Positions 1-64,000 of a stretch of 64,000 bases of DNA are shown here, one piece after another. Numbering within the stretch: the first letter of the stretch is position 1; each line of letters begins with the position of its first letter. Made by a program: the position numbers and the translations under genes. Where the stretch lies: NCBI GenBank assembly GCA_905178155.1, contig CAJINV010000016.1, positions 1,393,386-1,457,385 of the forward strand. The letters are read 5' to 3'. The DNA is from Amoebophrya sp. A120 (taxonomy: Eukaryota > Protista > Dinoflagellata). A model generated the notes under the pieces. That model did not search any database and had not been told where the DNA came from. It saw only the letters and a list, made by a program, of their open reading frames with translations.

Positions 1-1149
1 TTTTCCATCTCTTCAAAATCAATAAACAGGTTCGTTGGAGGAGGAAGGAGCAATTTGGGTAATTATTGTGAGGGTTTCGGAATGCGAATGTGGTGCTCAC
101 AGATGAGTTCCTGCATGTGCATCAATTTGGTTATTCTGTTCGAGTTCGGCTCGGGGGAGAGGTTCTCGTCACATAGAAAGCATAATAAGTGCTACCGATT
201 TTTTTCACCAAGACGCACGAAGATGGGCGCGACCGCATTTGTTGTGCAACGAAAAAATAATGAGACGGTTGTACGAAGACGGATAGTTGAATGCACTTGT
301 GATGAAAACAGAATGGAGCTGAAGTGTAAGCGACTTGTACGAAACGGCTTTGAACGACAACCACGATGAAAACGTAAGCGGCACGGCTGAAGTGGCCACG
401 ATTAGATAACCGAAAGACACGACCTCCACAGAGACCGACGCATGCTCATGCAGAAGTCCGGACAATCATCCACCGAAGTGCCATCGACATGCTGAGTCAG
501 CTGTCTGCGCGACCGATTCCGATGCTAGGCTGTGACATCAAAGCAATCGTTTCATTCTTTGACGAACCTGATGACACGAGACCAAAGAGGAGCAGGACTG
601 ACACGACACGCGTGGTCGTACAGGAGTGCTAAAGATACTGATATTCATCTCGACAAAGAAAGTTCGCGCATATCTTTTCGTAGAGAGACGATCTGTACTA
701 GTTATTTTTGTTCGTCCTTCTCGTGAAAAGCGAAAGCGGCACTGCATGTAACAAATGCTTCTATCACGCTGTGGAGGCTGCCATGGGTCACACAAAAGTG
801 GATCGGCAAGATGATATGTGTTGAAATAATTGTGGCTCTGATTCACGAAAAGGCGTAGCTGTACTCATGCAAAAGTGGTGGCGAATCTTGTATGGTGGTA
901 GGTAAGGAGGGGATCTCAACCAGCGAAACATTTATTCTGTTAGTTCAATTCTACAAAAAATCGATTTTGAAAAAAAGTCTTCTATCTCTTGATGAAGGCA
1001 TCGCTATCAACATTCTTCGAAACTGAAATTCCTCGTGTAAGCCTGTGCGAAAACTTACTTAATGCGTCGATGTTGTTTTGGTGCAAGAGCTGCAGCGTTC
1101 TTTCTCCTCTTGTGGTTTTCTTTGCCGTGTTCTTCGATTGCAACCGCCA

Positions 1150-4100
1150 TTACCCCGCCTGCGCGGTCGAGCTCGAAATCTCCGACAAATTCGATCCTTG
1201 TTTCCGGAAGGATTTCTGCCTGACACTCGTCAACCAAAATCCAAAGGACCAGGTCGCGACGTAATCCTCCCCCGCGACCTTCCAGTTCCTCTTGCACACG
1301 ATGAACGCCGACTCGTGTAACACCTCCGAGACAAACGTGTGCACGAGTTGCAGATTCGAGATGTTCCGGAGCTCCTTTTCGGAGAGCGAGTTCGGATTCA
1401 AATTTGAGGTTGCTGGTTTCTTCAAAGTATTATCGGTTTGCTGTTGAACAACCGCAGTTAGTGGCGATTTCATCACGCTTGTAGTTTTATTCCCGACAGA
1501 AGTCCGCAACACCTCGAGCTCCAGCTGTTGGCTCAAGCGGGAGAGAAATTCCGCTTTCGGTAAAATCTTGTTGTCGCACTTACACGCCGCCGCCGCGTGG
1601 TAGATCGCGGAAATGCCGACGAACAAGCCCCGGACGTCTTTTGGGAGTTTGCTGTCTTCAATCGCTTGCTTGATGATTTTCGCCCAATCGTGGAGCATCT
1701 CGGTGGTTATGAACTGCAAATAAAGTATCGCATTCGTATAATAAATGCAATTTCCTTAGCATGAGAAATAAAATTTGTAATGCTGATTCACCTTGTAATG
1801 CAAGACTTGGTTATTTTATACGAGTGCGATACTTTTGCAATGCATAGTGGTGACGGTGGAGCAGTGCTTGTCCCAGACAGGATTGCAGAGACCTGAAATT
1901 TTCATTTGTTTTTGAAACTCCGGAAGACCACATAAGACACTCCAAAGCGACAGACCATGGACAGAACAACTTCTACATGCTAAGAGCATCAAATGTAGTA
2001 AAACAATCCATTACCGTAAACCCCCTCACTCCCCGAATAACTCGTCCGGTTTCCAAACGGAATACTTCCATACGTCACTTCCGTCCTCCCCGCCTGTGGC
2101 TGACAGGTGACCTGGCAACTCCCACCACCAGCGGATAGAGTTCCGCAAAACAGCCTCGCCCGTGTCATCGCCCGGAGAAACATCGGCTCATCCAGTAACG
2201 ACTGGAGGAGAGATAAAATCAGTCTTTCTCTGTCCTTCGGCGTCGTCGGCGTTTCAAACCCTGTTTTTTCCAACGCGATCAACCACAAGTGTTCTAAATC
2301 CGACCTCTCCATTCCGAAATCCTTGAACTCGTGTAAATACTTCTCTCGCCAGAAGCTCAGCCGGTTCCTTTCCGGCCCGTCGGCGAAGATCGATTCGATG
2401 CAGGATTTGAGTTCCAGAAACGCGAAGCGCGTATCCTTTGGGCCCTTCGGAATGTTGATGAGATCCATGTCGAGGTCTCCGTTTTGGAGTAAGAATTGCG
2501 TCGCGGTCAATTCGTAAGCGGCTTCGGTTTTGGCGCCCATCCTGGTGGAGAGGAAGTCCAGGAAATTCAACCTGCCGACTAATTGGTCGATCCGGAACTC
2601 GTCGCGGAGTAACCGCTGTACCCCCTGCAGCCACTGGTCCAAATCTTCCTTCTCGTCGGGGTGGTTAAGTAAGTAGTCGCGGTTGCGGCCGGTGAAACCG
2701 ATGTAGATTCGGACGCGAGAGGAGGAGGTGGAATTCTGTTGCTGTTGACCTGTGCCAGAAAAGATCCCGGTTGGGAAGGACTGGGACTGTTCTAGAACGG
2801 AAATGGTAGGCTGTGAGTTGTGTTCTTTCGAAACAACAGCAGGCGTTTCTATCACCGCTGGTGCTAGCCCGGCTTGCGGGAAGACTGGAGGTAAAACAAT
2901 CCCCTGGCTCGATCGCTTCTGCGAGCCGCCTGGCAGCACAACAACTCCCGCTGCATTTTGAAGATTTTCCTGCTCGCTGACAGAAACGGATTCCGACGCC
3001 GAACTGTTGGCCGCTCCGGTTTGCTGCCCGATCTCCGTGGAAGTGGAATGCTCAATCTCCGGCCCATCGTCCGGGGAGTCTGCTGCGCTGGCCTCGTCTT
3101 TCGTCAAATCGACGACGAAACCCGGAACAGAGTTGCTCTTGTCATGTTGATCTTTGTTGCTGATTTTTGTCTTCGTGGAGTTGTCTTTCACGTCTTTGTC
3201 GAAATCTTCGACTGTCATAGTATCCTCTTTCGGCTTCACGACGTTGATCACTGGCAATGACGGTTCCTTCGCTATCACTTGCGACGGCCGGCTGTTCACT
3301 TTCGGCATCATCATGTTCATGCCACTGGTCATCGTCATGCTCATCAGCCCGCTCGGCTCCAATTCAAAATTCTCCATCAGCAGCTGCGCAAACTGCCTTT
3401 TTCCACTCCCCGCCTTGAAAAACGTCCGGACGAAGTCCGATTTGCTCGGGTAGCTCCATTTGGGGAAAACCTTCGACCGAACCTCCTCAGTTTCCGAATC
3501 CCGCCAAAAGACGTAAAATCCTATCTCCCCAGTCCCGACGTCCACCACATAGACCTGGTCGTGCGGATCACCTAAAGTGACTTTCTTCCGGCTCGGGTCG
3601 GAATTTTCGTCGTCCAAGTTGTCTAAATGAGAGGCGGAAGAATCCAAAAACCGTGGGTGGGTCGCACAACCTAATCCCGCGGTGTGATCCAGCGAGATGA
3701 CGGACAACCTGGAATTCTTCATCAACGCCTGCTTTTTCCGGTTGTACTCCACGTCGTCCTCTATCCTGGCGAGTTCTTTCACCGCCGCTTGCAGTTCGCA
3801 TTTGGACAAGAAGCTCTGTCTCTCTTTCGACAACACCCACTTCAGCCAGGACTGCGCAAAGTACTTGCTGAAGGGGACAATCGAAACCGCCTCCACGATG
3901 TCCTCCAAATCCCGCATTTCCTCCGGAAACAGCGCTTCGGTCCCGCAGAGAATCAACCGCTCGTGGTTCAATGAGCGGATTATGAGAGTGCACAACTCCC
4001 CCTCCCCTTCATTTGTATGGCATAAACAGCAATACAAGCGCCGGCAAGAGTACAGCTTTTGCATGGCAAATTGGCCAAGGATCTATAGTGCTGCTTGAGC

Positions 4101-7100
4101 TTCCCCCAGAACCTGTCATGCGAAAAGTGCCAAGAGGCAAAGGGAAAGGGTGGATTTGGTATTTTGCATGACAAATGAGGGGGAGGGGGAGTTGTGCACT
4201 ATCGTACGGATCTCGACTAACACGCTGGACTGGGAATTCGGCGAGTCTTCCTGGTTCACAATGACCACATCCGAGGAGCTGTCGACTTTGTTATCCTGTG
4301 CAAAAGTATCGCAGTCGTATGGCAGTCATGCATTACAAGTTTTTTTCTTAAGGTCTGTCTGCATTGCAGATTTTGTTTCTCATGCTGAGGAAATTTGTAA
4401 TGCATTTATACGAGTACGATACTTTTGCAATGCATATTTGTTCCCCACCGCCCAAACCGCGGAGGAGGAGGATTTTCTCCTTTTGATTTTCGCTGGGGAC
4501 GAGTCGGCGTTTTTCTTCTTGCTCTTTGATTTCTTCTCGGGCGTCTCATTATTTCCGGTTGACAGATACCCGGTCGCCAACGACGTCAAGCTGCGCTGGA
4601 AGAACCCTTGTTTATCAAATGTAAAAATGTCTGGGTCTGGAAGAGTCATGCTGTTTTTGCATGACACAGAAGGTCTGGCATGAAAGCTCTAGCATCACAG
4701 GTTTCAAGAACCTCCCGCAATGCCGAATCCGCATGACAAGTCCCCTATTTTGCTGACAAAAAGTGGGAGCTTTTGCTACGTATGCATGAGAGGCTTTTCT
4801 GTGTTCTGAAATACGCATTACAAGTTGCATTCTTCCAGACCCAGACATTTTTACATTTGATACTGTTGACTAGGCCTAGATTTGTTCTTCTCCTTCCGCC
4901 GATAGTCCGCTTCCTCCGCCGGGTTCAGCATTCGAATTGCGTCTCCCGGCATTACTTCCAGACCGTTGGATATCCAATAAAAAAACTGTGTTAGTGTAAC
5001 TTTCTTTGGCTGACAGCATCACAAGTTTGCTCTACATGACAGAGAAAACCTGTTATGCATGGCTTGTAAGGGAAAACAAAGCTGAAAAGAGGACTTCGTG
5101 GTTGTCTGGCATGACAGATGTAACTCTGTTGCATGTTCTGCATTACAAAGTTACACTCACACAGTTTTTTTCTTGCATATTGGAGAAGTGCAACGCCTGC
5201 GGGCTGTTCCACGTGTACCATTCTAGGTTGTTCGAAATTCTGTCAGTATTATCCATCGTCCCCATCGCGTTTGCAACAGCGCCGGAAAGCTGATACTTAC
5301 TGGAAGTAGACATGAAGTTGTTGTTATTTTCTTCTTCCGCTGATTCTGGTAAATCGTCAAAAGTGACGTCGTTTGTCAAGCTGTTCATCCCGTGATTCAT
5401 TGAGGAACTCCCGCTGTTATTGTAGTTCTGCTCCGTTCGTTTCACAAAATCCGGTCTCACCCGCAACATTTGCGCGTCGACCGCGGAGATTTCGCAAATC
5501 TGCCTTCGCCAGATCTTCTTGTCGAACCCCTCGAACGTCTGGCACATCCGGACACAGTGGTCAGACATCCGGGTAAAAGACTCCCACTCAAACTCGTGCA
5601 GACTCCTATGCACCCGCAAGACCTCCCGGATCCGGTAAAACTGGCCCCAGAAGAGCAAGACTAGAGAGACGAGCACCACTGCTGTTACAACGGAGACGAA
5701 ACAAAGACAGTCGATGTTCGATGCGCCGCAGAACCCGACTCGGCACAATTCCGGCGGATCCGGCAAGGGTGCGTCGTTGTTGTAGGGGTCGGAGAAGTAT
5801 TTCGGGAATGCGCCGATGCAGGTTTGGAACACGATGACGTTTTCAATCCCGACCAAAGCAACGATCGCCACCATGATTCTCTCGTACTGATCGTGCAACG
5901 TCGGGTACGGTAAAGATTCGATCACCGAGGGCCGCTCGATTGTGAACGCGACTAGGGTCAAGATCACTGTCAACGTGATCGACAACCGGTTCGGCAAAGT
6001 ATCGGACCCGGCGTCATAGCTGAAGGGGACGTAGAGGGAAAACGCGGCGGAGACGACCTGCAGCCCCTGGATCAGGAAGTCAAACCAGTACCGTTTCCAC
6101 CGTCTGGTGAGCAAAATGTCGAATTGGTACGCGATGTCCTCGCAGTCACACCCGCCAAAACCCGTCACACACATCTCGCCGAGCGTCATCGCGTTGGACG
6201 GCCAGGAATGGGGGGAAATTTTCCGGCTCCACTTCGCGGTGTACTTTGAGGAGTTATTGTTCGAGCTGCTATTTTTGTACGCGACGCGGAGTAGCGGGTC
6301 GATTAATTTCACTCGTCTTCTCCTCCCCATGGAAGTCGTTCCTTTGAGGAAGTCAGAAACCAGCCTGATCCGGAGTTTCAGCACGTCGAGTGGGAACCAA
6401 GCGGCGTCAATGTCCATGCAGACCAGCGTGCCCTTGAAGCGGAGACACTTGGAGAGCCAGGGAACCTCGCAGTTACCCTGGAGACCGTTGGGTTTGGTGG
6501 TGGAGAGGAGACGCTTGATTTTCGGGAACCTGATGAAGGGGATTTGTTTGCGAAGTTGTCATGCACGGCTATGCAACACAGATTGCCTTGCGTTTGCGAA
6601 TGCGATGCAGATAAAATTGACAAACAATAACATCATCAAGTTGAAATACTTATCCGAGTCGCCGTCAATCAACTCAATCGCCACGCCGTTATCCACTCGG
6701 ACCGTCGGATTGAAGAAATCCGGGTCGTGTAACACGGATTCCAGCAAGTGAAACCGCCCGTTTCTCGTGTCATACCCAAAGTGTTCGTTCTCCACCAGTT
6801 GGAAGTCGAGCCAGTCGAGAATCACGACGAAATCCAAGTCAAAGGAGGAAAGCGCTAGATTTAAGCCAGAACAATCCAGCACGTGCACCGTCACCTCCAC
6901 CTCCGGCCACTCGTCCGTGTAGTCGAAGTGCTGGTGGCCCATTTGGAGGTAGGAGTTCGGGTTTTGCGGAAGACAACTGTTGTTCATCGGGTTGGAATCT
7001 TTCAGACTGGAGGTGGTGCGGTCGAGTTGATAGTTCGTCGGGTCTTGATGTTGGTCGTGCTGGGGAAGTGGTCCTCTTGCGGAGGCTTGTGATGTTTGGT

Positions 7101-7185
7101 TGACCACATCGTTGGCGGAGCGGGCCTTGGCGATCCGGTGCGTGTGCACCTTCGGGATCAGCCGGGGGCCGCCGCCGGCTGTCAT
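1150..7185 (-). CDS. Pentameric ligand-gated ion channel (Pro-loop/GABA-A/GLIC-like) fused to a C-terminal GDA1/CD39 NTPDase-like (ASKHA) domain; 8 exons, about 1599 aa
   Basis: ORFs 6559-7233, 5143-6417, 4380-4667, 1989-4064 and 1150-1719 join in frame after removing 2 GT-AG introns (6530-6649, 1893-2014) and 5 introners plus one TSD each, giving 4800 nt. pLGIC motifs: FDLDFVVILDWLD, FFNPTVRVDN, RFKGTL..D...FPLD, LTRRWKRYWFD, NRLSITLTVILTLVAF, LPYPTLHD, four TM helices. Apyrase-like motifs: DVGTG, FTGRNR, TEAAYE, SAGGGSCQ, ATWSFG. Start codon uncertain. Confidence 0.75.
1708..1846. mobile_element. Introner, TIR family A (TGCAAAAGTATCGCACTCGTA)
   Basis: Imperfect TIR tatgaactgcaaataaagtatcgcattcgtata / tatacgagtgcgatacttttgcaatgcata; TSD GTGGT; removal gives VTTEM in frame. 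Confidence 0.9.
3981..4206. mobile_element. Introner, TIR family C
   Basis: TIR tatgagagtgcacaactccccctccccttcatttgt / acaaatgagggggagggggagttgtgcactatcgta; TSD CGGAT; removal gives EIRSLNH. Confidence 0.92.
4292..4436. mobile_element. Introner, TIR family A (opposite orientation to the 1708 copy)
   Basis: tatcctgtgcaaaagtatcg ... cgatacttttgcaatgcata; TSD TTTGT; removal gives GNKVDS. Confidence 0.92.
4613..4862. mobile_element. Introner, TIR family B (TATCAAATGTAAAAATGTCTGGGTCTGGAA)
   Basis: Perfect TIR of about 30 bp; TSD TTGTT/CTGTT; removal gives SQQGFFQ. Confidence 0.93.
4971..5179. mobile_element. Introner, TIR family D
   Basis: tatccaataaaaaaactgtgttagtgtaacttt / aaagttacactcacacagtttttttcttgcata; TSD TTGGA; removal gives FSNGLE. 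Confidence 0.9.
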
Positions 7186-7380
7186 GGTTTGTGATGCGTG
7201 TTTATCTTTTTTGTTCGGGCTGCTAGGGAACACACTAAAAGACCCTGCTACATGGGTACAGATATACTACCTAGTACCCGACTCGTGGTCGTGCTCGTCT
7301 GGCATACGACCTTACCTGACCTTGTTGTAGCCCGATCGGATACCGATCCTGAGTCCTTCACTCCATAAAAATGTTTATAT

Positions 7381-7399
7381 CATCATCATCATCATCATC
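7381..7399. repeat. (CAT)6 microsatellite
   Basis: catcatcatcatcatcatc. Confidence 0.8.
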
Positions 7400-7689
7400 T
7401 TTCCTGCACTGGGGGGGCGTGCATTTTTTCATCATTTCCGGAGGTTACTATGGATGTCATGCGATGCAAGGATTTCGCCACTGAAGCAAGGACGGCCGAG
7501 AATGTATCGGCTTGGGCTTGCCGCCTCTCAGGAACACCTTCTGCGAAGTGGAAAGGGCCGCCTAGCCGGTTCCACCTGCGCAGGAAGACATAACAAAATG
7601 ATAGGCCCATCCAAAAGGTAATCATGGCTGCCACCTGCAGGTCATACACCATCCAACTCTGAGACGGCTTCCAGCCCTACTACGGGGGC

Positions 7690-8520
7690 CGGGTTCAATG
7701 ATACAGAAGGTCGAGGCCGGCCCGCCACACGCCCGCTTCCACTACTTTCTCAGGCGGGCGTCCGACACAAACACCTCGAAGAGCGGCGCAACGACCTCGA
7801 ACGCTGCGGCGCGCGCCAGAAATTTCTTATGCGACAAGCAGGCCCCACGGACACACCGAAGTCGAGGCGGCCCAAACAATAAGCGGCATGGCGGAGGTGG
7901 GCTCGCTGGCAAAATGAAAGAACATGCGACCGGCAGGCAGGGGGCACATACTGTCTGACAACAACGCCAGGCGCCAACCGGTTGGGCCAGCCACCACCCA
8001 AAACCAGGCGCGCCAGCCCCTGCCCCGGGGCGCGCGGTGGGCTGCGGCTGGTAGGAAGAAGGGCGGAAATAGGCGACCGAGGCAAGGCAACCACATGACC
8101 CACCCGGGGCGGGCGCCCCCGCGGCGCGGGGGCGGCACACGGCTACCACATAGGCAGCGCAGGGCCACCAACGCAGGCGGGGGCCCGCCGAGCGAAGCAC
8201 GGAAAGGCGGCGCGCCCTTGCTTTTCGTCTTCTCGTCCGAATTCCACCCCTCGGGAATATCTGTGGCGCGCTGAAAGAAGCGCTCGCTCCGCATCCATTC
8301 GCGGTCTCGATTGTCACCGGCGTCCGCCTGGCGGCAGCTCTGCGCCACGGTGCGCCAGCCTGCCAAGCTACACACCGCCGGAAGGGCGACCACGCCTGGC
8401 CCCGATACCGCTAGGCGCTGCATGCGCGGCAGCCCGGAGCGCACTCGCAACGGGCGGGGGCCCGGGCGCCACCGCTCACGACGCTCGCACTTCTCCGGAC
8501 GGCACACACAGCGGCAAAAC
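7690..8520. other. GC-rich intergenic island
   Basis: Abrupt rise in GC with gggccc/ggcgcg runs; ORFs in all frames are R/G/A/P-rich with no recognisable domain. Confidence 0.6.
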
Positions 8521-8823
8521 TTACAGAAAAGCCACGCGCGCTCAGCAGCTTTTCTCTTTCGAATATTGGTCCAGGCCCTCTCAATTTTGTACTGGCTTAC
8601 AGTACGCTCGGCCACAAGAAGATGGAGAAGAAACATCCTAAAAGTAAAACGTCACGCAAATTAGAACAGCAGCAGCAGGTGGGTCATGACGGTCTACGCG
8701 TCTTGCAGTTGGAGTTGCAAGGTCCTTGCCGGTCTTCATTCCGTTCTACTTTTTCTTTTCTGTAATAGTACCCACGGCAACGGCTCAACATAAAGTTGCA
8801 ATAGGAACACTTCATCGCCGTCC

Positions 8824-11690
8824 TCATGATTTACTTCCCATCACATTGAACGCCGCATACACATCCCCACCACCATTTCCATTCATCCCCCTCGTCCCAC
8901 CCGACCTCACACTGTCCTTCGAATCCCGCGGCCCGCCGTACGCACTCGGCGACTTGCTGTTGTTGTTTGTATTGGGTGCCGCCCAGAGGAATCCCCTGGC
9001 GCGCAGCTCCTGGCGGATCCGCTTCATGTCCGGACTTGAAGATCCACCACCAGGTGAACCGTTTGGATTTGTCCCCGCTCCTGCACTGTTCCCATTATGA
9101 AACGCCGCGTGTAGGTCTTCAAAGTCCTTCCACAAAACCACCTCTACTCCGTTTTCCGGTATCAAATTTTGCAGGTTCAACATGATCGGCCGGGGCCTGT
9201 GGTAAACAAAATTGTTGCCGTTGTTGTAGCTCCAGTTCGCTCCGTGGTGATTGTTAATGTTGTAGCCAGGTGGACCACCTGAGCTCGACGAACTCATGGC
9301 TCTTTGTTGGTTGTAGAAGTGGTTGTTGAAATTCGTATTCCAATTTGAACCTCCTCCACCATGTGCCGATGTTGATGAATGCTGTTGCGCCAGCGGTAAT
9401 CCTAGCCCAGGCGGTGGTATGCTCAGGTCGTTCTCATTTGCCGCGAAAGATTTCGGGACGAACGGCTCTGCGATGGCACGGAGCTGGTGCTGTGGGATGG
9501 TGATGTTGGGCCAGGGATCAGACGCCGGGACGAAATCTGGGATCGCGGATGGCTGCTGCCAGTCTGGAAAAGAATCCGCTGCGGTGTAGGGGTCCTCCGC
9601 AACGTTTTGTTGAGCAGCATGGCTACCGACGCCATCGTAGTTGTTCGCTGCAGCAGTCGCCGTATTTCCAGTACTCCAATCCGCGCCATGACCTACTGCT
9701 CCCCCCGTCGCAGAAGTTGACTGCTGCTGTTCCACCACGCCCTCCAAGCCCGGCGGCCCCGCGATCACCTCTTGCGGTCCGACACGGAGGACGGAAGAAC
9801 TGCTATCCCCATTTCCCTTCGACAAAACAACCACATCGTAGGACAAGCACCCGGCTGGATTCTGTAGCCCGGTCGTCAGATTGTCGTAGACGATGTTGCA
9901 CACAACGCCCTTCAACCCATTGTAGGGCGAAATCACGTTCTGGAGCTCTACGATCTGGCCGATGAGGAATTCATTTTTCAAAAGTGGCACGACAACCGGA
10001 GGTGGCTGGACGACAGGTTGTTGCGGGAGAGAAGCTGCTCCTGCTGCTGTGTCTTGGGAGTTCGTCCGATCTGGCGGCACGAATTCCTGCGCGGCGGGGT
10101 TCAGATCGTTGGTATCGGTCCGGTCGAAGGAACCAGGACTGATGTCGAGTTCCGGAACACCGATTTTGGTGTTTAGCCTGTGAGAATGAATTGATAATTT
10201 GTGATGGTGATATCCGACGACGCAAAGTTGGGTCATGCTGCAGCGAGAACGACACGTTGGAAACACATTAAAATGTCAAAGTCTCACGCTAACCGTGCTT
10301 CATCCGCACAAATACCTCATCACCCCGACCCCGCTGTCGAATCCGTCCCAGGTCTGGAAAAATTCCGACGGCGGATTTCTCATTTCTCCAGTTGTCAGCT
10401 CGCTGTCACTCCTTTTCACGCGATAGGATTTTGTCGACTTCGGCGTGGCTCCATCCTTCACGGAACTTCCCGATCTGCCCCGGGTGGAGAGCCATATCCG
10501 CTTCTTTTTCTCCTCATTACACTTTTGCAGGAACAGCCCCGCAGGCATGGATTTGGAGACATCCACGGGATCGGCAGGACTTATTGCACCACCAGGAGCT
10601 CCGTTTTGTGAAGTAGAGCCACCCCCATCTGCCCCCTTTGGCGAACTGGCGGAAGAACTGGACTTGTTGCCGCTCATGGAGAGCATCACGTTTGTGATCT
10701 CGTTGATGTGGATGAAGGTGTTCTTGATTGTGACTTTACTATTCCAACCGCTCCTGTTCATCAGGTTCAGCTGCCGTTCCATTGCAATTGGACTGGAAGG
10801 CAGCGACATCTGGAGTTTGGAGTCGGATTGGATCGTCGAGGTTTGCAGCGTCTGCTCGTCGTCCAAAAGCACGGCTTCCTGCAACTTCGCGCGCCGCAGC
10901 TCCACCGTCGGGCTCGTGCGAATCTCCAGAGAAGCAGTGTCCGTTGGGTTGTAGGTCTGATAGATTGATTTTGATTCTCGAGGAGGTCCTACGTGGAGGT
11001 GAGCCACTTGAACCTTGGCTCATTCAAATTCTGCATGAGACAGGTTTCCATCACCATCTCCATCTTTTCGCTCTTTATGAATCATGAAAAGGTCGCCCAT
11101 GACACAGTCATACTCACCTGTTGGTCGGCGCCACCTCCGGGCGGAGCTGGTGATGCTGTATTTGGTGAGGATCCACCTCCGGCACCTGCTTCGTATCAAA
11201 TGTAAAACAAAGTGTCTGGGTCTGGAAGAGTATAGACTTGTCATGCAGATTTTCCATGACCCATGAGGTCTGCGTCTGGAATGCGGGACTTAGCATGACA
11301 GACTCTGCGAGGCCTCTGCCATGCCTATTCTGCATGAGAGACTCCGTTCCAACGTGGTCAAAAGTGGACAGCTTTTGGCACTCATGCAACACAGATTTTT
11401 GCATGCTTCAGATTTACCATGACACGTTGCAATCTTCCAGACGCAGACTACACTTTTGCAATTCATACTTCGCGACCCGTGTCAACATCCTGCTTCCGCA
11501 ACACGTGTATTGTCCTCTCCGCCCCAACACCATAGCTTTCCGCTTTTAAAGTTGCGGAGAAATTCTCCTCCACAAACACCCGCAGCTGCTTCCGGTCGTC
11601 GGGGGAAAGCGTTGCGGGTAAGCTCAGGATGGCACCGAGCCTTTTTTTCTCCGCGAACTGCGAGATCTGTTCGAGGAGACCGTCCATCAT
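8824..11690 (-). CDS. R3H-like domain protein with an IKNTF motif and long low-complexity regions
   Basis: N-terminal LSLPATLSPDDRKQLRVFVE...SYGVGAERTIHV resembles R3H but lacks the His. Exons join across introner 11194-11467 and two GT-AG introns (about 11014-11117 and 10177-10314). Contains KVTIKNTFIHI. 3' end uncertain. Confidence 0.65.
11194..11467. mobile_element. Introner, TIR family B
   Basis: tatcaaatgtaaaacaaagtgtctgggtctggaag ... cttccagacgcagactacacttttgcaattcata; TSD CTTCG. Confidence 0.9.
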
Positions 11691-12029
11691 AATACTTGGG
11701 ATCAGGATGGTGGAAGAAGAGGAAGAAGAACAAGAACTTTTCAACAGAGCATGAGACTGGAACTATATGTGATGTCACTTCTCGTTCTCACTCAAAGCGG
11801 CGTGCGATGTTGGGTGCGAAGTAAGCTACTTACTCAACACTAGAAAGCTGCAATCCACCAGCTGCTGACAGTGAAACAGCTGCAATCAACCAGCTGGGTG
11901 AGTCAGTGCCGCAGAGAACTGCTGCCACAAACCAACACCGCTACTTCCGTACGACAACACCCATCTCCTCGCGGTGGACACACTCACTGCTTACACATAC
12001 GACCCACCACGGCCTTTTCTCTCGGCTCA

Positions 12030-12860
12030 CATTCCGGCGCGCGCGCGCCCTCATATTGCATAAGAAAATAACTGCGCATGGGGCTGCAGACGACGCCCAG
12101 GGGCCCGCGCCACACGGGTTAGGGCGCAGCAACAAGCGCTGCGGTATTACGCGCTACACCCCCCGGCGGGCGCCCGTCTGGGCTTGCCACAAAAAGCCAC
12201 CAAAGCCTGCGCAGAAGGGGGCCGGGACGGAGCCCAGGGGGCAAGGCGCGCGAACAGGGCCGCCGGGCAACCAATGGGGCCGACAACAAGCAACGCCGGC
12301 AAAACATGGCGAAAGCGGCCCGCCTTTCTGGCCGCCCGCGCTTCGCCGGCTGGCTTGGCGGGTCGGAGCGGAAAAACAGCGACCAGCAACCGGCCGCGGC
12401 TGTGGCCTTACTGCGAGAAGCATAGACACAGAGGCGCGGCGCTTTCTTGTAGATGCGCCGGCGCTGCGTGGCTCTTCTTATAGATAGGAGGGCTTTGCCG
12501 GCCCGGCCCACCACCGACGAAACTCGTCGGCGCCATTTTCGTCTTCCGTATCAGAGAAGACGCCATCGACATTCTCAACGTCCGAAGCGCCCTCGGGGAC
12601 GGCGATGTCCCGAGGCGTGAGGTTGGTCTTAGCGTTCGGGCCCCGCTCGAAAATGTGCTGCAGTAAGGTGACGCTCGGGCGTTTTTTCGAACACGCGGGC
12701 CCAACACATGCTGCGAAGGAGACGCGTGCCACGCTGCTCCACGAAATTGGTGCCGCGCGAATTGGTTTCCCCGGTCGGCGATCACGCCCTAGGCAACCGA
12801 GCCCATCGAGACAATGGAGGAGCGCGGGCGGATCATTCGGAACAAGCTCCACCCAGCCAC
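12030..12860. other. GC-rich intergenic island
   Basis: Same character as 7690-8520. Confidence 0.55.
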
Positions 12861-13844
12861 ACCTCCAGCATATCCCAATACAAGAGCGCCGGCATCTTGT
12901 TTCCTACTGACCGTAAAGCCTACAGGTTCGAAAGATAGATGAGTGCGAGTAAGGTAGTAAAAACACGCAGATATAAACGAGTTGGTTTTGGTCTAATTCT
13001 AATGTAAGATGATGCTTACTAGCGCTCATTTATCTCATGCTCTTTCCAACAGTAGTGGTGGTGTCTGGCACTACTCACCGCAACAGCCCTCGTCTCTCAA
13101 AAGGTACAAAAACATCCCCCTTCTTCAATTACAATCAACGCATGATGTTGCAGGATCTCGATTGAGCAGTAGAAGGCACACGGCGTGTCTCTTTGACGAG
13201 TACATAGAGTGAGCCGCAACCCTATCGCCTGGCGGTCTATTCTCATACCGTCGTGGTAGTTAAGAAGCAATCTCCAAACCGAAATTGCTGATTGCGTGGA
13301 CGAGCCGTGAAGGTGCGTGGAAACTATGGGCATGACGGTTTGGGACCGCCACGACGCTGAACAACACCTAGCTCTCCGAAACAGAGAAAACATACAACAC
13401 GATCGCGAAAGAGGTTTCGAATGAGCTGCGGGATCATCATTCCCCTATGATCAAATTACTTTTTGTGCTTTGCAATTGCAACGTGTTACGGTTAAATCTA
13501 GGTATCTTTATCGCTTGAAATTTTAAACTGAAAGTGGCCTTGTCTGTGAAGAACGGAAGAGTGAAGCTAAAGACCACTTCGCACAGAAATCGAAGATGAA
13601 AAATGAATCAACAGAAAAAAATTAAAATTTAAATTACTTGAATGCGCAAACAATCTCGTGAATTTCTGTAGCGTTTGTTCCGGTGTGGAAAATGTACTGA
13701 TAGCACAGTAGATGAAAATCGACACGACATGACTACACTGATATTATCTTGCACATACAACACTTGTCCTCGGAGTAGGGCTAGGGGGAAGAGATTCGAA
13801 TTACTTCGATAAGCAACAAGACCTATTTTGATATTGCACACGAC

Positions 13845-16070
13845 CTAATCGTCCTCCTCCGTGCTGTTTCCACGAGTGCTGCCTTCGCGACTGGTTTTTT
13901 TAGTATTTTTCAACGCGAAGATTGACTTTGCAGTGTGCACATGATGGTGCACCAGCTTTCCCATCTGCGTGCTCTTCCTCCCGCTAGGTGTTGTACCATC
14001 TTGTTCGTCCAGTTTACTTTTGCGTGCGCTCGTCCGTCCATCCGCGGTGCCGCCTTTTTTGGGGTGCAAATGGAGACCACCGCCTTTCGCACTGCCGTCC
14101 GACTCTTCGCTTTTGCGGCTGCTTTTCCGGTTGCTCGTGCTTTTTCGCTCTTTGCTTGTCCTGTCTTTGTCGCCGCCGATTACTTTGTGGTGATGGTGCT
14201 GCCCGTGGGTTTTGATAGCCTCTTCCATGTTGTAATCGTCCTCCTCGTCGTCCGAAGCGCCGCCTTGCGACTTCCTTTTCTTCGTGTCGCCCTTCTTTCC
14301 CCCAGCCGCTTTCGTAGAAGTACCGGCTCCGCCGCCCGGGCTCGGCTTCCGCTCCTTCCGCGGTGCCGCAACTTTGGGCATCAGATCGCTGGGCATCTGC
14401 AGTGTGGGCACGCTGGAGGGCAGTCCATAGCCCGTGCCCCGAACTTTTTTCTTGTGGTCCTCTATCCCAAGGAAAAACGTCCCCACTCCATAGTTGTCAT
14501 GCAGATTTGCAGCTACAGGAAGATTTGTTGTAATGCGCATCCCCATGAGAGGCATTTCCAATCGCGCTATGGTGGACTCCGTAATGCTATAAACAGGATG
14601 AGTAGATGGGTTTGTGCTGCCGCTGTACTTGCTAAACTGCACTACAATACAGAGGCGAACTTGTCGTGCTTGACTCCCAAAACTTCTCGATTTGTGTTGC
14701 GAGATCCCCATCTTGACTCTGGGGTGGGGACGTTTTTACACAGGATATCCTCCGAATAATCGTTTTCCTCGTCAGAGTCGTTGGTCAACTTGGTAGTGTG
14801 CCTCTTCTTTCCTCTTTCATCGGTACAGACAAACACTTTACACAGCATGACGATGCCCCCCGTGGCGATGATCCCCACGGCAATGAGAACGACCGTAATC
14901 GTGCTGCCTCCCTCCTCTTCTGCTCCCGTGCCAGCACCTCCCGAGGTTGTGTTGTTCTTGTCACCTCCAGATGAACTACCCGACTGCGGTTGTTGCTCGG
15001 TGCTGCTTGGTTCCGGCGTGCTAGTCCCAGTACCACCTTGTTGTTGCGACTGCGTTGACGGACCGGCTGTTGATGTGGGCGTTGGGAATGAAGTAGAAGA
15101 GACGGTGGCTGCTGCGGTGGTGGTTGTTGTCGTCGAAGTGGATTTGAGCCATGCCGCGCTGTACCCGCCCATGCAATCTTGGCCTGGTTCGCAGTGGTGT
15201 CCGTAGTATTTCAACGGATTGTCCCAGCCTTCTGCTTGATAAGGGCAAAATGCGGCCCATGCCGCCTGAGGATTCCCGTTATGTCGTTTTACCATCTCTT
15301 CATAGTTTATGCAGATCCCCGTTTCCAAAACTTCGGTGTAGCCTGGAAACGCTAGGTTTGCTACGCCTGGTCCGATCCACCAGTGTGGGTAGTCGTAGTC
15401 ACTATGTTCAATGTTCCGTGTCCCTGTTATACTGTTGTACCAAGCTCCTATCCTGCTGTCTAGGCTTGGATCGCTCTTGTAGCACCATACGCAGGTATTT
15501 TGGAACTTTTCTACTGCTCCGCTTGGATTCCCTGCGAGCGCGGTGGATGCCCCTTCTGGCGCACAAAACATGGGAGGCGGCAGGTCCGGGGTTGTCAACA
15601 GATGCTGATTTTCTGCCACTAGTCGCGAACCGATCAGCTCGTCGAAAGGACTGGGAGTTGGCAGCGCGGGATCGGTGGGCAAACGCTCAAGACTGTACAC
15701 TATGGAAGCGTCAGGACCGAAATCGACAAAGTTAAAATAATTTGTCATGCATAAACTGCAAGGCATCAAGTGCCTCTCTTGCAGGGATGGCAAGCGAGGT
15801 CGACTGTCAGCCTGTTTGGGGTCTGCGATAGAGCTGCGAAAGTAGCACGACAGCAGCCGCCTTCTGTCCCCAAACAGCATGACAGACTGGATTTAGACGG
15901 TGCTGAAATTTGTCATGCGTCGCTTGGAAATTGACCTTCCAACTGGTATCGATTTTATGCATTACAAGTTCTTTCAACTTTGTCGATTTCGATCCTGACA
16001 GTTCCATATACACTGCGCACCCGGAATTATATGATGGCGCTTGGGCGCTCCAATAGGTTCGAATCGTCAA
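13845..16070 (-). CDS. Single-pass membrane protein: Cys/Trp-rich ectodomain, S/T-rich stalk, TM helix, basic tail; 5' exons probably extend towards about 17100
   Basis: ORFs 15807-16070, 14642-15880 and 13845-14711 join in frame across introners 15701-16008 and 14463-14747; TM ITVVLIAVGIIATGGIVMLC. Confidence 0.65.
14463..14747. mobile_element. Introner, TIR family E
   Basis: tatcccaaggaaaaacgtccccactcc / ggggtggggacgtttttacacaggata; TSD TCCTC; removal gives SEDHKKK. Confidence 0.9.
15701..16008. mobile_element. Introner, TIR family F
   Basis: tatggaagcgtcaggaccgaaatcgacaaagtt / aactttgtcgatttcgatcctgacagttccata; TSD TACAC; homologous over its full length to 19564-19870 in reverse complement. 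Confidence 0.93.
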
Positions 16071-16463
16071 ATCGGCCAGATCAGTATGGAGCCAAAAAAG
16101 TGCAACTCACGTTCAACGCCAGTTTTCGCTTTCATCGGCGTCAATTTTTGCACATCCATATCATGCTTCTAAAGAGCAACCGAATGTTGACATAGATTTT
16201 TGAAGATGTCAGGTGCAGGCGCAGCTGCACCCAAAGCAAATCCAAGTCGTCTGAATCTCGATCTGGAAAGTACCACCTCCATGCGTTATATGCTTTCCTG
16301 AGCGAAAATCATGCTTTTCCCTCTTACTTTCTGTTCCTGCGTCACTGGTGCATCACAAAATCCGTTCTTGAACGTAGCACTTTTTTGCACGATGATACTT
16401 CGCGGGCCCATCCGACAGCTCGGCGGAGCTGTGCAGGAGGGGATTACCTCCAGCAGCACCGCC

Positions 16464-16614
16464 TATGCTATGTAAATTTCCTGTACATGTACAAAATGCA
16501 TGACAAATTTCGCTAACTTGCAGTGTCCAACTTGTCATGCTACACTAGGACTGAAGGCAAGTTTTGTCATGCAGAGACTGCATTTGTACATGTACAGGAA
16601 ATTTACTGTGGATA
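16464..16614. mobile_element. Introner, TIR family G
   Basis: tatgctatgtaaatttcctgtacatgtacaaa / tttgtacatgtacaggaaatttactgtggata; TSD CCGCC. Confidence 0.88.
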
Positions 16615-18393
16615 CCGCCGCCTTCAATTACATGGCCCGCAGGATTGTAGTCCCTCGTCGCAGCAGCTCCTTCACCATGATTTTGCGTCGATGATGATGT
16701 CGTCGTCATCGCAGGTCGTGCCGCTTTGTAGTCACCAAACTGCACAACATGCACATCATTCGCATTCACAAACGAGGACTTCAAGTTGTTATTCTTGAAG
16801 ATTTTGCGCAATTTGCTGCCAGCCGAAACGCCAGACCTAGCTGCAGCCGCGCTCCGACTCTTCACCGTCTTCTTTTTCGCGAACAAGGATATTGCCGTTG
16901 CGCGGTGAAGCAGCGACGTGTTGAGGTGGATACACTGATGCAGGAGCACCGCCGCAGCAGGAGCGCAGAGGAACCGCACATGCAGTCGGAGCGGTCTAGA
17001 CAAGGAGGGGCCAAGGAGTCGTCCCTGCTTGTCTTTGGCGCAGGTGGAAACAAAAATCATGCTGCCCCTGATTGTTCTGTCGCCCGCCTTCACGCCAACA
17101 TGGAGGAATAATTCCTATCTGGTTTACTTTCCGCGGATGGAGCCGCAAAAGCGGAGTGGGATAAGGATAACAACAAAACAAAAACGTAAAATCAAAGACG
17201 GGGCTGGCTCCTAGAGGTTATGTACTTGTAGTGGTCGGGGAATGTTATTTGTTCTAACGGGGGAATAAAAATGTGGGAAAGAGATTGAGCAGGGTTCGTA
17301 CAAGGAGTGAGGTTTTGCCTGTGTGTGGGTGTAACCATATTCGGAAAAATTGCAGAGAAGTCAGTCACAGTGGACACAAAATGGCGCACTAACCTAGAAC
17401 GAAGTCAACGCGACGCTTTCAAGTCGAACCGAGCAACACGAATATGGTGGCTCTAGTGTAGTATTCTTGGTACGTATTGCTCATACCTCCAATATGTTTG
17501 CAGTTGCACGAAGTAGAGGTGGACGAATCTTCACAAAATCTGTGACCGTCACGACACGAAAGACGACCGGGGACGCAAAACTGTAAATTATAGGCAAACT
17601 AGACCGAGCAAAACTCTGGGCGTAAGAAGCAGCGACTTATCTTTGTATGTGTATGACGATCCAACCGAAAACAGATCACAACGGTAAAACCGAGACGAGC
17701 ACGGCGGCTAGCGGAAAATGAAATTCGTTTCTCCTACGGACGAAGATTTTCCACACCCGTGACCGTGCGCTGTTCTTTTTAGGTACTTTTTCTGCGGAAA
17801 ATGAAATGGCTTTCGAAAGAAATGTCATATTTGGGGTCGTGTCAAAGTCAAGAAGCCATATAATCTACTTGCTAAACTGTTCATAAAAAAAGAAGAAACG
17901 CAGAGGAGCAACAAGATGTAGTTTCAATAAAAAACGCGTGCTCATGATATACGAATCTGATCAAAAGCATTGGTCGCCATAGGAGAAACAAACAAGCAGC
18001 GTTTTCATTTTCATCTTCAGCACTGTCTATCAGAGCGATAAAAAATTTCTGAAAACTTTCTTGCGCCAGCACGCTGTCATGCTACTCCTCCTACATGAAT
18101 CTAAAATTGTACTCGATGAACCGGGTTGAAAGAAGAACCTTTTTCAGGCTGGGGTCGTCTTCGTACAGGTTTATTGCTTGAACTTGGGGTAATGCTGCAG
18201 AGAAAACAGAAAAAAATATTACAATCTCGACGTTGACAAATGAAAAAAAAAAGAAATGATATGAAAAAAAAAAAATGCGCGTAAAAAATAAATGGTAGTA
18301 TCTATAATCATGCACCTCCTGCTGATTTTGGTTTTGCATCAAAGACCTGTGAATCATATGTGCACGAGGTCGGTGCAATCAAAACTTCTTGTC

Positions 18394-20964
18394 CTACTCT
18401 GCTGGAATTTCGGGATTGGTTTTTTTCTTCTTGATCTTCTTCTTCATGCTGCGATTTTTCCCGCTCCTGCTGCTTCCCTCTGACTTTCCCGATGTGATCT
18501 CCCCCGAGGTAACCGAGAGGTCCCCCCCGGTGGGTTTCTTCTTCAGTTTGCCTTTGCTCCTCGTCTTTTTCAGGCTTTGGCTTATCGAGAGGAAATTTAT
18601 TAATTCATTCCTGTACACATACAATTACGAGGAAATCCAAATGGTGATATTGCATGACAGAACCCTGTTTGTGCGCGTACCCTATTCAGTTTCAGCGTTG
18701 CAAGTGGTTTCCGTTTCGTATTTTTGGCTATGGCTTGCTCTTTCCAATCATTTGTCTTTGTCATGATCTAATCCATGCATAATTTCAATTTCCATTTCTT
18801 GTCAATGTACAGGAAATAAAATCATCTGTACTTGCATAGTGCTCTTCCCCTTCGAGGAATTATAGCCGCTCTCGGTTCCCGTCACGGAGGTGGCTCCGGA
18901 GGTCGCTCCCGAGGTCTCGCCGCCCGCTCCTTGCCCGGGGGTCTTTTTCCGCCGCGCGGATTTTTTCTTGATTTTCCGGGCCGCCTTCATGGCGCTGCCC
19001 AGCTGCGACATGGCTTTGGCTCCCCCCGGTGAGGGGACCATCATGCCCGACTGGATGGGTGCCCCGGAGAGCAGCACCCCGGCTCCCGACGGCATCCCGG
19101 GGCCTTCGGACGGCCCCATGGGGTGCAGAAACGTCGTAGACTGGTGATGTAGAAGCTTCTTCGCGCTTGCCGACCCCGACGTCGATTTGGCCGCAGACGA
19201 ATTCGCACCACTCGGGAGAGCCGCCCCCGATAAAATACCGCTTTTACTGAGTAGTTGCGCTCCTTCGGACGCCGCCTCGTACGCGCCTCGCACGCTGTCC
19301 AGTGGTTGCTTCGAGGACTTCTTCTTCACAATTTTCTTCTTCTTCTTCTCCTCTGGTTTATTGGGGGCGTAGGAGGTGATCTGACCAGATTCCACGTTGT
19401 TCGTGGGAACCCCTGTGTCCGTTTCAATCAGCGCCTTCGACGCCATTGCCAAGCCGCTCGGAAGCGCTTTAAAACCGCCCGCCACGCTGCCCAGCGCCGA
19501 GATCGCGGCCGAGCCGCCCGTCGCGGAGCCGCGGCCAGATTTTGATGTTGCGCTCGGGGGCGATATGGAACTGTCAAAATCGAAATCGTCAAAGTTGGAA
19601 TGATTTGCCATGCATAAAATGGATGCCAGTTGTAACCTAGCTTCCAAGTGGCGCATGACAAATTTGGGTAAAACGAAAATTCAGTTTGTCATGCTGTTCG
19701 GGTAAGGGCGACGCCTTTTGTCATGCTATTTTGGCAGCTCTGTCGCAGACCCCAAACAGGCTGACTGTCGGCCTCACTTGCCATCCCTGCAAGAGAGGCA
19801 TTTCGTGTCTTGCAATTTATGCATGAGAAATCATTTCAATTTTGACGATTTCAGTCCGGACGCTTCCATAGGCGAGGCGGTCGACGGATTTGCGACGGCA
19901 GCGCGGTTGTCGTAGCTCTCGGGAGCCAGCACGGGGGAGCCGCGGTTGTCGTAGCTCTCGGGGGCCACCACGGGGCCGTCGGGAAAGTCGTCGTCTTCGG
20001 GCGCAATGGTACCCGGCTGGACCGGCGGCTCTTCTTGCTGGCCGGCGGGAATAGTAGGAGCAGCTCCCGCCGCTCCGCCAGAAATAAGGTCATTCAAAGT
20101 TGTGCCGGTAGCTGCTGCACCAGCTTGTTCTTGCGCAACAACATCTACTCCCGGCTTGACTTCACCTTGCTGACTCTGCCGGGTTTTCTGGCTTGTTTCC
20201 CCGCTCGAATTCAACGCAGGAACATCGACCTGTTGTCCTGGTTGTAGTCCTCGTTCTTGTCCAATCTTGCTCCCGCGTGAGGCCTTGTGAGCGGCCGTTC
20301 CGAAGTTTTCGCCGCCCTTCATGCTGTCGCCCGTGTCGGGGATTTCCACGGGGCGGACGCAGACGCAGCAGGTGAGCAGACAGAGCATCACGGACGCGCC
20401 AAAGATGATGACCTGCAGCAAGGCCATGCGGAACCACCAGGAGAATTTTGTCCTCGCCTTGACCCTTCCCACAGTTTCTGTGACGTTTTCTGCGTCCGCG
20501 TCGGTGTTGCCGTCCTCATTTTCGGACGAATGTTGGTGGGAGAATTTCCTTCTAGCGTGGAGGTTCAACTCGGAATGTTGTTTCTGCAAAGTGGACGCGG
20601 AGCTCCTTTCAGGGTAATCTGCAACTTGTTCTTCGGCAGAACGAGCAGCAGCTTTTTCAATCTCTACACCGACCGCTTCCTCTGCAGAGAGAGCTTGAGC
20701 TGTCAAGTGTTCGTATTGCGTTTCCACCTCCGCTTCCGGCGTGTTCACTTCCGCCGCCCTCGTCCGTGCGCCCGCTGCATTCTTCTTATTTTTCTTGTAT
20801 TTCAAATGTTGCGCGAGGTTCACATTTTTTACCCGCTTTTTCCTCCCCTGTACCCGATAGGTGTAGGAGGAGACGAGGAGGGAGACGGACGAACTGAAGA
20901 TCGACTCCTGCAGGAGGCAGGAAAGCCAGAAGAAATCCGAAACCAGCCGCGTTAAACACGACAT
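18394..20964 (-). CDS. Predicted membrane protein with a low-complexity K/S/G-rich tail, about 665 aa
   Basis: Three ORFs join in frame (1998 nt) across introners 19564-19870 and 18583-18838; hydrophobic N-terminus and TM WWFRMALLQVIIFGASVMLCLLTCC. Confidence 0.75.
18583..18838. mobile_element. Degenerate introner (family G-like)
   Basis: tatcgag...ttcctgtaca / tgtacaggaa...ttgcata; imperfect TSD TGGCT/GTGCT; removal restores the frame. Confidence 0.75.
19564..19870. mobile_element. Introner, TIR family F (inverted relative to the 15701 copy)
   Basis: tatggaactgtcaaaatcgaaatcgtcaaagtt ... ttttgacgatttcagtccggacgcttccata; TSD GGCGA. Confidence 0.93.
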
Positions 20965-21832
20965 GGTGACTGGTGGATTTTGATATGTGAAGTGGTTTGT
21001 AAATTTGGTACTGCTATTGCTACTAACTTGGAAATGGAAAAGTAATCATGTCATAATTTCTAATCGTGGGGGGATAGTGTACAATGGGTGATGCATATTT
21101 TTTTGCATACGGGGTGCGAAATCTCATCCTTCACCTGGTGCCATTTTTAGAAACAAAGAAGCAATACTGGTAGGTAGATCATGAAACATTGCTATCCTTT
21201 CCTTTACGAATAAAAACGAAGAGAATAAAGATAGAGCGCACGACCACGAAGAGAAAAGCGAGGCGTGAACTACGGTTGCTGCACGAGGAGAAGTTACACA
21301 CACGAAGGACGATACCGAAGATGTTGAAATGCGTTCACCGTGAACGATCAACCGAACAATCGGCTTTACTTTGTGGACGAAGAAAGTCGAAAACCTAAAC
21401 CGATGAGCTTTCACTTAAATCCAAAAGCGACGAAGTCACAAACACGAACCGACTCATCGACGACTAGGAGCGACTTGGCAAAGAATTATTTACGGGGATC
21501 GATGTACCAGCTATAGCGCTTGGCTTCTACTCTTACGCTTCTGCCGCGTAGCCATCCTGCGTAAAGTTACACAGGAGCGAATGATGGCGTTGAATTCGAT
21601 TTGAACGCGCAGGAGTTTGAAGAACGCATGGAAAGTTGAATGTTTTTCGCTTCCACGAGGCGCTCACTGGCACTGTCGGTCGAAATGAATTATTTAAACC
21701 TCGGGAGATGAAAGTACAATCGGAATGGGTTCTACTCAAAAGCTTTCTGGCAACGCGGCACTCTTACCCTCCACCACACAAATCAGAGTCACACGCATAA
21801 TTCGACGCTCACAGAGCGATTGTAGTAACCTT

Positions 21833-24031
21833 CTAGGACCTGAAAATATAATCTTCGTCTAGAAAGTTCACAACGCATCTCTTCCAGCCACACCGAGCGC
21901 TGTAGTACTTGACGAAGTAGCAAGGATCATGATAATTTGTCCCGGTAGCAGTTCGAAATGTCGGAGCTGCCTTGTCGCTATCGCGCATCTTGTCTGCGTG
22001 CGGATCTTCTTTTTGTCCTTGGTCAAGATGAGCATGCTCCACCTCCACAAACCCACACCTCCCCTCCATCTGCTCGTGCGACCAGATCGGTCCTTGTCCC
22101 AAGTTTAGCGTTAGCAGCCTCGTCTGTCCATCGTGAATGGCGTGCGTTAACTTCTCCAGGTCGCGCAGAAAAAGCTCCGTGTCGGGCAGGCGGGTTTGGT
22201 TGTTGCTCACCATGTTGTCACTGTTGTGCTGATTCAGTAGGTCGTCAGCTTCACTGTTCATAACCGCCACACCTCCACCATTATCCTTCTCAAACAATTC
22301 CGACATGGGGTTTTGCCGCTGGGTGAATTTGCACCCGTCGAGGGTCAAGTGCTCGATGTCCGAGGTTTTTAAGGCTGAAATCAAGAACCAAATATTTCCG
22401 TAGTCCGCGAATCGGAGGGTTAAGAATCGTAGGGTGGAGGACGCTCCGATTGCGCGAAAGGTGTCGGGTTGAAGGAAGTCCCCGCAGTTGTTTGTGAGGA
22501 AGAGTGTTTCTAGTAGATGCGCTGAGGGTGGTTGGACAACTCCTGTTGTGGCCGCAGCTGTTGTAGTGGGAGATGCAGTAGGTGCATGAGCTTGAGCCTT
22601 CTGGCTCTTCAATTGCGCTCTTTGCTCCCTCGTTGGCTTAATTATTCCCGGGTGCTGGACCAGAATCTCTTTCAACCTCTGCTGCGTCGTCATTTGCAGT
22701 CGTGGTTCGTCCGGGTTTTCTTCTTGTCGGTGCAGGTGCTCACAATAGTCGGTGTCGAGTACTAGGGAATAGAGTGTCGTTGGTGTGAATTTCTTGCTCC
22801 TCCACTGCCAGAACGCGTCGCTTGTGAATCTTTTGTCTTCCTCCGGGAAGCTGTAGCGAATTTTGGTCGAGGACATTTTTGCTTCGCTACGTGTCAGGCG
22901 AGATTCAGGTCCTCGGTCACTAGGCGCAACTAGAACTTCATCGGTGACGTCGCTTTTTCTGGCTTGTCTCAGATCCGCACTCAAGGGATTCTTTTTGCAG
23001 ACGATCTTCAGTGTGGTTCTGGCTGCGGAGGTTTTTTTCCCGCTGGTGTTCTTGGAGGCTTTCATCTTATCCTTTGTTTTATGACTTGTCGCATTGTTGT
23101 AAATCTTGCCGTCGGTTCGGTACAACGCGTCTGACAGCATTCTGTCAGAACTGATCTCCTTGTACGTGCTATCCATCCCGCTTTCCAGAAACAGATCCAG
23201 CATCCAAAACCCGCAGTAATCCAACGCGTTGTTCACCAAATACCCTTCGTGAAATTCGTCAACCCTTCTAATCCGGTCGGACGTCAGCTGGCCCAAATGC
23301 TTGGAGTGGTTGAAGGGCGGTGGCTGTTTCTCCTGTTTAAGTAGACTGGGCTGGGCCTGTTGTGAAGGGGACTGTAGAGCGGCGCTTGGTCGCAAGGCAC
23401 TTCCACTTGAGGTAGATGCGACACCGCTAGACGGCGTGGCCCTGCTCGTCGTCGTCTCTCGCCGTTCGTAGTCAGTGATCCTTCTGGCGAGGCAGCGCTT
23501 CAAGGTATGCAGGTCCGGCTCCTGCCGGTGATCGAAGAACTCTGCCGTGGGAAGCGCGATGACCTTCGTCGAAAGGAGAGATGGTTGTGGCTGCTGACGG
23601 GTCGATGATGACGATGATGTTTGTTTTGCATGGGAAGTTGCATGCTCTGCAGCTGCAGCACTCACATACTCGATCTCGCACCATTCCGGATAAAAGTTTT
23701 CCTCGGACAAGGAAACCGATGGGGACGGCGCAGCGATTCTCTTCGACACACCGTAGCGAGGCGTTCGTCTTCGGCCTCTTTTTCTCTTGTTAGTCTTAGC
23801 TGCAGAAGACTCTTCGCCGCTCGTAATGGTAGTTGCCTCGGCCTTCTTCGAATTGGAATCACGTCTAACAGCACGATAGGTGTTTTTCCTTTTCCCCTTC
23901 CTCTTGGAGGACGAGGTGCTGTCCAGAGAAGACACAGAGGACCCCGCGGTAGAGACATTGGACCGCAAGCTCGAGTTACTGCTATTGCTCAAGGAGCGGA
24001 GCAGGGAGGAGACTGCCGGGGCTGGCAACAT
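21833..24031 (-). CDS. Hypothetical protein with C-terminal leucine-rich-repeat-like units, 732 aa
   Basis: Uninterrupted ATG ORF; LETLFLTNN, LRFLTLRF, IEHLTLDGCKF, LLTLNLGQ. Confidence 0.65.
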   Translation of the reverse strand: MLPAPAVSSLLRSLSNSSNSSLRSNVSTAGSSVSSLDSTSSSKRKGKRKNTYRAVRRDSNSKKAEATTITSGEESSAAKTNKRKRGRRRTPRYGVSKRIAAPSPSVSLSEENFYPEWCEIEYVSAAAAEHATSHAKQTSSSSSTRQQPQPSLLSTKVIALPTAEFFDHRQEPDLHTLKRCLARRITDYERRETTTSRATPSSGVASTSSGSALRPSAALQSPSQQAQPSLLKQEKQPPPFNHSKHLGQLTSDRIRRVDEFHEGYLVNNALDYCGFWMLDLFLESGMDSTYKEISSDRMLSDALYRTDGKIYNNATSHKTKDKMKASKNTSGKKTSAARTTLKIVCKKNPLSADLRQARKSDVTDEVLVAPSDRGPESRLTRSEAKMSSTKIRYSFPEEDKRFTSDAFWQWRSKKFTPTTLYSLVLDTDYCEHLHRQEENPDEPRLQMTTQQRLKEILVQHPGIIKPTREQRAQLKSQKAQAHAPTASPTTTAAATTGVVQPPSAHLLETLFLTNNCGDFLQPDTFRAIGASSTLRFLTLRFADYGNIWFLISALKTSDIEHLTLDGCKFTQRQNPMSELFEKDNGGGVAVMNSEADDLLNQHNSDNMVSNNQTRLPDTELFLRDLEKLTHAIHDGQTRLLTLNLGQGPIWSHEQMEGRCGFVEVEHAHLDQGQKEDPHADKMRDSDKAAPTFRTATGTNYHDPCYFVKYYSARCGWKRCVVNFLDEDYIFRS

Positions 24032-24621
24032 CTTTGGTGTGCGGAGAAAAGTGTTGGTGAAGTCTTCGGCGTAGCAAATGTTGATTCAGGAATGAAAGCG
24101 AATTAAAGCAAGTGGAATGAGTCGTAAGTAACGTCAGAACATGCAGATGATGAAGTGAGCTGGGTTGTTTGTGAGTTCAGCAGTAGTAGAATCGGCGAAG
24201 CTAGTACGCGCTAACCCAGGCCGACGTAGAGGGAGATAAACCGCAGCAGGAAAGTTCTTGTTCTCGTCACCGAATTCCAGCTTCTGCAATACCGAGATTT
24301 CAAGGAGAAGCATTTTTGGGATCCACTGCAGACGGATTTGCTTAAGTAGTATGACTATGACTGCGAAGACCGAGAAGCACCATTCGCAACGACCGATTCG
24401 CCTGCGTCAGCAGCTGTGCACACAACCGACAGGCCATTCGAAACGGCGGTGCCGGGTCTTCATTTCGATCACAATGCTCACCGAAGAAGAATAGTTTGCT
24501 GAAACACAAAAGAGAAAATGCAAAAGTGTTAATAGCCTCAGAGGACTCACTGTTACCCAACTCTATTTGGTGCGAGCTACCCATGCGGAAAAAACTTAAT
24601 GTCGTTCAGGAAAGTGTCAAA

Positions 24622-25927
24622 TCAGGCCAGCGGATTGAAAAAATCATCTATCGCAGTCCACACACTCCCGCCCCGATTCTTACTCCCCCCGCCAGCAATA
24701 TCAAATGCAAAAATGTCTGGGTCTGGAAGGTTGTAACTTGTGATGCGTCCTGTGGATCACACAAAAATCTGTGTTGCGTGATCACCAAAAGTTGTTCTTT
24801 TTTGACCAACATGAGCGGCAGTTTCTCATGCAGGATAGGCATGATGGGGACCATTTCGCAGTATCTGTCATGCTAGGCCCTGCATTCCAGACCTCATGGG
24901 GCACGGAAAATATGCATGACAAATGCAAATCTCGCAATCTTCCTGACCCAGACACTTTTGCATTTGATAAGCACCACCTGCACCCGCAACGGGCGCCGGA
25001 ACTGGAGCAGTCACGGCTGCCGGCGTCGCGGACACCGGCGGTGTGTAGTAGGGCGTTCGTTCGCGTTGCGCGGCTAACACCGCGGATCGCTCCTTCGCTT
25101 TGACCACAGACGCTGGCTGGCGCTCTTCCGGAAGTAGTTTGTAGAGATCCTTCTCCTCGTAGTTGTCCATTTGCAATGGCATGTCGCTGAAAAAACTCCA
25201 GTATCCAGTGCAAAAGTATCGCACTCGTACATACTAATTGCAGCCATGCATGACAGATCTATTTTCTAAGGGAAAACAGCATTACAAATTGCATTTTTGT
25301 TCTTGAGAAAATTTGTCATGCAGTTTATACTAGTAGTACGATACTTTTGCACTGCATATCCAGAAGCGGTAGAATTCTGGGAAGGACTTTTGGTGTTCGA
25401 CTTCTTCCCGGAGCTCCTGCTCGTCATCGGCCAGCTGTTGTTTTTGATGATAGACATTCAATCTTCAGCAGCATTAGGTTGTGTTTTACGAAGACAAATG
25501 GCGTCAGCAATGATGTTTCCGCATGAGAAATTGCACTCCGCATAAGTAGGAATCAATTGCAATTCGCCAGAACAAGCCCAACTACACGAACACGATGCAA
25601 TAGCAATTACATCAATACCGCAGATTTGTCAATGGTGACGCCGTTAGGTAGTTGGATGAAATCTGACAGAAACGGCCTTTGGTCGTCCTGCTCGGCGACT
25701 TTCAACGCTCGTTGGTCCGGTTTCTTCACCAAAATTTTGTCGAGGAAGTCTACTCGTTCTTTTAGCAAGTGTAATTGCAAATCCAGTTTCGCCACTTCCT
25801 TCTCCGTTTTGCTCAGCATGCACTGGTCCTCACCGAGCAAGCGGATGACGGTTCTTTTCTGGGAAGTAGTTCCGTCCGGCGGAGAGCTGGGCATGGCGCC
25901 CGGTGGAGGGGGGCCGGGGGAAGTCAT
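24622..25927 (-). CDS. Hypothetical protein with a short coiled coil; multi-exon
   Basis: Exons join across introner 25202-25358 (FYRFWSFFSD) and introner 24699-24969 (GAGGGSKNRG...FFNPLA stop), plus one conventional intron; start uncertain. Confidence 0.6.
24699..24969. mobile_element. Introner, TIR family B
   Basis: tatcaaatgcaaaaatgtctgggtctggaag ... cttcctgacccagacacttttgcatttgata; TSD AGCAA/AGCAC. Confidence 0.92.
25202..25358. mobile_element. Introner, TIR family A
   Basis: tatccagtgcaaaagtatcgcact ... agtacgatacttttgcactgcata; TSD TCCAG. Confidence 0.92.
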
Positions 25928-26679
25928 TTTGTCGGTCGAGATGAAATATCCGGGGAGCGGAGTATCAAATTGTCTTTGTTGATTAGGAGAAGAAGATCAA
26001 AGCAATCTAGTGAGCTAGAGCTTCTTTTAATTATTCTCGATGTGAGAGCAGAAAGCGGTAGCAATTGCATTCGTATATACAGAAGTATAGAAGCTTCGCT
26101 CAAACAAGATTTGCTCCGACGACCAACTCAGAAGCGATTGTGCGCTCATGCGTGACGATCGCACAGATGCGTACGCTCCAACATCTGTGCGTGACGTCTT
26201 TAAAGCATGACAATTCCACGGATTTTACTGCTCATCTTCCAACGATGAGCTGCAACAGCAACTACAGCAGCTAGCACATGCTACGATGACTCTCCCTCTA
26301 CATGTGATCTACTTCTGGGGCAGCTAGAGCGACTCGAAGCCGTCGCCATGTTATTCTTATTTCTGATTCTGAGTTTAATCACCACAGGCCGGGACGAAAT
26401 ACAACACATTTTCGCCAAGACAAGAGTTTGCAGTTGAAGTTGTAAGGACTGTGCCGACATCACATGAAATATTGGCCTTCGCGCTCGACGGACATCAGAC
26501 GAAATTATTGACTCAATTCGCACGCAGAGACACCAGACAACCAACCCTGATCACAATCGCTGCGCCGTTAAGCAAGCATACAATAGAGATAGACGGAAGC
26601 CTTGCTTCCTTCGCGACGAAGGAACAGAAACAAGGGCTGGCCACTGGCCTCGACCAAGCAAAAGCAGTTCGCATCTCCC

Positions 26680-28600
26680 GAGCGCGCCGACTGCGAGCGC
26701 GGCCGTTGCGTTTGCGACTTCCATCCAGCTATGTTGCGACAAGGCGCGCGCAATGATTGAACGCGGGCAAGGGCGGCGCATGCCCATACCCAAGCAAGCG
26801 CGCCCTCACTCCTCCTTAGGAGCAGCGCCATCGACCCAGCGCGCGACAGAGAGGCGGGCCATGCCACAGGCGCAAAGGGGTGAGGATCAGATCACAGACG
26901 GGGGCCACCCAACCAGCGGCCTTGCTAGGAGCCGCGCAGGCTGCCTGAATACACGAAACGACGGGGGGCGCCCAGCCGCGGCAGCGCGCCCCCGCCCCCG
27001 ACCCCCCGAAGCCGACGGGCCACGCGGGGGCGCGAGGGCACTAAATCAATGCACCCAAGGCTTCGCCGGATTTTGCCCCTAACGCTTTTGGGCCGAAAAA
27101 TCCACTTTATTTCTGAAATTTTTTAAAATTTCCGAGAAGGGTAGCGGGGTGGCTCTTGGACCGGGGGCGGGTTGGGGCCCGTCCTGCAGGCTGCGCAAGA
27201 AGGCTGGCGGGATTTGGGTCGCTGCCTTCGGTGCTTCGCAATGGGATGAAACAAAACACAAAGGCGCCACGCCGCACGGGCTCGGTATGCCTCAGGAGCG
27301 CGCGGGAGGCGGCGCGCAGGCAGGCATGATGGACGTGGCTGCTCGACAACGCGGGCGCTCGGATGCGTTCGAATTGAAGTGAAGAACTTCCTTTGCGTGT
27401 GGCCAAGAAAAATTTCAAAAAAGTTTCGATTTGCCCAAAAAAAGTTTGAATTTGGCCGGATAAAATTTCAAGAGGTGCGAAAAATGGCCAAAAAAAATTT
27501 CGGAAAATCGGCCACATTAGCAAAATCCCATTGGTTTTTGCAAATTGGCCACTTTCTAGAATTTTTTTCAAATTTTTTTTGCGCGCCTCTTGATTTTTCC
27601 CGGATTTTTTTCAAATTTTTTCTGCGATTTTTCCTGGCCAAACCCAAAGAGAAATCTTCTGCGGCGGCAATGCGCCACGAGGGCGCCTCTGCTCCCCGAC
27701 AGAAGAAGGCGCAACCCCACACGGATTTGCCACTCTGGGTTCTCATCACCAGCAGCGGAGGCCAAGAGATGTGGACCACCCAAGCGGGCAAGTATGCGGC
27801 ACCTGCGCCCGGCCCTCCTCTGACAAACAGGGGCGGGAACAGACTCGGGAAATGCCTCACATCGGCCAGACCGTCGGGGAAGCAAAAAAATTCAAAAATT
27901 TTTTTTTGGCTTTTTTTTTGGATTTTGTTTTTGCGCTATGTGGATTTTCCGAAATTTTTTGCGTTAGGGTGGAAATCCTGCGAACAAGGCGGAGGAAAAT
28001 AAAAGGCCCGGCCGCCCAACAAGCGCGCCAGCCTGCGACGATTCAGGCGCCCGCCCTCGTCTTCTCTTCGCCCTTGATCCACGGGCCGCCCTGCTGCACG
28101 GTGCGCGGATCGGACCGATCCACGTTCCCGAAGCTGCCCGAAGGCCGCCAGGGCGGGGGCCGGCGCGCGGGCATGGCCGGGGCCGGCGGGCGGGCAACGT
28201 CCGCGGCCCCGCTCGGCGCGCGGCGATTCCCACCGCGCTACCTGGGCGGCCAAGGAAAGGGAGGCCGCCGGCCGGCGGTCGCTGGCTTGGAGCACGCCGG
28301 GCGGGCCGCCGGCGCTGGGTCGGGCGCAGCGAGGAGGGCGGCGCGGGGCGTCCCCCGGCCCTGCAAAGTAAGTAACCCAGGCACCGCGGCCGCCGCCACT
28401 GCCTTGCCCTAACCAATTCGACCACGCGCCGCCACTGCCTTGCCCCTGTCTAGGGGGCCGGAAATGCTCACGGCCGGCCCTCCTGCTTGCAGGCCCGGCC
28501 TGGCGCGCCCGTCGGCGCTTCTGTGTGCGCACGTGGCTGGCGAGTCTGCTGCGCGCACTGCAAAAATGGGCCTGCGGCCGTGCGGCGCGGAAGTTTTTCA
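26680..28600. other. GC-rich, homopolymer-rich intergenic island
   Basis: GC runs flanking an A/T-homopolymer-rich core; lies next to the retrotransposon end. Confidence 0.6.
27062..27984. mobile_element. Putative non-autonomous TIR element (MITE-like), 923 bp
   Basis: Imperfect TIR ttcgccggattttgcccctaacgc / gcgttagggtggaaatcctgcgaa; flanking 6-bp direct repeat CAAGGC; inner aaaatccac/gtggatttt. Confidence 0.6.
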
Positions 28601-28754
28601 CTTGCACGAAGTTCACTATCACTGCTACACTGGACGTTCTTCCGCTTGGGACTCTCAAGCAAATGAACACTGCCAAAAGCAAAACGGCTCATCTGCGTTT
28701 CTACTTAGGTGAGTCGGGTGCTGGCTGGTGGAGGTCGAGGCTGATTGTTGCGAT

Positions 28755-29129
28755 TATAAGTTTTTATAACACTGCTCAGATAAAGGACATTCACGCACGC
28801 AGAGCACGATCTTCAAATCTCTGATCCTGAGTCTCTTTAGACTTTTCGCTCGTGTTCAAGTTATGTGGTGAACCATAAACACACGGGCCAAACAAAAACG
28901 CTGTCGTAAGCAAAGCTTACGCTCGACATTCATGAAGCTGCAATAGGTGCGGCTACGCTACCTTTAGAGCTGCATGCTGCTCGGGGGAGCTCCGTGCTTT
29001 CAGGCGGGTTTTCATAGGACACAGGGGGTCCCTAGAGAGAGTAGTTTTAGTTTTAAAACTATTTCGCAAAACCGCTAAAGCCGAAGCTACCGCGAACGTA
29101 AACTGCTTGTTTAAAGTGCAAGTAAGTTT
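28755..29129. repeat. Split direct repeat B, terminal copy (375 bp)
   Basis: Matches 38341-38715 with about 12 substitutions (manual count). Confidence 0.95.
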
Positions 29130-29278
29130 GAGTAAGAAAGGCCTCCAAACAATAAATTTGTTTTTGAAAAACGCTGGAATAGAGGATGAAATAAACAAAA
29201 AATGGATGAAAAATACAGAACAAAGAGAGAAAAATGAAGAAATCTCAAGCAAAAACATCCACCTCTCACACTCGACCA

Positions 29279-32200
29279 CTATCCGGAAAAATCCGGCAAA
29301 GTGATCTCAGGTTCTTCCACATCGATGAGATTTGGGGACTGAGGGTGGAACCCCCACAAATGATGGCTTTGAAGCTGATCTGATGTTAACTCATGCAAAA
29401 CATGATTAGGGAAAGCTGCTCGCAGGCGCCATTCAATTTCAGGTCGCGTGAGCACATCCGCGATGTTGTGAGACGAGCAGAGCCAAGCAAAATAAAAGTC
29501 GCAATCTAACCGCTGAGCCAACAAGTGAAAGCTGCGCGACAGTCTTTGCGCCAGCAGGTTGCGAGAAGAATTTCGCCCGAGGTTGAAGCAAGCACCCAAA
29601 TTATCACAATGGATGATGACGCGTTTGCCTCGGACTTTGGAACGAAAAAGCTCCACGGCAACTCTAGCTGCGAGAACTTCTAATACGGCGATACAGAAAG
29701 CACCTTTGGCACTAGGATCTTCACCGTCAAGCTTGCATGCTAGAGGAACAGACTTGAGGCGCGCTTTGAGCGCGATGCTCTTCTTGTTGTCAACAAACAT
29801 GCCACCAGTTCGCAGTTGAAACTTCTCCAGATCATCGCATTTGCCTTGACGGATCAGCTCCGCGATCTGGGGAAAGTCGGAGCCGGATGCGTCGACGTAG
29901 ATGTGGACTACTTCTCGGTCCACCCGGGCTCGTGTGATGGGAATCGGCTCGATGCGCTCAGCTACTTTCGTCGCCAAACGAATCTGCGTCGCCAGGCCCC
30001 GCCGGTTGCGCGGACGCGGGACCACGCGAGGAAATTGAGAATCCACACACCACAAGTTGAAGCCGCGCGCCAAATAGCTGAGGCGCATCGACATTTGCGT
30101 CATGTGGCGAAACAAACCGGCAAAGGATTGGACTGCGCGAAGCTGGATTTTAGTTTTCATTTCCTCCCGAAAACGATCACGGAGCCCACGCAACTTGACC
30201 AATTTTTGTTCCGGGACGACCAGCAAAATGGCTTCCAGCTTGGTGTTGAGCTCGTACCCGAGTCCCAGCACAACGATCAAGAACTGGACGCTTTGGCTCT
30301 CCTTTTTGCGAAAGCTCTGCCGCCAGCCGGACAGTTCAAGCCACAAGTCAAGCAATCGCCCATCGCTATCGGCAACTGCAGGCTTGCTGTTTCCATGGAT
30401 ATCATCGATGAACAACAACGCCAGGATGAGCAAGCCACAACAGAACACAAGCTGGAAAAGTTCTGAAATAGCCACACACTGCATGACGCTGGATAAGGAC
30501 CCGAACAAACAACAGTCCGAGGAGAACAAGACGTAGTCACGCTCTTCCTCCTCCGTAGGCGGTGCTGTTTCTTTAGCTGCTGGCGGTTTCTTTCCCTTTT
30601 TCTTGCCTTTGCCCTTGGCAGGATGGGGGACCGGAGTCGACTGCTTCGAGGAACTACTGGAAGCCCCGCTTTGCGGTAGTTCCTGTTGGTGCTGTTCCTT
30701 CGGCAAACGAAAAGGCAACGGGACCCACGCGCAGTTGTTGAGGGGCGTGTCTATGCCGCACTGGTAATAAAAACTTTTCAGGTCTCGCTTCCAACCGACC
30801 GGGCAAAAAGAGTAGTAATCGTTCACCACTTTGTTCCCCGCAAACTGCAAGGACTGAGCGGTGATCTGGCGGCGCTTATCGAAATTGTCGCGAAGCTCCT
30901 TCTCAGTAACCACGTCGCCCCTAACATCTGCTTTCCACTTGAACAGGCTGGGCGAGGAAGGGCAAGAAGCAAAACATTTCTCGATCAGCGTCACGGTGCT
31001 GCGTACGCCGATGAGGCGCGTTTTTTCTTGTGCGATCAAACGCTTACTATTTTTGCGTAGATCAATACAAGTACGCGGACGCTCAGCGGGATTACTTGGC
31101 TCGCCGAATGCATCTTTTTCCTTGTAAACAGGAAATGCCTTAGCGGCGACATAAGGCGTTTGCGAAGTTTGGAGCTGAGTGTAGTCCTGGCGGCGCCAGT
31201 AACCTTTCGCCTCCATTTCACAAGCGTCCTCGTACATCAAATCGACTTCGCGCTGCTTAGCCCAATGCGTTTTTGGCGGGTGAGGGCAGTCCACCACTGG
31301 AGTCTGCGCCGCTTCTTCCAGCTGCTCTGTGATTTTCTCATTGGCAAGGAAGTTCCAGAAGCCCGAAAGCGGAGTGTGCTCGTCTTTACTTTTGAAGCCC
31401 GCGATTAGTTGGCTGAGAATGTCCAAGATCTCAGCCTCGCGCGGCTTCAGATGAGTAGCCGTTTGCAATGCGCGACGCACCCCCGCTTGGAAAAAGAGGA
31501 AATTCTTTCCTTGGTACAGGCGTTGCAGATGTGGCGCCATGTCCTTGCGCAAAAGCTCTTCCGCCGGCAGGTAGAACTGGTGGCCATGCAGAATCTGCCG
31601 CGCTTTCTCTCGGTTTTTTGCCAAGAGCGTGTCGTCGTCGTGGATTTTCTGCCATTCGGCTGCGAATCCGGTGACCTGGACGTACTCCGGCGAAACTCCA
31701 AATTCACGCGTAGCATCAAGACTGACCCGACGACGGAAATCCTGGGGCGACATCTCCGCGCGTTCCGCTGAAGATGAGCTTGAAGGTTTAGCAGAAGCCG
31801 TCTGAAGCTCGTAGATCGGATTACTCTGGATCGCCTCCGGTGCCGGATCGCAGGCGTGCGTAGCGGGTGGCGCTTGCGTGCCGCTGTAGTGCTCGCACCA
31901 CTCCGGTTTGATGGCGACAATGTCCTGGCGCCAGTCCGGCCGGTGACCCGAAGGAAAACTCTTGCCTTGCAGTGCGAGCTGCAAGTTGCAGGTCGAGTCT
32001 GGGTCGTCCCGCGCCGAAGCTTGAATGGACAGCGGTGGCTCGCTAGCCGCTGCCACATGATGAAGAATAGTCTGTGGCTCCATAGTCGCGGACGACTTGG
32101 TCGGTAAGGACGGAGAAGTTTTTGGGGAAGCGGAAAACTCCTTGATCTCGGCACCTTCTTTGAATCCCACTTTTTTCGTTCCGCGACCCGGAGAAGGACT

Positions 32201-32416
32201 GGCCCCCCGCTTCCGCGGTGGGGTCGGTGGACGTGGTTCCAGGTCTTTGCCGTGAACGCGGTTCATGACTTTCTCCGCTTTGACCTTCGTAGGGTCGTCG
32301 AGCGGAAGCGTGGTATGCGGGCCCATACGAGCCTCCAGCTCGTTCACGCCTCGCGGAGACGCTGGACCCGTTTTAGATTTTTTAATCGGTGGTCCGCTCG
32401 GCGGTGCGTTGGTCAA
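29279..32416 (-). CDS. Reverse transcriptase / RNase H of the YR retrotransposon
   Basis: AFPVYK..RPRTCIDLR, KRDLKSFYYQ, LFGSLSS, LLFIDDI (FxDD), VLGL, SFAGL; RNase H motifs IYVDAS, IAVLEVLAA, IIHCDN, SSHNIADVLTR. The ORF start is TTG; the true start may be ATG 32639 via a frameshift. Confidence 0.92.
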   Translation of the reverse strand: MTNAPPSGPPIKKSKTGPASPRGVNELEARMGPHTTLPLDDPTKVKAEKVMNRVHGKDLEPRPPTPPRKRGASPSPGRGTKKVGFKEGAEIKEFSASPKTSPSLPTKSSATMEPQTILHHVAAASEPPLSIQASARDDPDSTCNLQLALQGKSFPSGHRPDWRQDIVAIKPEWCEHYSGTQAPPATHACDPAPEAIQSNPIYELQTASAKPSSSSSAERAEMSPQDFRRRVSLDATREFGVSPEYVQVTGFAAEWQKIHDDDTLLAKNREKARQILHGHQFYLPAEELLRKDMAPHLQRLYQGKNFLFFQAGVRRALQTATHLKPREAEILDILSQLIAGFKSKDEHTPLSGFWNFLANEKITEQLEEAAQTPVVDCPHPPKTHWAKQREVDLMYEDACEMEAKGYWRRQDYTQLQTSQTPYVAAKAFPVYKEKDAFGEPSNPAERPRTCIDLRKNSKRLIAQEKTRLIGVRSTVTLIEKCFASCPSSPSLFKWKADVRGDVVTEKELRDNFDKRRQITAQSLQFAGNKVVNDYYSFCPVGWKRDLKSFYYQCGIDTPLNNCAWVPLPFRLPKEQHQQELPQSGASSSSSKQSTPVPHPAKGKGKKKGKKPPAAKETAPPTEEEERDYVLFSSDCCLFGSLSSVMQCVAISELFQLVFCCGLLILALLFIDDIHGNSKPAVADSDGRLLDLWLELSGWRQSFRKKESQSVQFLIVVLGLGYELNTKLEAILLVVPEQKLVKLRGLRDRFREEMKTKIQLRAVQSFAGLFRHMTQMSMRLSYLARGFNLWCVDSQFPRVVPRPRNRRGLATQIRLATKVAERIEPIPITRARVDREVVHIYVDASGSDFPQIAELIRQGKCDDLEKFQLRTGGMFVDNKKSIALKARLKSVPLACKLDGEDPSAKGAFCIAVLEVLAARVAVELFRSKVRGKRVIIHCDNLGACFNLGRNSSRNLLAQRLSRSFHLLAQRLDCDFYFAWLCSSHNIADVLTRPEIEWRLRAAFPNHVLHELTSDQLQSHHLWGFHPQSPNLIDVEEPEITLPDFSG

Positions 32417-33354
32417 AATAGAGTGAAGAGGACGAAGTGGTGGGCCGGCCCCGCGGTGAAGGAGGCGCCCCCGAATGCGCTTTTCCGAAGGGGAGGAAAA
32501 GTTCCTTGCTCTGCGAGGGTGCTTTTTGCACTAGAGCAGCCTTGTACGACGCGCGCTTCGGGGATGGCGACTGTTTTCGCGGGGCAGAAGAAGACGAAGA
32601 TGCCCCCGCAAACTTGGGAGAAGAACTTCTGTCGGACATGATTTGTGAGGGGGGTTTTGCAAAAGAAATTTATTGTTTGGGAGGCCTTAGTAGTTACTTT
32701 TTGTAATGTAAGACTTGCATAAGAAAAGGAACAAAGAGCCAATAGTAGTAAAAGATTTACAGGCGTAATTGTGTGACTTTTTCATAAAAATGGATAAGAG
32801 AAACAAGGTGTAAGATTTTAGTTGGAACTAAAGTGACTCTGCGTAAATTTACAACAAAAACAGCGGGGTCCACTCCTTGGGCCCTGTTGGTATTAGCGGT
32901 TTGAAGGCGGTATCGTTTCCGATTCCCAGTCTCCGCGCGACGGTAGTTGTAAGCTCGAACGAGAAGCGCGCCGAGTTTGTTTTTGTTGAACAGAAATTTA
33001 TCTACGTGGTCGTGGATGTTCCGCGAGGTAGCGCGCGGCCATAAACGTAGGCAGTCGGTCCATGACCGGTAAGACGCCTGAGTTTTGTATTCCAAGATTT
33101 CCCGAACGAAAAAGGCATCACAAAATCACCTTGAGAGCGACAGAGTTTGTACGAATTTGGCATCGTTTACCGATTGACGTTTTTGCACAAGCTAACTGCG
33201 ACGTTGAAAAGTTCTAACTTAACTTCTAAAAGACTCTAGGGTGTGCGTTTGACCTTGTTTCTGGCTGTGTTTCACACTAGTTTTACAAAACAGTCATACA
33301 AACCCAGCGCACTACAGAATCATACAAAAAACAACTGCGCTTCCGCATGCTGTT

Positions 33355-34168
33355 TCACTCTTTGATGAATTTTTTCATCTGCTCCTCCGTCAAACCCAAA
33401 CGGAAGTTACGGCTGACCGCTTTGATGCGTTTAGCTGGGGCTTTATGGAGGTCTTTGCAGTTAGTCTTCGTGCACTTACCGCGAAGATGATTAACACACA
33501 CCCTGTCACCAGTGGCAGTGGTAGTATTCGTGGTCTTAGTGGTAGTAGAATTAGTAGCGCGACGAATTTTAGAAGGCTTAGAATCATCGTCGGTACTCAA
33601 GCGCCGCTCCAGTTGAATCGCTTGCAAAAAACAGATGCGGAGCTGGGCGGTGAGCGCGAGGGTGAGGCGACGCTGGTAGTAGGTCTCCGCCGGGAGGGCG
33701 TCGACGACCGGCAGACTCTGCAAGGAAGTGCAAGCCTTGATCTGGTCGAAGAAGATGCTCGTAACCTGTTCCAGGGATAGCAGCGCCGGGGGGTCTCTCG
33801 AAGCAAGCTCCTGTGAAATCAGGTAGCTGCGGGTAGATAGCGCCCTTGATCATATCATCGCGCTGGCGGTATTGCGGGTCGTCGGTGATCTGGAGCGAGC
33901 GGAACAGAGTAGCCGCCTCGTTCATATTCATACGACAGGTCGGCGGCGTGGAACTGGAGAAAGCTTCGCGCAAGCGCTGATTCGCCATGAGTTCGGTTCC
34001 GTACCGAAATTTCCGCCCATCAATCTTCGTCGTACAAATAGCGGCTTGGGCGGTGAGAAGCGCGGCTTGCGCCGCGTCCATCGTACCGAAACCCAGCTCC
34101 GCAGCGTGGACGTTCTGCAGCTGGATAGCCGCGACGGCGGCGTCAGCAGCACCCGGAACAGCAGCCAT
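33355..34168 (-). CDS. Gag-like protein with a C-terminal CCCH zinc finger, split by a +1 frameshift
   Basis: ATG ORF 34168-33584 overlaps a second frame open from about 33850 to 33355 containing CVNHLRGKCTKTNCKDLH (C-x7-C-x4-C-x3-H). Confidence 0.6.
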
Positions 34169-34637
34169 TTTTTTCCTCTTTTTGGTGGAAAAGAAGTAGT
34201 AAATTCAAAGACAGGCTTATTAGAATTTCGGAAAAAAAAACAAACTACTTGCTTTTTGAATTTTGAGGAAAGCGCGACCTACTTGTATTTCGAGTGGGAG
34301 AGTCACTAGTTGGGCCCTGTGGGTGAAAAAGGTTTCGGCGACAAAATGACACAGAGGCAGCAACAGCTACGAGACGCGCATCTATGCTCACCAGAATTTT
34401 CACCAGACGGTCCGAGCGATATCCATATGTGTAGCAGAACACCGAACGACATTTATTTTGGAGAAGACAGAGCTTATTTTTCGAGGACGTACAGCAGAAA
34501 TTTTTTTTTTCTTGTACGAGGCGCTCCATTTTCGATTTTTTCATTTTGGAGTCGCAGAGCGTGTTGATTTATTTCGAAGTGAGCTGCATGCTGCCGCGCA
34601 GTCATGCGCTCGCTTTTTCTTGGTGAAAAACTCGAAT

Positions 34638-36959
34638 TTATTTGGTACGAGGGACAATTGCGGATGCGAGAAATTTTTCTTCACCAGGAAGCAACCTGGG
34701 CCCATCACCATCCGCCACCAACTCGGGACTCTTGTACTCGAAGAAACCGTCGGAAAGCTTGTTGGCGGGGCGGTTTCGGTCTGCTAACAAAGTCGACTTC
34801 TTGTAACGCCAGCGCTTCAGAACAAAATCGCTTCCTGATGCTAGCCTCTTCGTCCAATCGTATTCGGACGTAGGTCCGAAGTGGAGTTGCCGCAAACGCG
34901 GCCAGAAGATTGCTACGCTGTCGGGGTAGTTTCTGGACAACGCGGCGTACCCTTCGGTGGTTGTGGTGCTGTCGTGGCGGGATAAGCGGCGGAGGTCGAG
35001 CCAGGACATGCCGCCCTCCAGTGCCGACTGGATACCCCCGATTCTTAGACTATGTCCACCGTAGTCATCTTCCGCCATCCCGTCCACCGCACCGATATAA
35101 TCACTGTTGACCAGTTGATTGAAGTTGTCGGCGATGATAAGCAGTTCTTTAGGGGCTGCTTTTGTTCGGTTTACTGGCCAGCGTCTGAAGTATAACCATT
35201 CATCCGCACCCAAGCAGCAGGCTGGACACAACTTGCATTCTAAGTAATTCTTCTCGTCCACCTCGTCGGTCTCAACTATTGGCGCATAGGGGCATGAACG
35301 CCCTAGCATGAAGCCCTCGCGTTTTGCCCCCCTCTGATTTGACTTCGATGCGAAGATACAATATTCAACACATCCGCCGGAAGCCAAACGACGAGTGCTA
35401 GGCACATCGTCCAATCTGAGGAAAGCGAACCAAACGGCGATCAAAAACCTGCAAAACCTAATCGGATGCACTCCTGCCGACGTTGCCGCCCGGCCGAGCG
35501 TGGGTAGGTCTCGTTTTTGGCAAGGTTGGATGATGAGGATCAAGTGAGAGAGTCGAGTGCCGGTTTTCTGCTGGGGCGGGGCTTTAGCCTTGGTGAGGGC
35601 TTTGAAGTGGGTCGAGTACTCGGCCCGCATCTCGTAGCTAAAAGCTTTGTGATTAGAGAGTAGGCTCTTGATGTAGCTGTAGTTCGTGGCTCTGCTCTGT
35701 TTAGCCACGTCCAACTTGAGGAAGTAGCTGCAGCACAACGCCATGGAATAACTGCTCACGCTATCAGGCAGTGGACAGAGTCCACAGTGCATGAGCAACC
35801 GGATGCGCCGCTTCTTCAGCTGGGTCCGGTAAATCCCCTGCGATTTTTCGTTTCGCAAGAACGACTCGTTGCGGATTTTCAGGGTATTTGCTACATCATC
35901 TTCCGAGAGTTGGTTAACTGCTGCGGAAATTTGCGGGCGCAACGGCGGGTCTTGTTCCCATGGGCGATCCGCTAGAACCTGTTTTTTGATGGCTTCGAGA
36001 GCCTGGCCCTCCGGTAGTTCTTCTTCCTCCGTAGTCACGCGCACTGCTAGATCTTGTTGTTGTTCCGCCTGCGTCATCAGGTGCAGCTTACGCTTAAAAG
36101 CGTTATCCGATTGCAACGCGGAAAAAGAAGTTACTGCTGGCCCGTGATTCGAGACCACACGGGCCTCCTTCGGCACTTCTTTGCACGGAACAAAAGTCGA
36201 TAACTGCAGCGACGAAGAGGAAGAAGTCGTTTTCTGTTTGTGATAAACGGCGTCAGCTGGATCCCTGATCTTATTGCCCACGCCCGAGGACAGGTTATCT
36301 TGCGTGAACGCCGCAAGATTCTGCGCCAGTAGTTTTTGCTGGGGTGCCTTTTTGGATACGACATGAGCGCTAGCTGAAGACGACAGTGCTTGAGACCAGT
36401 CCATAATAGCAGCCGGCTCGACGAACTCGCTGCCGATTGCGTCGACTAACAGTCGTTCTTCTTGTAAGTCGTCCTGCTGCCGGTCGAAAAAGATCTCGCT
36501 CCCGTTTGTATTGCGGAAAACCGGACCTACCAACATCGTCTCCGATTGTTTCTTGGTCTTTTTTGATGGGCGGAAGTGGTCGTCGAGGATCTGCTCGTAG
36601 TAACAGGTCAGCAGGCTCCTCGAAAGCTGGATCCACTTGCTCCGATACACCTTTTTTGGTACCGCATCCCGGAGCTCATCGTCTTCAAAATCAGACTCAT
36701 CGCTTTCGTCTGTTTGAATCGAGTCGAAGAAAGGACGGCGCGGGCGCTTCACTCTGCTGTGATCAAAGAAGGAAGGACGATAGGTGGGGCGCTTTTTCAA
36801 AGCTGCCTCCATCGCCAAAAACTCCTTGTCGTTGTCCTTCTTCTGTTGTGCGATGTCCTCCCTGACCTGCTTGTCTTCTTTGTAGATGCGGACCGCCTCC
36901 GAAGGAACTATTGCAGGCGCAGCTGCCTGATGCTGTTCCAAAAAAGAGATCCACGACAT
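34638..36959 (-). CDS. Tyrosine recombinase, 773 aa
   Basis: Catalytic set FLRLDD (R), SKSNQ (K), GHSLRIGG (HxxR), LSRH (H), EGYA (Y); CKLCPAC. Confidence 0.92.
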   Translation of the reverse strand: MSWISFLEQHQAAAPAIVPSEAVRIYKEDKQVREDIAQQKKDNDKEFLAMEAALKKRPTYRPSFFDHSRVKRPRRPFFDSIQTDESDESDFEDDELRDAVPKKVYRSKWIQLSRSLLTCYYEQILDDHFRPSKKTKKQSETMLVGPVFRNTNGSEIFFDRQQDDLQEERLLVDAIGSEFVEPAAIMDWSQALSSSASAHVVSKKAPQQKLLAQNLAAFTQDNLSSGVGNKIRDPADAVYHKQKTTSSSSSLQLSTFVPCKEVPKEARVVSNHGPAVTSFSALQSDNAFKRKLHLMTQAEQQQDLAVRVTTEEEELPEGQALEAIKKQVLADRPWEQDPPLRPQISAAVNQLSEDDVANTLKIRNESFLRNEKSQGIYRTQLKKRRIRLLMHCGLCPLPDSVSSYSMALCCSYFLKLDVAKQSRATNYSYIKSLLSNHKAFSYEMRAEYSTHFKALTKAKAPPQQKTGTRLSHLILIIQPCQKRDLPTLGRAATSAGVHPIRFCRFLIAVWFAFLRLDDVPSTRRLASGGCVEYCIFASKSNQRGAKREGFMLGRSCPYAPIVETDEVDEKNYLECKLCPACCLGADEWLYFRRWPVNRTKAAPKELLIIADNFNQLVNSDYIGAVDGMAEDDYGGHSLRIGGIQSALEGGMSWLDLRRLSRHDSTTTTEGYAALSRNYPDSVAIFWPRLRQLHFGPTSEYDWTKRLASGSDFVLKRWRYKKSTLLADRNRPANKLSDGFFEYKSPELVADGDGPRLLPGEEKFLASAIVPRTK

Positions 36960-38155
36960 TACTCCGGCTTTGCGAACTGTTGCGGGTACGGATACTTCAG
37001 CTCGTTGAAGAGCACCCGCTGCCAGCGAGTATCTGGCTCGTTCTCGTAGATCTCGCTGAGATAGTCCGCGACGTTGGTGCTCCGCGGCTTGTCACGCGGG
37101 CCGCAATTTTTGAACCAAGTCGCACCGTCGGATTTTCTGTCAAAACCGAGACCCAAAGAAGCTTCCGGGGAGACGGTGTAGTCTCGATCACCGTCCGCAC
37201 AGCACAAGAAAAGAGGTCTCGCAGAAGTTTTTAGCGGCTGGTCCCAGTTGTATGCGGTGCTGCGGACAAAGTGCCTTTGGTGGCGTAGGTGGTGCTCCAG
37301 GAGGGACTCGAGCTCTTTCCCACGGAGGTTAACCGGGCTAGTAAACAGCTCCGGGTCAAAAATTTCAAAAAGCGATCGGAGAGTGTCGTCGGCGTGTTCC
37401 GTCGGCTCCGCCCAGCTAGCGAATCGGTTAAGACGCCGCAGCTTTGCGCACGGGCAGAGGGCCTTGTCCTCCGTGCGGACGTACAGATCTCCGGACAAGT
37501 ATTCGCTAATGTACTCGCTGATACAACGCCCGACGCAGTCCTGGCACAGAAGGAAGCGCTTCAGTTGTGCTTCCGTCCAGTCGCGGAAACAAAACGTAAT
37601 GTAACCCGCGAAGACGTAGTCCTGTCCGCGGTCCTCCGGGGCTTCGGACTTCGCGGCTTTCTCCGCCGAGGACTTATTCTGGACCTGCTTGACGTTGAGC
37701 CAGATGATGTAGCGCGCGAAACACGTCGACACGTGGCGCTTGAAGAAACTTGCCTTTCGCAGGTCAAGTTCTCGCGGCGAAAGCACCGCGTCCAAAGACT
37801 TACCCAGTCGCTCGATGCTCCGAAATTCGTGCAAAAGCTGCTGTCCCGAGAATTCTGGATATTCTTCTGGAAACAAGAAGGAGCGGTCCGGGTCGGTCGT
37901 TTTCGATCCGAAAATCGGATCCGTATGCTTCAGCTCCTTCGGGTTCTCGGCATAGACATGCTTTGTTTCTGCGATCGGAGAAGTTCTTTCCGAATTAGCA
38001 AAGCGAATCGAGAAAGGGTGAAACTTAATAAAACTTTCTTGACGATCGATGGTAGCGTAAGTTTGGTTCGAAAGTTGAGAATCAAAGCTAAAGCTTCTCA
38101 CTCGGTCTTCGACGTGCTTTTCGTTATCAAAGTTTACTGAGCTACGTCGTGACAT
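36959..38155 (-). CDS. Element ORF1, 398 aa, function unknown
   Basis: Intact ATG ORF inside the element; its stop overlaps the YR start (TAATG); Cys clusters CQDCVGRC, LCPC, LCC. Confidence 0.7.
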   Translation of the reverse strand: MSRRSSVNFDNEKHVEDRVRSFSFDSQLSNQTYATIDRQESFIKFHPFSIRFANSERTSPIAETKHVYAENPKELKHTDPIFGSKTTDPDRSFLFPEEYPEFSGQQLLHEFRSIERLGKSLDAVLSPRELDLRKASFFKRHVSTCFARYIIWLNVKQVQNKSSAEKAAKSEAPEDRGQDYVFAGYITFCFRDWTEAQLKRFLLCQDCVGRCISEYISEYLSGDLYVRTEDKALCPCAKLRRLNRFASWAEPTEHADDTLRSLFEIFDPELFTSPVNLRGKELESLLEHHLRHQRHFVRSTAYNWDQPLKTSARPLFLCCADGDRDYTVSPEASLGLGFDRKSDGATWFKNCGPRDKPRSTNVADYLSEIYENEPDTRWQRVLFNELKYPYPQQFAKPE

Positions 38156-38244
38156 CTTGCGACTGGGCGTACTTCATTTTATTTCTACTCCTGTGATTAT
38201 TTGGGTGGGACAACGAAGTTGCGACTCACGAGAAAAAAGGGTGG

Positions 38245-38345
38245 GCTGAAAAACAGAGCCCCGCTCCCCTCGAGAAAAGGAGAGGGCGGGGCGGATGTTC
38301 CTTACCCATAAGGCGTGAATGCATTGATCTAAACACTACCTATAA
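38245..38345. repeat. Split direct repeat A, internal copy (101 bp)
   Basis: Identical to 39204-39304; overlaps internal B by TATAA. Confidence 0.95.
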
Positions 38346-38715
38346 GTTTTTATAACACTGCTCAGATAAAGGACATTCACGCACGCAGAACACGACCTTC
38401 AAATCTCTGATCCTGAGTCTCTTTAGACTTTTCGCTCGTGTTCAAGTTATGTGGTGAACCATAAATACATGGGCCAAACAAAAATGCTGTCGTAAGCAAA
38501 GCTTACGCTCGACATTCATGAAGCTGCAATAGGTGCGGCTACGCTACCTTTAGAGCTACATGTTGCTCGGGGGAGCTCCGTGTTTTCAGGCGGGTTTTCA
38601 TAGGACGCAGGGGGTCCCTAGAAAGAGTAGCTTTAGTTTTAAAACTATTTCGTAAAACCGCTAAAGCCGAAGCTACCGCGAACGTAAACTGCTTGTTTAA
38701 AGTGCAAGTAAGTTT
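38341..38715. repeat. Split direct repeat B, internal copy
   Basis: Matches 28755-29129. Confidence 0.95.
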
Positions 38716-39203
38716 TCGTAGACGGCCTAAAAGGATCCTAAATCCTAGAGCATAGTCGACCGCCAATAGTACCAAAGTAAGCAGCAGCGCAGACTGCTGC
38801 AGTTACATGATGCCATTGTAACGAGTAACGGAGACTATGAGAAAGGAAAAGGAAGGGAGGGAGGTAAAACCGCGAATTTTCAAAAATTTATTTTTAAACT
38901 CCCCGCTTTCACGGTGGAAATAAATTGAACATAAAATTTTGAAGGCAGCCAGAGATGACTGTTGAAATTCGCGGTGCCTAACTCCTAAAAAAAGGAGGAG
39001 AAAGGGGAAGGAGGTGGGAGCCCTGGTTGCGTGAAAGCGAGCAAGCAGGGCAAGATAAAAATAATGAAATTCCGCGAAATCCGCGAAATATTAAAATTTT
39101 ATTTTTATGGAGCTGGAGTTCTCGGGAGGGTGGGGACGAACAGTCCCACTCACATCCTGGCCTAAGGCCGAGTGTTTAAGCAGCAGAAGGCAAAGGCCAG
39201 GAA

Positions 39204-39304
39204 GCTGAAAAACAGAGCCCCGCTCCCCTCGAGAAAAGGAGAGGGCGGGGCGGATGTTCCTTACCCATAAGGCGTGAATGCATTGATCTAAACACTACCT
39301 ATAA
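39204..39304. repeat. Split direct repeat A, terminal copy
   Basis: Identical to 38245-38345; ends in TATAA. Confidence 0.95.
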
Positions 39305-39558
39305 TTTCACGTTTTATTTCCGTTCGAGTAACTGATCACGCGCTGCAGTAAAGATTCACTGTCCTTCAACACTCATCCAATGAGGCAACTCTGTAGTTCT
39401 TCTTCTTCTGAATATGGACAGCAGATGCCGCAGGTCTGTGCCGCACAGACATCAGACACGTTGAAGTTCTAACAACTACAGCAACCTGTACTAGAAACAG
39501 CTCGCTAGTCCTTTTTTCGGTAGAAGCCGTCGATCTTGAGATTTGCAGAATTCCTATC

Positions 39559-42500
39559 TCAAAAAAACATTGAAAAGAACCCGCCTTCTTCTTTATCTGG
39601 CGCCGCTTCCGGATCCGGCTCAGGTTGCAACACTGAGTCTACTTTTGGCGCACCTCCCTTCTCACCCTCTTCGGGCTCCAGTACTATCACAGGAATCTCG
39701 TACTCCGCCTCAAATTCCTTTTTGATCCCGTCGTTACTTGAAAAATCGCCCGTCAACAAATTCGTCAATCTCCTCTGTATCCCCCGCTGGTTCACCGCAT
39801 CTCCCAACAACTGTTTATGAAATGCAAAAACATCGTACTAGTATAAATCGCATGACAAATTTCCTCAGCATGAAAAACCAAATTTGCAATGCGGATTTGA
39901 CTTGAGAAAGAAATTTGTAATGCATGTTTGCAATTACTACGAGTACGATACTTTTGCACAGGATACTGTTTCCGGTTCAGCCAATCCAACTCCTTGTCGA
40001 ACAACCCAGATTATCAACTGTAAAAGTGTCTGGGTCTGGAAGAATGCGAGTTTGTCATGCATGTCTGGCATGATTCGAGAATCTGTGTTGCATAGGCACG
40101 AAAAAGCCCTCTTACTTGTCATGCAAAAACGCAGTTTGCCATGCGGAATACGTAAGACATGGCAGCCAAAAAATTTGTCATGCATAGCTGCGTACTGCAG
40201 TGCGTCTATCATTCATTTTTAGCAGCACAATTTTCCAGACCCAGACATTTTTACATTTGATACAGATAAAGGCTTCAATTCCAACGTCATCTTCTTCACT
40301 TCCTTCCTTTTCTCCAGCCCCAACCCCTTCGCGGCTGTATCTAGATTGCAAACCAAATCAAACGCCGTTCGAAATTCCTTGTCCAAAACTTCTATCGGTC
40401 GGACGTTCGCGATTTGTAACGTTTCGTCCTTCTCTGTCGCGGCGATATCTTCTTTCAACTGCTTCAAACCGGCGAGGATTAGTTTTCGGCTCATCTTGTA
40501 CTCTTCTGTCAGTTTCTCGAACGATTCCAGCTTCTGTCTCTTCGATGCAACATGATCAGGCACATACGTCCACGTCATTTTCGCAACTTTTTTCTCCAAT
40601 TTATCGCATTTACTACTCAATTCCTCGTTTTGGTTCTTCAAGAAAGAGATCTGCTCCTCGGTCAGTGAATGGGTTTTCCACAATGATTTGCAGATAATCT
40701 GCCCGTTTTCGTCGGTTTCGGAACCCAGGTGCTTGAGTAAAATCGCGAAATCGTCTTCCAGGGAGAATTTGTACGTCTCTGTTTTGAATTCTTCGTCCGG
40801 TGCTTGGGCTTCTTTTTCTTGATATTGCGGTTGGATTTCAGGGGCTTGAATTTCTCTGTCTGCGTATTCGGGTTTGGTTTCCGGGGCTTGGACTTCTTTG
40901 TCCTCTTTTTGTGCAGCAGCTTCGCCAGATGATGTTGTTGACAAAAGTGGTTTCTTCATCATGCTCGTTGCGGCAGTGAGAGTTCGCAGCCGGCCCCAAC
41001 GTGATTTTCCGGTTGCAGCTGGGGCTTCGGTAGTCTCTGCTGGTTTACTTACAGGCTCCTCCTCTTCTGCCGGCTTCGAAGCAGGAACCTCTTCTACTTC
41101 AAGCTTTACTTCCTCGGTCGTAGTAGTTCTTACGGGTGCTGCTTGGTCCACCACCACTGCTTCCGCAGTCTCGGCTTCAACAGGCGAAGGTGTCGTATCA
41201 GCCACGGTATCCGCTTCCGCCACAGTTTCCTCAGTAATCGTCTTCCGTTTTCCAAAAGAGCCGAAAGCCGCCCTTGCTACGAATCCGCCTCTTAAACGAG
41301 ACCAACCTCTGAAGGCAGGAGACGATCCAGGGGCAGGCTTGGCTGTTGCAGCTGATTCTTCCGCAGCAGGCGGCTCCGCAGCAGGGGAAGGGGTTGGCTC
41401 CTCTGCTTCTGCAGGCTTCGCTTCTTCGGTTGACAAATCCCGCACAGCAGGAGCCGGTAGCGCCACGTCATCCGTTTGGACAGCCACGGCGCCGGGCTTT
41501 ATTTCCACAGCTTCATCAGTCTGTGGAGCTTTAACTTCTGCCTTCGCAACTTCTTCTTGTTCAGCCGGCTTCGAAGTGTCATCAGGAGCTCCCGCCGCCG
41601 CCACTTCTGTTCCGCCCTCCTCGACCGGCTCCTTTTTCTTCGGAGTAAACGCTTCCAGAGCGATTTTCGCAGCGAGATGGGCGTGGAAACCTCTCCTGAT
41701 TGCGACCCATCCTCGGGAAGGGCCGGGTCTGTTCTTCTTCGGAGGTGGTGCAGTCTCTGCTTCTCCGTCAACGGGAGCGGACGCAGCTGCTGCTGCAGCA
41801 CCCACGTCTGCTGGGGGCTGATGCGCGTCTGCTGGTTCATTCGCTTTTTCAGTAGCCGTAACTGTGGCGGCATCATCTTTTTGAGTTTCCCCGTCCTCTT
41901 GTACCCCGGGAGTTGCGCTTGCGGTGGGATCTAGTTCATCGGTCGGCTTCTCTTCTGGTTCAGCAGGCTTCGTGGCCGCGCCGACGTCTTCGACAACATC
42001 AGCACTTTTCTCTGCTGCTGCAGTATTCTCTGCACCCTGGTTTCCCACGGGTGCAACTGGGACAGCCGCATCAGAAGGGACAACTGCCTCTCCCGCGACT
42101 TCGGCTTCGTCGGTTTTCTCTGCAGTGGTCGCGTCTCCATCTACCGCTTTTGGCTCTTCCGCCGGTGCAGCAACTCCAGAAGCAGGCGCTTCTTTTTTCT
42201 TCCCAAAGAACATGCCCATTCTGAGTGTCCCCTTCGTTTTCGACCAGAATGAGCGTTTTGTCGCCGCGGGCTTCTCAACAGCTGGCTCTTGTTCCTTCTT
42301 CTCCTCCGGTGACTCCGTAACAACAGGGCCTGGCGAAGGCTCAACAGCCTCAGGTGACGCAGACGCTACAGCAGCAGCTTCATCAGGCTTTGGCTCTGCA
42401 GCAGTTGCAGGATCTTCGGCGTCGACAGGTTTTGGTGCTTCAGAATCGGGAACAACACCTGCCTCCGCTTCTTTCGGCGCGTCTCCAGATGAAACAGGTG

Positions 42501-43174
42501 CTGCAGCAGTGCCTTCTGCCGGTGCTTCTGCTGCGGTAGCCTCTTTCGTTTCCTCCTTAACCTCCTGCGCTCCTTCAGCAGGTGGCTCAGCCTCCTCCAC
42601 CGGCTGCTCCCCGGTAGCTTGAGTTTGATCGGCAAGAGCAGCAGCAGTTTTTTCCTGGTCTCCGGGTTTTTGCTCCTCCTCATGATTAGCAGGTTCCGGC
42701 ACTTGCTCTTTCGGCTCCTCAGCTTTTTTCTTCGCTGTAATTTTCGACAGCATGCTCATACCAGAGCGCGCTACGAAGTTTCCCCGCAGCATGCCCCAGG
42801 ATTTCTTCCCAATACCGGTCGTGGTTCTTTTCTCCTCGGCGGGAGCAGGAGCTGGTGGCGCGGCTGGCTCAACTGGTTTTTCCTCGGCTGCCGCTACGGC
42901 AACTGTTTCTGTTGGTTTTTGTTCTGCGGCAGGTGGCGCGGCCACTCCAGCTGGCTTCTCCTCGGTGGCAGTGGCTGCTGCAGCAGTGGCTGCTGCAGCA
43001 TCCTGCGCGGGCTGCGATTGATTTTCGTCTTTTGATTGCGACGCGACTGCAGCAGGTGATTCCTCTTTAGGTTTTGATGGTTGTTCAACCTCCTCTTTAG
43101 TTACTGGTGCTTCTTCACCCAGGTTTGCTCTCACCCGCAGCTGCGGGCGTGGGAGCTTCAACTTGCTCTACCAT
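39559..43174 (-). CDS. Long Ala/Glu/Pro-rich disordered protein with five basic Trp motifs and a C-terminal Vti1-Habc-like domain, about 1067 aa
   Basis: ORF 40219-43161 joins across introners 40012-40262 and 39816-39965 to ORF 39559-39810. Likely ATG at 43174 (MVEQVEAPTP) needs one extra base near 43119 removed. Confidence 0.75.
39816..39965. mobile_element. Introner, TIR family A
   Basis: tatgaaatgcaaaaacatcgtact ... agtacgatacttttgcacaggata; TSD CTGTT. Confidence 0.92.
40012..40262. mobile_element. Introner, TIR family B
   Basis: tatcaactgtaaaagtgtctgggtctggaa ... ttccagacccagacatttttacatttgata; TSD CAGAT. Confidence 0.93.
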
Positions 43175-43888
43175 TTTGGGAGGTGTGAGTGTGTATGACA
43201 AAAGTAGTGATGAAAGTCAAAACTTTAGGTTTTGGTTTAGCTAGTGTCGGCATTTCGACGGGGGTTACCCAAGAATATCCGAGGATGATGAAAAACAGCT
43301 GCCACTGCGAGGACAAGAGAGGCACGTGCCGAGAAAGATCACGACGGGCTTACACTCACACCAGCAACTTCTTCTTCTAGAAGTTCTAGGTGAAGATACG
43401 AAAGAACTAACATTAAACTAAAACAACACAGATTTTGCTTTATTACTGTGGTCACATTCATAAACCGATACCACAAATCAGCTCACGTTCACGATCGCGA
43501 GCAACACCGATGCAACTGCAGAAAGAGCAGCGAAAAGCAACACGCTCCTTGAACAGGAGAGACGATGACCGATGCAAGCAAAAATCAACCGACACGAAGA
43601 TGATGATTGTCCACAAAAGACAGCGAATCGCAATCAAAATCAAGACGCACGAGCTGTATCCATCACAAAATACGCGCTCGTCTGAACCGATATTCATTTG
43701 CAAGATTCACGACACAGACAGAATTTCTTATTCAAACCTCGAATGAAATCACAAAAAAATCATCCGATGTCATTTCATTTCTGTTTGCGTGACAAGGGTT
43801 TGGATTTGACAAAAGCAGCACAGTGGCTAAAGTTCCTGTGCGGCTGCACCGCGGTGGAAGCTTTCCTCGCTTTCTGCAACTCCTCCTG

Positions 43889-44598
43889 TCACCAAAACTT
43901 ATACCAGGGTTTTTCGATTTCTGTTATTGTCCTCCCCGCCTGATTCAGTTCCCCGCTCACCGTGCCCATGTTGGCCCGTGTCCTTTGTATCGTTTCCCTC
44001 TGCACGGACAAATCGTTCAAGATCTCGTTGCCTATCTGCTCGGTTTCTATCGCGGTTCGGGTGGCCTGTTTAACCATCTCCGTCCCGTCTTCGATCTGCT
44101 GCTCGGTTTCTGTAGTGGATAATTTTTGTAGCTGATGTAGTCGTTTTTATCATCTTGTTCCGCATGTTCTTGAGATTTTGTAGTATTGCAGATGATGCAC
44201 CAGGCGCAAAGGAGGAAGTCGGTACAAGAATCGACGTTATTCAAATTCAGCAAACAGCAATCATGCTCATTCTCACCTGCCAGCCGCTTCTGTATCGCCC
44301 GTTGCTGCGCGGCTTCGCCGAGTAACCCCTTTCGATTTATCACTGCGAGCTTCTGGTCGAATTCCTTGGAGTAGGACTTCAATTCCAACACCCACTGCTT
44401 CACCTCTCTCCTCTTTTCCATCCCGAGGGACTTCGCTTCCAGGTCTAGGGATCTCAGGCTGTCCTCTGCTTCCTTGAAGGATTTGTGGATGGATTGAATC
44501 AGCTGGGGGTTGGGCGTGTCCGCGGTGTTGAGTTGTTCAAGACCGCGTTTTACCTCGACGAGATTGTCGTCGTACGCAGATTTGTAGGAGTCGAACAT
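43889..44598 (-). CDS. VTI1: Vti1-like Qb-SNARE, 180 aa, no evident TM anchor
   Basis: Habc (FDSYKSAY...EAEDSLRSLDLEAKSL) and SNARE motif (AIETEQIGNEILNDLSVQRETIQRTR); GT-AG intron 44110-44276. Confidence 0.8.
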
Positions 44599-45201
44599 TT
44601 TTTGTTTTCTGGCTTTTTTGCTGAATTCTTCGCAAAGCTACAAGAAGGCACTATTTGCGTTCAATTTTTTGGACTAGACGAGCAGGTAAGTACTTGGTTC
44701 GCAGCAATCATCGCAGTGCAGCACCAATTCAATTTCTTTGGAAACTACTCTCGCAATACTGCTCACTTCTGATCGATCGCCAAAGTCTACATGCCGCTCG
44801 CAGGTTTGACGAAACATGCCCAGCTTCAAAAATGTGACTCCAGCTGCGGCCGCTTTGAGAAAACCAGCAAAGGCAAACCCACGAACATCATTAAACAGTA
44901 TTTGCACGACTACGCCAATGGAGCAGGTCTTCAAGGTGTTTCGCTTCTTGAAAAAGTAGAGAAGATGTCGATGCTGGTGGACGGTTCTTCTTGCGTTTGC
45001 TAGCTTTTGCGAAGATTGCGCTGAGTCAGAAGTCTAAGCAGTCCTATTTCTTCGAAGTATTATATCAAGAGGTGGTGTGTTGAGATGAGACTCAGAGATA
45101 AACTCTCGTACTAGACCAAGGCCGTTGTCTACTTTTGCGGCCTCGAACCAGAGTAGAGCCTAAAACTCTGCAGAATTACTTCTTGTTACATCTACTCATC
45201 G

Positions 45202-48200
45202 TCATCTGTTTGGCGATCTGCCAACATCGGCACTGAGGCTGCCTCGACCGACCTCGGGAGATGAACCTGCTGAAACTGCAGCCGCAGTGGAGCTAGAGCC
45301 CCTAGTACTACTCTCCCTGTTCATCTGACTGCCACTGTTTCTCTTCACCTGGGTGTACTGGGATTCTTCCGCCTCCGCCTCTGCAACTTCTTTCTCCAAG
45401 TACTCGACAAACTGCCTACCAATCGACGTCCGACCAGTAGAACCGTTCGCTGTCACACCATCTTCCGGCGAGTCGTTATCCAAATTCACCGGATTCGCTT
45501 CGTTTTGTAACGTGTGGAACAAATGACTGCGGTTCAAGCCGATCTGTTCCCGCTCCTGAATGTCGAAGCCGAGGGAATCCGCGAGTTTGGAAAGAAGCTC
45601 GAGCTTCTGGGCGTGGTGCCTGATAGATCATGTTCATGATGTATAACGTGTTTGATGTCATGGCTGACCACAAACAAGTCGAAATGTTATTCTCATGCGA
45701 ACGTGTACGTCATGTCTTGCCATAATGGATGGGCCCTTGAAAAGAAGCACAACGAAGTACTCTGAGTCAATGCTCTCCAGCATCTTTCTGTGCCTTCCGG
45801 CGCCGGAAACGTGCAGCAGATTGTCAAGGAGAGAGCGGGCGAGGACTCTGTCGACTTTGCAAAACTGGATGAGGCTATCGCACACAATCCGTCGGTCGAC
45901 TTGGTAGATGCGGTCCTGATTTTTTTTTTGCGACAATGCCAACATGCTTGAAAAACGCATAAGAAACCGGACGTGCAAAGGCAAAATCGCAGCACACTTG
46001 TCCTCTTACCTGTGATTCGCGTTTCATCTTCTCGAAGCACTGATCCACCAAGCTGGAAAAGTGATCCCGCTCCTGCCGCAGCTTCATGCAGGACTCCTGC
46101 CAAACGGCAGACTGGTTTTCCAGCTCCTCTATCCGTGTTTTGTCGGTGCTGGACCTGATAAAGATAAATGGCTGCAATGGCATTTCATACATGCATGGGA
46201 AGCGTATCCTGTGAAGCATCCTCGACGACATCAGATGGAATCTGAAGAGCAAACATTCATGCATTTCATCTTTTTTATTACCTGACTTCATCCTTCGTCA
46301 CGTTTTCATTTTTCTTCCGCACCGTCTCTTCCAACTCTGCCACCTGAATCTGCAACGCTCGTTTCGCTTTATTCGCTATCGCGACAGATTCCTGCAGCCG
46401 GTCCTGCTCCTCCATATGCTCATTCTGCAACAAATCCAAGGCCTCCTGCAACTTCGTCGCCGTTTGCTTCGAATCAAGCACCTGTTTCTCAAAATTATCC
46501 CGTTCTGCGGTTTGCTCTATCAATTTCTGCTTTGTCTTCGCCAAGTCCTCCTCTAGCTGCTGGAGTTTCAAGTCATTCTGCTGGTTGTTCTTGTCGTTTT
46601 TCAACTCCTGCAAGACCTGCGCGTCATTCCGGTGGTCGTTGACCCAGTTTTGGAGTCGTTCTACCTCTATCAAATGCAAATGTGTCTGGGTCTGGAAGAT
46701 TGCCAGGTTTGTCATGCATATCTCGCCCGACCCATGACGCCTGTAATGCATGACCTAGCATCACAGATTTTCATACGGCTTTCTGATGCCTTTTCCACAT
46801 GAGAAATGCCCTCTCCGCGTAGCACAGACTGGAGTTGTCTTGCCTGTCATGCAATACAGATTTCTTTCGAGTCCGAAGATAGCAGCACAAATTGCATCCT
46901 TCCAGACCCAGACATATTTGGAATGCATAACCTCGTGATTCTGCTTTTCGTACCGCGTCTGCCATTTCAGGTTCATGTCTTCTAACTCTGTGATCCGTTG
47001 CTTCCAATTTTGCTCAATTTCTGTCTCTAATTCCTCGTTGTGCGTGACTAAGGAGTTGTATTCATTGGTCAATTGGATCAGTTGCTGGTGGTAATCCTTG
47101 GACTGCTTCTCCCAGTGCTTCGCCATCTGGTGCGCTTCGGATTCGGGAATCGATGATGTTGAGGCTTCGGTTGGCGCCGCTGATGCGTCATGCTCAACCG
47201 CGGCTGCGGCACCAGAAGGTGGTCCCGTTGTAGTTGGGGGCGGACTGCTGCTCGGTGCTTCCTTTTTCGCGACGCTAGAAGAGGTTCTCGCTATTGGCGA
47301 CGCAGCAGCGGCGTCTTTGGACCTCCCCGGTGACACATTAGCGCCAAGCTTCGAAGTAGAGAACGTCAGCTCCTCGCTGGTGTTGCTCGTTTTCGACACG
47401 GTTGGTGGCTGCGGGTGTATCAACCCCGGAGTTGTGGTCAACAAGCTCGGCGTCTTCGTCTTCGAAGGTGAGTTCTGCCTCGATGAAGAAACCGAGTTTA
47501 TCGCGGTACTACTACTAGAAGCAACGATCCTGGAGAACGAGCACTGAACCGGCCGCATGCTATCCAAGACCGCATACAACGCCCCAAGAGATTCAAACGC
47601 CACCGGCTGCCCGTCGATATGGGTTAATTCATCGTTTAACCGAATTCCCATCCGGTAGCAGGCGACTTCCGAATTATCTGGGTTATCCACCGTTTCGGAT
47701 TTTTTCACGAAAATCCGCGCTGGCCGTCTGTCCAAACCTCGGTGATCCCCGTGGAAATCTTCGTCGCTGCTGTTGTAGTTGTCCTGCATCAGGTAGAACT
47801 CCAAACCTAGAGGGCCTTGCCCCATGATCATCGCGGTGTACTCGTACGTGGAATTTTTGGACGGGGATGAGGTTATAGGATTTTGCGGATTTACTTTACT
47901 GCTAGTAGAGGACGACGCGGGGGTGTTGCCGACGAGAAGCACACCGCGTTTCTGGCTTACAACATGATCTGCTGGTGGAGCAACGAGGACCGGAGGGGGC
48001 TCAGTCTTCTGGCCCGACGTTTTATTTGCAGGCTGCAAAGAAAAGCTGAGATCAGGCGAGGAGTCTGGAGTCGGGAATGCTTGTTTCGCGGTGCTGCTCT
48101 CTGGCTCGATATTGTTCGCATTCTCTACACTTGGGGCGGGAGCCGCCGGGGCTGTGCCTGTCGCTGCAGGATTCGTCGTGGTCCTTGAGCTCGGTGTAAA

Positions 48201-49085
48201 CTCAGCCTTTGAAGTAGCTGGTTGCGCAGCCACTCCTGACTCTCCTGCCGCTGGTTTTCCCGACAGAGCCCCCAGCGCGGAAAACGCGCCACCTTCAGTT
48301 CCGTTCACTGGCGTGCCATCCGGATTCGCAGTGTAGTCCTGATTGTCTTCGGATTCTTGCTGAAATAACTGCAGCGCCGATTTCCCAAATGTTCCTAAAA
48401 CCGACGAAGCGGAATCTAAATTTGTGTTCGCGGCGGCAGTGGTTTTCAAATTCTGCAATTTCGCGGCGACAGAGGAGGTTGCGGTCGTTGTTGCGATATC
48501 CTGTTTCGCGGATTCAATTTTATCTTTCGCAAGGCTCGCGGCGTTCGACGCAGCGCTGGACAGGGAGGAGAACAAAGCGGACGCAACACCCTGCTCCTCT
48601 TCCCGTTTCTGGACGCCAAGACGGAGAGGCCGGGTCTGGATTTGCGGAACCTGAAGTTTTTTTTGTCAGTCGTGCTGGAAGAGATGATATTAATACCGGT
48701 AAGTAGGAAAGCGAAAGTAGGACTACAACTGCAGCACCATAGTGCTTTGTATCTCAAAGGCTAGCACGAATACCAAATCCCGATCCCAGTCGGTCTCTTT
48801 CGTGACCGCCACCCCATTGACGGAAACCAACTCGCACGGTACTGGAAAGGTCGTCGGAAAATACTTCTTGCAGAGTCCCTCGTGCAGATTGATGATCCGA
48901 AAGGGGTACCCGAAGTCTTCAAATTCGACGCCCAGCGAACCGGCGTCTTTGAACGTGAAATTTTTCACTTCATCTTCCTCTTCTGGCGGCGGGCGGATCT
49001 GGGGCTGCTGTTGTTTTGTCGGACTGGGGACGGTGGCGGAGAGTGGTGGTCCCGACGAATCGGTTGGGGAGGGACCTTCGACCAT
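45202..49085 (-). CDS. Coiled-coil golgin with C-terminal GRAB domain and GA1 motif (GMAP-210/Rud3-like) and two PDZ-like domains
   Basis: PDZ-like GSLGVEF...ELVSVNGVAV...RPLRLGV and GPLGLEF...GIRLNDELTHIDGQPV...RPVQCSF; coiled coil; VDRRIV...QKLELLSKLADSLGFDIQEREQIGL; SIGRQFVEYLEKE. Five introns including one introner and one GC-AG. Confidence 0.7.
46668..46929. mobile_element. Introner, TIR family B
   Basis: tatcaaatgcaaatgtgtctgggtctggaag ... cttccagacccagacatatttggaatgcata; TSD ACCTC. Confidence 0.92.
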
Positions 49086-50031
49086 ACTTGCTTTTTCGTC
49101 GGAAGCAACTCTTTGAAATGACGCGAAAATGCTACCGAATACCAAGGCAGCTGAATCGACTTACTTTCACACTGTCGTGTGGTTCTGGTTTGGCGCAACT
49201 CATGTTGTTCGATATTCGAAGCTGTTGACACGCACAACAAGTATGAAAGAGAAGAAAACCAAAGCAATGACGAAGATGAAGATGGTGAAACATTTGGAGG
49301 AGCCTCTATCAAGTCAGTCTGCTGTGGTCAGTGTACAAGACGGGTTGCAGCTGATCACTTTTATTTAAGCACGATAAACTGATACTGAAACTGATGAAAA
49401 TTGTATCGCTCCAACAACGAGGAAGCGCAAGGAAACCAAACACACGACTTCCATGTGGCTCGGAAGGTGGCAGCTGCGATGCTGCATGAAGTCATGATTA
49501 GTCCGTCGTTTTCATTGATTTGCTAGCGCTGGCGGCCTATACCTTCAAAGAAGACAACTTTCTACTTTTGGCATATCGTTCGTCTTCGCTAATTGGAAAC
49601 GACATTTTAGTTACTTAGCTGATTGCAATGGAAGATCAAGTGAGGAGTTAACTTCATGAAGCCGCGACAACAAGGAAGCTTCTCATCGTCTTGTTCTTCG
49701 TTCTGTCATCGATTCATTATTTTTCGTTCATCTCCTCGCAACCCTGACCATACCTCTACATGCTCTGGGCTGCGTACGCAGTCGTCACTTCTCCGGAGAA
49801 GTCGTAAAAGAGCAAACGGGGAGGTGGAAAATCTTGAGCTTAGTCTTTAGGGCAGTTGCAAGTTTGTGATAAATTCGCCAAAAGAGAAGTGAGAGCTTCT
49901 TTGTCATAATTGTCATTTATTCAAAAAGAACAAGAACCCGTAGAAGAACTTCTAAAATTTTGTCGCTATTAACACAATAGGTCGCTGCACAGAGAAAATT
50001 ATTTAGCTCGTTGCTTTACTCATGACATTCT

Positions 50032-53000
50032 TCAACTCCCAGCAGTAGAGGTCAATTTCGCCACGGAGCTGTTGTAAACTTTCTTCACATTTGTAGTCGT
50101 ATTATTCCCCGCCTGCCCCGGAATCGCTGGACTTCGGTTGCTCGCCTGTCTCTTGTTGTTCTGCGCAGTCGTGGTTGTGGCGCCGAGCGCAGGGAAGTTC
50201 GCAACATACTCCTCTTTTGCTTTTGGATCCATTTCCTCATCTTCTTCCTCATCGACCGACATCGGGCTACCAATGGTTGGGTCGCCGGCTTTATTTGCCT
50301 TATTTGTCCTCTGGGTTGCTACTGGTCCGCCTGGATTTGTCGATGCGGTTGAGCTCGTAGTTGCTACTCCGCTTCTGTCACTATCCAGTTTCGCAGCACC
50401 AGGAGAGCTCTGTCTCGTGTTCATGTTCTGGGAAGTAGAATCTGTCCTCGTTCTCGCCGGGGCGTCTAAGACCTTATTCTGCAATTTCGGGACACTGGTT
50501 CTTTGTCTGGCGTTATTCCCCTGTCCTTTCTCGTTGTTCTTCCCCTGTCCCTTATTCGCAGCTGCTGGGGACGCTTCTCTTCTCCAGTTTCCTCGGTCAT
50601 TTGCACCGGTGCACGACTGCAGTAACGCGTTGAAAACCACTTTAGGACCCTCTGGCCACCCGAGGAAGCAGGCGCCGAGTTCGGTTATTTCCCCGATCAT
50701 GACGCGGGCTTTTCCCGGGGCGTACTTGTGGGCAAGGACGTCGAAGCGGAGACAAGGAGGGAATTCGGCACACTCTGCGCGGAGAGCGTAGTACAGACGG
50801 GTGATGAGTTCCTGTGGTTAGTTTGTCATGCGCCTGTTTAACAGATTGAAGCAAATTCTGTCACTTTGCACTTTTCTTTCGCAAAAAGGACTTGCACAAC
50901 TTGGCGCGCAGAATGGAACATGAAAAAAGAGATCAGAATTCAACAGCAAAACAAACTGTACCTTTGCTAATCTTTCCGCTTCTGCCAACGCGGCTTCGTC
51001 CCCGTTGAATTTCTTGACCAAGCACGTTTCCCGGTCAAACCGGTTGAAACTGGAGAAGTGATTCTCCGATTTTGATTCGTAACAGGTGTAGACAATTTTC
51101 TCGATGTTGATGCTTTTGTGGCCGGTGGGTAAAACCACAAAATGTCGCATTTCCACATCAATATCCACCCACTCCTGGACGTGGACGAATTCGGAAAGGT
51201 TTCCGGGCTGCTGGACGAGCTCCTCGAGACCTGTTGGTGTTTGTGATGCGGATTTTTGCATGCAGACGCATAGCCACTATAGTGCTGGTGCTCCTCCTCC
51301 TTGCATCGAAATCGATGAAGTACGTATATGTAATGCAAATTTGGGCTAGAGATGCGCCAGCGCACGAAGCAAAGTTGTAGTACCTGACGCTAAAGTCTTC
51401 ACGGAGTCCCAGTGGTTCACATCCATCGATTCCCAGCTGTAGCCCAACTTCGCAACTCCCTTCGCGATTTTTTCCTTCTTCTGAAAGTGGTACTCGTCCG
51501 GGAACAGGAGCGTTCTTGCGCGGTTCATGTCCTGCAACGTCTGGATCGCAGTTTGCGCAGCGTTGAGGTAGCCCTGTTATTTGTCCAACGACGAGTGAAG
51601 ATGGTGTTTTCAAAGCGAGAAGTTCTTCTTCTTTGACTTTGTATAGGGCTAGAGGCAGATGAAGATGTAATTAGAGGCGTCCTACCTTGATGTACAACGC
51701 GGCTAGACGCAAAATTTGTCTTGCAAAGCCACAACTCAAACAAATTTTACCTTCTCGACGATGAGTGACCGGCTTAATTTCGTCGTCAGAGGCGTGTTTA
51801 ATCCCGGCACCAAGCCCCACGGAGCTGTCCAGGACTTCGAAGCCAGTAATCGGTAGAAGTTGCTGTGATGCGGAAATCTCGATACAATCCCCGCGCACTC
51901 CATGCCGCTCATGCAGTTGAACAGATCGGAGTTGTTCACGTAACCACAGAACTCGTGGCCGTCTTGGAAACCTGATAGGGTGGATTGTAACTTTAGGTGG
52001 TTTGGCGTGTTGCGTAAACATGATCAAATTGACAAAACTGCATATCATATGCTTGTCATGCAGCTCCGGATCCAGAAGACATACCCAGCCTACCATAGGA
52101 ATCAAATGCAATACCGATTGGCCACAGGAAGTAAAGCCCGGCGAGGTACTGTCCGCGCATTTGCTGTTTTATCAGCGCCGGATGGATATCCCGCAACTCG
52201 TGCGTAGACTGGATAAAAGCAGACCAAATTTCGTAGTTCGGACCCCACTGCTGCATCGGAAAATCGCCGAGGAGCGTGTTGATGAAATTGTCAGACGGAT
52301 TGCTGCCGACCTGATAGGATTTTGATTTTGTCATGTGATGTACACTGCATCACATTTGATAAATCGGATCTGTCATATTACAGGAGACATCACACAAGCA
52401 CCTAAAGTATATCACTTGCCAAGTACAAATCAATCTCTATCAAGAATACCTGTCCCCAGCCGCCAATGCCTTCCGTCACGGCTTCCACTTTTCTTTTCCC
52501 GCCCCACCTGACGCAAAAGAGACTCACTTTCGGTCTCCTTTTCGACTCCGGCACATCCGCGACTCTCCTCACATACTTCGCCGGCACACTGTCGTTTCTT
52601 TTCCCGCCTTCGTTGTAAATCTGCCCCTGTCGGTTGTACCAGAAAGGGTGGGAATACTTGATTTTCACTAGATTCTGCCCCGATTTGCCTTTATCTGCTC
52701 CACCGTCTTTGCTCGACGCATCGCCGTTGTTCTGTGTTGACGCCGCCGCGACTGGTTTGCTCGGGTCCCAATCCTGCTGGACAATGGCTGGAATCCAACC
52801 GTCGGTGCGGACAATACACGGGTGGAGCATGCCCTGCGTCATACTGTCGACGGGGAAATACCCCCCGGCTTGTTTGTCCTTCGCAAACCGAAAAAAAACC
52901 TCGACGGACTCTCCCCGGGAAAACGGCGTTTTCGGTTGCTGCGGTTCACGTGTGGTTCCGGATGAAGTATTGGGAGCCGTCGGGGGTGCAGAGGCAGCCT

Positions 53001-53082
53001 TTGGGAGGGATGTTCTCGGCTGCCCAATGGGCGGGAGATCACTCTCGTCCAAGTAGTAGGCATTCTCTTGCATCATCGGCAT
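50032..53082 (-). CDS. ATP-grasp-fold-like protein, multi-exon
   Basis: Exon pieces SRFPHHSNFYRLLASKSW, GVAKLGYSWESMDV, VHVQEWVDIDVEMRHFVV, LRFDVL, MIGEITELGAC, separated by short, apparently GT-AG introns; not every junction checked. Confidence 0.6.
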
Positions 53083-53649
53083 TTTGGGATAATATGCACT
53101 GTTACTTTTTGATGCAGAATCTATTCACATCAACAGATGGATCAATGGCAATGAAAATTCTACTTTAATATGCAGGTCGTTCTTCTATTGTTTCATTCTA
53201 CTCAAATTATGGCAAGGCTACTTTTTCCAATCGAAGCCTGGTTGTTATGTTGGTGGTCCATTTGGTTGCATGATAAGCAAAAAAAAACACTGATGACGAA
53301 AAGGAAAAATCGCGCATCAGAGGACGTCTTCGTTGTATTCATTGGTTGCTTTCTATAATTCTGGGATCGACAAAATTTGGCATAACTGGAGCAACGCCTG
53401 TGGATCTATCAAATTTGTGGGTATGATCGCTCTTGAGAACAAATGCGCAAAAAAATGATCTAGATCTTTGCAAACACTTTGAACAGTAGTTTTCCAGCAT
53501 GAACAACTACAACAGTAGGACGATAATACAAAAATTAAATTTTTGTTGTAATGATCGGCCGAAAGCGGAAGCGCGAGAATTCGCCGCTCTTGTGCGGCGC
53601 CTCTATCATTTCTTTCGCTGCGTAGCTTATTTCCACTCTCGACTGAATG

Positions 53650-54875
53650 TCATGACTTTTGCGCTCCTGCTGCTGCAGGTTGATCTTTATTCGTTTCCTG
53701 CTTCAACTGCGTTTGGTTTTTGTAGAAGAGGTACATTCTGCAGATCAAGAAGAATTCAATTGTCGCGGTCAAGGGGAACGTAAACTTGTACAACAACGTG
53801 CCTTCCGCCACGCCGATCGCCAACGTTCTCGGGTCATTATCCACGATCCTAGCCAAGTACTGCACCGCTTTCGACGCTTCTGCTTTTTTGCTGAACCTCT
53901 CGGCGAGGGAGGAGTATTGGTCCATGAGCCACATCAGAGTGCCCGAAAAGTTGTTCACGTTGGGCGTGTGTTTCCGGGCAAAAGTAGTACTACGGGATGA
54001 AGTTGAGGAAGCAGAGGATCCACCACCTCCTGCTGTTGTGCCTCTCGTGGCACCTGCACTAGTAGAAGATGTTGACCCAGCATCTGTCGCCGCTCCAGCA
54101 GCCACGGATCCACCTGTTGCCGTGCTAGCCTTGGTTGATGATGCGCTCGATGCACCACCGCCAGCACCTTTCGCAGTCGCGGCTGGCCCCCCAGAGTTAC
54201 TCTTCACCCCGTTCGCCATGGCCTCTTCGTTCGCCGCTGCGCGTTTCGCGATTTGTTGTTGCAAGTGTTCCCGTCTTTGCCTCAGTCGCGATCTCGCCCG
54301 CCGGAGTCTCTCCCTCAGCTCTTCGTAGGTAGAGGATTTCTGAATCGCGGATCTTCTTTCCAAAAACCACTTCTCCCGCTCCTGCACGAAGGGGTTCATT
54401 TTCATGAACTCCGTCTGTCTTTGCCGCTGGATCCAGGTGAGCAAGGGGCGATAGCGAACGCCGAGGAAGAGAAAGGCACCGTAGGTGAGGTACCTAAGTT
54501 GATCATTCAGTATATTATGCATGCTAGACTTCTACACCCCACCGCCACCCTGGGGATTAGTGAGAACGATTCCTCATGCACTGCAGTAAGATCAAGAGCC
54601 AGGTCAGCTTCACAAAAACGAAAACCAGAGCGAGAGCAGCTGAAGAAGTATTTATACTTTGCCCCCAAAAAGAGCCCGCCAATCTTGGCCACATCTTCCC
54701 CCGTCAAGCCCTGTTTTTCCAGGCGGCTTCGGATCGCCGCTTTTCCTCGTGCGAGCAGCGAGCCCTCGGGCGGGGTGCCATCGGGTGTTGAAGCGGAGGG
54801 GATAGAGGGAGCTGTAGAGGAGCTGGAGCTTGAAGACGAGGAAGAACTGGAGGCCATATTGTTCGCTGCAGGCAT
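53650..54875 (-). CDS. Hypothetical membrane-associated protein, two exons
   Basis: GGLFLGAK joins YLTYGAFLFLGVRYRPL across a GT-AG intron (about 54494-54657); hydrophobic C-terminal LLYKFTFPLTATIEFFLI. Confidence 0.65.
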
Positions 54876-55672
54876 TAAAGAAAAGCAGCTACCTCCATGT
54901 TGGAAGCTTTGTCTAGAAAAAGAAATGCAGCTATCAGGATAGCGAGGAGTAAAGCTATTGCGCAATCTATCCAGAAGAGACGCAGGTGAGGCCCATCGCG
55001 TTTCAACAAACGACCAGTCGCAGCGGTCAAGCGGCATAATAGAAGATAGAAGTAGTTAATACACACGACGTTTGAGGACCTTTTAAGCAGCAGAAATCGT
55101 GATCTGAAAATTCACTCCTTGTGGACTTCACGGAAAAAAAAAAACACGCTGTGCTGACGTGAGAAAAAAAGACAACATCTTCATCCAGGGCATCTTCCAT
55201 CTTCACTCTCTCAACATTATGAGAATCTTTGTCATCTTTGTGTAGTGGCGGGGCATTTCTAAAGAAGAAATTTTTTCCCAGCCTGGCCGCAGTACTAGCA
55301 AGCTAGTACTCAAATTTCTTGGCAATTTCACTAAGAAGGATCCGGGGGAACAAATTTGCACCACAAGATGCTCACATGACCGACTCGAAGCTTCTGGCGC
55401 GAACACTGTACAGTCTTTCTTGCGTCAGCGAATTGCACTCCATCTTTTCGTGGCGGAGGTGGAAGTTGGGATTAGCAGAGGCAAACAGTTCTTCGAAATT
55501 GAATGCAGCGCGTCGAAGTGAGAATGTGAATGAGTGTCGTCTTCATGTTTGTATTGCAGTGGGTGCAAACAAGTTGTAAGTCGCTTCATGATCAGTAGAA
55601 GTTTAGCTTCTACTTTAGGATGCAGTCATGCGTAGTGCCAAAGATCAAAATCCTAAATGCCTGACTTCATGT

Positions 55673-58600
55673 TTATTCCTCGGAGTCAGACAATTCCTCG
55701 CTTTGTTCTTCTTGCGATGAGCCCGCGTCATCGAAAAAGTCGCCGGATTCAGAATCAGAATCCGCATGATCCGCACTCGGTCTCTTCTTTTTCTTGTCGA
55801 TACCGGCACGAGAAACTGGTACTGGCGTATCATCTGCAACACTCGTATTTGATTTCATTCGCTGCAACAAACCCAATCCACTTTCGTTTTCGACGTTCGC
55901 ATTCTGCTCGTCGAGGGCATCTTCCTCATCAACACTCGCTTCACTGTTTTTGTACCCAAGTGGCGCGTATTCGCTTCCCGCTGCACGACTGGGTTCGAAC
56001 TCCTCATGGTCGTCAGCGAATCGGTCGCTGTCGGAGGAATGTTCGGAGATCTCGTTCGCGTCTTGAACGCTGTGGTCTCCAGCAGCCTGGTCCTGCTCCG
56101 GTTTTTTTCCCTGCACTTGCTGTCGCTGTGTACTATTTTCCTGCATCAAATCCAAGCTATCACTCGTCAACTTTCTCCTTTTCGACGAGGAGGCATTCTT
56201 CTTTGCCGCACCGTCCATGGACTCAAATCCAGATCCGAGATCCCTCTGCCGCTTCTTTGCAATCGGTTTCGTTGCTCCATGCACTTGCTCTTCTGCTGCG
56301 GAAGAGCAACTGGTGGCGTGATGTTGGTTTTGCTGTTGTATTTGAGTCACGCTACCGGCCCTGCCTCTGGTCGTTGTACTAGTTTTCTTCGCTTCAGATG
56401 TATTCAAAACCGTCTTCTTCAGAACCTTCTGCGCCGCTTTTTTGATCTCCATCAACCGCGCAGCCTTTTTTCGCTCCACGTCCTCCTGGAAAATCTTTTT
56501 CTGGTTCATCTGTACTGACGCACTACACGCCGGCGCGACGGTACTATCCTGCTTCATTTCTTCTTCAGCAGCCGAAGGTGCTGCTGCACTGCAGGTGGTC
56601 GCAGCTGGAACAATCTCCTCAGCGCCTGCCTGTAATTCGGTATGATCCTGAAAAACCACAGGAGCTGCTGCAAATGCGTCGCCCTCGTCGTCGTCGTCGA
56701 CCGAAGTTTCTGCATCGACGTAGTACGTTTGGTCTCTCGCAGTTTCTGCAGCGACTGCTTCAACATCATCTTCATCGACGGGTGTTTGATGTTCCTCTTC
56801 ATCGACTTCCATTTCCGCTGCGTTTTCGTTGTCCTCCGCAGCTTCATCATCAAGAGCAGACATTTGATCTTTGGTTTCTGCTTGTTCTGCCGCGTCGCGT
56901 TCTTCTTCTTCACCATCGTCAGCGAGCACTTGGTCGCCGGCGGGGGCCTCTTTCTTGGGCTCTTCAACAACTTCTGGCTCTGCTGCCGCGTTGGCTACTT
57001 CTTTATCGTCACAGGACGAGATTTGGGCTACTTGTACTTGGTCGCTGAGCGCAACGCTCTCAAGCTGTTGCTGTTCTCCGTCTGCTTCAACTTTGTTTTC
57101 GCTTTCTTCGGGCGTCTGTGCCTTGTGTTCGAGTTGTTCGTCCTCAACTGGCATTTCCTCGCCATCTGCTTCGGCCTTGTCCTCCACCGCTTGTTCATCA
57201 TCAAGCTCTTCCTCTACCACCTCGCCATCGGCTTCCTCTGTTTCACCCTCCGCCATTTGCGCTTCTTCATCTATTTCTACCATATCGCCTTCTAGTACTT
57301 CGCCCTCCACCAGTTCATCTTCTTGGTCCTGTAGTTCCTCCTCCTCCTCAAGAATGACGTCCGGTTCCTCGTAGTCAATGTACAAAGGCTGGATCAGGGA
57401 CTTACTATGCCGTAACAAATACGGGTCAAACGGGAAGTTGTTGCTGTTCAAATTGTACGTAAACCACTGGTCATACCGCTCCGGATCGAAGGTTTTTTCA
57501 ATCACGGGCTGCAATCTCTCGACCAAATTCGCGTTCGAAACCCCGAGTGCTGGATCCAGCCCGTAATCCGCGGTTTGGACGCAGCCAAAGGTTCTGCAAA
57601 ACTCCTCTTTCACAGTTTGAAACACCCGATAGAGCGGGTAGGTGGGGGAGTCGAGAACCTTCATGAACCCGTATTTGAAAAAAAGTGCCTCCAGGTAGGT
57701 TTTCGGCTTATTCATTTCTTCGTTCGGAGCTTGGTTTTCATTTGCTCCAGCCGCAGTCGCTGAAATAGCCGATGCAGCTGACGTTGTGCGTTCAATCGTG
57801 CTACTTCCACTGCGGTTCAACATCTGCTTTGCTGGGTTGACATTTCGATTGCTGTTGTTGTCCTTTTTGCTCCTCGAAAGCGAATCCGAGGACGAAATCG
57901 GCCGGGAGAATTCTTTTTTCTTGAAGATCATGATGTAGCAGATCACCTGGACCGCTAAATGAAACAATTCACACTCTTCGTGGATCGTCTCAATCCTGTC
58001 CGTTCTGATTTCGTTCCCTTCCTTATCCCGCACGATACCCATGAGCGATTCGAACCGCTTTAAATTCGCCAGACACCACTCGATCAGGTATTTCGTGGTC
58101 TTCAGCGCATACGTCACCGAGATGAACTTCGCGCGGACTAGAATGGATCCGAGGTAGGACACGGCGATCTTCCGGGTGGGGATGGTCGCGGTAGCGGAAC
58201 GGCCGGCGTGCGGCTCGTTACCCTTTTTCTTGTTGTTGTTCCCGCTTGTAGAGGACGCCCCTCCGTCTACGCCATTGTAAAACGTCGTCAACAGCCTCCG
58301 CAGGAACTCCTCGCAGAACAGAGGATGCAGGCTGCACAGGTAGAAATAGACGAACTGCACATTTTTGGAATTTTCCAAATTCCCCCGCTCCAAAAACAGT
58401 TGCTGAAAGACGGAGAGCAAGTATCCGATTAAAGTGGCTTTGCCCGCCTGGGGTAAAAGTTTCTCCAAAGTCGTTTTCTTTGCGTTTTTGAAGTCGTTAC
58501 GATTCTTGTCGACGACACTACTTTTGATGGCTCCTTCGCCGGGCTGCGCGGAAGATGTTCTTGCGAGTTGAGCAGAGTTGGTTGAAGTAGACGAGTTATC

Positions 58601-61599
58601 TTTATCACCATCCGGCTGCACAGCTGTCTTGGTATCCAGGTAGTTCCCGAGGAATTCCAAAACGGCTAGCATGCTGACGTCTAGTTTCTGCGATTTCTCG
58701 TCGAGGTCTTCTTCGTGCTCAACCGTCGCTGCTTCTTTGATTATCCCACAGAAAAAAGCTGGCAGGGCATATTTGTAATGCAAAAATAAATACACAGAAA
58801 AATCTGTCATGGGCGGCCTCTTAGCATGCTGTTTAGGATACGCAGTACAGATTTTTTTGTGTATTTATTTTTGCAATTGCATTACAAATGTGACCTGCCA
58901 GCTTTTTTCTGTGGGATATTGATCGCCTGGTTCTCAGCAGATGAATCGGCTTCTCCATCTTGATTACCCTCGTCCTTCCCAGCTCCTGCTTCGGCTCCTG
59001 TCGATTTTATACTCCCGCCTTTATTTTCCGCCGCCTCCGCGTTCTTCTCCGCCTTGGTACTAACATCGCTATCAGCTTTCACCATTTGCTGTAGAGACAA
59101 CTTCAGCAGGTTCTGTGGCATCGATCCCTGACAGTACAATGCGAGCTGCATCAAGCTCTGCGAGTAGTACCGGTGCGCCTGCGGCGGGTGGATTTTACCG
59201 AATTTCGGGTATTTGAACCTGAGTTCGGTTAAAATCACCTCCCTCAAATTCGTTTCCGGGCGTTGCTGGAGGATGCGGCAAATGAGATTTTCGACCGACC
59301 TTCTTGTCGAGTTGTCCCGCACAGGGATATTATCCGCAGACCGGGAGTAGGAGATTTCCAAAGGCTCCTCGGCCTCGAACTGCTGCTCGTCCTCAGGATC
59401 AGGACAATCTTCACCGTCTACTTCCATTTCATCCGCCTCAACATTTTTACTCGGCTTCTCAGTTTTTGGTTTCTCCGTCACCTTCTGGAGGAAAAAACAT
59501 CTTTGGTTTGCGTGCAAGGAGTGCCACGTGATCCCGATCCGCGTGTACGCGTTGATGTCCGCTTCGTGCGGTTTCCCGTGGTCCAAATGGTTACTGTTGG
59601 TCGAAAGATTGACGTGGACGCGAGAAACCTTATGGGTCATTTCTTGCTGCGAGCCACTTCTGGTGCGCGGTTTGTTCTTCAGATCGTTTTCTTGCTTCGC
59701 AACTTGCTGATTTTGATTTCCACCAGCAGCAGCAGCAGACTCGGCTTTATTCTGTTTCGCCGCCTCGCTGCCAGTTCTACCCACAGCACCATCTCCGTCA
59801 ACTTCCACGTTGTAAAACTGCGGGTGGTAGCTGAACACCGCCTTCATGAAGAGGTAATCTTCTTCGTCCAAATACTCCCCCGGCTCGTACTTGTCGCTGA
59901 ACAGCAAATCGCGGCAGTGCTTCTTCAACTCCTTCCCGCTGGTGAACGCGTGCGAAGCTGGCTTTTTGCTTTTAGTTTTACTACTTTCACCACTGGCAAC
60001 ATGATCTAGATCTTGCGCCGGTAAGAGTTCGATTACAATTTTCTGTCCGATCCCCTTGGAGTGCTGCACCATCTCCCGGTAATCCAGGGCGTTTACCAAC
60101 GATTTTAAAACGTCTTCCGCAATCGAAATGTCGCTGGAAACCAACAGCTGCAGAAACTGGCCGTAGTAGTGGTAGACCTGCTTCCAGTGGGATTTTTCTG
60201 CGTAACTCGCTTGCTGCTGCTTCTGGATGACCGTTTGGAGTAAGGTTAGTTCCGCACTTTGCTGTTCCTCTAATTCGACGGTAGATGAAGTTTTATCTGC
60301 TGTTCTTGCGCAATTTTTGTCCGACATTTTTTTCTCCTCCTTCAGTAACTTCTTCAACACCTGGTCGATTTGCTGCTTCTGCCTTTTTTCGCAATCCTTT
60401 TCGTCTAAATGGTCGTCGCCGATGTACTTGAACCACTTGAACCGCAAGGTTTTCGTCACCTGCTCCGCCTGCAACCACAGATCCAACCTCGGCTCCGTTT
60501 GGGTCAAAGCTCTGTACCAAGTCGCCGTCGAGGGGTGCCAGGGACGCACGGCGAAAAACAGGAAGCAGTAGTCGAAGCGCGCGATGATGCTGGACTCCTC
60601 GGGGGTGAGGTCTTGACTCTGTTTGTCTTTATCGGCGGAATTTGAAGTGCTGTTTGTTGTTGTTCCATTCGCCTGCTTCTGCAGCGCTCTTGGCGGGTTC
60701 GTGGTGTCGTCGTGGTCTGCGTCGAAAGTAGAGCCAGGTTTTTCATCGTGGTCTCCGTCGCCGTCATCATTCTGTTGCGACCCATTGTTGTCCAAAGCCG
60801 CCCCATCGGCCCTTTTCCCGGTTTTCGCCATCACTTTCGCCATCATTTCCCACAGTCTGGAACTCCGGTCTTTCTTCTCGAACATCCGGATATCCTCCTC
60901 GTGTTTCTCCTTCGCTACATCGGTTTTTCCGAACTGCATTTTGAACTCTTTCAACAACAATTTCTTCCTTTTCTCCAGTTTCTGCTCGTAGATTTTTTTT
61001 TCTTCTCTTCTCTTCGCATGGAGTTTTTGTTCCTTCTTCCGGATTCTCATCTCAATCCGGACCGCCCGACGGACCAATTCGGTCAGCCACGGCTTGTTCG
61101 CGAGGAGGGTGTCGTCATTCGTGTCGATTGACCAATTCGGGTAGGAGGAGACGTAGGGTTCTTCTTCTTCTTCGTCCTCCTCCTCTTGAGCTGCGTCTTG
61201 TTCCGCAATTATGTCATCGTCAGCAATAGATGCATCGTCACTTTTTGGGGAAGCAGCAGTTGTGGGGGTGGTGGTCGTCGTAGTCTCCGAAGCTTTGCTT
61301 TTCGAAGTAGTTGGCTCTGGTACTGCAGATTTTGCTGGAGCAGCCTTTATTACTGTGGCCGGCTGCGTAGAAGTTTGCTTTTGCTTTTTCATTTCGTCCT
61401 CTTTCTCAGGAGCAAGGCCTTTCTTCTTCTGCACACGTGGCGGTTGGGGCTGCGTGCTTGCGTTTTTACCAGCACCTTTTGGTGGTATCGTTTTCTTGAC
61501 AGTGGTACTTGGGGCGCTCTTTGGTTTTGGTCTCTTGATGTCAGCAACGGAGGCGCCCGCGGCTCCGCGCTGCGTTGGCATAATCATTTTCTTTCGCAT
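55673..61599 (-). CDS. RRN3: RNA polymerase I initiation factor RRN3/TIF-IA-like, about 1914 aa, with an inserted DeCL/DUF3223-like domain
   Basis: KLDVSM, SKNVQFVYFYLCS, AVSYLGSILVRAKFIS, LFHLAVQVICYIMIFK, NFPFDPYLLRHSKSLIQPLYIDY; two ORFs join in frame (5745 nt) across introner 58742-58918. Confidence 0.85.
58742..58918. mobile_element. Introner, TIR family H
   Basis: TIR of about 40 bp tatcccacagaaaaaagctggcagg...tttgtaatgca / tgcattacaaa...cctgccagcttttttctgtgggata; TSD TTGAT. Confidence 0.93.
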
Positions 61600-62269
61600 C
61601 TTGTTTTTATCTTTTCTTCGATGGGGTATACCTATACTGTCGCCTAAAAATCGAAAATGATGACTCCACTTGAAAACTTGTCGCTCCGCTGAATTAGTAT
61701 AATTTTCAGAGATTTAGCTCTGCTCTGCAAATACAACTACGAGAACTAAGGATACCCAAAATAGAGAATGCCATCGCAGAAAAAAGTAAGATACAACTCG
61801 TCATCGTCGGGTGAATATATACTAGGAGAGAATGAAATTGAAACATCAACACCCTGCGTAGATTGTTCGTTGCAAGGATGATTTCTTGGTGCCGGACGAT
61901 CGTCATAAACAAACAACTCGATCATGATGGATGGATGTGGATCTTCATCAAGCAAGGATTTAGCATTTGAATTTTGTGCCTCGCCAGATTGACCGCAAGA
62001 CTGGCTGCGAGCAGGCGTTAGGTGGACGTGGACCTCGACATTTTCATCATTTGATTTTTATTTCGTGGTGGAAGATGAAAAAGGGCAGATCGATGAAATT
62101 TCTACGGTGCCGCGACTAGGGCTACTTTGAAATTGAACTATAGCTTTACTAGATGAAGATGTCTTGTGACGAGTAGTTGATCGGCCTTCATTGCACCTTG
62201 CGATTTCGATCTTTCCTTCCTTTCATCATTTGCAGATTTATGGAACAGGAGGTGAGCTGACGCTCTTTC

Positions 62270-63560
62270 TGCATCTCCGGGCGCGCCCGCATGTGCGCAC
62301 CTTGGCCCAAGAAATGGCCTTTCGACCGAGCGACGCGCTTCGTAGAGGTGCTGCAGTCAAGAACTTACGGAGAAGAATTATCATCGCGCACGACACGCGC
62401 CTCCGCCTGCGCCCTCCTTTGGTTAGACAGATGAACGGCCAAAGCTGCAAAGGCTGCTGCGCGACAAAGTAGCGCGCACGCACTCAGGCACCCAGGGAGC
62501 GAGATTGACATGGCTGGCAACAGGCGCCAGACCAGTCGCACCCAAAGCAAACGAAGCTCCCGGGCCCGGCCGCGCGACGCGAGGGAGCTGCGCGCAGTTC
62601 GATGCACCGCGATACACCACCCAGGCGGCGATAGAAGAAAACTAATACACCAAGGGGGGCCGGGGCGCGGCGGGCCTCCTTTGCGGAGTAGCAAACGGAA
62701 CCACCAACGCGCCGGGGGGCGCGGGCGGGCCTGCGGCCGCGCGCGCCAATCCGGCCGCGGCCGAAACAAAAAATAAAAGCCGGGGGCGCGCGGGCCCAAG
62801 GGGCCCGGGCCCGTATCAAGACAAAGGAACACAAAGAAAGCGGCCGCGCGCCTCCCGCCCTGGGCTTCCGCGCACGTTCCGCCGTCGCCTTTGTGTGCAA
62901 GATCTGCGCCAATATTGTAGTGGGGGCATTCTTGCGCGCCGCGGCGTCGTCTGCGGTCTGCCACCCGATTCTTTCAACGCCGCCCAATGGTTATCGCGCG
63001 CGGGCGCTGGGCCCCCACATATGGGGCGGGCCGCGCAGGGGGAGCGGGGCCGGCGGCCCCGGGGCCCGCCGTGCGCCGGCCCCGAAGGCAGGGGCGAACA
63101 TTCCGGGCAGACGCCGAGAAAATACACCGGGCGGCCCCCCGCGGGCTGGCGACTCCGAAAGCCGGCGCGGCTTCTCGGTTCGCAGCCCATCGGGGCCCGC
63201 TCGCGGAATGCGGCCGACGCGCTGAAACCCGGCGCGCGCCCCGACCTACGTCGCTCCTTTCTTAGATAGGCCGGGCCGGCGGGGCGCTGCGCCCCGGCGT
63301 GCCTTTACGACACGACGCGCGGGCCTCTCTACAACTGCCGGCCGGCTCGTTGCCTGCAAACTCATAGCGGCCGCCAAGCCCTTGCCCTTTCTCTATTTGG
63401 CGCGTCGGCGTGGGGCAATACTAGGCGGCGGTTGGGGCTGCGTCGCCGCCGAGCTGTATCTGCGTCAATCGGAATCGCGAAAGACTTCGCCGAGGCACGG
63501 CGGGCGCTTTTCTTCAACAAGAAAAAACGCGCCCGCCTGGCCCATCACTCGCAGGCGCCT
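62270..63560. other. GC-rich intergenic island
   Basis: Extreme GC with ggcc/gcgc runs and no credible protein. Confidence 0.6.
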
Positions 63561-63843
63561 ACGCTCTGGGTTTTGCAACTACGTGTAGACCCTGCGGCAG
63601 GTGAAAAAGCTTCAGAAGTGCTCTTATCAGAAGAACAACACACGCATACCGTAATAAATCTATCAAAACGAGGAGAACACCATACACGGACACAGATGTC
63701 GTCGTGCAGCTTCCGCTGCTATTTTTCTTTTTACATTCACGCTCAGGCTATCTCACAATCAGCAGCGGAGAGGAGCCCGTGATTGAAGTGCATCATACAG
63801 TCGGCATTTTGTTTTTTTCCATTGATCTTGCGAAACGAAAGAG

Positions 63844-64000
63844 CTAAACTTCAATAGTTTCCTCTGCGTCTTCAACTTCATCTTTCGCAGTTTTTGTTGC
63901 GTTTGCGTCTTCCGTGCCTGGCTCTGCGCCGTCTACCACCGTACTATCAGCCTCTGCTTCCCCAGCCTTTTTATCTTCCGCTTCTCCACCCCCCGCAGCA
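63844..64000 (-). CDS. 3' end of an acidic protein that starts beyond the window
   Basis: Open frame ...GGEAEDKKAGEAEADSTVVDGAEPGTEDANATKTAKDEVEDAEETIEV stop. Confidence 0.55.
   Translation of the reverse strand, partial: AAGGGEAEDKKAGEAEADSTVVDGAEPGTEDANATKTAKDEVEDAEETIEV

Follow-up and report, generated by a model that had tools for sequence, protein, structure and literature searches.

A dinoflagellate pentameric-type channel subunit joined in one spliced reading frame to an ASKHA domain, with predicted inverted topology

In Amoebophrya sp. A120, a pentameric-type channel subunit and an ASKHA domain are encoded in one spliced reading frame. The gene lies on the minus strand at positions 7185-1150 of the window, the whole stretch of 64,000 nt that was analysed, and comprises eight exons (Table 1). 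Its spliced translation of 1599 amino acids is identical to the stored protein P0001 (CAD7969538.1, “unnamed protein product”). No description of a channel–ASKHA fusion was found in the literature searched, in agreement with the original prediction, which knew of no described example. The architecture that it proposed to look for in other dinoflagellates does recur: among 151 related proteins examined, 32 are full-length fusions, 31 of them besides P0001, from Amoebophrya A120, Gymnodinium smaydae, Polykrikos kofoidii and Dinoflagellata sp. MGD. The architecture thereby reaches named core dinoflagellates. A further word-based search for additional relatives returned nothing new. In a quick tree the channel domains of the fusions cluster (support 87, not starred) as sister to a channel-only clade.

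Table 1 Features of the fusion gene (positions in the window)
Feature	Position	Strand	Remarks
Exon 1	7185-6648	-	start codon, polar N-terminal extension, first beta-sandwich half
Intron 1	6528-6647	-	120 nt, GT-AG
Exon 2	6527-5180	-	remaining beta-sandwich, M1-M4, linker start
Intron 2	4966-5179	-	214 nt, non-canonical, 34-nt inverted repeats, 5-nt direct repeat
Exon 3	4965-4864	-	linker
Intron 3	4609-4863	-	255 nt, non-canonical, perfect 32-nt inverted repeats
Exon 4	4608-4437	-	linker
Intron 4	4287-4436	-	150 nt, non-canonical, inverted and direct repeats
Exon 5	4286-4207	-	linker
Intron 5	3976-4206	-	231 nt, non-canonical, 45-nt inverted repeats
Exon 6	3975-2015	-	linker end, most of ASKHA domain
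Intron 6	1893-2014	-	122 nt, GT-AG
Exon 7	1892-1847	-	46 nt
Intron 7	1703-1846	-	144 nt, non-canonical, repeat family common to intron 4
Exon 8	1702-1150	-	second ASKHA lobe, ACR5, stop codon
Pro-loop WFPLD	6385-6399	-	F224-P225-x-D227, Cys-less
M1	6025-6084	-	basic residues, R321 among them, ahead of it; M1 proline absent
M2	5941-5985	-	predicted pore-lining helix (R0', L9')
M3	5824-5877	-	
M3-M4 loop	5707-5823	-	acidic; C416, C441 invariant; C446, C453 co-varying; predicted luminal/extracellular
M4	5647-5700	-	followed by basic residues
ACR1/phosphate-1 DVGTGE	3525-3542	-	D892, extra E897; DVGTG at 3542-3528
Low-complexity insertion	2724-3374	-	~220 aa, within first ASKHA lobe; in most relatives far shorter
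ACR2-like FTGRNR	2679-2696	-	T1175, R1179
ACR3-like TEAAYE	2511-2528	-	E1231 at likely catalytic position; extra invariant E1235
Insert at EF-hand-pair position of relatives	2160-2471	-	~100 aa, no canonical calcium loop in P0001
ACR4/phosphate-2 GTLSAGGGSCQ	2112-2144	-	Ser replaces Asp; SAGGGSCQ at 2135-2112
ACR5 TWSFG	1254-1240	-	in exon 8

The N-terminal part is, as modelled, a Cys-less pentameric-type channel subunit, the pentamer itself being predicted. The folds of P0001 are read from the structural model of a relative, P0004 (33% identical; pLDDT 82.8, pTM 0.78). The channel part of this model gives a Foldseek E-value of 2e-13 and Z-scores of 18-22 to solved receptors; residues 5-386 superimpose on RDL, GluCl and GABA-A receptors with Z 21-22 and rmsd 3.8-4.7 over 299-326 aligned residues. 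A profile match to ELIC (E 1e-7) and the Atlas, which supports the channel family here (0.94), are consistent with this assignment. PDB sequence searches gave weak channel matches only (E 0.04-0.09), Pfam reported no significant family for the exons or P0001, and the proposed check against Neur_chan_LBD stayed below the cut-off of 26 bits even in the best fusion relatives (24-25.7 bits). P0001 starts with a polar extension (amino acids 1-85) and has four hydrophobic segments. In the [F/Y]PxD loop, Pro, Asp and the aromatic Phe or Tyr are each found in 32/32 fusions, as are the pre-M1 Arg and, in M2, Arg or Lys at 0' and Leu at 9'; the Pro at 19' is invariant and a further M2-M3 Pro occurs in 23/32. 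Ion selectivity of these receptors has its signatures at position -1', either Glu or Pro-Ala; the fusions carry Asn there in 23/32, which is neither of the two. No invariant Cys is found in the beta-sandwich of the 32 fusions, and the Cys-x13-Cys of metazoan Cys-loop receptors is missing. The conserved M1 Pro is likewise absent (at most 1/32 fusions in any M1 alignment column), a kink present in 77% of the superfamily according to section 7 of PMC4795631, which also supplied the list of channel features. The closest known counterparts are the Cys-less Pro-loop receptors (ELIC, GLIC, sTeLIC, DeCLIC and, as far as covered in that section, the protist receptors of Jaiteh et al. 2016, PMC4795631), with which P0001 has the sandwich, the four helices, the FPxD loop, the pre-M1 Arg and M2 R0' and L9' in common. 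Unlike them, the fusions have neither a signal peptide nor the M1 proline, possess an acidic, cysteine-paired M3-M4 loop, are predicted to be reversed in the membrane and carry a C-terminal ASKHA domain of ~450 aa, whereas the additional domain of DeCLIC, going by its PDB title, is N-terminal.

For the C-terminal part, the P0004 model predicts an ASKHA fold between NTPDases and Ppx/GppA. Residues 577-1066 match PPX/GppA with Z 19.2 (rmsd 3.1, 264 aligned) and NTPDase1 with Z 17.8 (rmsd 3.1, 301 aligned); for a compact soluble relative, NTPDases are the best match (Z 19.1, rmsd 4.0, 313 aligned), other ASKHA families giving Z ≤8.5. Sequence searches contributed less: Pfam found no GDA1_CD39 match in any search of exons, P0001 or relatives and weak Ppx-GppA matches (E 0.0009 and 0.012) in two soluble relatives, the best 60 PDB profile matches shown include no NTPDase or PPX chain, the Atlas gave no useful lead for this part (best 0.81), and one single-protein query, by which only close relatives are detectable, returned no prokaryotic relative. 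The five motifs do follow M4 in the order ACR1-5, from 3542 down to 1240, as first described. The original prediction of an apyrase/NTPDase-like domain is therefore upheld in fold and motif order; membership in the apyrases would be too strong a claim, given the missing ACR4 Asp, the absent GDA1_CD39 match and the intermediate fold.

The site itself is conserved and altered. D892 is kept in 31/32 fusions, R1179 in 26/32, E1231 in 28/32, and E1235 and W1567 in 32/32; the extra E897 is found in 30/32. In the NTPDase consensus the catalytic Glu lies in ACR3 and a Trp in ACR5, and we assigned both here by motif register, not by residue-level superposition. The loss of the ACR4 Asp, already noticed for P0001, extends to every fusion (Ser 22, Ala 9, Gly 1). 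In addition to the two-lobe fold (Z 17.8-19.1) and the motif order, GDA1/CD39 NTPDases have the ACR1 DxG, ACR3 Glu, ACR4 Gln and ACR5 Trp in common with the fusions; they differ in the ACR4 Asp, in the fusions' extra Glu residues in ACR1 and past ACR3, in the EF-hand insert, in the predicted cytosolic location and in an identity of 13-16% in structural alignments. The role of the DXG Asp in ACR1 of NTPDases is described in the accessible part of PMC12489842. Ppx/GppA and yeast Rtg2p, the latter an ASKHA protein that acts in signalling and has a Ppx-like domain with putative ATP binding (PMC5417653, in part), resemble the module in fold (Z 17-19) and in the cytosolic location predicted here. 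Of the key PPX residues listed in the available text of PMC11234463 (D7, R86, E114 and the phosphate-2 residues D136 and E143), the first three correspond to D892, R1179 and E1231, while the phosphate-2 Asp and Glu are S1361 and Q1368 (Gln in 30/32), the REG motif is TWSFG, and a channel is fused. Loss of the phosphate-2 Asp reduces PPX activity (PMC11234463, PMC5417653, both in part). We thus rejected a plain apyrase (ACR4 Asp absent in 32/32, no GDA1_CD39 match, intermediate fold) as well as a plain PPX (Ser/Gln in phosphate-2, REG replaced). Stand-alone soluble proteins of 349-429 aa share the altered site, together with the motifs of the fusions; a pseudo-enzyme that arose by decay, which the original prediction had considered, is therefore unlikely. 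In the subclade P0035, P0039 and P0044 the site is visibly eroded and the domain is retained.

We propose that P0001 is an upside-down channel whose cytosolic ASKHA cleft binds nucleotide or polyphosphate and gates the pore from the inside, a reading for which we see an even chance. Upside-down insertion would place beta-sandwich and ASKHA domain alike in the cytosol. As there is no signal peptide, M1 would probably serve as signal anchor with its basic flank on the cytosolic side, whereas the M3-M4 loop, acidic and disulfide-bonded, would face the outside of the cell or a lumen. Binding of a cytosolic nucleotide or polyphosphate in the cleft could close the ASKHA lobes, and we lean slightly towards this closure being relayed to the pore, with hydrolysis slow or lacking for want of the ACR4 Asp. 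The metal site might be rebuilt by the additional conserved Glu residues, and calcium control could be added in those paralogues whose ASKHA insert has an EF-hand, the loop of P0001 being degenerate. Lobe rotation during catalysis is described for NTPDases in the accessible part of PMC7954995. Two observations speak against gating: the linker (~400 aa in P0001, 17.5% conservation, low model confidence) would be compatible with a loose tether no less than with a gate, and 25 channel-only relatives share the topology signs and have no ASKHA domain, so that the clade can evidently work without it. A complex prediction with the channel and ASKHA parts of P0004, run without alignment, scored 0.00 and was counted neither way for binding.

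The domain could instead be an active enzyme, a nucleotidase or polyphosphatase whose metal site has been rebuilt. It would turn over its substrate beside the inverted channel, making or removing a ligand for the beta-sandwich, and would exert no direct pull on the gate. The retained equivalents of PPX D7, R86 and E114, the additional acids E897 and E1235, the identical site of the soluble proteins and the long, variable linker would all fit such an enzyme. However, the phosphate-2 Asp is missing in all 32 fusions, the PPX Glu has become Gln, the subclade with the eroded site still keeps the domain, and the pTM of the two-domain model is a weak hint at fixed domain positions. We consider this reading unlikely.

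Inverted topology, one of the alternatives offered originally, appears probable from several residue patterns. By a hydropathy proxy, not SignalP, a signal-peptide-like stretch was detected in 1/30 fusions and 0/25 channel-only relatives compared with 15/16 controls, and P0001 lacks one, as first noted. The M3-M4 loop is net negative in 32/32 fusions versus 1/16 controls and contains at least two Cys in 32/32 fusions and 25/25 channel-only relatives versus 0/16 controls. Lys/Arg are in excess on the beta-sandwich side in 31/32 fusions versus 4/16 controls, a contrast inflated by the controls stopping directly past M4. The 16 controls are all bacterial, with no eukaryotic canonical receptors among them, and the counts are not independent because the family members are related. 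The only invariant Cys of the fusions are the loop pair C416 and C441; of the second loop pair, both residues are present in 8 fusions, neither in 22 and a single one in 2, the corresponding numbers for the channel-only proteins being 22, 3 and 0. Cysteines near M3/M4 of GABA-A gamma2 may be palmitoylated, and palmitoylation or metal binding could also account for the M3-M4 cysteines here instead of disulfides.

Inserted canonically, the protein would have its beta-sandwich and ASKHA domain outside the cell or in a lumen, exported without a recognisable signal peptide, and would be a receptor for outside nucleotides with an ecto-apyrase-like part. Characterised receptors of this superfamily are oriented in this way, the M3-M4 region being termed cytoplasmic in the consulted section of PMC4795631, and so are surface NTPDases (PMC7954995, in part); moreover, one bacterial control (L136) also has no signal-like start, and one Asn-x-Ser/Thr site is conserved in 26/32 ASKHA domains. 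Against this orientation stand the missing signal-like start in 29/30 fusions and all 25 channel-only relatives, the reversed charge bias, the confinement of Cys pairs to the M3-M4 loop, the large domains having no invariant Cys, and the existence of EF-hands and cytosol-like soluble relatives; the conserved Asn, in turn, sits in a motif common to the soluble proteins. We therefore regard canonical insertion as improbable. An inverted clade within a known membrane fold has a parallel in the heliorhodopsins (10.1101/2025.11.27.691015, in part), an analogy only, as the fold is unrelated.

The first reading missed the cysteine pairs, the family size and an insert that is probably derived from an EF-hand. 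The insert position is kept in 32/32 fusions and the loop is canonical in 4/32. By pattern, the P0001 insert has no canonical 12-residue calcium loop; 160 of 300 shuffles score as high against the EF-hand profile, and the profile-profile probability is 12%. Calcium binding by P0001's own insert was thus rejected. The whole-protein model of P0004 places helices at 788-800, 814-820, 828-837 and 852-859 and strands at 811-813 and 849-851 in its insert. Soluble ASKHA relatives contain EF-hands (P0031, E 1e-10) and weak Dpy-30 and IQ matches, and none of 15 has a signal-peptide-like start. It is conceivable that calcium, pH, voltage or a beta-sandwich ligand gates the channel and that the ASKHA domain is a scaffold for an EF-hand or for partner docking, e.g. 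at a flagellar structure. The constant position of the insert, the Dpy-30 and IQ matches and the occurrence of channel-only relatives agree with a scaffold, but the phosphate-binding motifs are the best-conserved ASKHA positions and most members, P0001 among them, have a degenerate EF loop, and we find this reading more doubtful still.

That two adjacent genes were joined by gene prediction across non-canonical introns, four of which lie within the linker, was rejected as having next to no probability: although an assembled contig is not one molecule and the runs perhaps depend on the public gene model, all junctions are crossed by individual, evenly covered contigs in three runs (one sample), as is the fusion point in the second sample, and the 31 further fusions are continuous reading frames, several on transcript-size contigs. 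All seven splice junctions stay in frame, as predicted, and were found in four of four transcript-like runs (two samples, one study; their RNA status is an automatic guess, no dataset containing the sequence being recorded as RNA). Contigs of 5431, 5476 and 5350 nt each cover the channel and the C-terminal domain alone, running on through the region between 5180 and 3600 where the transcript might have ended; a raw-read run, X8, added four partial matching reads and no more. Retention of any single intron would cut the product to 208-1425 aa. The transcribed 5' leader contains an in-frame stop ahead of the first ATG, which makes the N-terminus complete.

Five of the seven introns are non-canonical and bounded by repeats, and they resemble the introner elements of Amoebophrya (Farhat et al. 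2021, PMC7789003) in their ends, terminal inverted repeats, short direct repeats (4-6 nt) and many copies; the inverted repeats measure 29-45 nt here compared with the 8-20 nt motifs given there. In run X5 the summed contig depth reaches ≤4.5e5 at introns versus ~45 at exons. Copies related to intron 3 occur at other places in the window. The introner-type introns of this gene add nothing new to that study.

In conclusion, we tentatively suggest, with slightly less than even confidence, that dinoflagellates possess a clade of inside-out pentameric ligand-gated channels with the receptor domain on the cytosolic side, one branch of which is gated by a fused, rewired NTPDase/Ppx-like sensor of cytosolic nucleotide or polyphosphate that in some members also responds to calcium. 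Pentameric ligand-gated channels are known as receptors for outside signals, and fusions of channels with enzyme folds are represented by TRPM2 (Nudix-like sensor) and TRPM7 (kinase). The fusions described here would resemble these in that an ion channel carries a cytosolic domain of enzyme fold, possibly a nucleotide sensor, while channel and enzyme folds are unrelated; a fused phosphate-binding module would be a kind of channel-enzyme not found for the pentameric superfamily in the literature searched. If our reading is true, an intracellular second-messenger channel was built from a neurotransmitter-receptor fold and an undescribed ASKHA family. An upside-down clade would mean that domain-to-pore coupling functions with the membrane sides swapped and would permit tests of the part of voltage, lipid asymmetry and selectivity-filter position in gating. 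Intron-free, transcript-derived members of 1060-1200 aa make the family amenable to oocytes and cryo-EM. Together with its soluble EF-hand relatives, the ASKHA module makes up a branch that lies between apyrases and exopolyphosphatases and has no annotation, and, since the family is missed by Pfam, this signalling system would be invisible in the current annotation of dinoflagellates.

The gene is represented by one spliced transcript form, and it encodes a conserved two-part protein. Its minus-strand open frames are interrupted by AT-rich segments bearing long terminal inverted repeats. Removal of the seven introns listed below gives exactly P0001, the 1599-aa product, which was found as a 100% match to the exon 2 query (source label "unnamed protein", Amoebophrya sp. 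A120), and retention of any single intron truncates it. Transcript contigs confirmed the seven in-frame junctions of the original prediction, with 7/7 joints in 4/4 runs from two samples of one study; the RNA status of these runs is the tool's guess, their contigs skip every intron, and they are perhaps not independent of the public gene model. A transcript end between 5180 and 3600, which was to speak against the fusion, was not seen: single contigs of the first sample span 900-7294, 900-7353 and 900-7212, and one contig of the second covers 900-5543, crossing the fusion point. The unspliced form is present in sequencing run X5, where the summed depth over the introns is very high. An in-frame stop lies within the transcribed leader upstream of the ATG at 7185, so that no signal peptide is concealed there and its predicted absence holds.

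Introns of the channel-ASKHA gene (window coordinates)
Intron	Position	Strand	Type
1	6647-6528	minus	GT-AG
2	5179-4966	minus	non-canonical, 4-6 nt direct repeats
3	4863-4609	minus	non-canonical, 4-6 nt direct repeats
4	4436-4287	minus	non-canonical, 4-6 nt direct repeats
5	4206-3976	minus	non-canonical, 4-6 nt direct repeats
6	2014-1893	minus	GT-AG
7	1846-1703	minus	non-canonical, 4-6 nt direct repeats

The non-canonical introns are of the already known introner type, described for Amoebophrya with the same repeats in PMC7789003. Copies related to intron 3 occur at 11193-11468, 24699-24973, 40011-40263 and 46668-46919, and copies related to introns 4 and 7 at 25202-25362 and 39816-39965. Between 7300 and 64000, all 11 open frames of at least 400 aa lie on the minus strand like the gene itself, which fits the unidirectional gene clusters reported in the same source. 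One frame (55676-58864, minus) encodes a homologue of the RNA polymerase I initiation factor RRN3 (Pfam E 2.8e-25); none of the remaining 12 among the 13 long window frames scanned matched a Pfam family.

Both folds of P0001 are predicted from a relative, P0004 (1066 aa, 33% identical), which was modelled in its place with 48 sequences (pLDDT 82.8, pTM 0.78). Residues 5-386 of this model align with GLIC and ELIC as well as with GABA, glycine and glutamate-gated chloride receptors (Z 18-22; Foldseek E 2e-13). The family shares with Pro-loop channels an essentially invariant FPxD, pre-M1 Arg and M2 R0' and L9', whereas it lacks the cysteines of Cys-loop receptors and the M1 proline of pLGICs. 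Residues 577-1066 model as the expected ASKHA fold, with PPX/GppA at Z 19.2 and NTPDase1 at Z 17.8. For the compact soluble relative P0065 (pLDDT 91.7), NTPDases rank first (Z 19.1, 18.2, 17.9), PPX second (17.0) and other ASKHA families at 8.5 or below. Taken together, these models place the module on a separate branch between the NTPDase and PPX/GppA families; the predicted apyrase/NTPDase-like domain thus stands as a Ppx/NTPDase-type fold, but not as an NTPDase proper.

Searching 1.84 billion representatives with a profile yielded 582 matches at E ≤0.001, of which the best 150 were examined with P0001. These 151 comprise 32 full-length fusions (27 with five motif blocks, 5 with one divergent block missed), 42 channel-only proteins, fragments among them, and 5 tandem two-module proteins; the remainder include single soluble modules and fragments. 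Among 24 proteins looked up, the fusions that carry an organism name belong to Amoebophrya A120, Gymnodinium smaydae, Polykrikos kofoidii and Dinoflagellata sp. MGD; the architecture recurs in other dinoflagellates. A quick tree was built from 67 channel domains; in it, 55 fusion and channel-only domains separate from 12 bacterial channels (support 100). The fusions cluster (support 87, not starred), a single short channel-only protein falling among them, and this group is sister to 21 channel-only proteins (support 95), which is compatible with a single origin without proving it. Two channel-only members, P0091 and P0102, carry a VTT/DedA-like membrane domain after M4 (E ~1e-5, under the curated cut-off). 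P0067, in which the channel leads into the first ASKHA motif alone and continues with unrelated sequence, is either a degenerate member or a mis-assembly.

The ASKHA cleft is conserved in an altered form. Among the 32 fusions the ACR1 Asp is kept in 31, the ACR2 Thr in 30 and Arg in 26, the ACR3 Glu in 28, the ACR4 Gln in 30 and the ACR5 Trp in all, and two extra cleft glutamates in 30 and 32. The ACR4 Asp, noted earlier as missing, is absent from 32/32. NTPDases bind their metal through both DXG aspartates (PMC12489842), and PPX becomes less active when the second, phosphate-2 Asp is lost (PMC11234463 and PMC5417653). It is unlikely, in our estimate, that the module is a tethered active hydrolase, one of the main rival readings. 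The soluble modules show the same altered site, which argues that it is under selection, and a pseudo-enzyme in the sense of a decayed one is not borne out. Between ACR3 and ACR4 sits an insert of ~100 aa that is a clear EF-hand pair in soluble tandem relatives (P0031, E 1e-10). Canonical EF loops occur in 4/32 fusions, one of them inside a longer insertion; the P0004 model shows a paired helix-strand-helix pattern, and in P0001 any EF-hand signal is degenerate, below sequence detection. Soluble relatives have signal-like starts in 0/15 cases and weak Dpy-30 and IQ matches, which fits a cytosolic origin of the module. Five of them (P0028, P0031, P0032, P0033, P0040; 1040-1140 aa), with tandem ASKHA modules, EF-hand inserts and weak Dpy-30/IQ matches, form an unannotated family that may be flagellar or calcium-regulated.

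The original prediction had offered inverted insertion as an option, and sequence proxies, taken from mutually related proteins, now make it probable. We compared 32 fusions, 25 channel-only relatives (28 of 42 aligned, 3 dropped) and, as the only controls, 16 bacterial channels (31 loci from 802 genomes, less 11 without a complete frame or loop motif and 4 near-duplicates). Signal-peptide-like starts occur in 1/30 fusions (two N-truncated ones excluded), 0/25 channel-only proteins and 15/16 controls; for the one control without such a start, L136 (G575:C8:103665-107258), either the start call is wrong or the loss is real. The M3-M4 loop is negative in 32/32, 24/25 and 1/16 (net charges -4.2, -3.3 and +1.4) and has at least two cysteines in 32/32, 25/25 and 0/16, respectively. 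Lys/Arg excess on the beta-sandwich side was found in 31/32, 25/25 and 4/16, the controls stopping right after M4. The invariant cysteines of the fusions are found only in this loop. A second pair is complete in 8 fusions, absent in 22 and single in 2, spread over several tree branches; such joint gain and loss is expected of disulfides in an oxidising compartment, although the cysteines could instead be acylated or metal-binding. P0001 carries both pairs (C416/C441, C446/C453). A canonical orientation, another main rival, is improbable. Since the 25 channel-only proteins share these signs of inversion, it may be older than the fusion. The channel-only sister clade (42 proteins, e.g. P0069, P0084) has long polar N-termini.

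The constituent folds are known. No earlier description is apparent for the fusion architecture, its predicted orientation or the ASKHA branch: as in the original prediction, no published example of the channel-ASKHA fusion turned up in PubMed Central CC and bioRxiv literature, nor did an inverted member of the channel family. Jaiteh et al. 2016 (PMC4795631) reported alveolate members, discarded terminal regions and called for a domain-architecture study; its supplement may contain clade members.

How the two parts work together can be proposed with modest confidence. That the ASKHA domain serves as a scaffold only is less probable still than a canonical orientation. Tight coupling to the gate is weakly favoured by the high pTM of the P0004 model, while the long, variable linker and the existence of channel-only relatives speak against it. 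We slightly favour a mechanism in which a ligand bound in the cytosolic ASKHA cleft would close the lobes and lobe closure would move the gate, with calcium as a possible co-input in some paralogues.

Follow-up and report, generated by a model that had tools for sequence, protein, structure and literature searches.

Retrotransposons that carry a tyrosine recombinase (YR) and split direct repeats have a textbook layout, A-ORFs-BA-spacer-B. An element of Amoebophrya sp. A120, found in the 64,000 nucleotides of DNA analysed here (the window), carries its B/A junction ahead of every gene instead, which raises the question whether it is a rearranged element, a lineage with a layout of its own or an accident of integration or assembly. 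Its layout is an exact circular permutation of the textbook one, a simpler origin than the rearranged architecture proposed in a sequence-only reading of the same DNA. We consider it rather probable that it belongs to an Amoebophrya-associated lineage of split-direct-repeat YR retrotransposons that fixed the circularly permuted form A-spacer-BA-(ORF1)-YR-gag-RT/RH-B.

Results

The element measures 10.5 kb and lies on the minus strand at 39304-28755, limits set by its repeats and their core. On that strand the order is A (101 bp), a 488-bp spacer, a B/A junction, ORF1, YR, a CCCH gag-like ORF, RT/RNase H and B (375 bp) (Table 1). In a self-comparison of the window, the B copies (28755-29129 and 38341-38715) match over 375 bp at 96.8% identity (E 9e-179) and the A copies (38245-38348 and 39204-39307) over 104 bp at 99% (E 2e-46); the actual A repeat measures 101 bp and shows 0 mismatches, the sole difference of the longer match falling outside the core. 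A 5-bp TTATA core (coding strand) is present at all three joints (39304-39300, 38345-38341 and 28759-28755). All repeats are direct, and no inverted terminal repeats with an internal complementary region were found in the element. The order and limits given in the sequence-only reading are thus borne out by the repeats, the three cores and the ORF list, and the circle-junction copy that it placed upstream of all ORFs is the B1/A2 junction at 38345-38341, 5' of ORF1. Its assignment to the YR retrotransposons is upheld by YR clusters, RT/RNase H and repeats with a shared core, and its CCCH Gag-like ORF does follow YR, but not as one intact frame, the finger lying in the second frame only.

Table 1 Features of the element and its insertion site in the window
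Feature	Position	Strand	Basis
Upstream host gene, last exon and 3' UTR	39305..39810	-	Transcript contigs X3, X4
A1, 5' terminal repeat, 101 bp including TTATA core	39204..39304	-	0 mismatches to A2
Spacer, 488 bp	38716..39203	-	Joints, loose ends, summed depth
B1, internal copy of 3' terminal repeat	38341..38715	-	Repeat comparison
Internal B/A junction core TTATA, copy of predicted circle junction	38341..38345	-	
A2, internal copy of 5' terminal repeat	38245..38345	-	Repeat comparison
ORF1, 398 aa	36959..38155	-	ORF list
Tyrosine recombinase (YR) ORF, 773 aa	34638..36959	-	Cluster matches and motifs
Candidate small ORF, 99 aa, between YR and gag	34245..34544	-	No match among relatives
Gag-like ORF, first frame	33584..34168	-	On its own, no significant match among relatives
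Gag-like ORF, second frame, CCCH finger at 33498-33445	33355..33849	-	Pfam and profile
RT/RNase H ORF, 1083 aa stop to stop	29279..32530	-	Profiles and motifs
B2, 3' terminal repeat, TTATA core at its end	28755..29129	-	Repeat comparison

B1 and B2 differ by 12 mismatches (divergence 3.2%), all of them transitions, spaced at most 73 nt apart and absent from the 49 nt adjoining the junction. Taken together, A and these 49 nt of B show 0/145 differences against 12/326 in the remaining B (Fisher p 0.02, for a split picked after the data had been seen; A against B alone gives p 0.08). As RNA, A1 is predicted to fold into a GC-rich hairpin (z -2.4, with 2 of 200 shuffles equally good), and two sequences of the metagenome locus L001 (see below) folded alongside it give no structure signal (z +0.7 and +1.0). 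An A/T-rich motif occurs twice in the spacer (38871-38896 and 39082-39107) and in many other contigs of the genome; that it is a promoter is a guess. No Rfam families were found in 26000-41000, no tRNA across the whole window and no second family member within it.

The YR ORF has the motifs FAFLR (35429), K, HSLR (35054), H and Y, which we take to be the R-K-HxxR-H-Y catalytic set. Its nearest clusters carry PF00589 or ALOG (score 0.98), with the best 10 of 10 matches in one clan; a Pfam scan alone gives no match for it and no integrase family among the window ORFs. The stop of ORF1 overlaps the YR start as TAATG. ORF1 has a best Pfam E of only 0.09 and no match to the gag profile, and it was found only in the window copy, with no counterpart in the two elements of L001; it could be a second structural gene. 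The gag-like ORF spans 34168-33355 and is broken across two frames, changing frame near 33800. Its finger matches zf-CCCH_10 at E 0.0014 (Pfam, under the curated cut-off), and the second frame matches, at E 1e-9, a profile built from four Amoebophrya ORFs located ahead of RT.

The RT, of the LTR class with RNase H, carries FIDD at 30412 and RNase H D-E-D-D motifs at 29899-29461, and the ORF continues for about 55 aa past the last of these; Pfam finds no methyltransferase after RNase H in the window ORF or in 26 relatives. Against the family profile A7 the window RT gives E 1e-141, and the best matches of the family profile are caulimovirus RT (E 4e-9) and Ty3 RT (E 3e-8). Word-based searches with RT-RH and YR and a single-sequence PDB search returned no relatives, and predicted folds of ORF1 and YR have pLDDT of 33 and 31, too low for use. 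Except between ORF1 and YR, intergenic gaps are 0.3-1 kb.

An Illumina-type contig spans 29100-38274 with 0 differences at a depth of 43.8, against 47 and 46.9 in the flanks, so the element is single-copy. By DNA depth the spacer is present in one copy and A and B in no more than two each, and among the matches listed there are no further A or B copies at 80% likeness. The window copy has left no near-identical sister copies; it is a single, partly decayed copy. No one contig among those listed covers the whole element. In a contig from a second sample, X3 (28709-29502), which shows 0 differences, RT is followed by all of B2 and then by 46 nt of flank, in a run with no depth over B1. Contig X4 (28740-29652) agrees, overrunning the element end by only 15 nt.

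Element reads are present in one of three raw RNA runs (X7; none in X6 and X8, the latter yielding no reads and being uninformative). There, poly(A) is added at 28783, 28 nt inside the terminal B2, and a cDNA 5' end lies at 29073 in B2; 35 reads on B2 carry poly(T) and 222 a template-switch oligo, all of which may come from one molecule. Contig X3 runs through the poly(A) site. No RNA was seen over A1, the spacer or the 5' parts of the ORFs. Nor was a DNA circle seen; its junction would read identically to the internal one, and rare forms drop out of contigs. The stretch of 291 nt that RNA covers in B shows no unusual structure (z -0.8), which leaves a structured small RNA unsupported; it may represent a truncated 3' fragment. 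At the other end, the host gene has AATAAA at 39318-39313 and its transcript contigs stop at 39305, the insertion point.

The RT falls in a well-supported clade with Amoebophrya and environmental members, in trees made up solely of unnamed or Amoebophrya rows. The organism is named for 10 of 30 relatives looked up, and all 10 are Amoebophrya. Pfam mostly misses the clade: of 27 aligned members, RVT_1 matches 3, with E values as high as 1. For RT-RH, the closest two Atlas clusters with taxon labels are dominated by Euglenozoa, a lead only, given that the phylum is known for three members of each. In a diverged genomic relative, 17 of the 24 sites listed differ at third codon positions (p 2e-4). 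A broad profile search returned two proteins, three scans of viral contigs confirmed no relative, and a metagenome scan gave one locus, L001, from 19 candidates. A further match, P0077, lies outside the window RT clade; by its motifs its N-terminus resembles a cytosine methyltransferase, but Pfam gave no confirmation.

In L001, element 1 runs B (5437-5705), YR, CCCH gag, RT and B (12674-12942), followed by a host ORF. Its B copies are 100% identical, and exact, local-alignment and reading-frame searches of the upstream 5.4 kb found no A copy or left junction. Element 2 has A at 21392-21531 and again at 21985-22124, the latter preceded by sequence like the B end of element 1 and followed by a YR-type ORF homologous to the YR of element 1 (E 3e-7); its left end lacks the TAA found ahead of A at the junction, and its 3' part lies beyond the locus. 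L001 is a metagenome assembly, in which near-identical repeats could be mis-routed, and its YR matches the window YR pairwise only at E 0.046, which is not significant. P0007, a gene model of Amoebophrya AT5.2, has YR-like, gag-like and RT parts in that order; the model is a predicted fusion, and its YR match is weak (E 1.4e-4) and lacks the HxxR half. The RTs of the window, L001 and P0007 fall within one 13-row clade (SH-aLRT 97), and all three share the order YR-gag-RT. Three elements are seen as DNA, only that of the window complete, and all three have one orientation (p 0.125 under a 50:50 junction choice).

These relatives narrow what may count as a mark of the lineage. Both FIDD and an extra ORF had been put forward as such, and both are present in the window, but FIDD is ruled out by the Y at that position in 25 of 26 aligned relatives (the region is missing in the other) and ORF1 by its absence from both L001 elements. 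Of the layout itself, YR-gag-RT and an upstream B or A-B-A do recur in relatives, the exception being the A repeat, which was not found in L001 element 1.

Discussion

In keeping with the DIRS order, the window element combines RT and RNase H with a tyrosine recombinase rather than a DDE integrase and with a copy of its joined ends that shares the core. PAT-like, Ngaro, VIPER and SymbioDIRS elements have A1 at the 5' end and B1, A2 and B2 downstream of RT, a pattern from which the window element departs. Ngaro resembles it in split direct repeats, gag-like, RT/RH and YR genes and the lack of a methyltransferase, but is A1-ORFs-B1A2B2, with internal repeats downstream of YR and the order gag-RT/RH-YR (PMC8547959, PMC3783388, PMC4157794), whereas in the window all ORFs lie downstream of the junction, YR is ahead of gag and RT, and the three do not overlap. 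VIPER/TATE of kinetoplastids likewise have split direct repeats, no methyltransferase and YR upstream of RT/RH; VIPER is gag-YR-RT with A1...B1A2B2 and a CCHC box in some copies (PMC6681497), whereas the conserved zinc-finger ORF that precedes RT in the window is a CCCH gag and follows YR. PAT-like elements (nematode Pat1, kangaroo, Toc3) share split direct repeats but carry a methyltransferase after RNase H; their internal junction can move (nematode Pat1 and kangaroo have it between MT and YR), and none in the passages searched has it before the first ORF (PMC4157794). DIRS-1 of Dictyostelium also has an internal copy of its joined ends, there essential, and a short core at insertion ends, but its terminal repeats are inverted and the complementary internal region lies close to the right end (PMC7192593).

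Dinoflagellate-side hosts also harbour SymbioDIRS-Dnmt3 and the DNMT-less DIRS of Symbiodinium. These, too, have two sets of direct repeats (A and B), encode YR in its own ORF, include a form whose YR/Pol order is shuffled and carry a divergent RT that Pfam aligns poorly; their repeats run A-coding-B-A-B against A-B-A-coding-B in the window, where DNMT is absent (PMC5890265). An undescribed lineage, as the sequence-only reading suggested, is only partly sustained: the RT clade is well supported, but YR before Pol (de Mendoza et al. 2018, PMC5890265) and a mobile internal junction (PMC4157794) are already published. What may be new, as far as the passages searched go, is the junction ahead of all ORFs, which had no match in that literature, although Repbase, Goodwin and Poulter 2004 or Poulter and Butler 2015 may already contain it.

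In the DIRS/PAT model as accepted, transcription would give a genome-length RNA that begins in or at A1 and stops at the B2 poly(A) site, and that would thus miss the extreme ends of the element; poly(A) at 28783, in the B after RT, is where such an RNA is expected to end in the window layout. RT would copy this RNA, the cDNA 3' end jumping from A1 to the nearby A2, and copying across the junction into B1 would restore the missing ends and supply the overlap for a DNA circle. YR would then recombine the B/A junction of the circle with a TTATA target. The predicted circle has two equal B/A joints, and opening at the other joint would interconvert the two layouts, which is likely how the permuted one arose. 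Given the gaps between them, the genes are probably read from RNAs that are processed separately, so that their order would be unconstrained.

Whether the permuted form is fixed is the main point of dispute. The family could instead be a standard A-ORFs-BA-spacer-B one whose circle integrates via either joint, the window copy being one of two coexisting isomers and perhaps a dead end. We regard this as unlikely, though not strongly so: by its repeat order the window layout is the other opening of the same circle, Symbiodinium DIRS with shuffled YR/Pol keep A-coding-B-A-B (PMC5890265), the sample is three elements, and the window copy has a frameshifted gag and no near-identical sisters. However, the standard form is seen in none of the three elements, poly(A) in the B after RT would truncate a standard-form RNA ahead of the junction, and the passages searched report no such isomer for PAT, Ngaro or VIPER.

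Two further explanations dispense with a permuted circle. A simple A-ORFs-B unit inserted at the end of a short, non-autonomous A-spacer-B element would give the same order, and there are precedents in SIRE, the A2-B2 part of VIPER, and in the isolated AB repeats of Cafeteria Ngaro; the 3.2% divergence of B1 from B2 and the missing A1 of L001 element 1 would also fit. We find it improbable, because A1 equals A2 exactly, the depth and the matches listed show no other copies of A or B, and the A-B-A-YR start is seen again in L001 element 2. A standard element mis-routed by the assembler, finally, strikes us as very hard to credit. Both layouts are valid paths in one repeat graph in which A1 and A2 are identical over 101 bp, and no single listed contig spans the element, but the differences between B1 and B2 tell the copies apart, and the bridge in X3 from RT through B2 to the flank, in a run that gives B1 no depth, alone fixes the path and excludes a mis-assembled standard layout.

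The fixed permuted lineage thus remains our preferred reading. A broader proposal, which we put forward tentatively and on balance doubt, is that the element stands for an undescribed and diverse clade of YR retrotransposons in parasitic dinoflagellates and related marine protists, with a mirror-image replication design: a 5' junction template, YR first, separate expression, and insertion at host poly(A) sites, where cleavage of the host transcript would free the element RNA at its first base. DIRS1, PAT, Ngaro and VIPER would then be joined by a fifth architecture.

The split-direct-repeat replication model rests mostly on sequence anatomy, and the circle junction of DIRS-1 resisted amplification (PMC7192593). 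Because its circle has two equal B/A joints, the model allows a permuted integration product, and the window element has the structure of one. Counting both forms in one genome would test the circle model as well as the ability of the recombinase to discriminate between joints. The family escapes Pfam and is therefore probably under-annotated in these genomes. If a fixed mirror-image clade is real, it would be genomic evidence for a two-junction circle.

Results

Self-comparison of the window returns two repeat pairs (table), which on the minus strand are ordered as A1, a spacer of 488 bp, B1 fused to A2, the open reading frames (ORFs) and B2. Both ends of the element and its internal junction share a 5-bp core, TTATA; according to the accessible portion of PMC7192593, a short core of this kind is a known mark of a joined-end intermediate integrated by a recombinase. 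The repeat pairs and the core at the three joints confirm that the retrotransposon proposed by the sequence-only reading is real and accurately delimited, and bear out its repeat order of A, spacer, B/A, ORFs and B. A1 and A2 show 0 differences in 101 bp; between B1 and B2 there are 12, every one a transition. An A/T-rich spacer motif, possibly a host regulatory motif, is also present, in places as tandem copies, on many further contigs of the genome; it occurs as well on two contigs of X4, a run presumed to be RNA.

Features of the window and of the related metagenome locus L001
Feature	Position	Strand	Details
A1, 5' terminal repeat	39204-39307		104 bp, 99% to A2
Spacer A/T-rich motif	38871-38896, 39082-39107
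B1, internal copy	38341-38715		375 bp, 96.8% to B2
A2, internal copy	38245-38348		104 bp
ORF1		minus	398 aa; stop overlaps YR start as TAATG
Tyrosine recombinase (YR) ORF		minus	773 aa
Frame change in gag-like gene	near 33800
Short open frames between gag and RT	33125-32757, 32639-32382
Insertion in RT ORF	~31000-30520		alignment A1 of family RTs
B2, 3' terminal repeat	28755-29129		375 bp
GC-rich island	26000-28750		long A/T tracts
Short inverted-repeat elements	4292-4868, 11194-11467, 15700-16009, 19563-19871, 24693-25359, 39816-40263, 46668-46929, 58742-58918		self-comparison
RRN3 gene	55673-58864		RNA polymerase I initiation factor; Pfam
L001 tandem arrays	1742-3319		137-bp and 173-bp units
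L001 element 1, repeats	5437-5705, 12674-12942		269 bp, 100%; order repeat, YR, CCCH gag, RT/RH, repeat, host ORF
L001 element 2, start	~21390		140-bp A, ~450 bp ending like element 1 B, A, YR-homologous ORF

ORF1 has no Pfam family above noise and no match among 151 RT-bearing proteins, and its predicted fold was unusable. The YR is missed by a Pfam scan alone; the nearest clusters to its C-terminal 331 aa are PF00589 and ALOG (0.98), and the motifs FAFLR, HSLR, H and Y, which we take to be the tyrosine recombinase catalytic set, are present in that order. The predicted CCCH Gag-like ORF stood as to its finger, which lies in the second frame together with a match to a profile of four Amoebophrya ORFs preceding RT (E 1e-9), but not as a single intact ORF, the gene being split over two frames, the first with no significant match of its own. 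A DNA contig matching this region is gap-free at the frame change, which rules out an assembly slip and leaves a mutation or a programmed change. The RT/RNase H ORF matches the family profile A7 at E 1e-141, and the best solved matches of that profile are caulimovirus and Ty3 RTs. Pfam scanning and ORF inspection found no methyltransferase after RNase H in the window ORF, nor did Pfam in 26 relatives. With a well-placed ATG at its start, the second short frame upstream of RT overlaps the RT frame; the N-terminus of RT may therefore be frameshifted too. A long family-conserved insertion separates the early RT motifs from the KRDL-type motif and may be why Pfam misses the family RT.

The observed and textbook layouts are both valid paths through the same repeats, B1 and B2 being distinguishable. 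In X3, a run from another sample that is likewise presumed to be RNA, one 794-nt contig (28709-29502, 0 differences to the window) extends from the end of RT across the whole of B2 and 46 nt into the flank, and B1 has no depth; the RT therefore runs via B into the flank and not to A, which argues against an assembly artefact. The X4 contig is concordant and extends past the element end by 15 nt only. Depth in the DNA run X1 is 43.8 over the element body and 47 and 46.9 over the flanks, indicating a single copy. At 80% likeness X1 also yields a single diverged relative of the RT and two of the YR, in which third codon positions make up 17/24 and 4/5 of the listed differences.

One of three raw RNA runs, X7, places about 1,450 reads on the element, confined to the part of B2 between 29073 and 28783; 35 of them carry poly(T) at 28783 and 222 carry the template-switch oligo at 29073. 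X6 and X8 have no reads on the element. Because the DNA beyond 28783 is not A-rich, the poly(A) tail is real. All of these reads may derive from a single molecule, and their 5' end may reflect truncation. X3 and X4 add pieces of low depth at 32977-33303, at 31625-31818 and where RT ends, and X3 shows read-through of the poly(A) site in B2. In both runs the contig of the upstream host gene stops at 39305, shortly after an AATAAA at 39318-39313, so that the element sits at the host transcript end, in the host gene's orientation.

In its co-oriented genes and inverted-repeat elements the window resembles the genus Amoebophrya as covered in the accessible part of PMC7789003, which makes this a likely host group. 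The inverted-repeat elements resemble introner-like MITEs, some have very high summed genome-wide depth, and the X3 host contig match stops at the edge of one. RRN3 was the only confident Pfam match among 18 host ORFs scanned. The GC-rich island adjoins the element downstream, between two minus-strand gene blocks.

With phmmer, a full scan finds 165 proteins at E <= 0.001, of which the best 150 were used; for 10 of 30 relatives looked up the accession names an organism, in each case Amoebophrya sp. AT5.2. Two trees built without any named reference element, one of 73 rows (the window and the 72/150 relatives passing a motif and length filter) and one of 42 hand-picked rows, group the window with Amoebophrya rows at 97 and 96; the 42-row tree also groups it more widely with P0012, the RT of L001 element 1, at 97. 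Relatives P0037 and P0040 carry an AlkB-like 2OG-Fe(II) oxygenase domain (PF13532) between RT and RNase H (E 4e-10 and 6e-16); the recorded contig of P0037 has the length of the L001 contig. The RT models P0008 (AT5.2 by record), P0022 and P0028 share an uncharacterised region of ~200 aa downstream of RNase H (E 5e-9 to 3e-4), which would be either cargo in the form of an extra ORF or a multicopy gene that serves as a preferred target.

The order YR, zinc-finger Gag, RT, pointed out from sequence alone, recurs in L001 element 1 and in the P0007 predicted gene model (YR-like part at E 1.4e-4 to the window YR, then gag-like and RT sequence); the P0030, P0039 and P0076 models have gag before RT. 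Element 1 lacks ORF1, and searches of the 5.4 kb upstream of it found no A. The tandem arrays lie 2-4 kb upstream of its B1; should they be part of the element, its A1 might be located beyond the locus. The element 2 ORF matches the element 1 YR at E 3e-7, its left end lacks a TAA present at the junction, and the locus does not reach its 3' part. Among the three elements seen as DNA, one complete, the layout thus recurs in part: B or B-like sequence precedes YR in 3/3 and the A-B-A start is found in 2/3, element 1 being the exception.

Discussion

In the accepted PAT/Ngaro model the RNA lacks the extreme ends, the internal junction restores them, and YR then integrates the circle. The same replication model is given for DIRS-1 in the accessible portion of PMC7192593. 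The RNA seen here would lack the extreme end as the model expects, ending 28 nt inside B2 at a poly(A) site. Differences number 0/145 in A and junction-near B and 12/326 elsewhere in B (p 0.02, with the split chosen afterwards; p 0.08 for A versus B alone), a pattern that fits restoration of the ends from the internal junction.

Such a circle would have a pair of equal B/A joints: opened at the first it would yield A-ORFs-BA-spacer-B, and opened at the other the layout of the window element. We consider it fairly probable that this is a lineage in which the circularly permuted layout is fixed, because no standard form was seen and because a poly(A) site in B after RT would cut standard-form RNA ahead of the junction. 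A free choice of joint at each integration, making both layouts possible, faces these same two observations; it would give three of three elements in one form with p 0.125, and the read-through in X3 also favours it; we regard it as the less probable of the two readings.

In the accessible portions of PMC6681497, PMC4157794, PMC13465315, PMC8547959 and PMC3783388, PAT, Ngaro and VIPER have A1 at the 5' end and B1, A2 and B2 downstream; one Bodo VIPER copy has a doubtful A1...B1 B2 A2 order (PMC6681497), and the junction position varies within PAT elements (PMC4157794). SymbioDIRS, as covered in part of PMC5890265, has two structures and shares a shuffled YR/Pol order with the window element, but its repeats run A-coding-B-A-B as against A-B-A-coding-B. 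The portions available of PMC12130899 and bioRxiv 10.64898/2026.05.21.726589 hold no further layout details, and the literature searched, in which subscription papers were thinly covered, yielded no element whose junction lies upstream of all ORFs. The repeat order of the window element is that of neither Ngaro nor SymbioDIRS, but in the way it works it is like a Ngaro- or SymbioDIRS-type retrotransposon.
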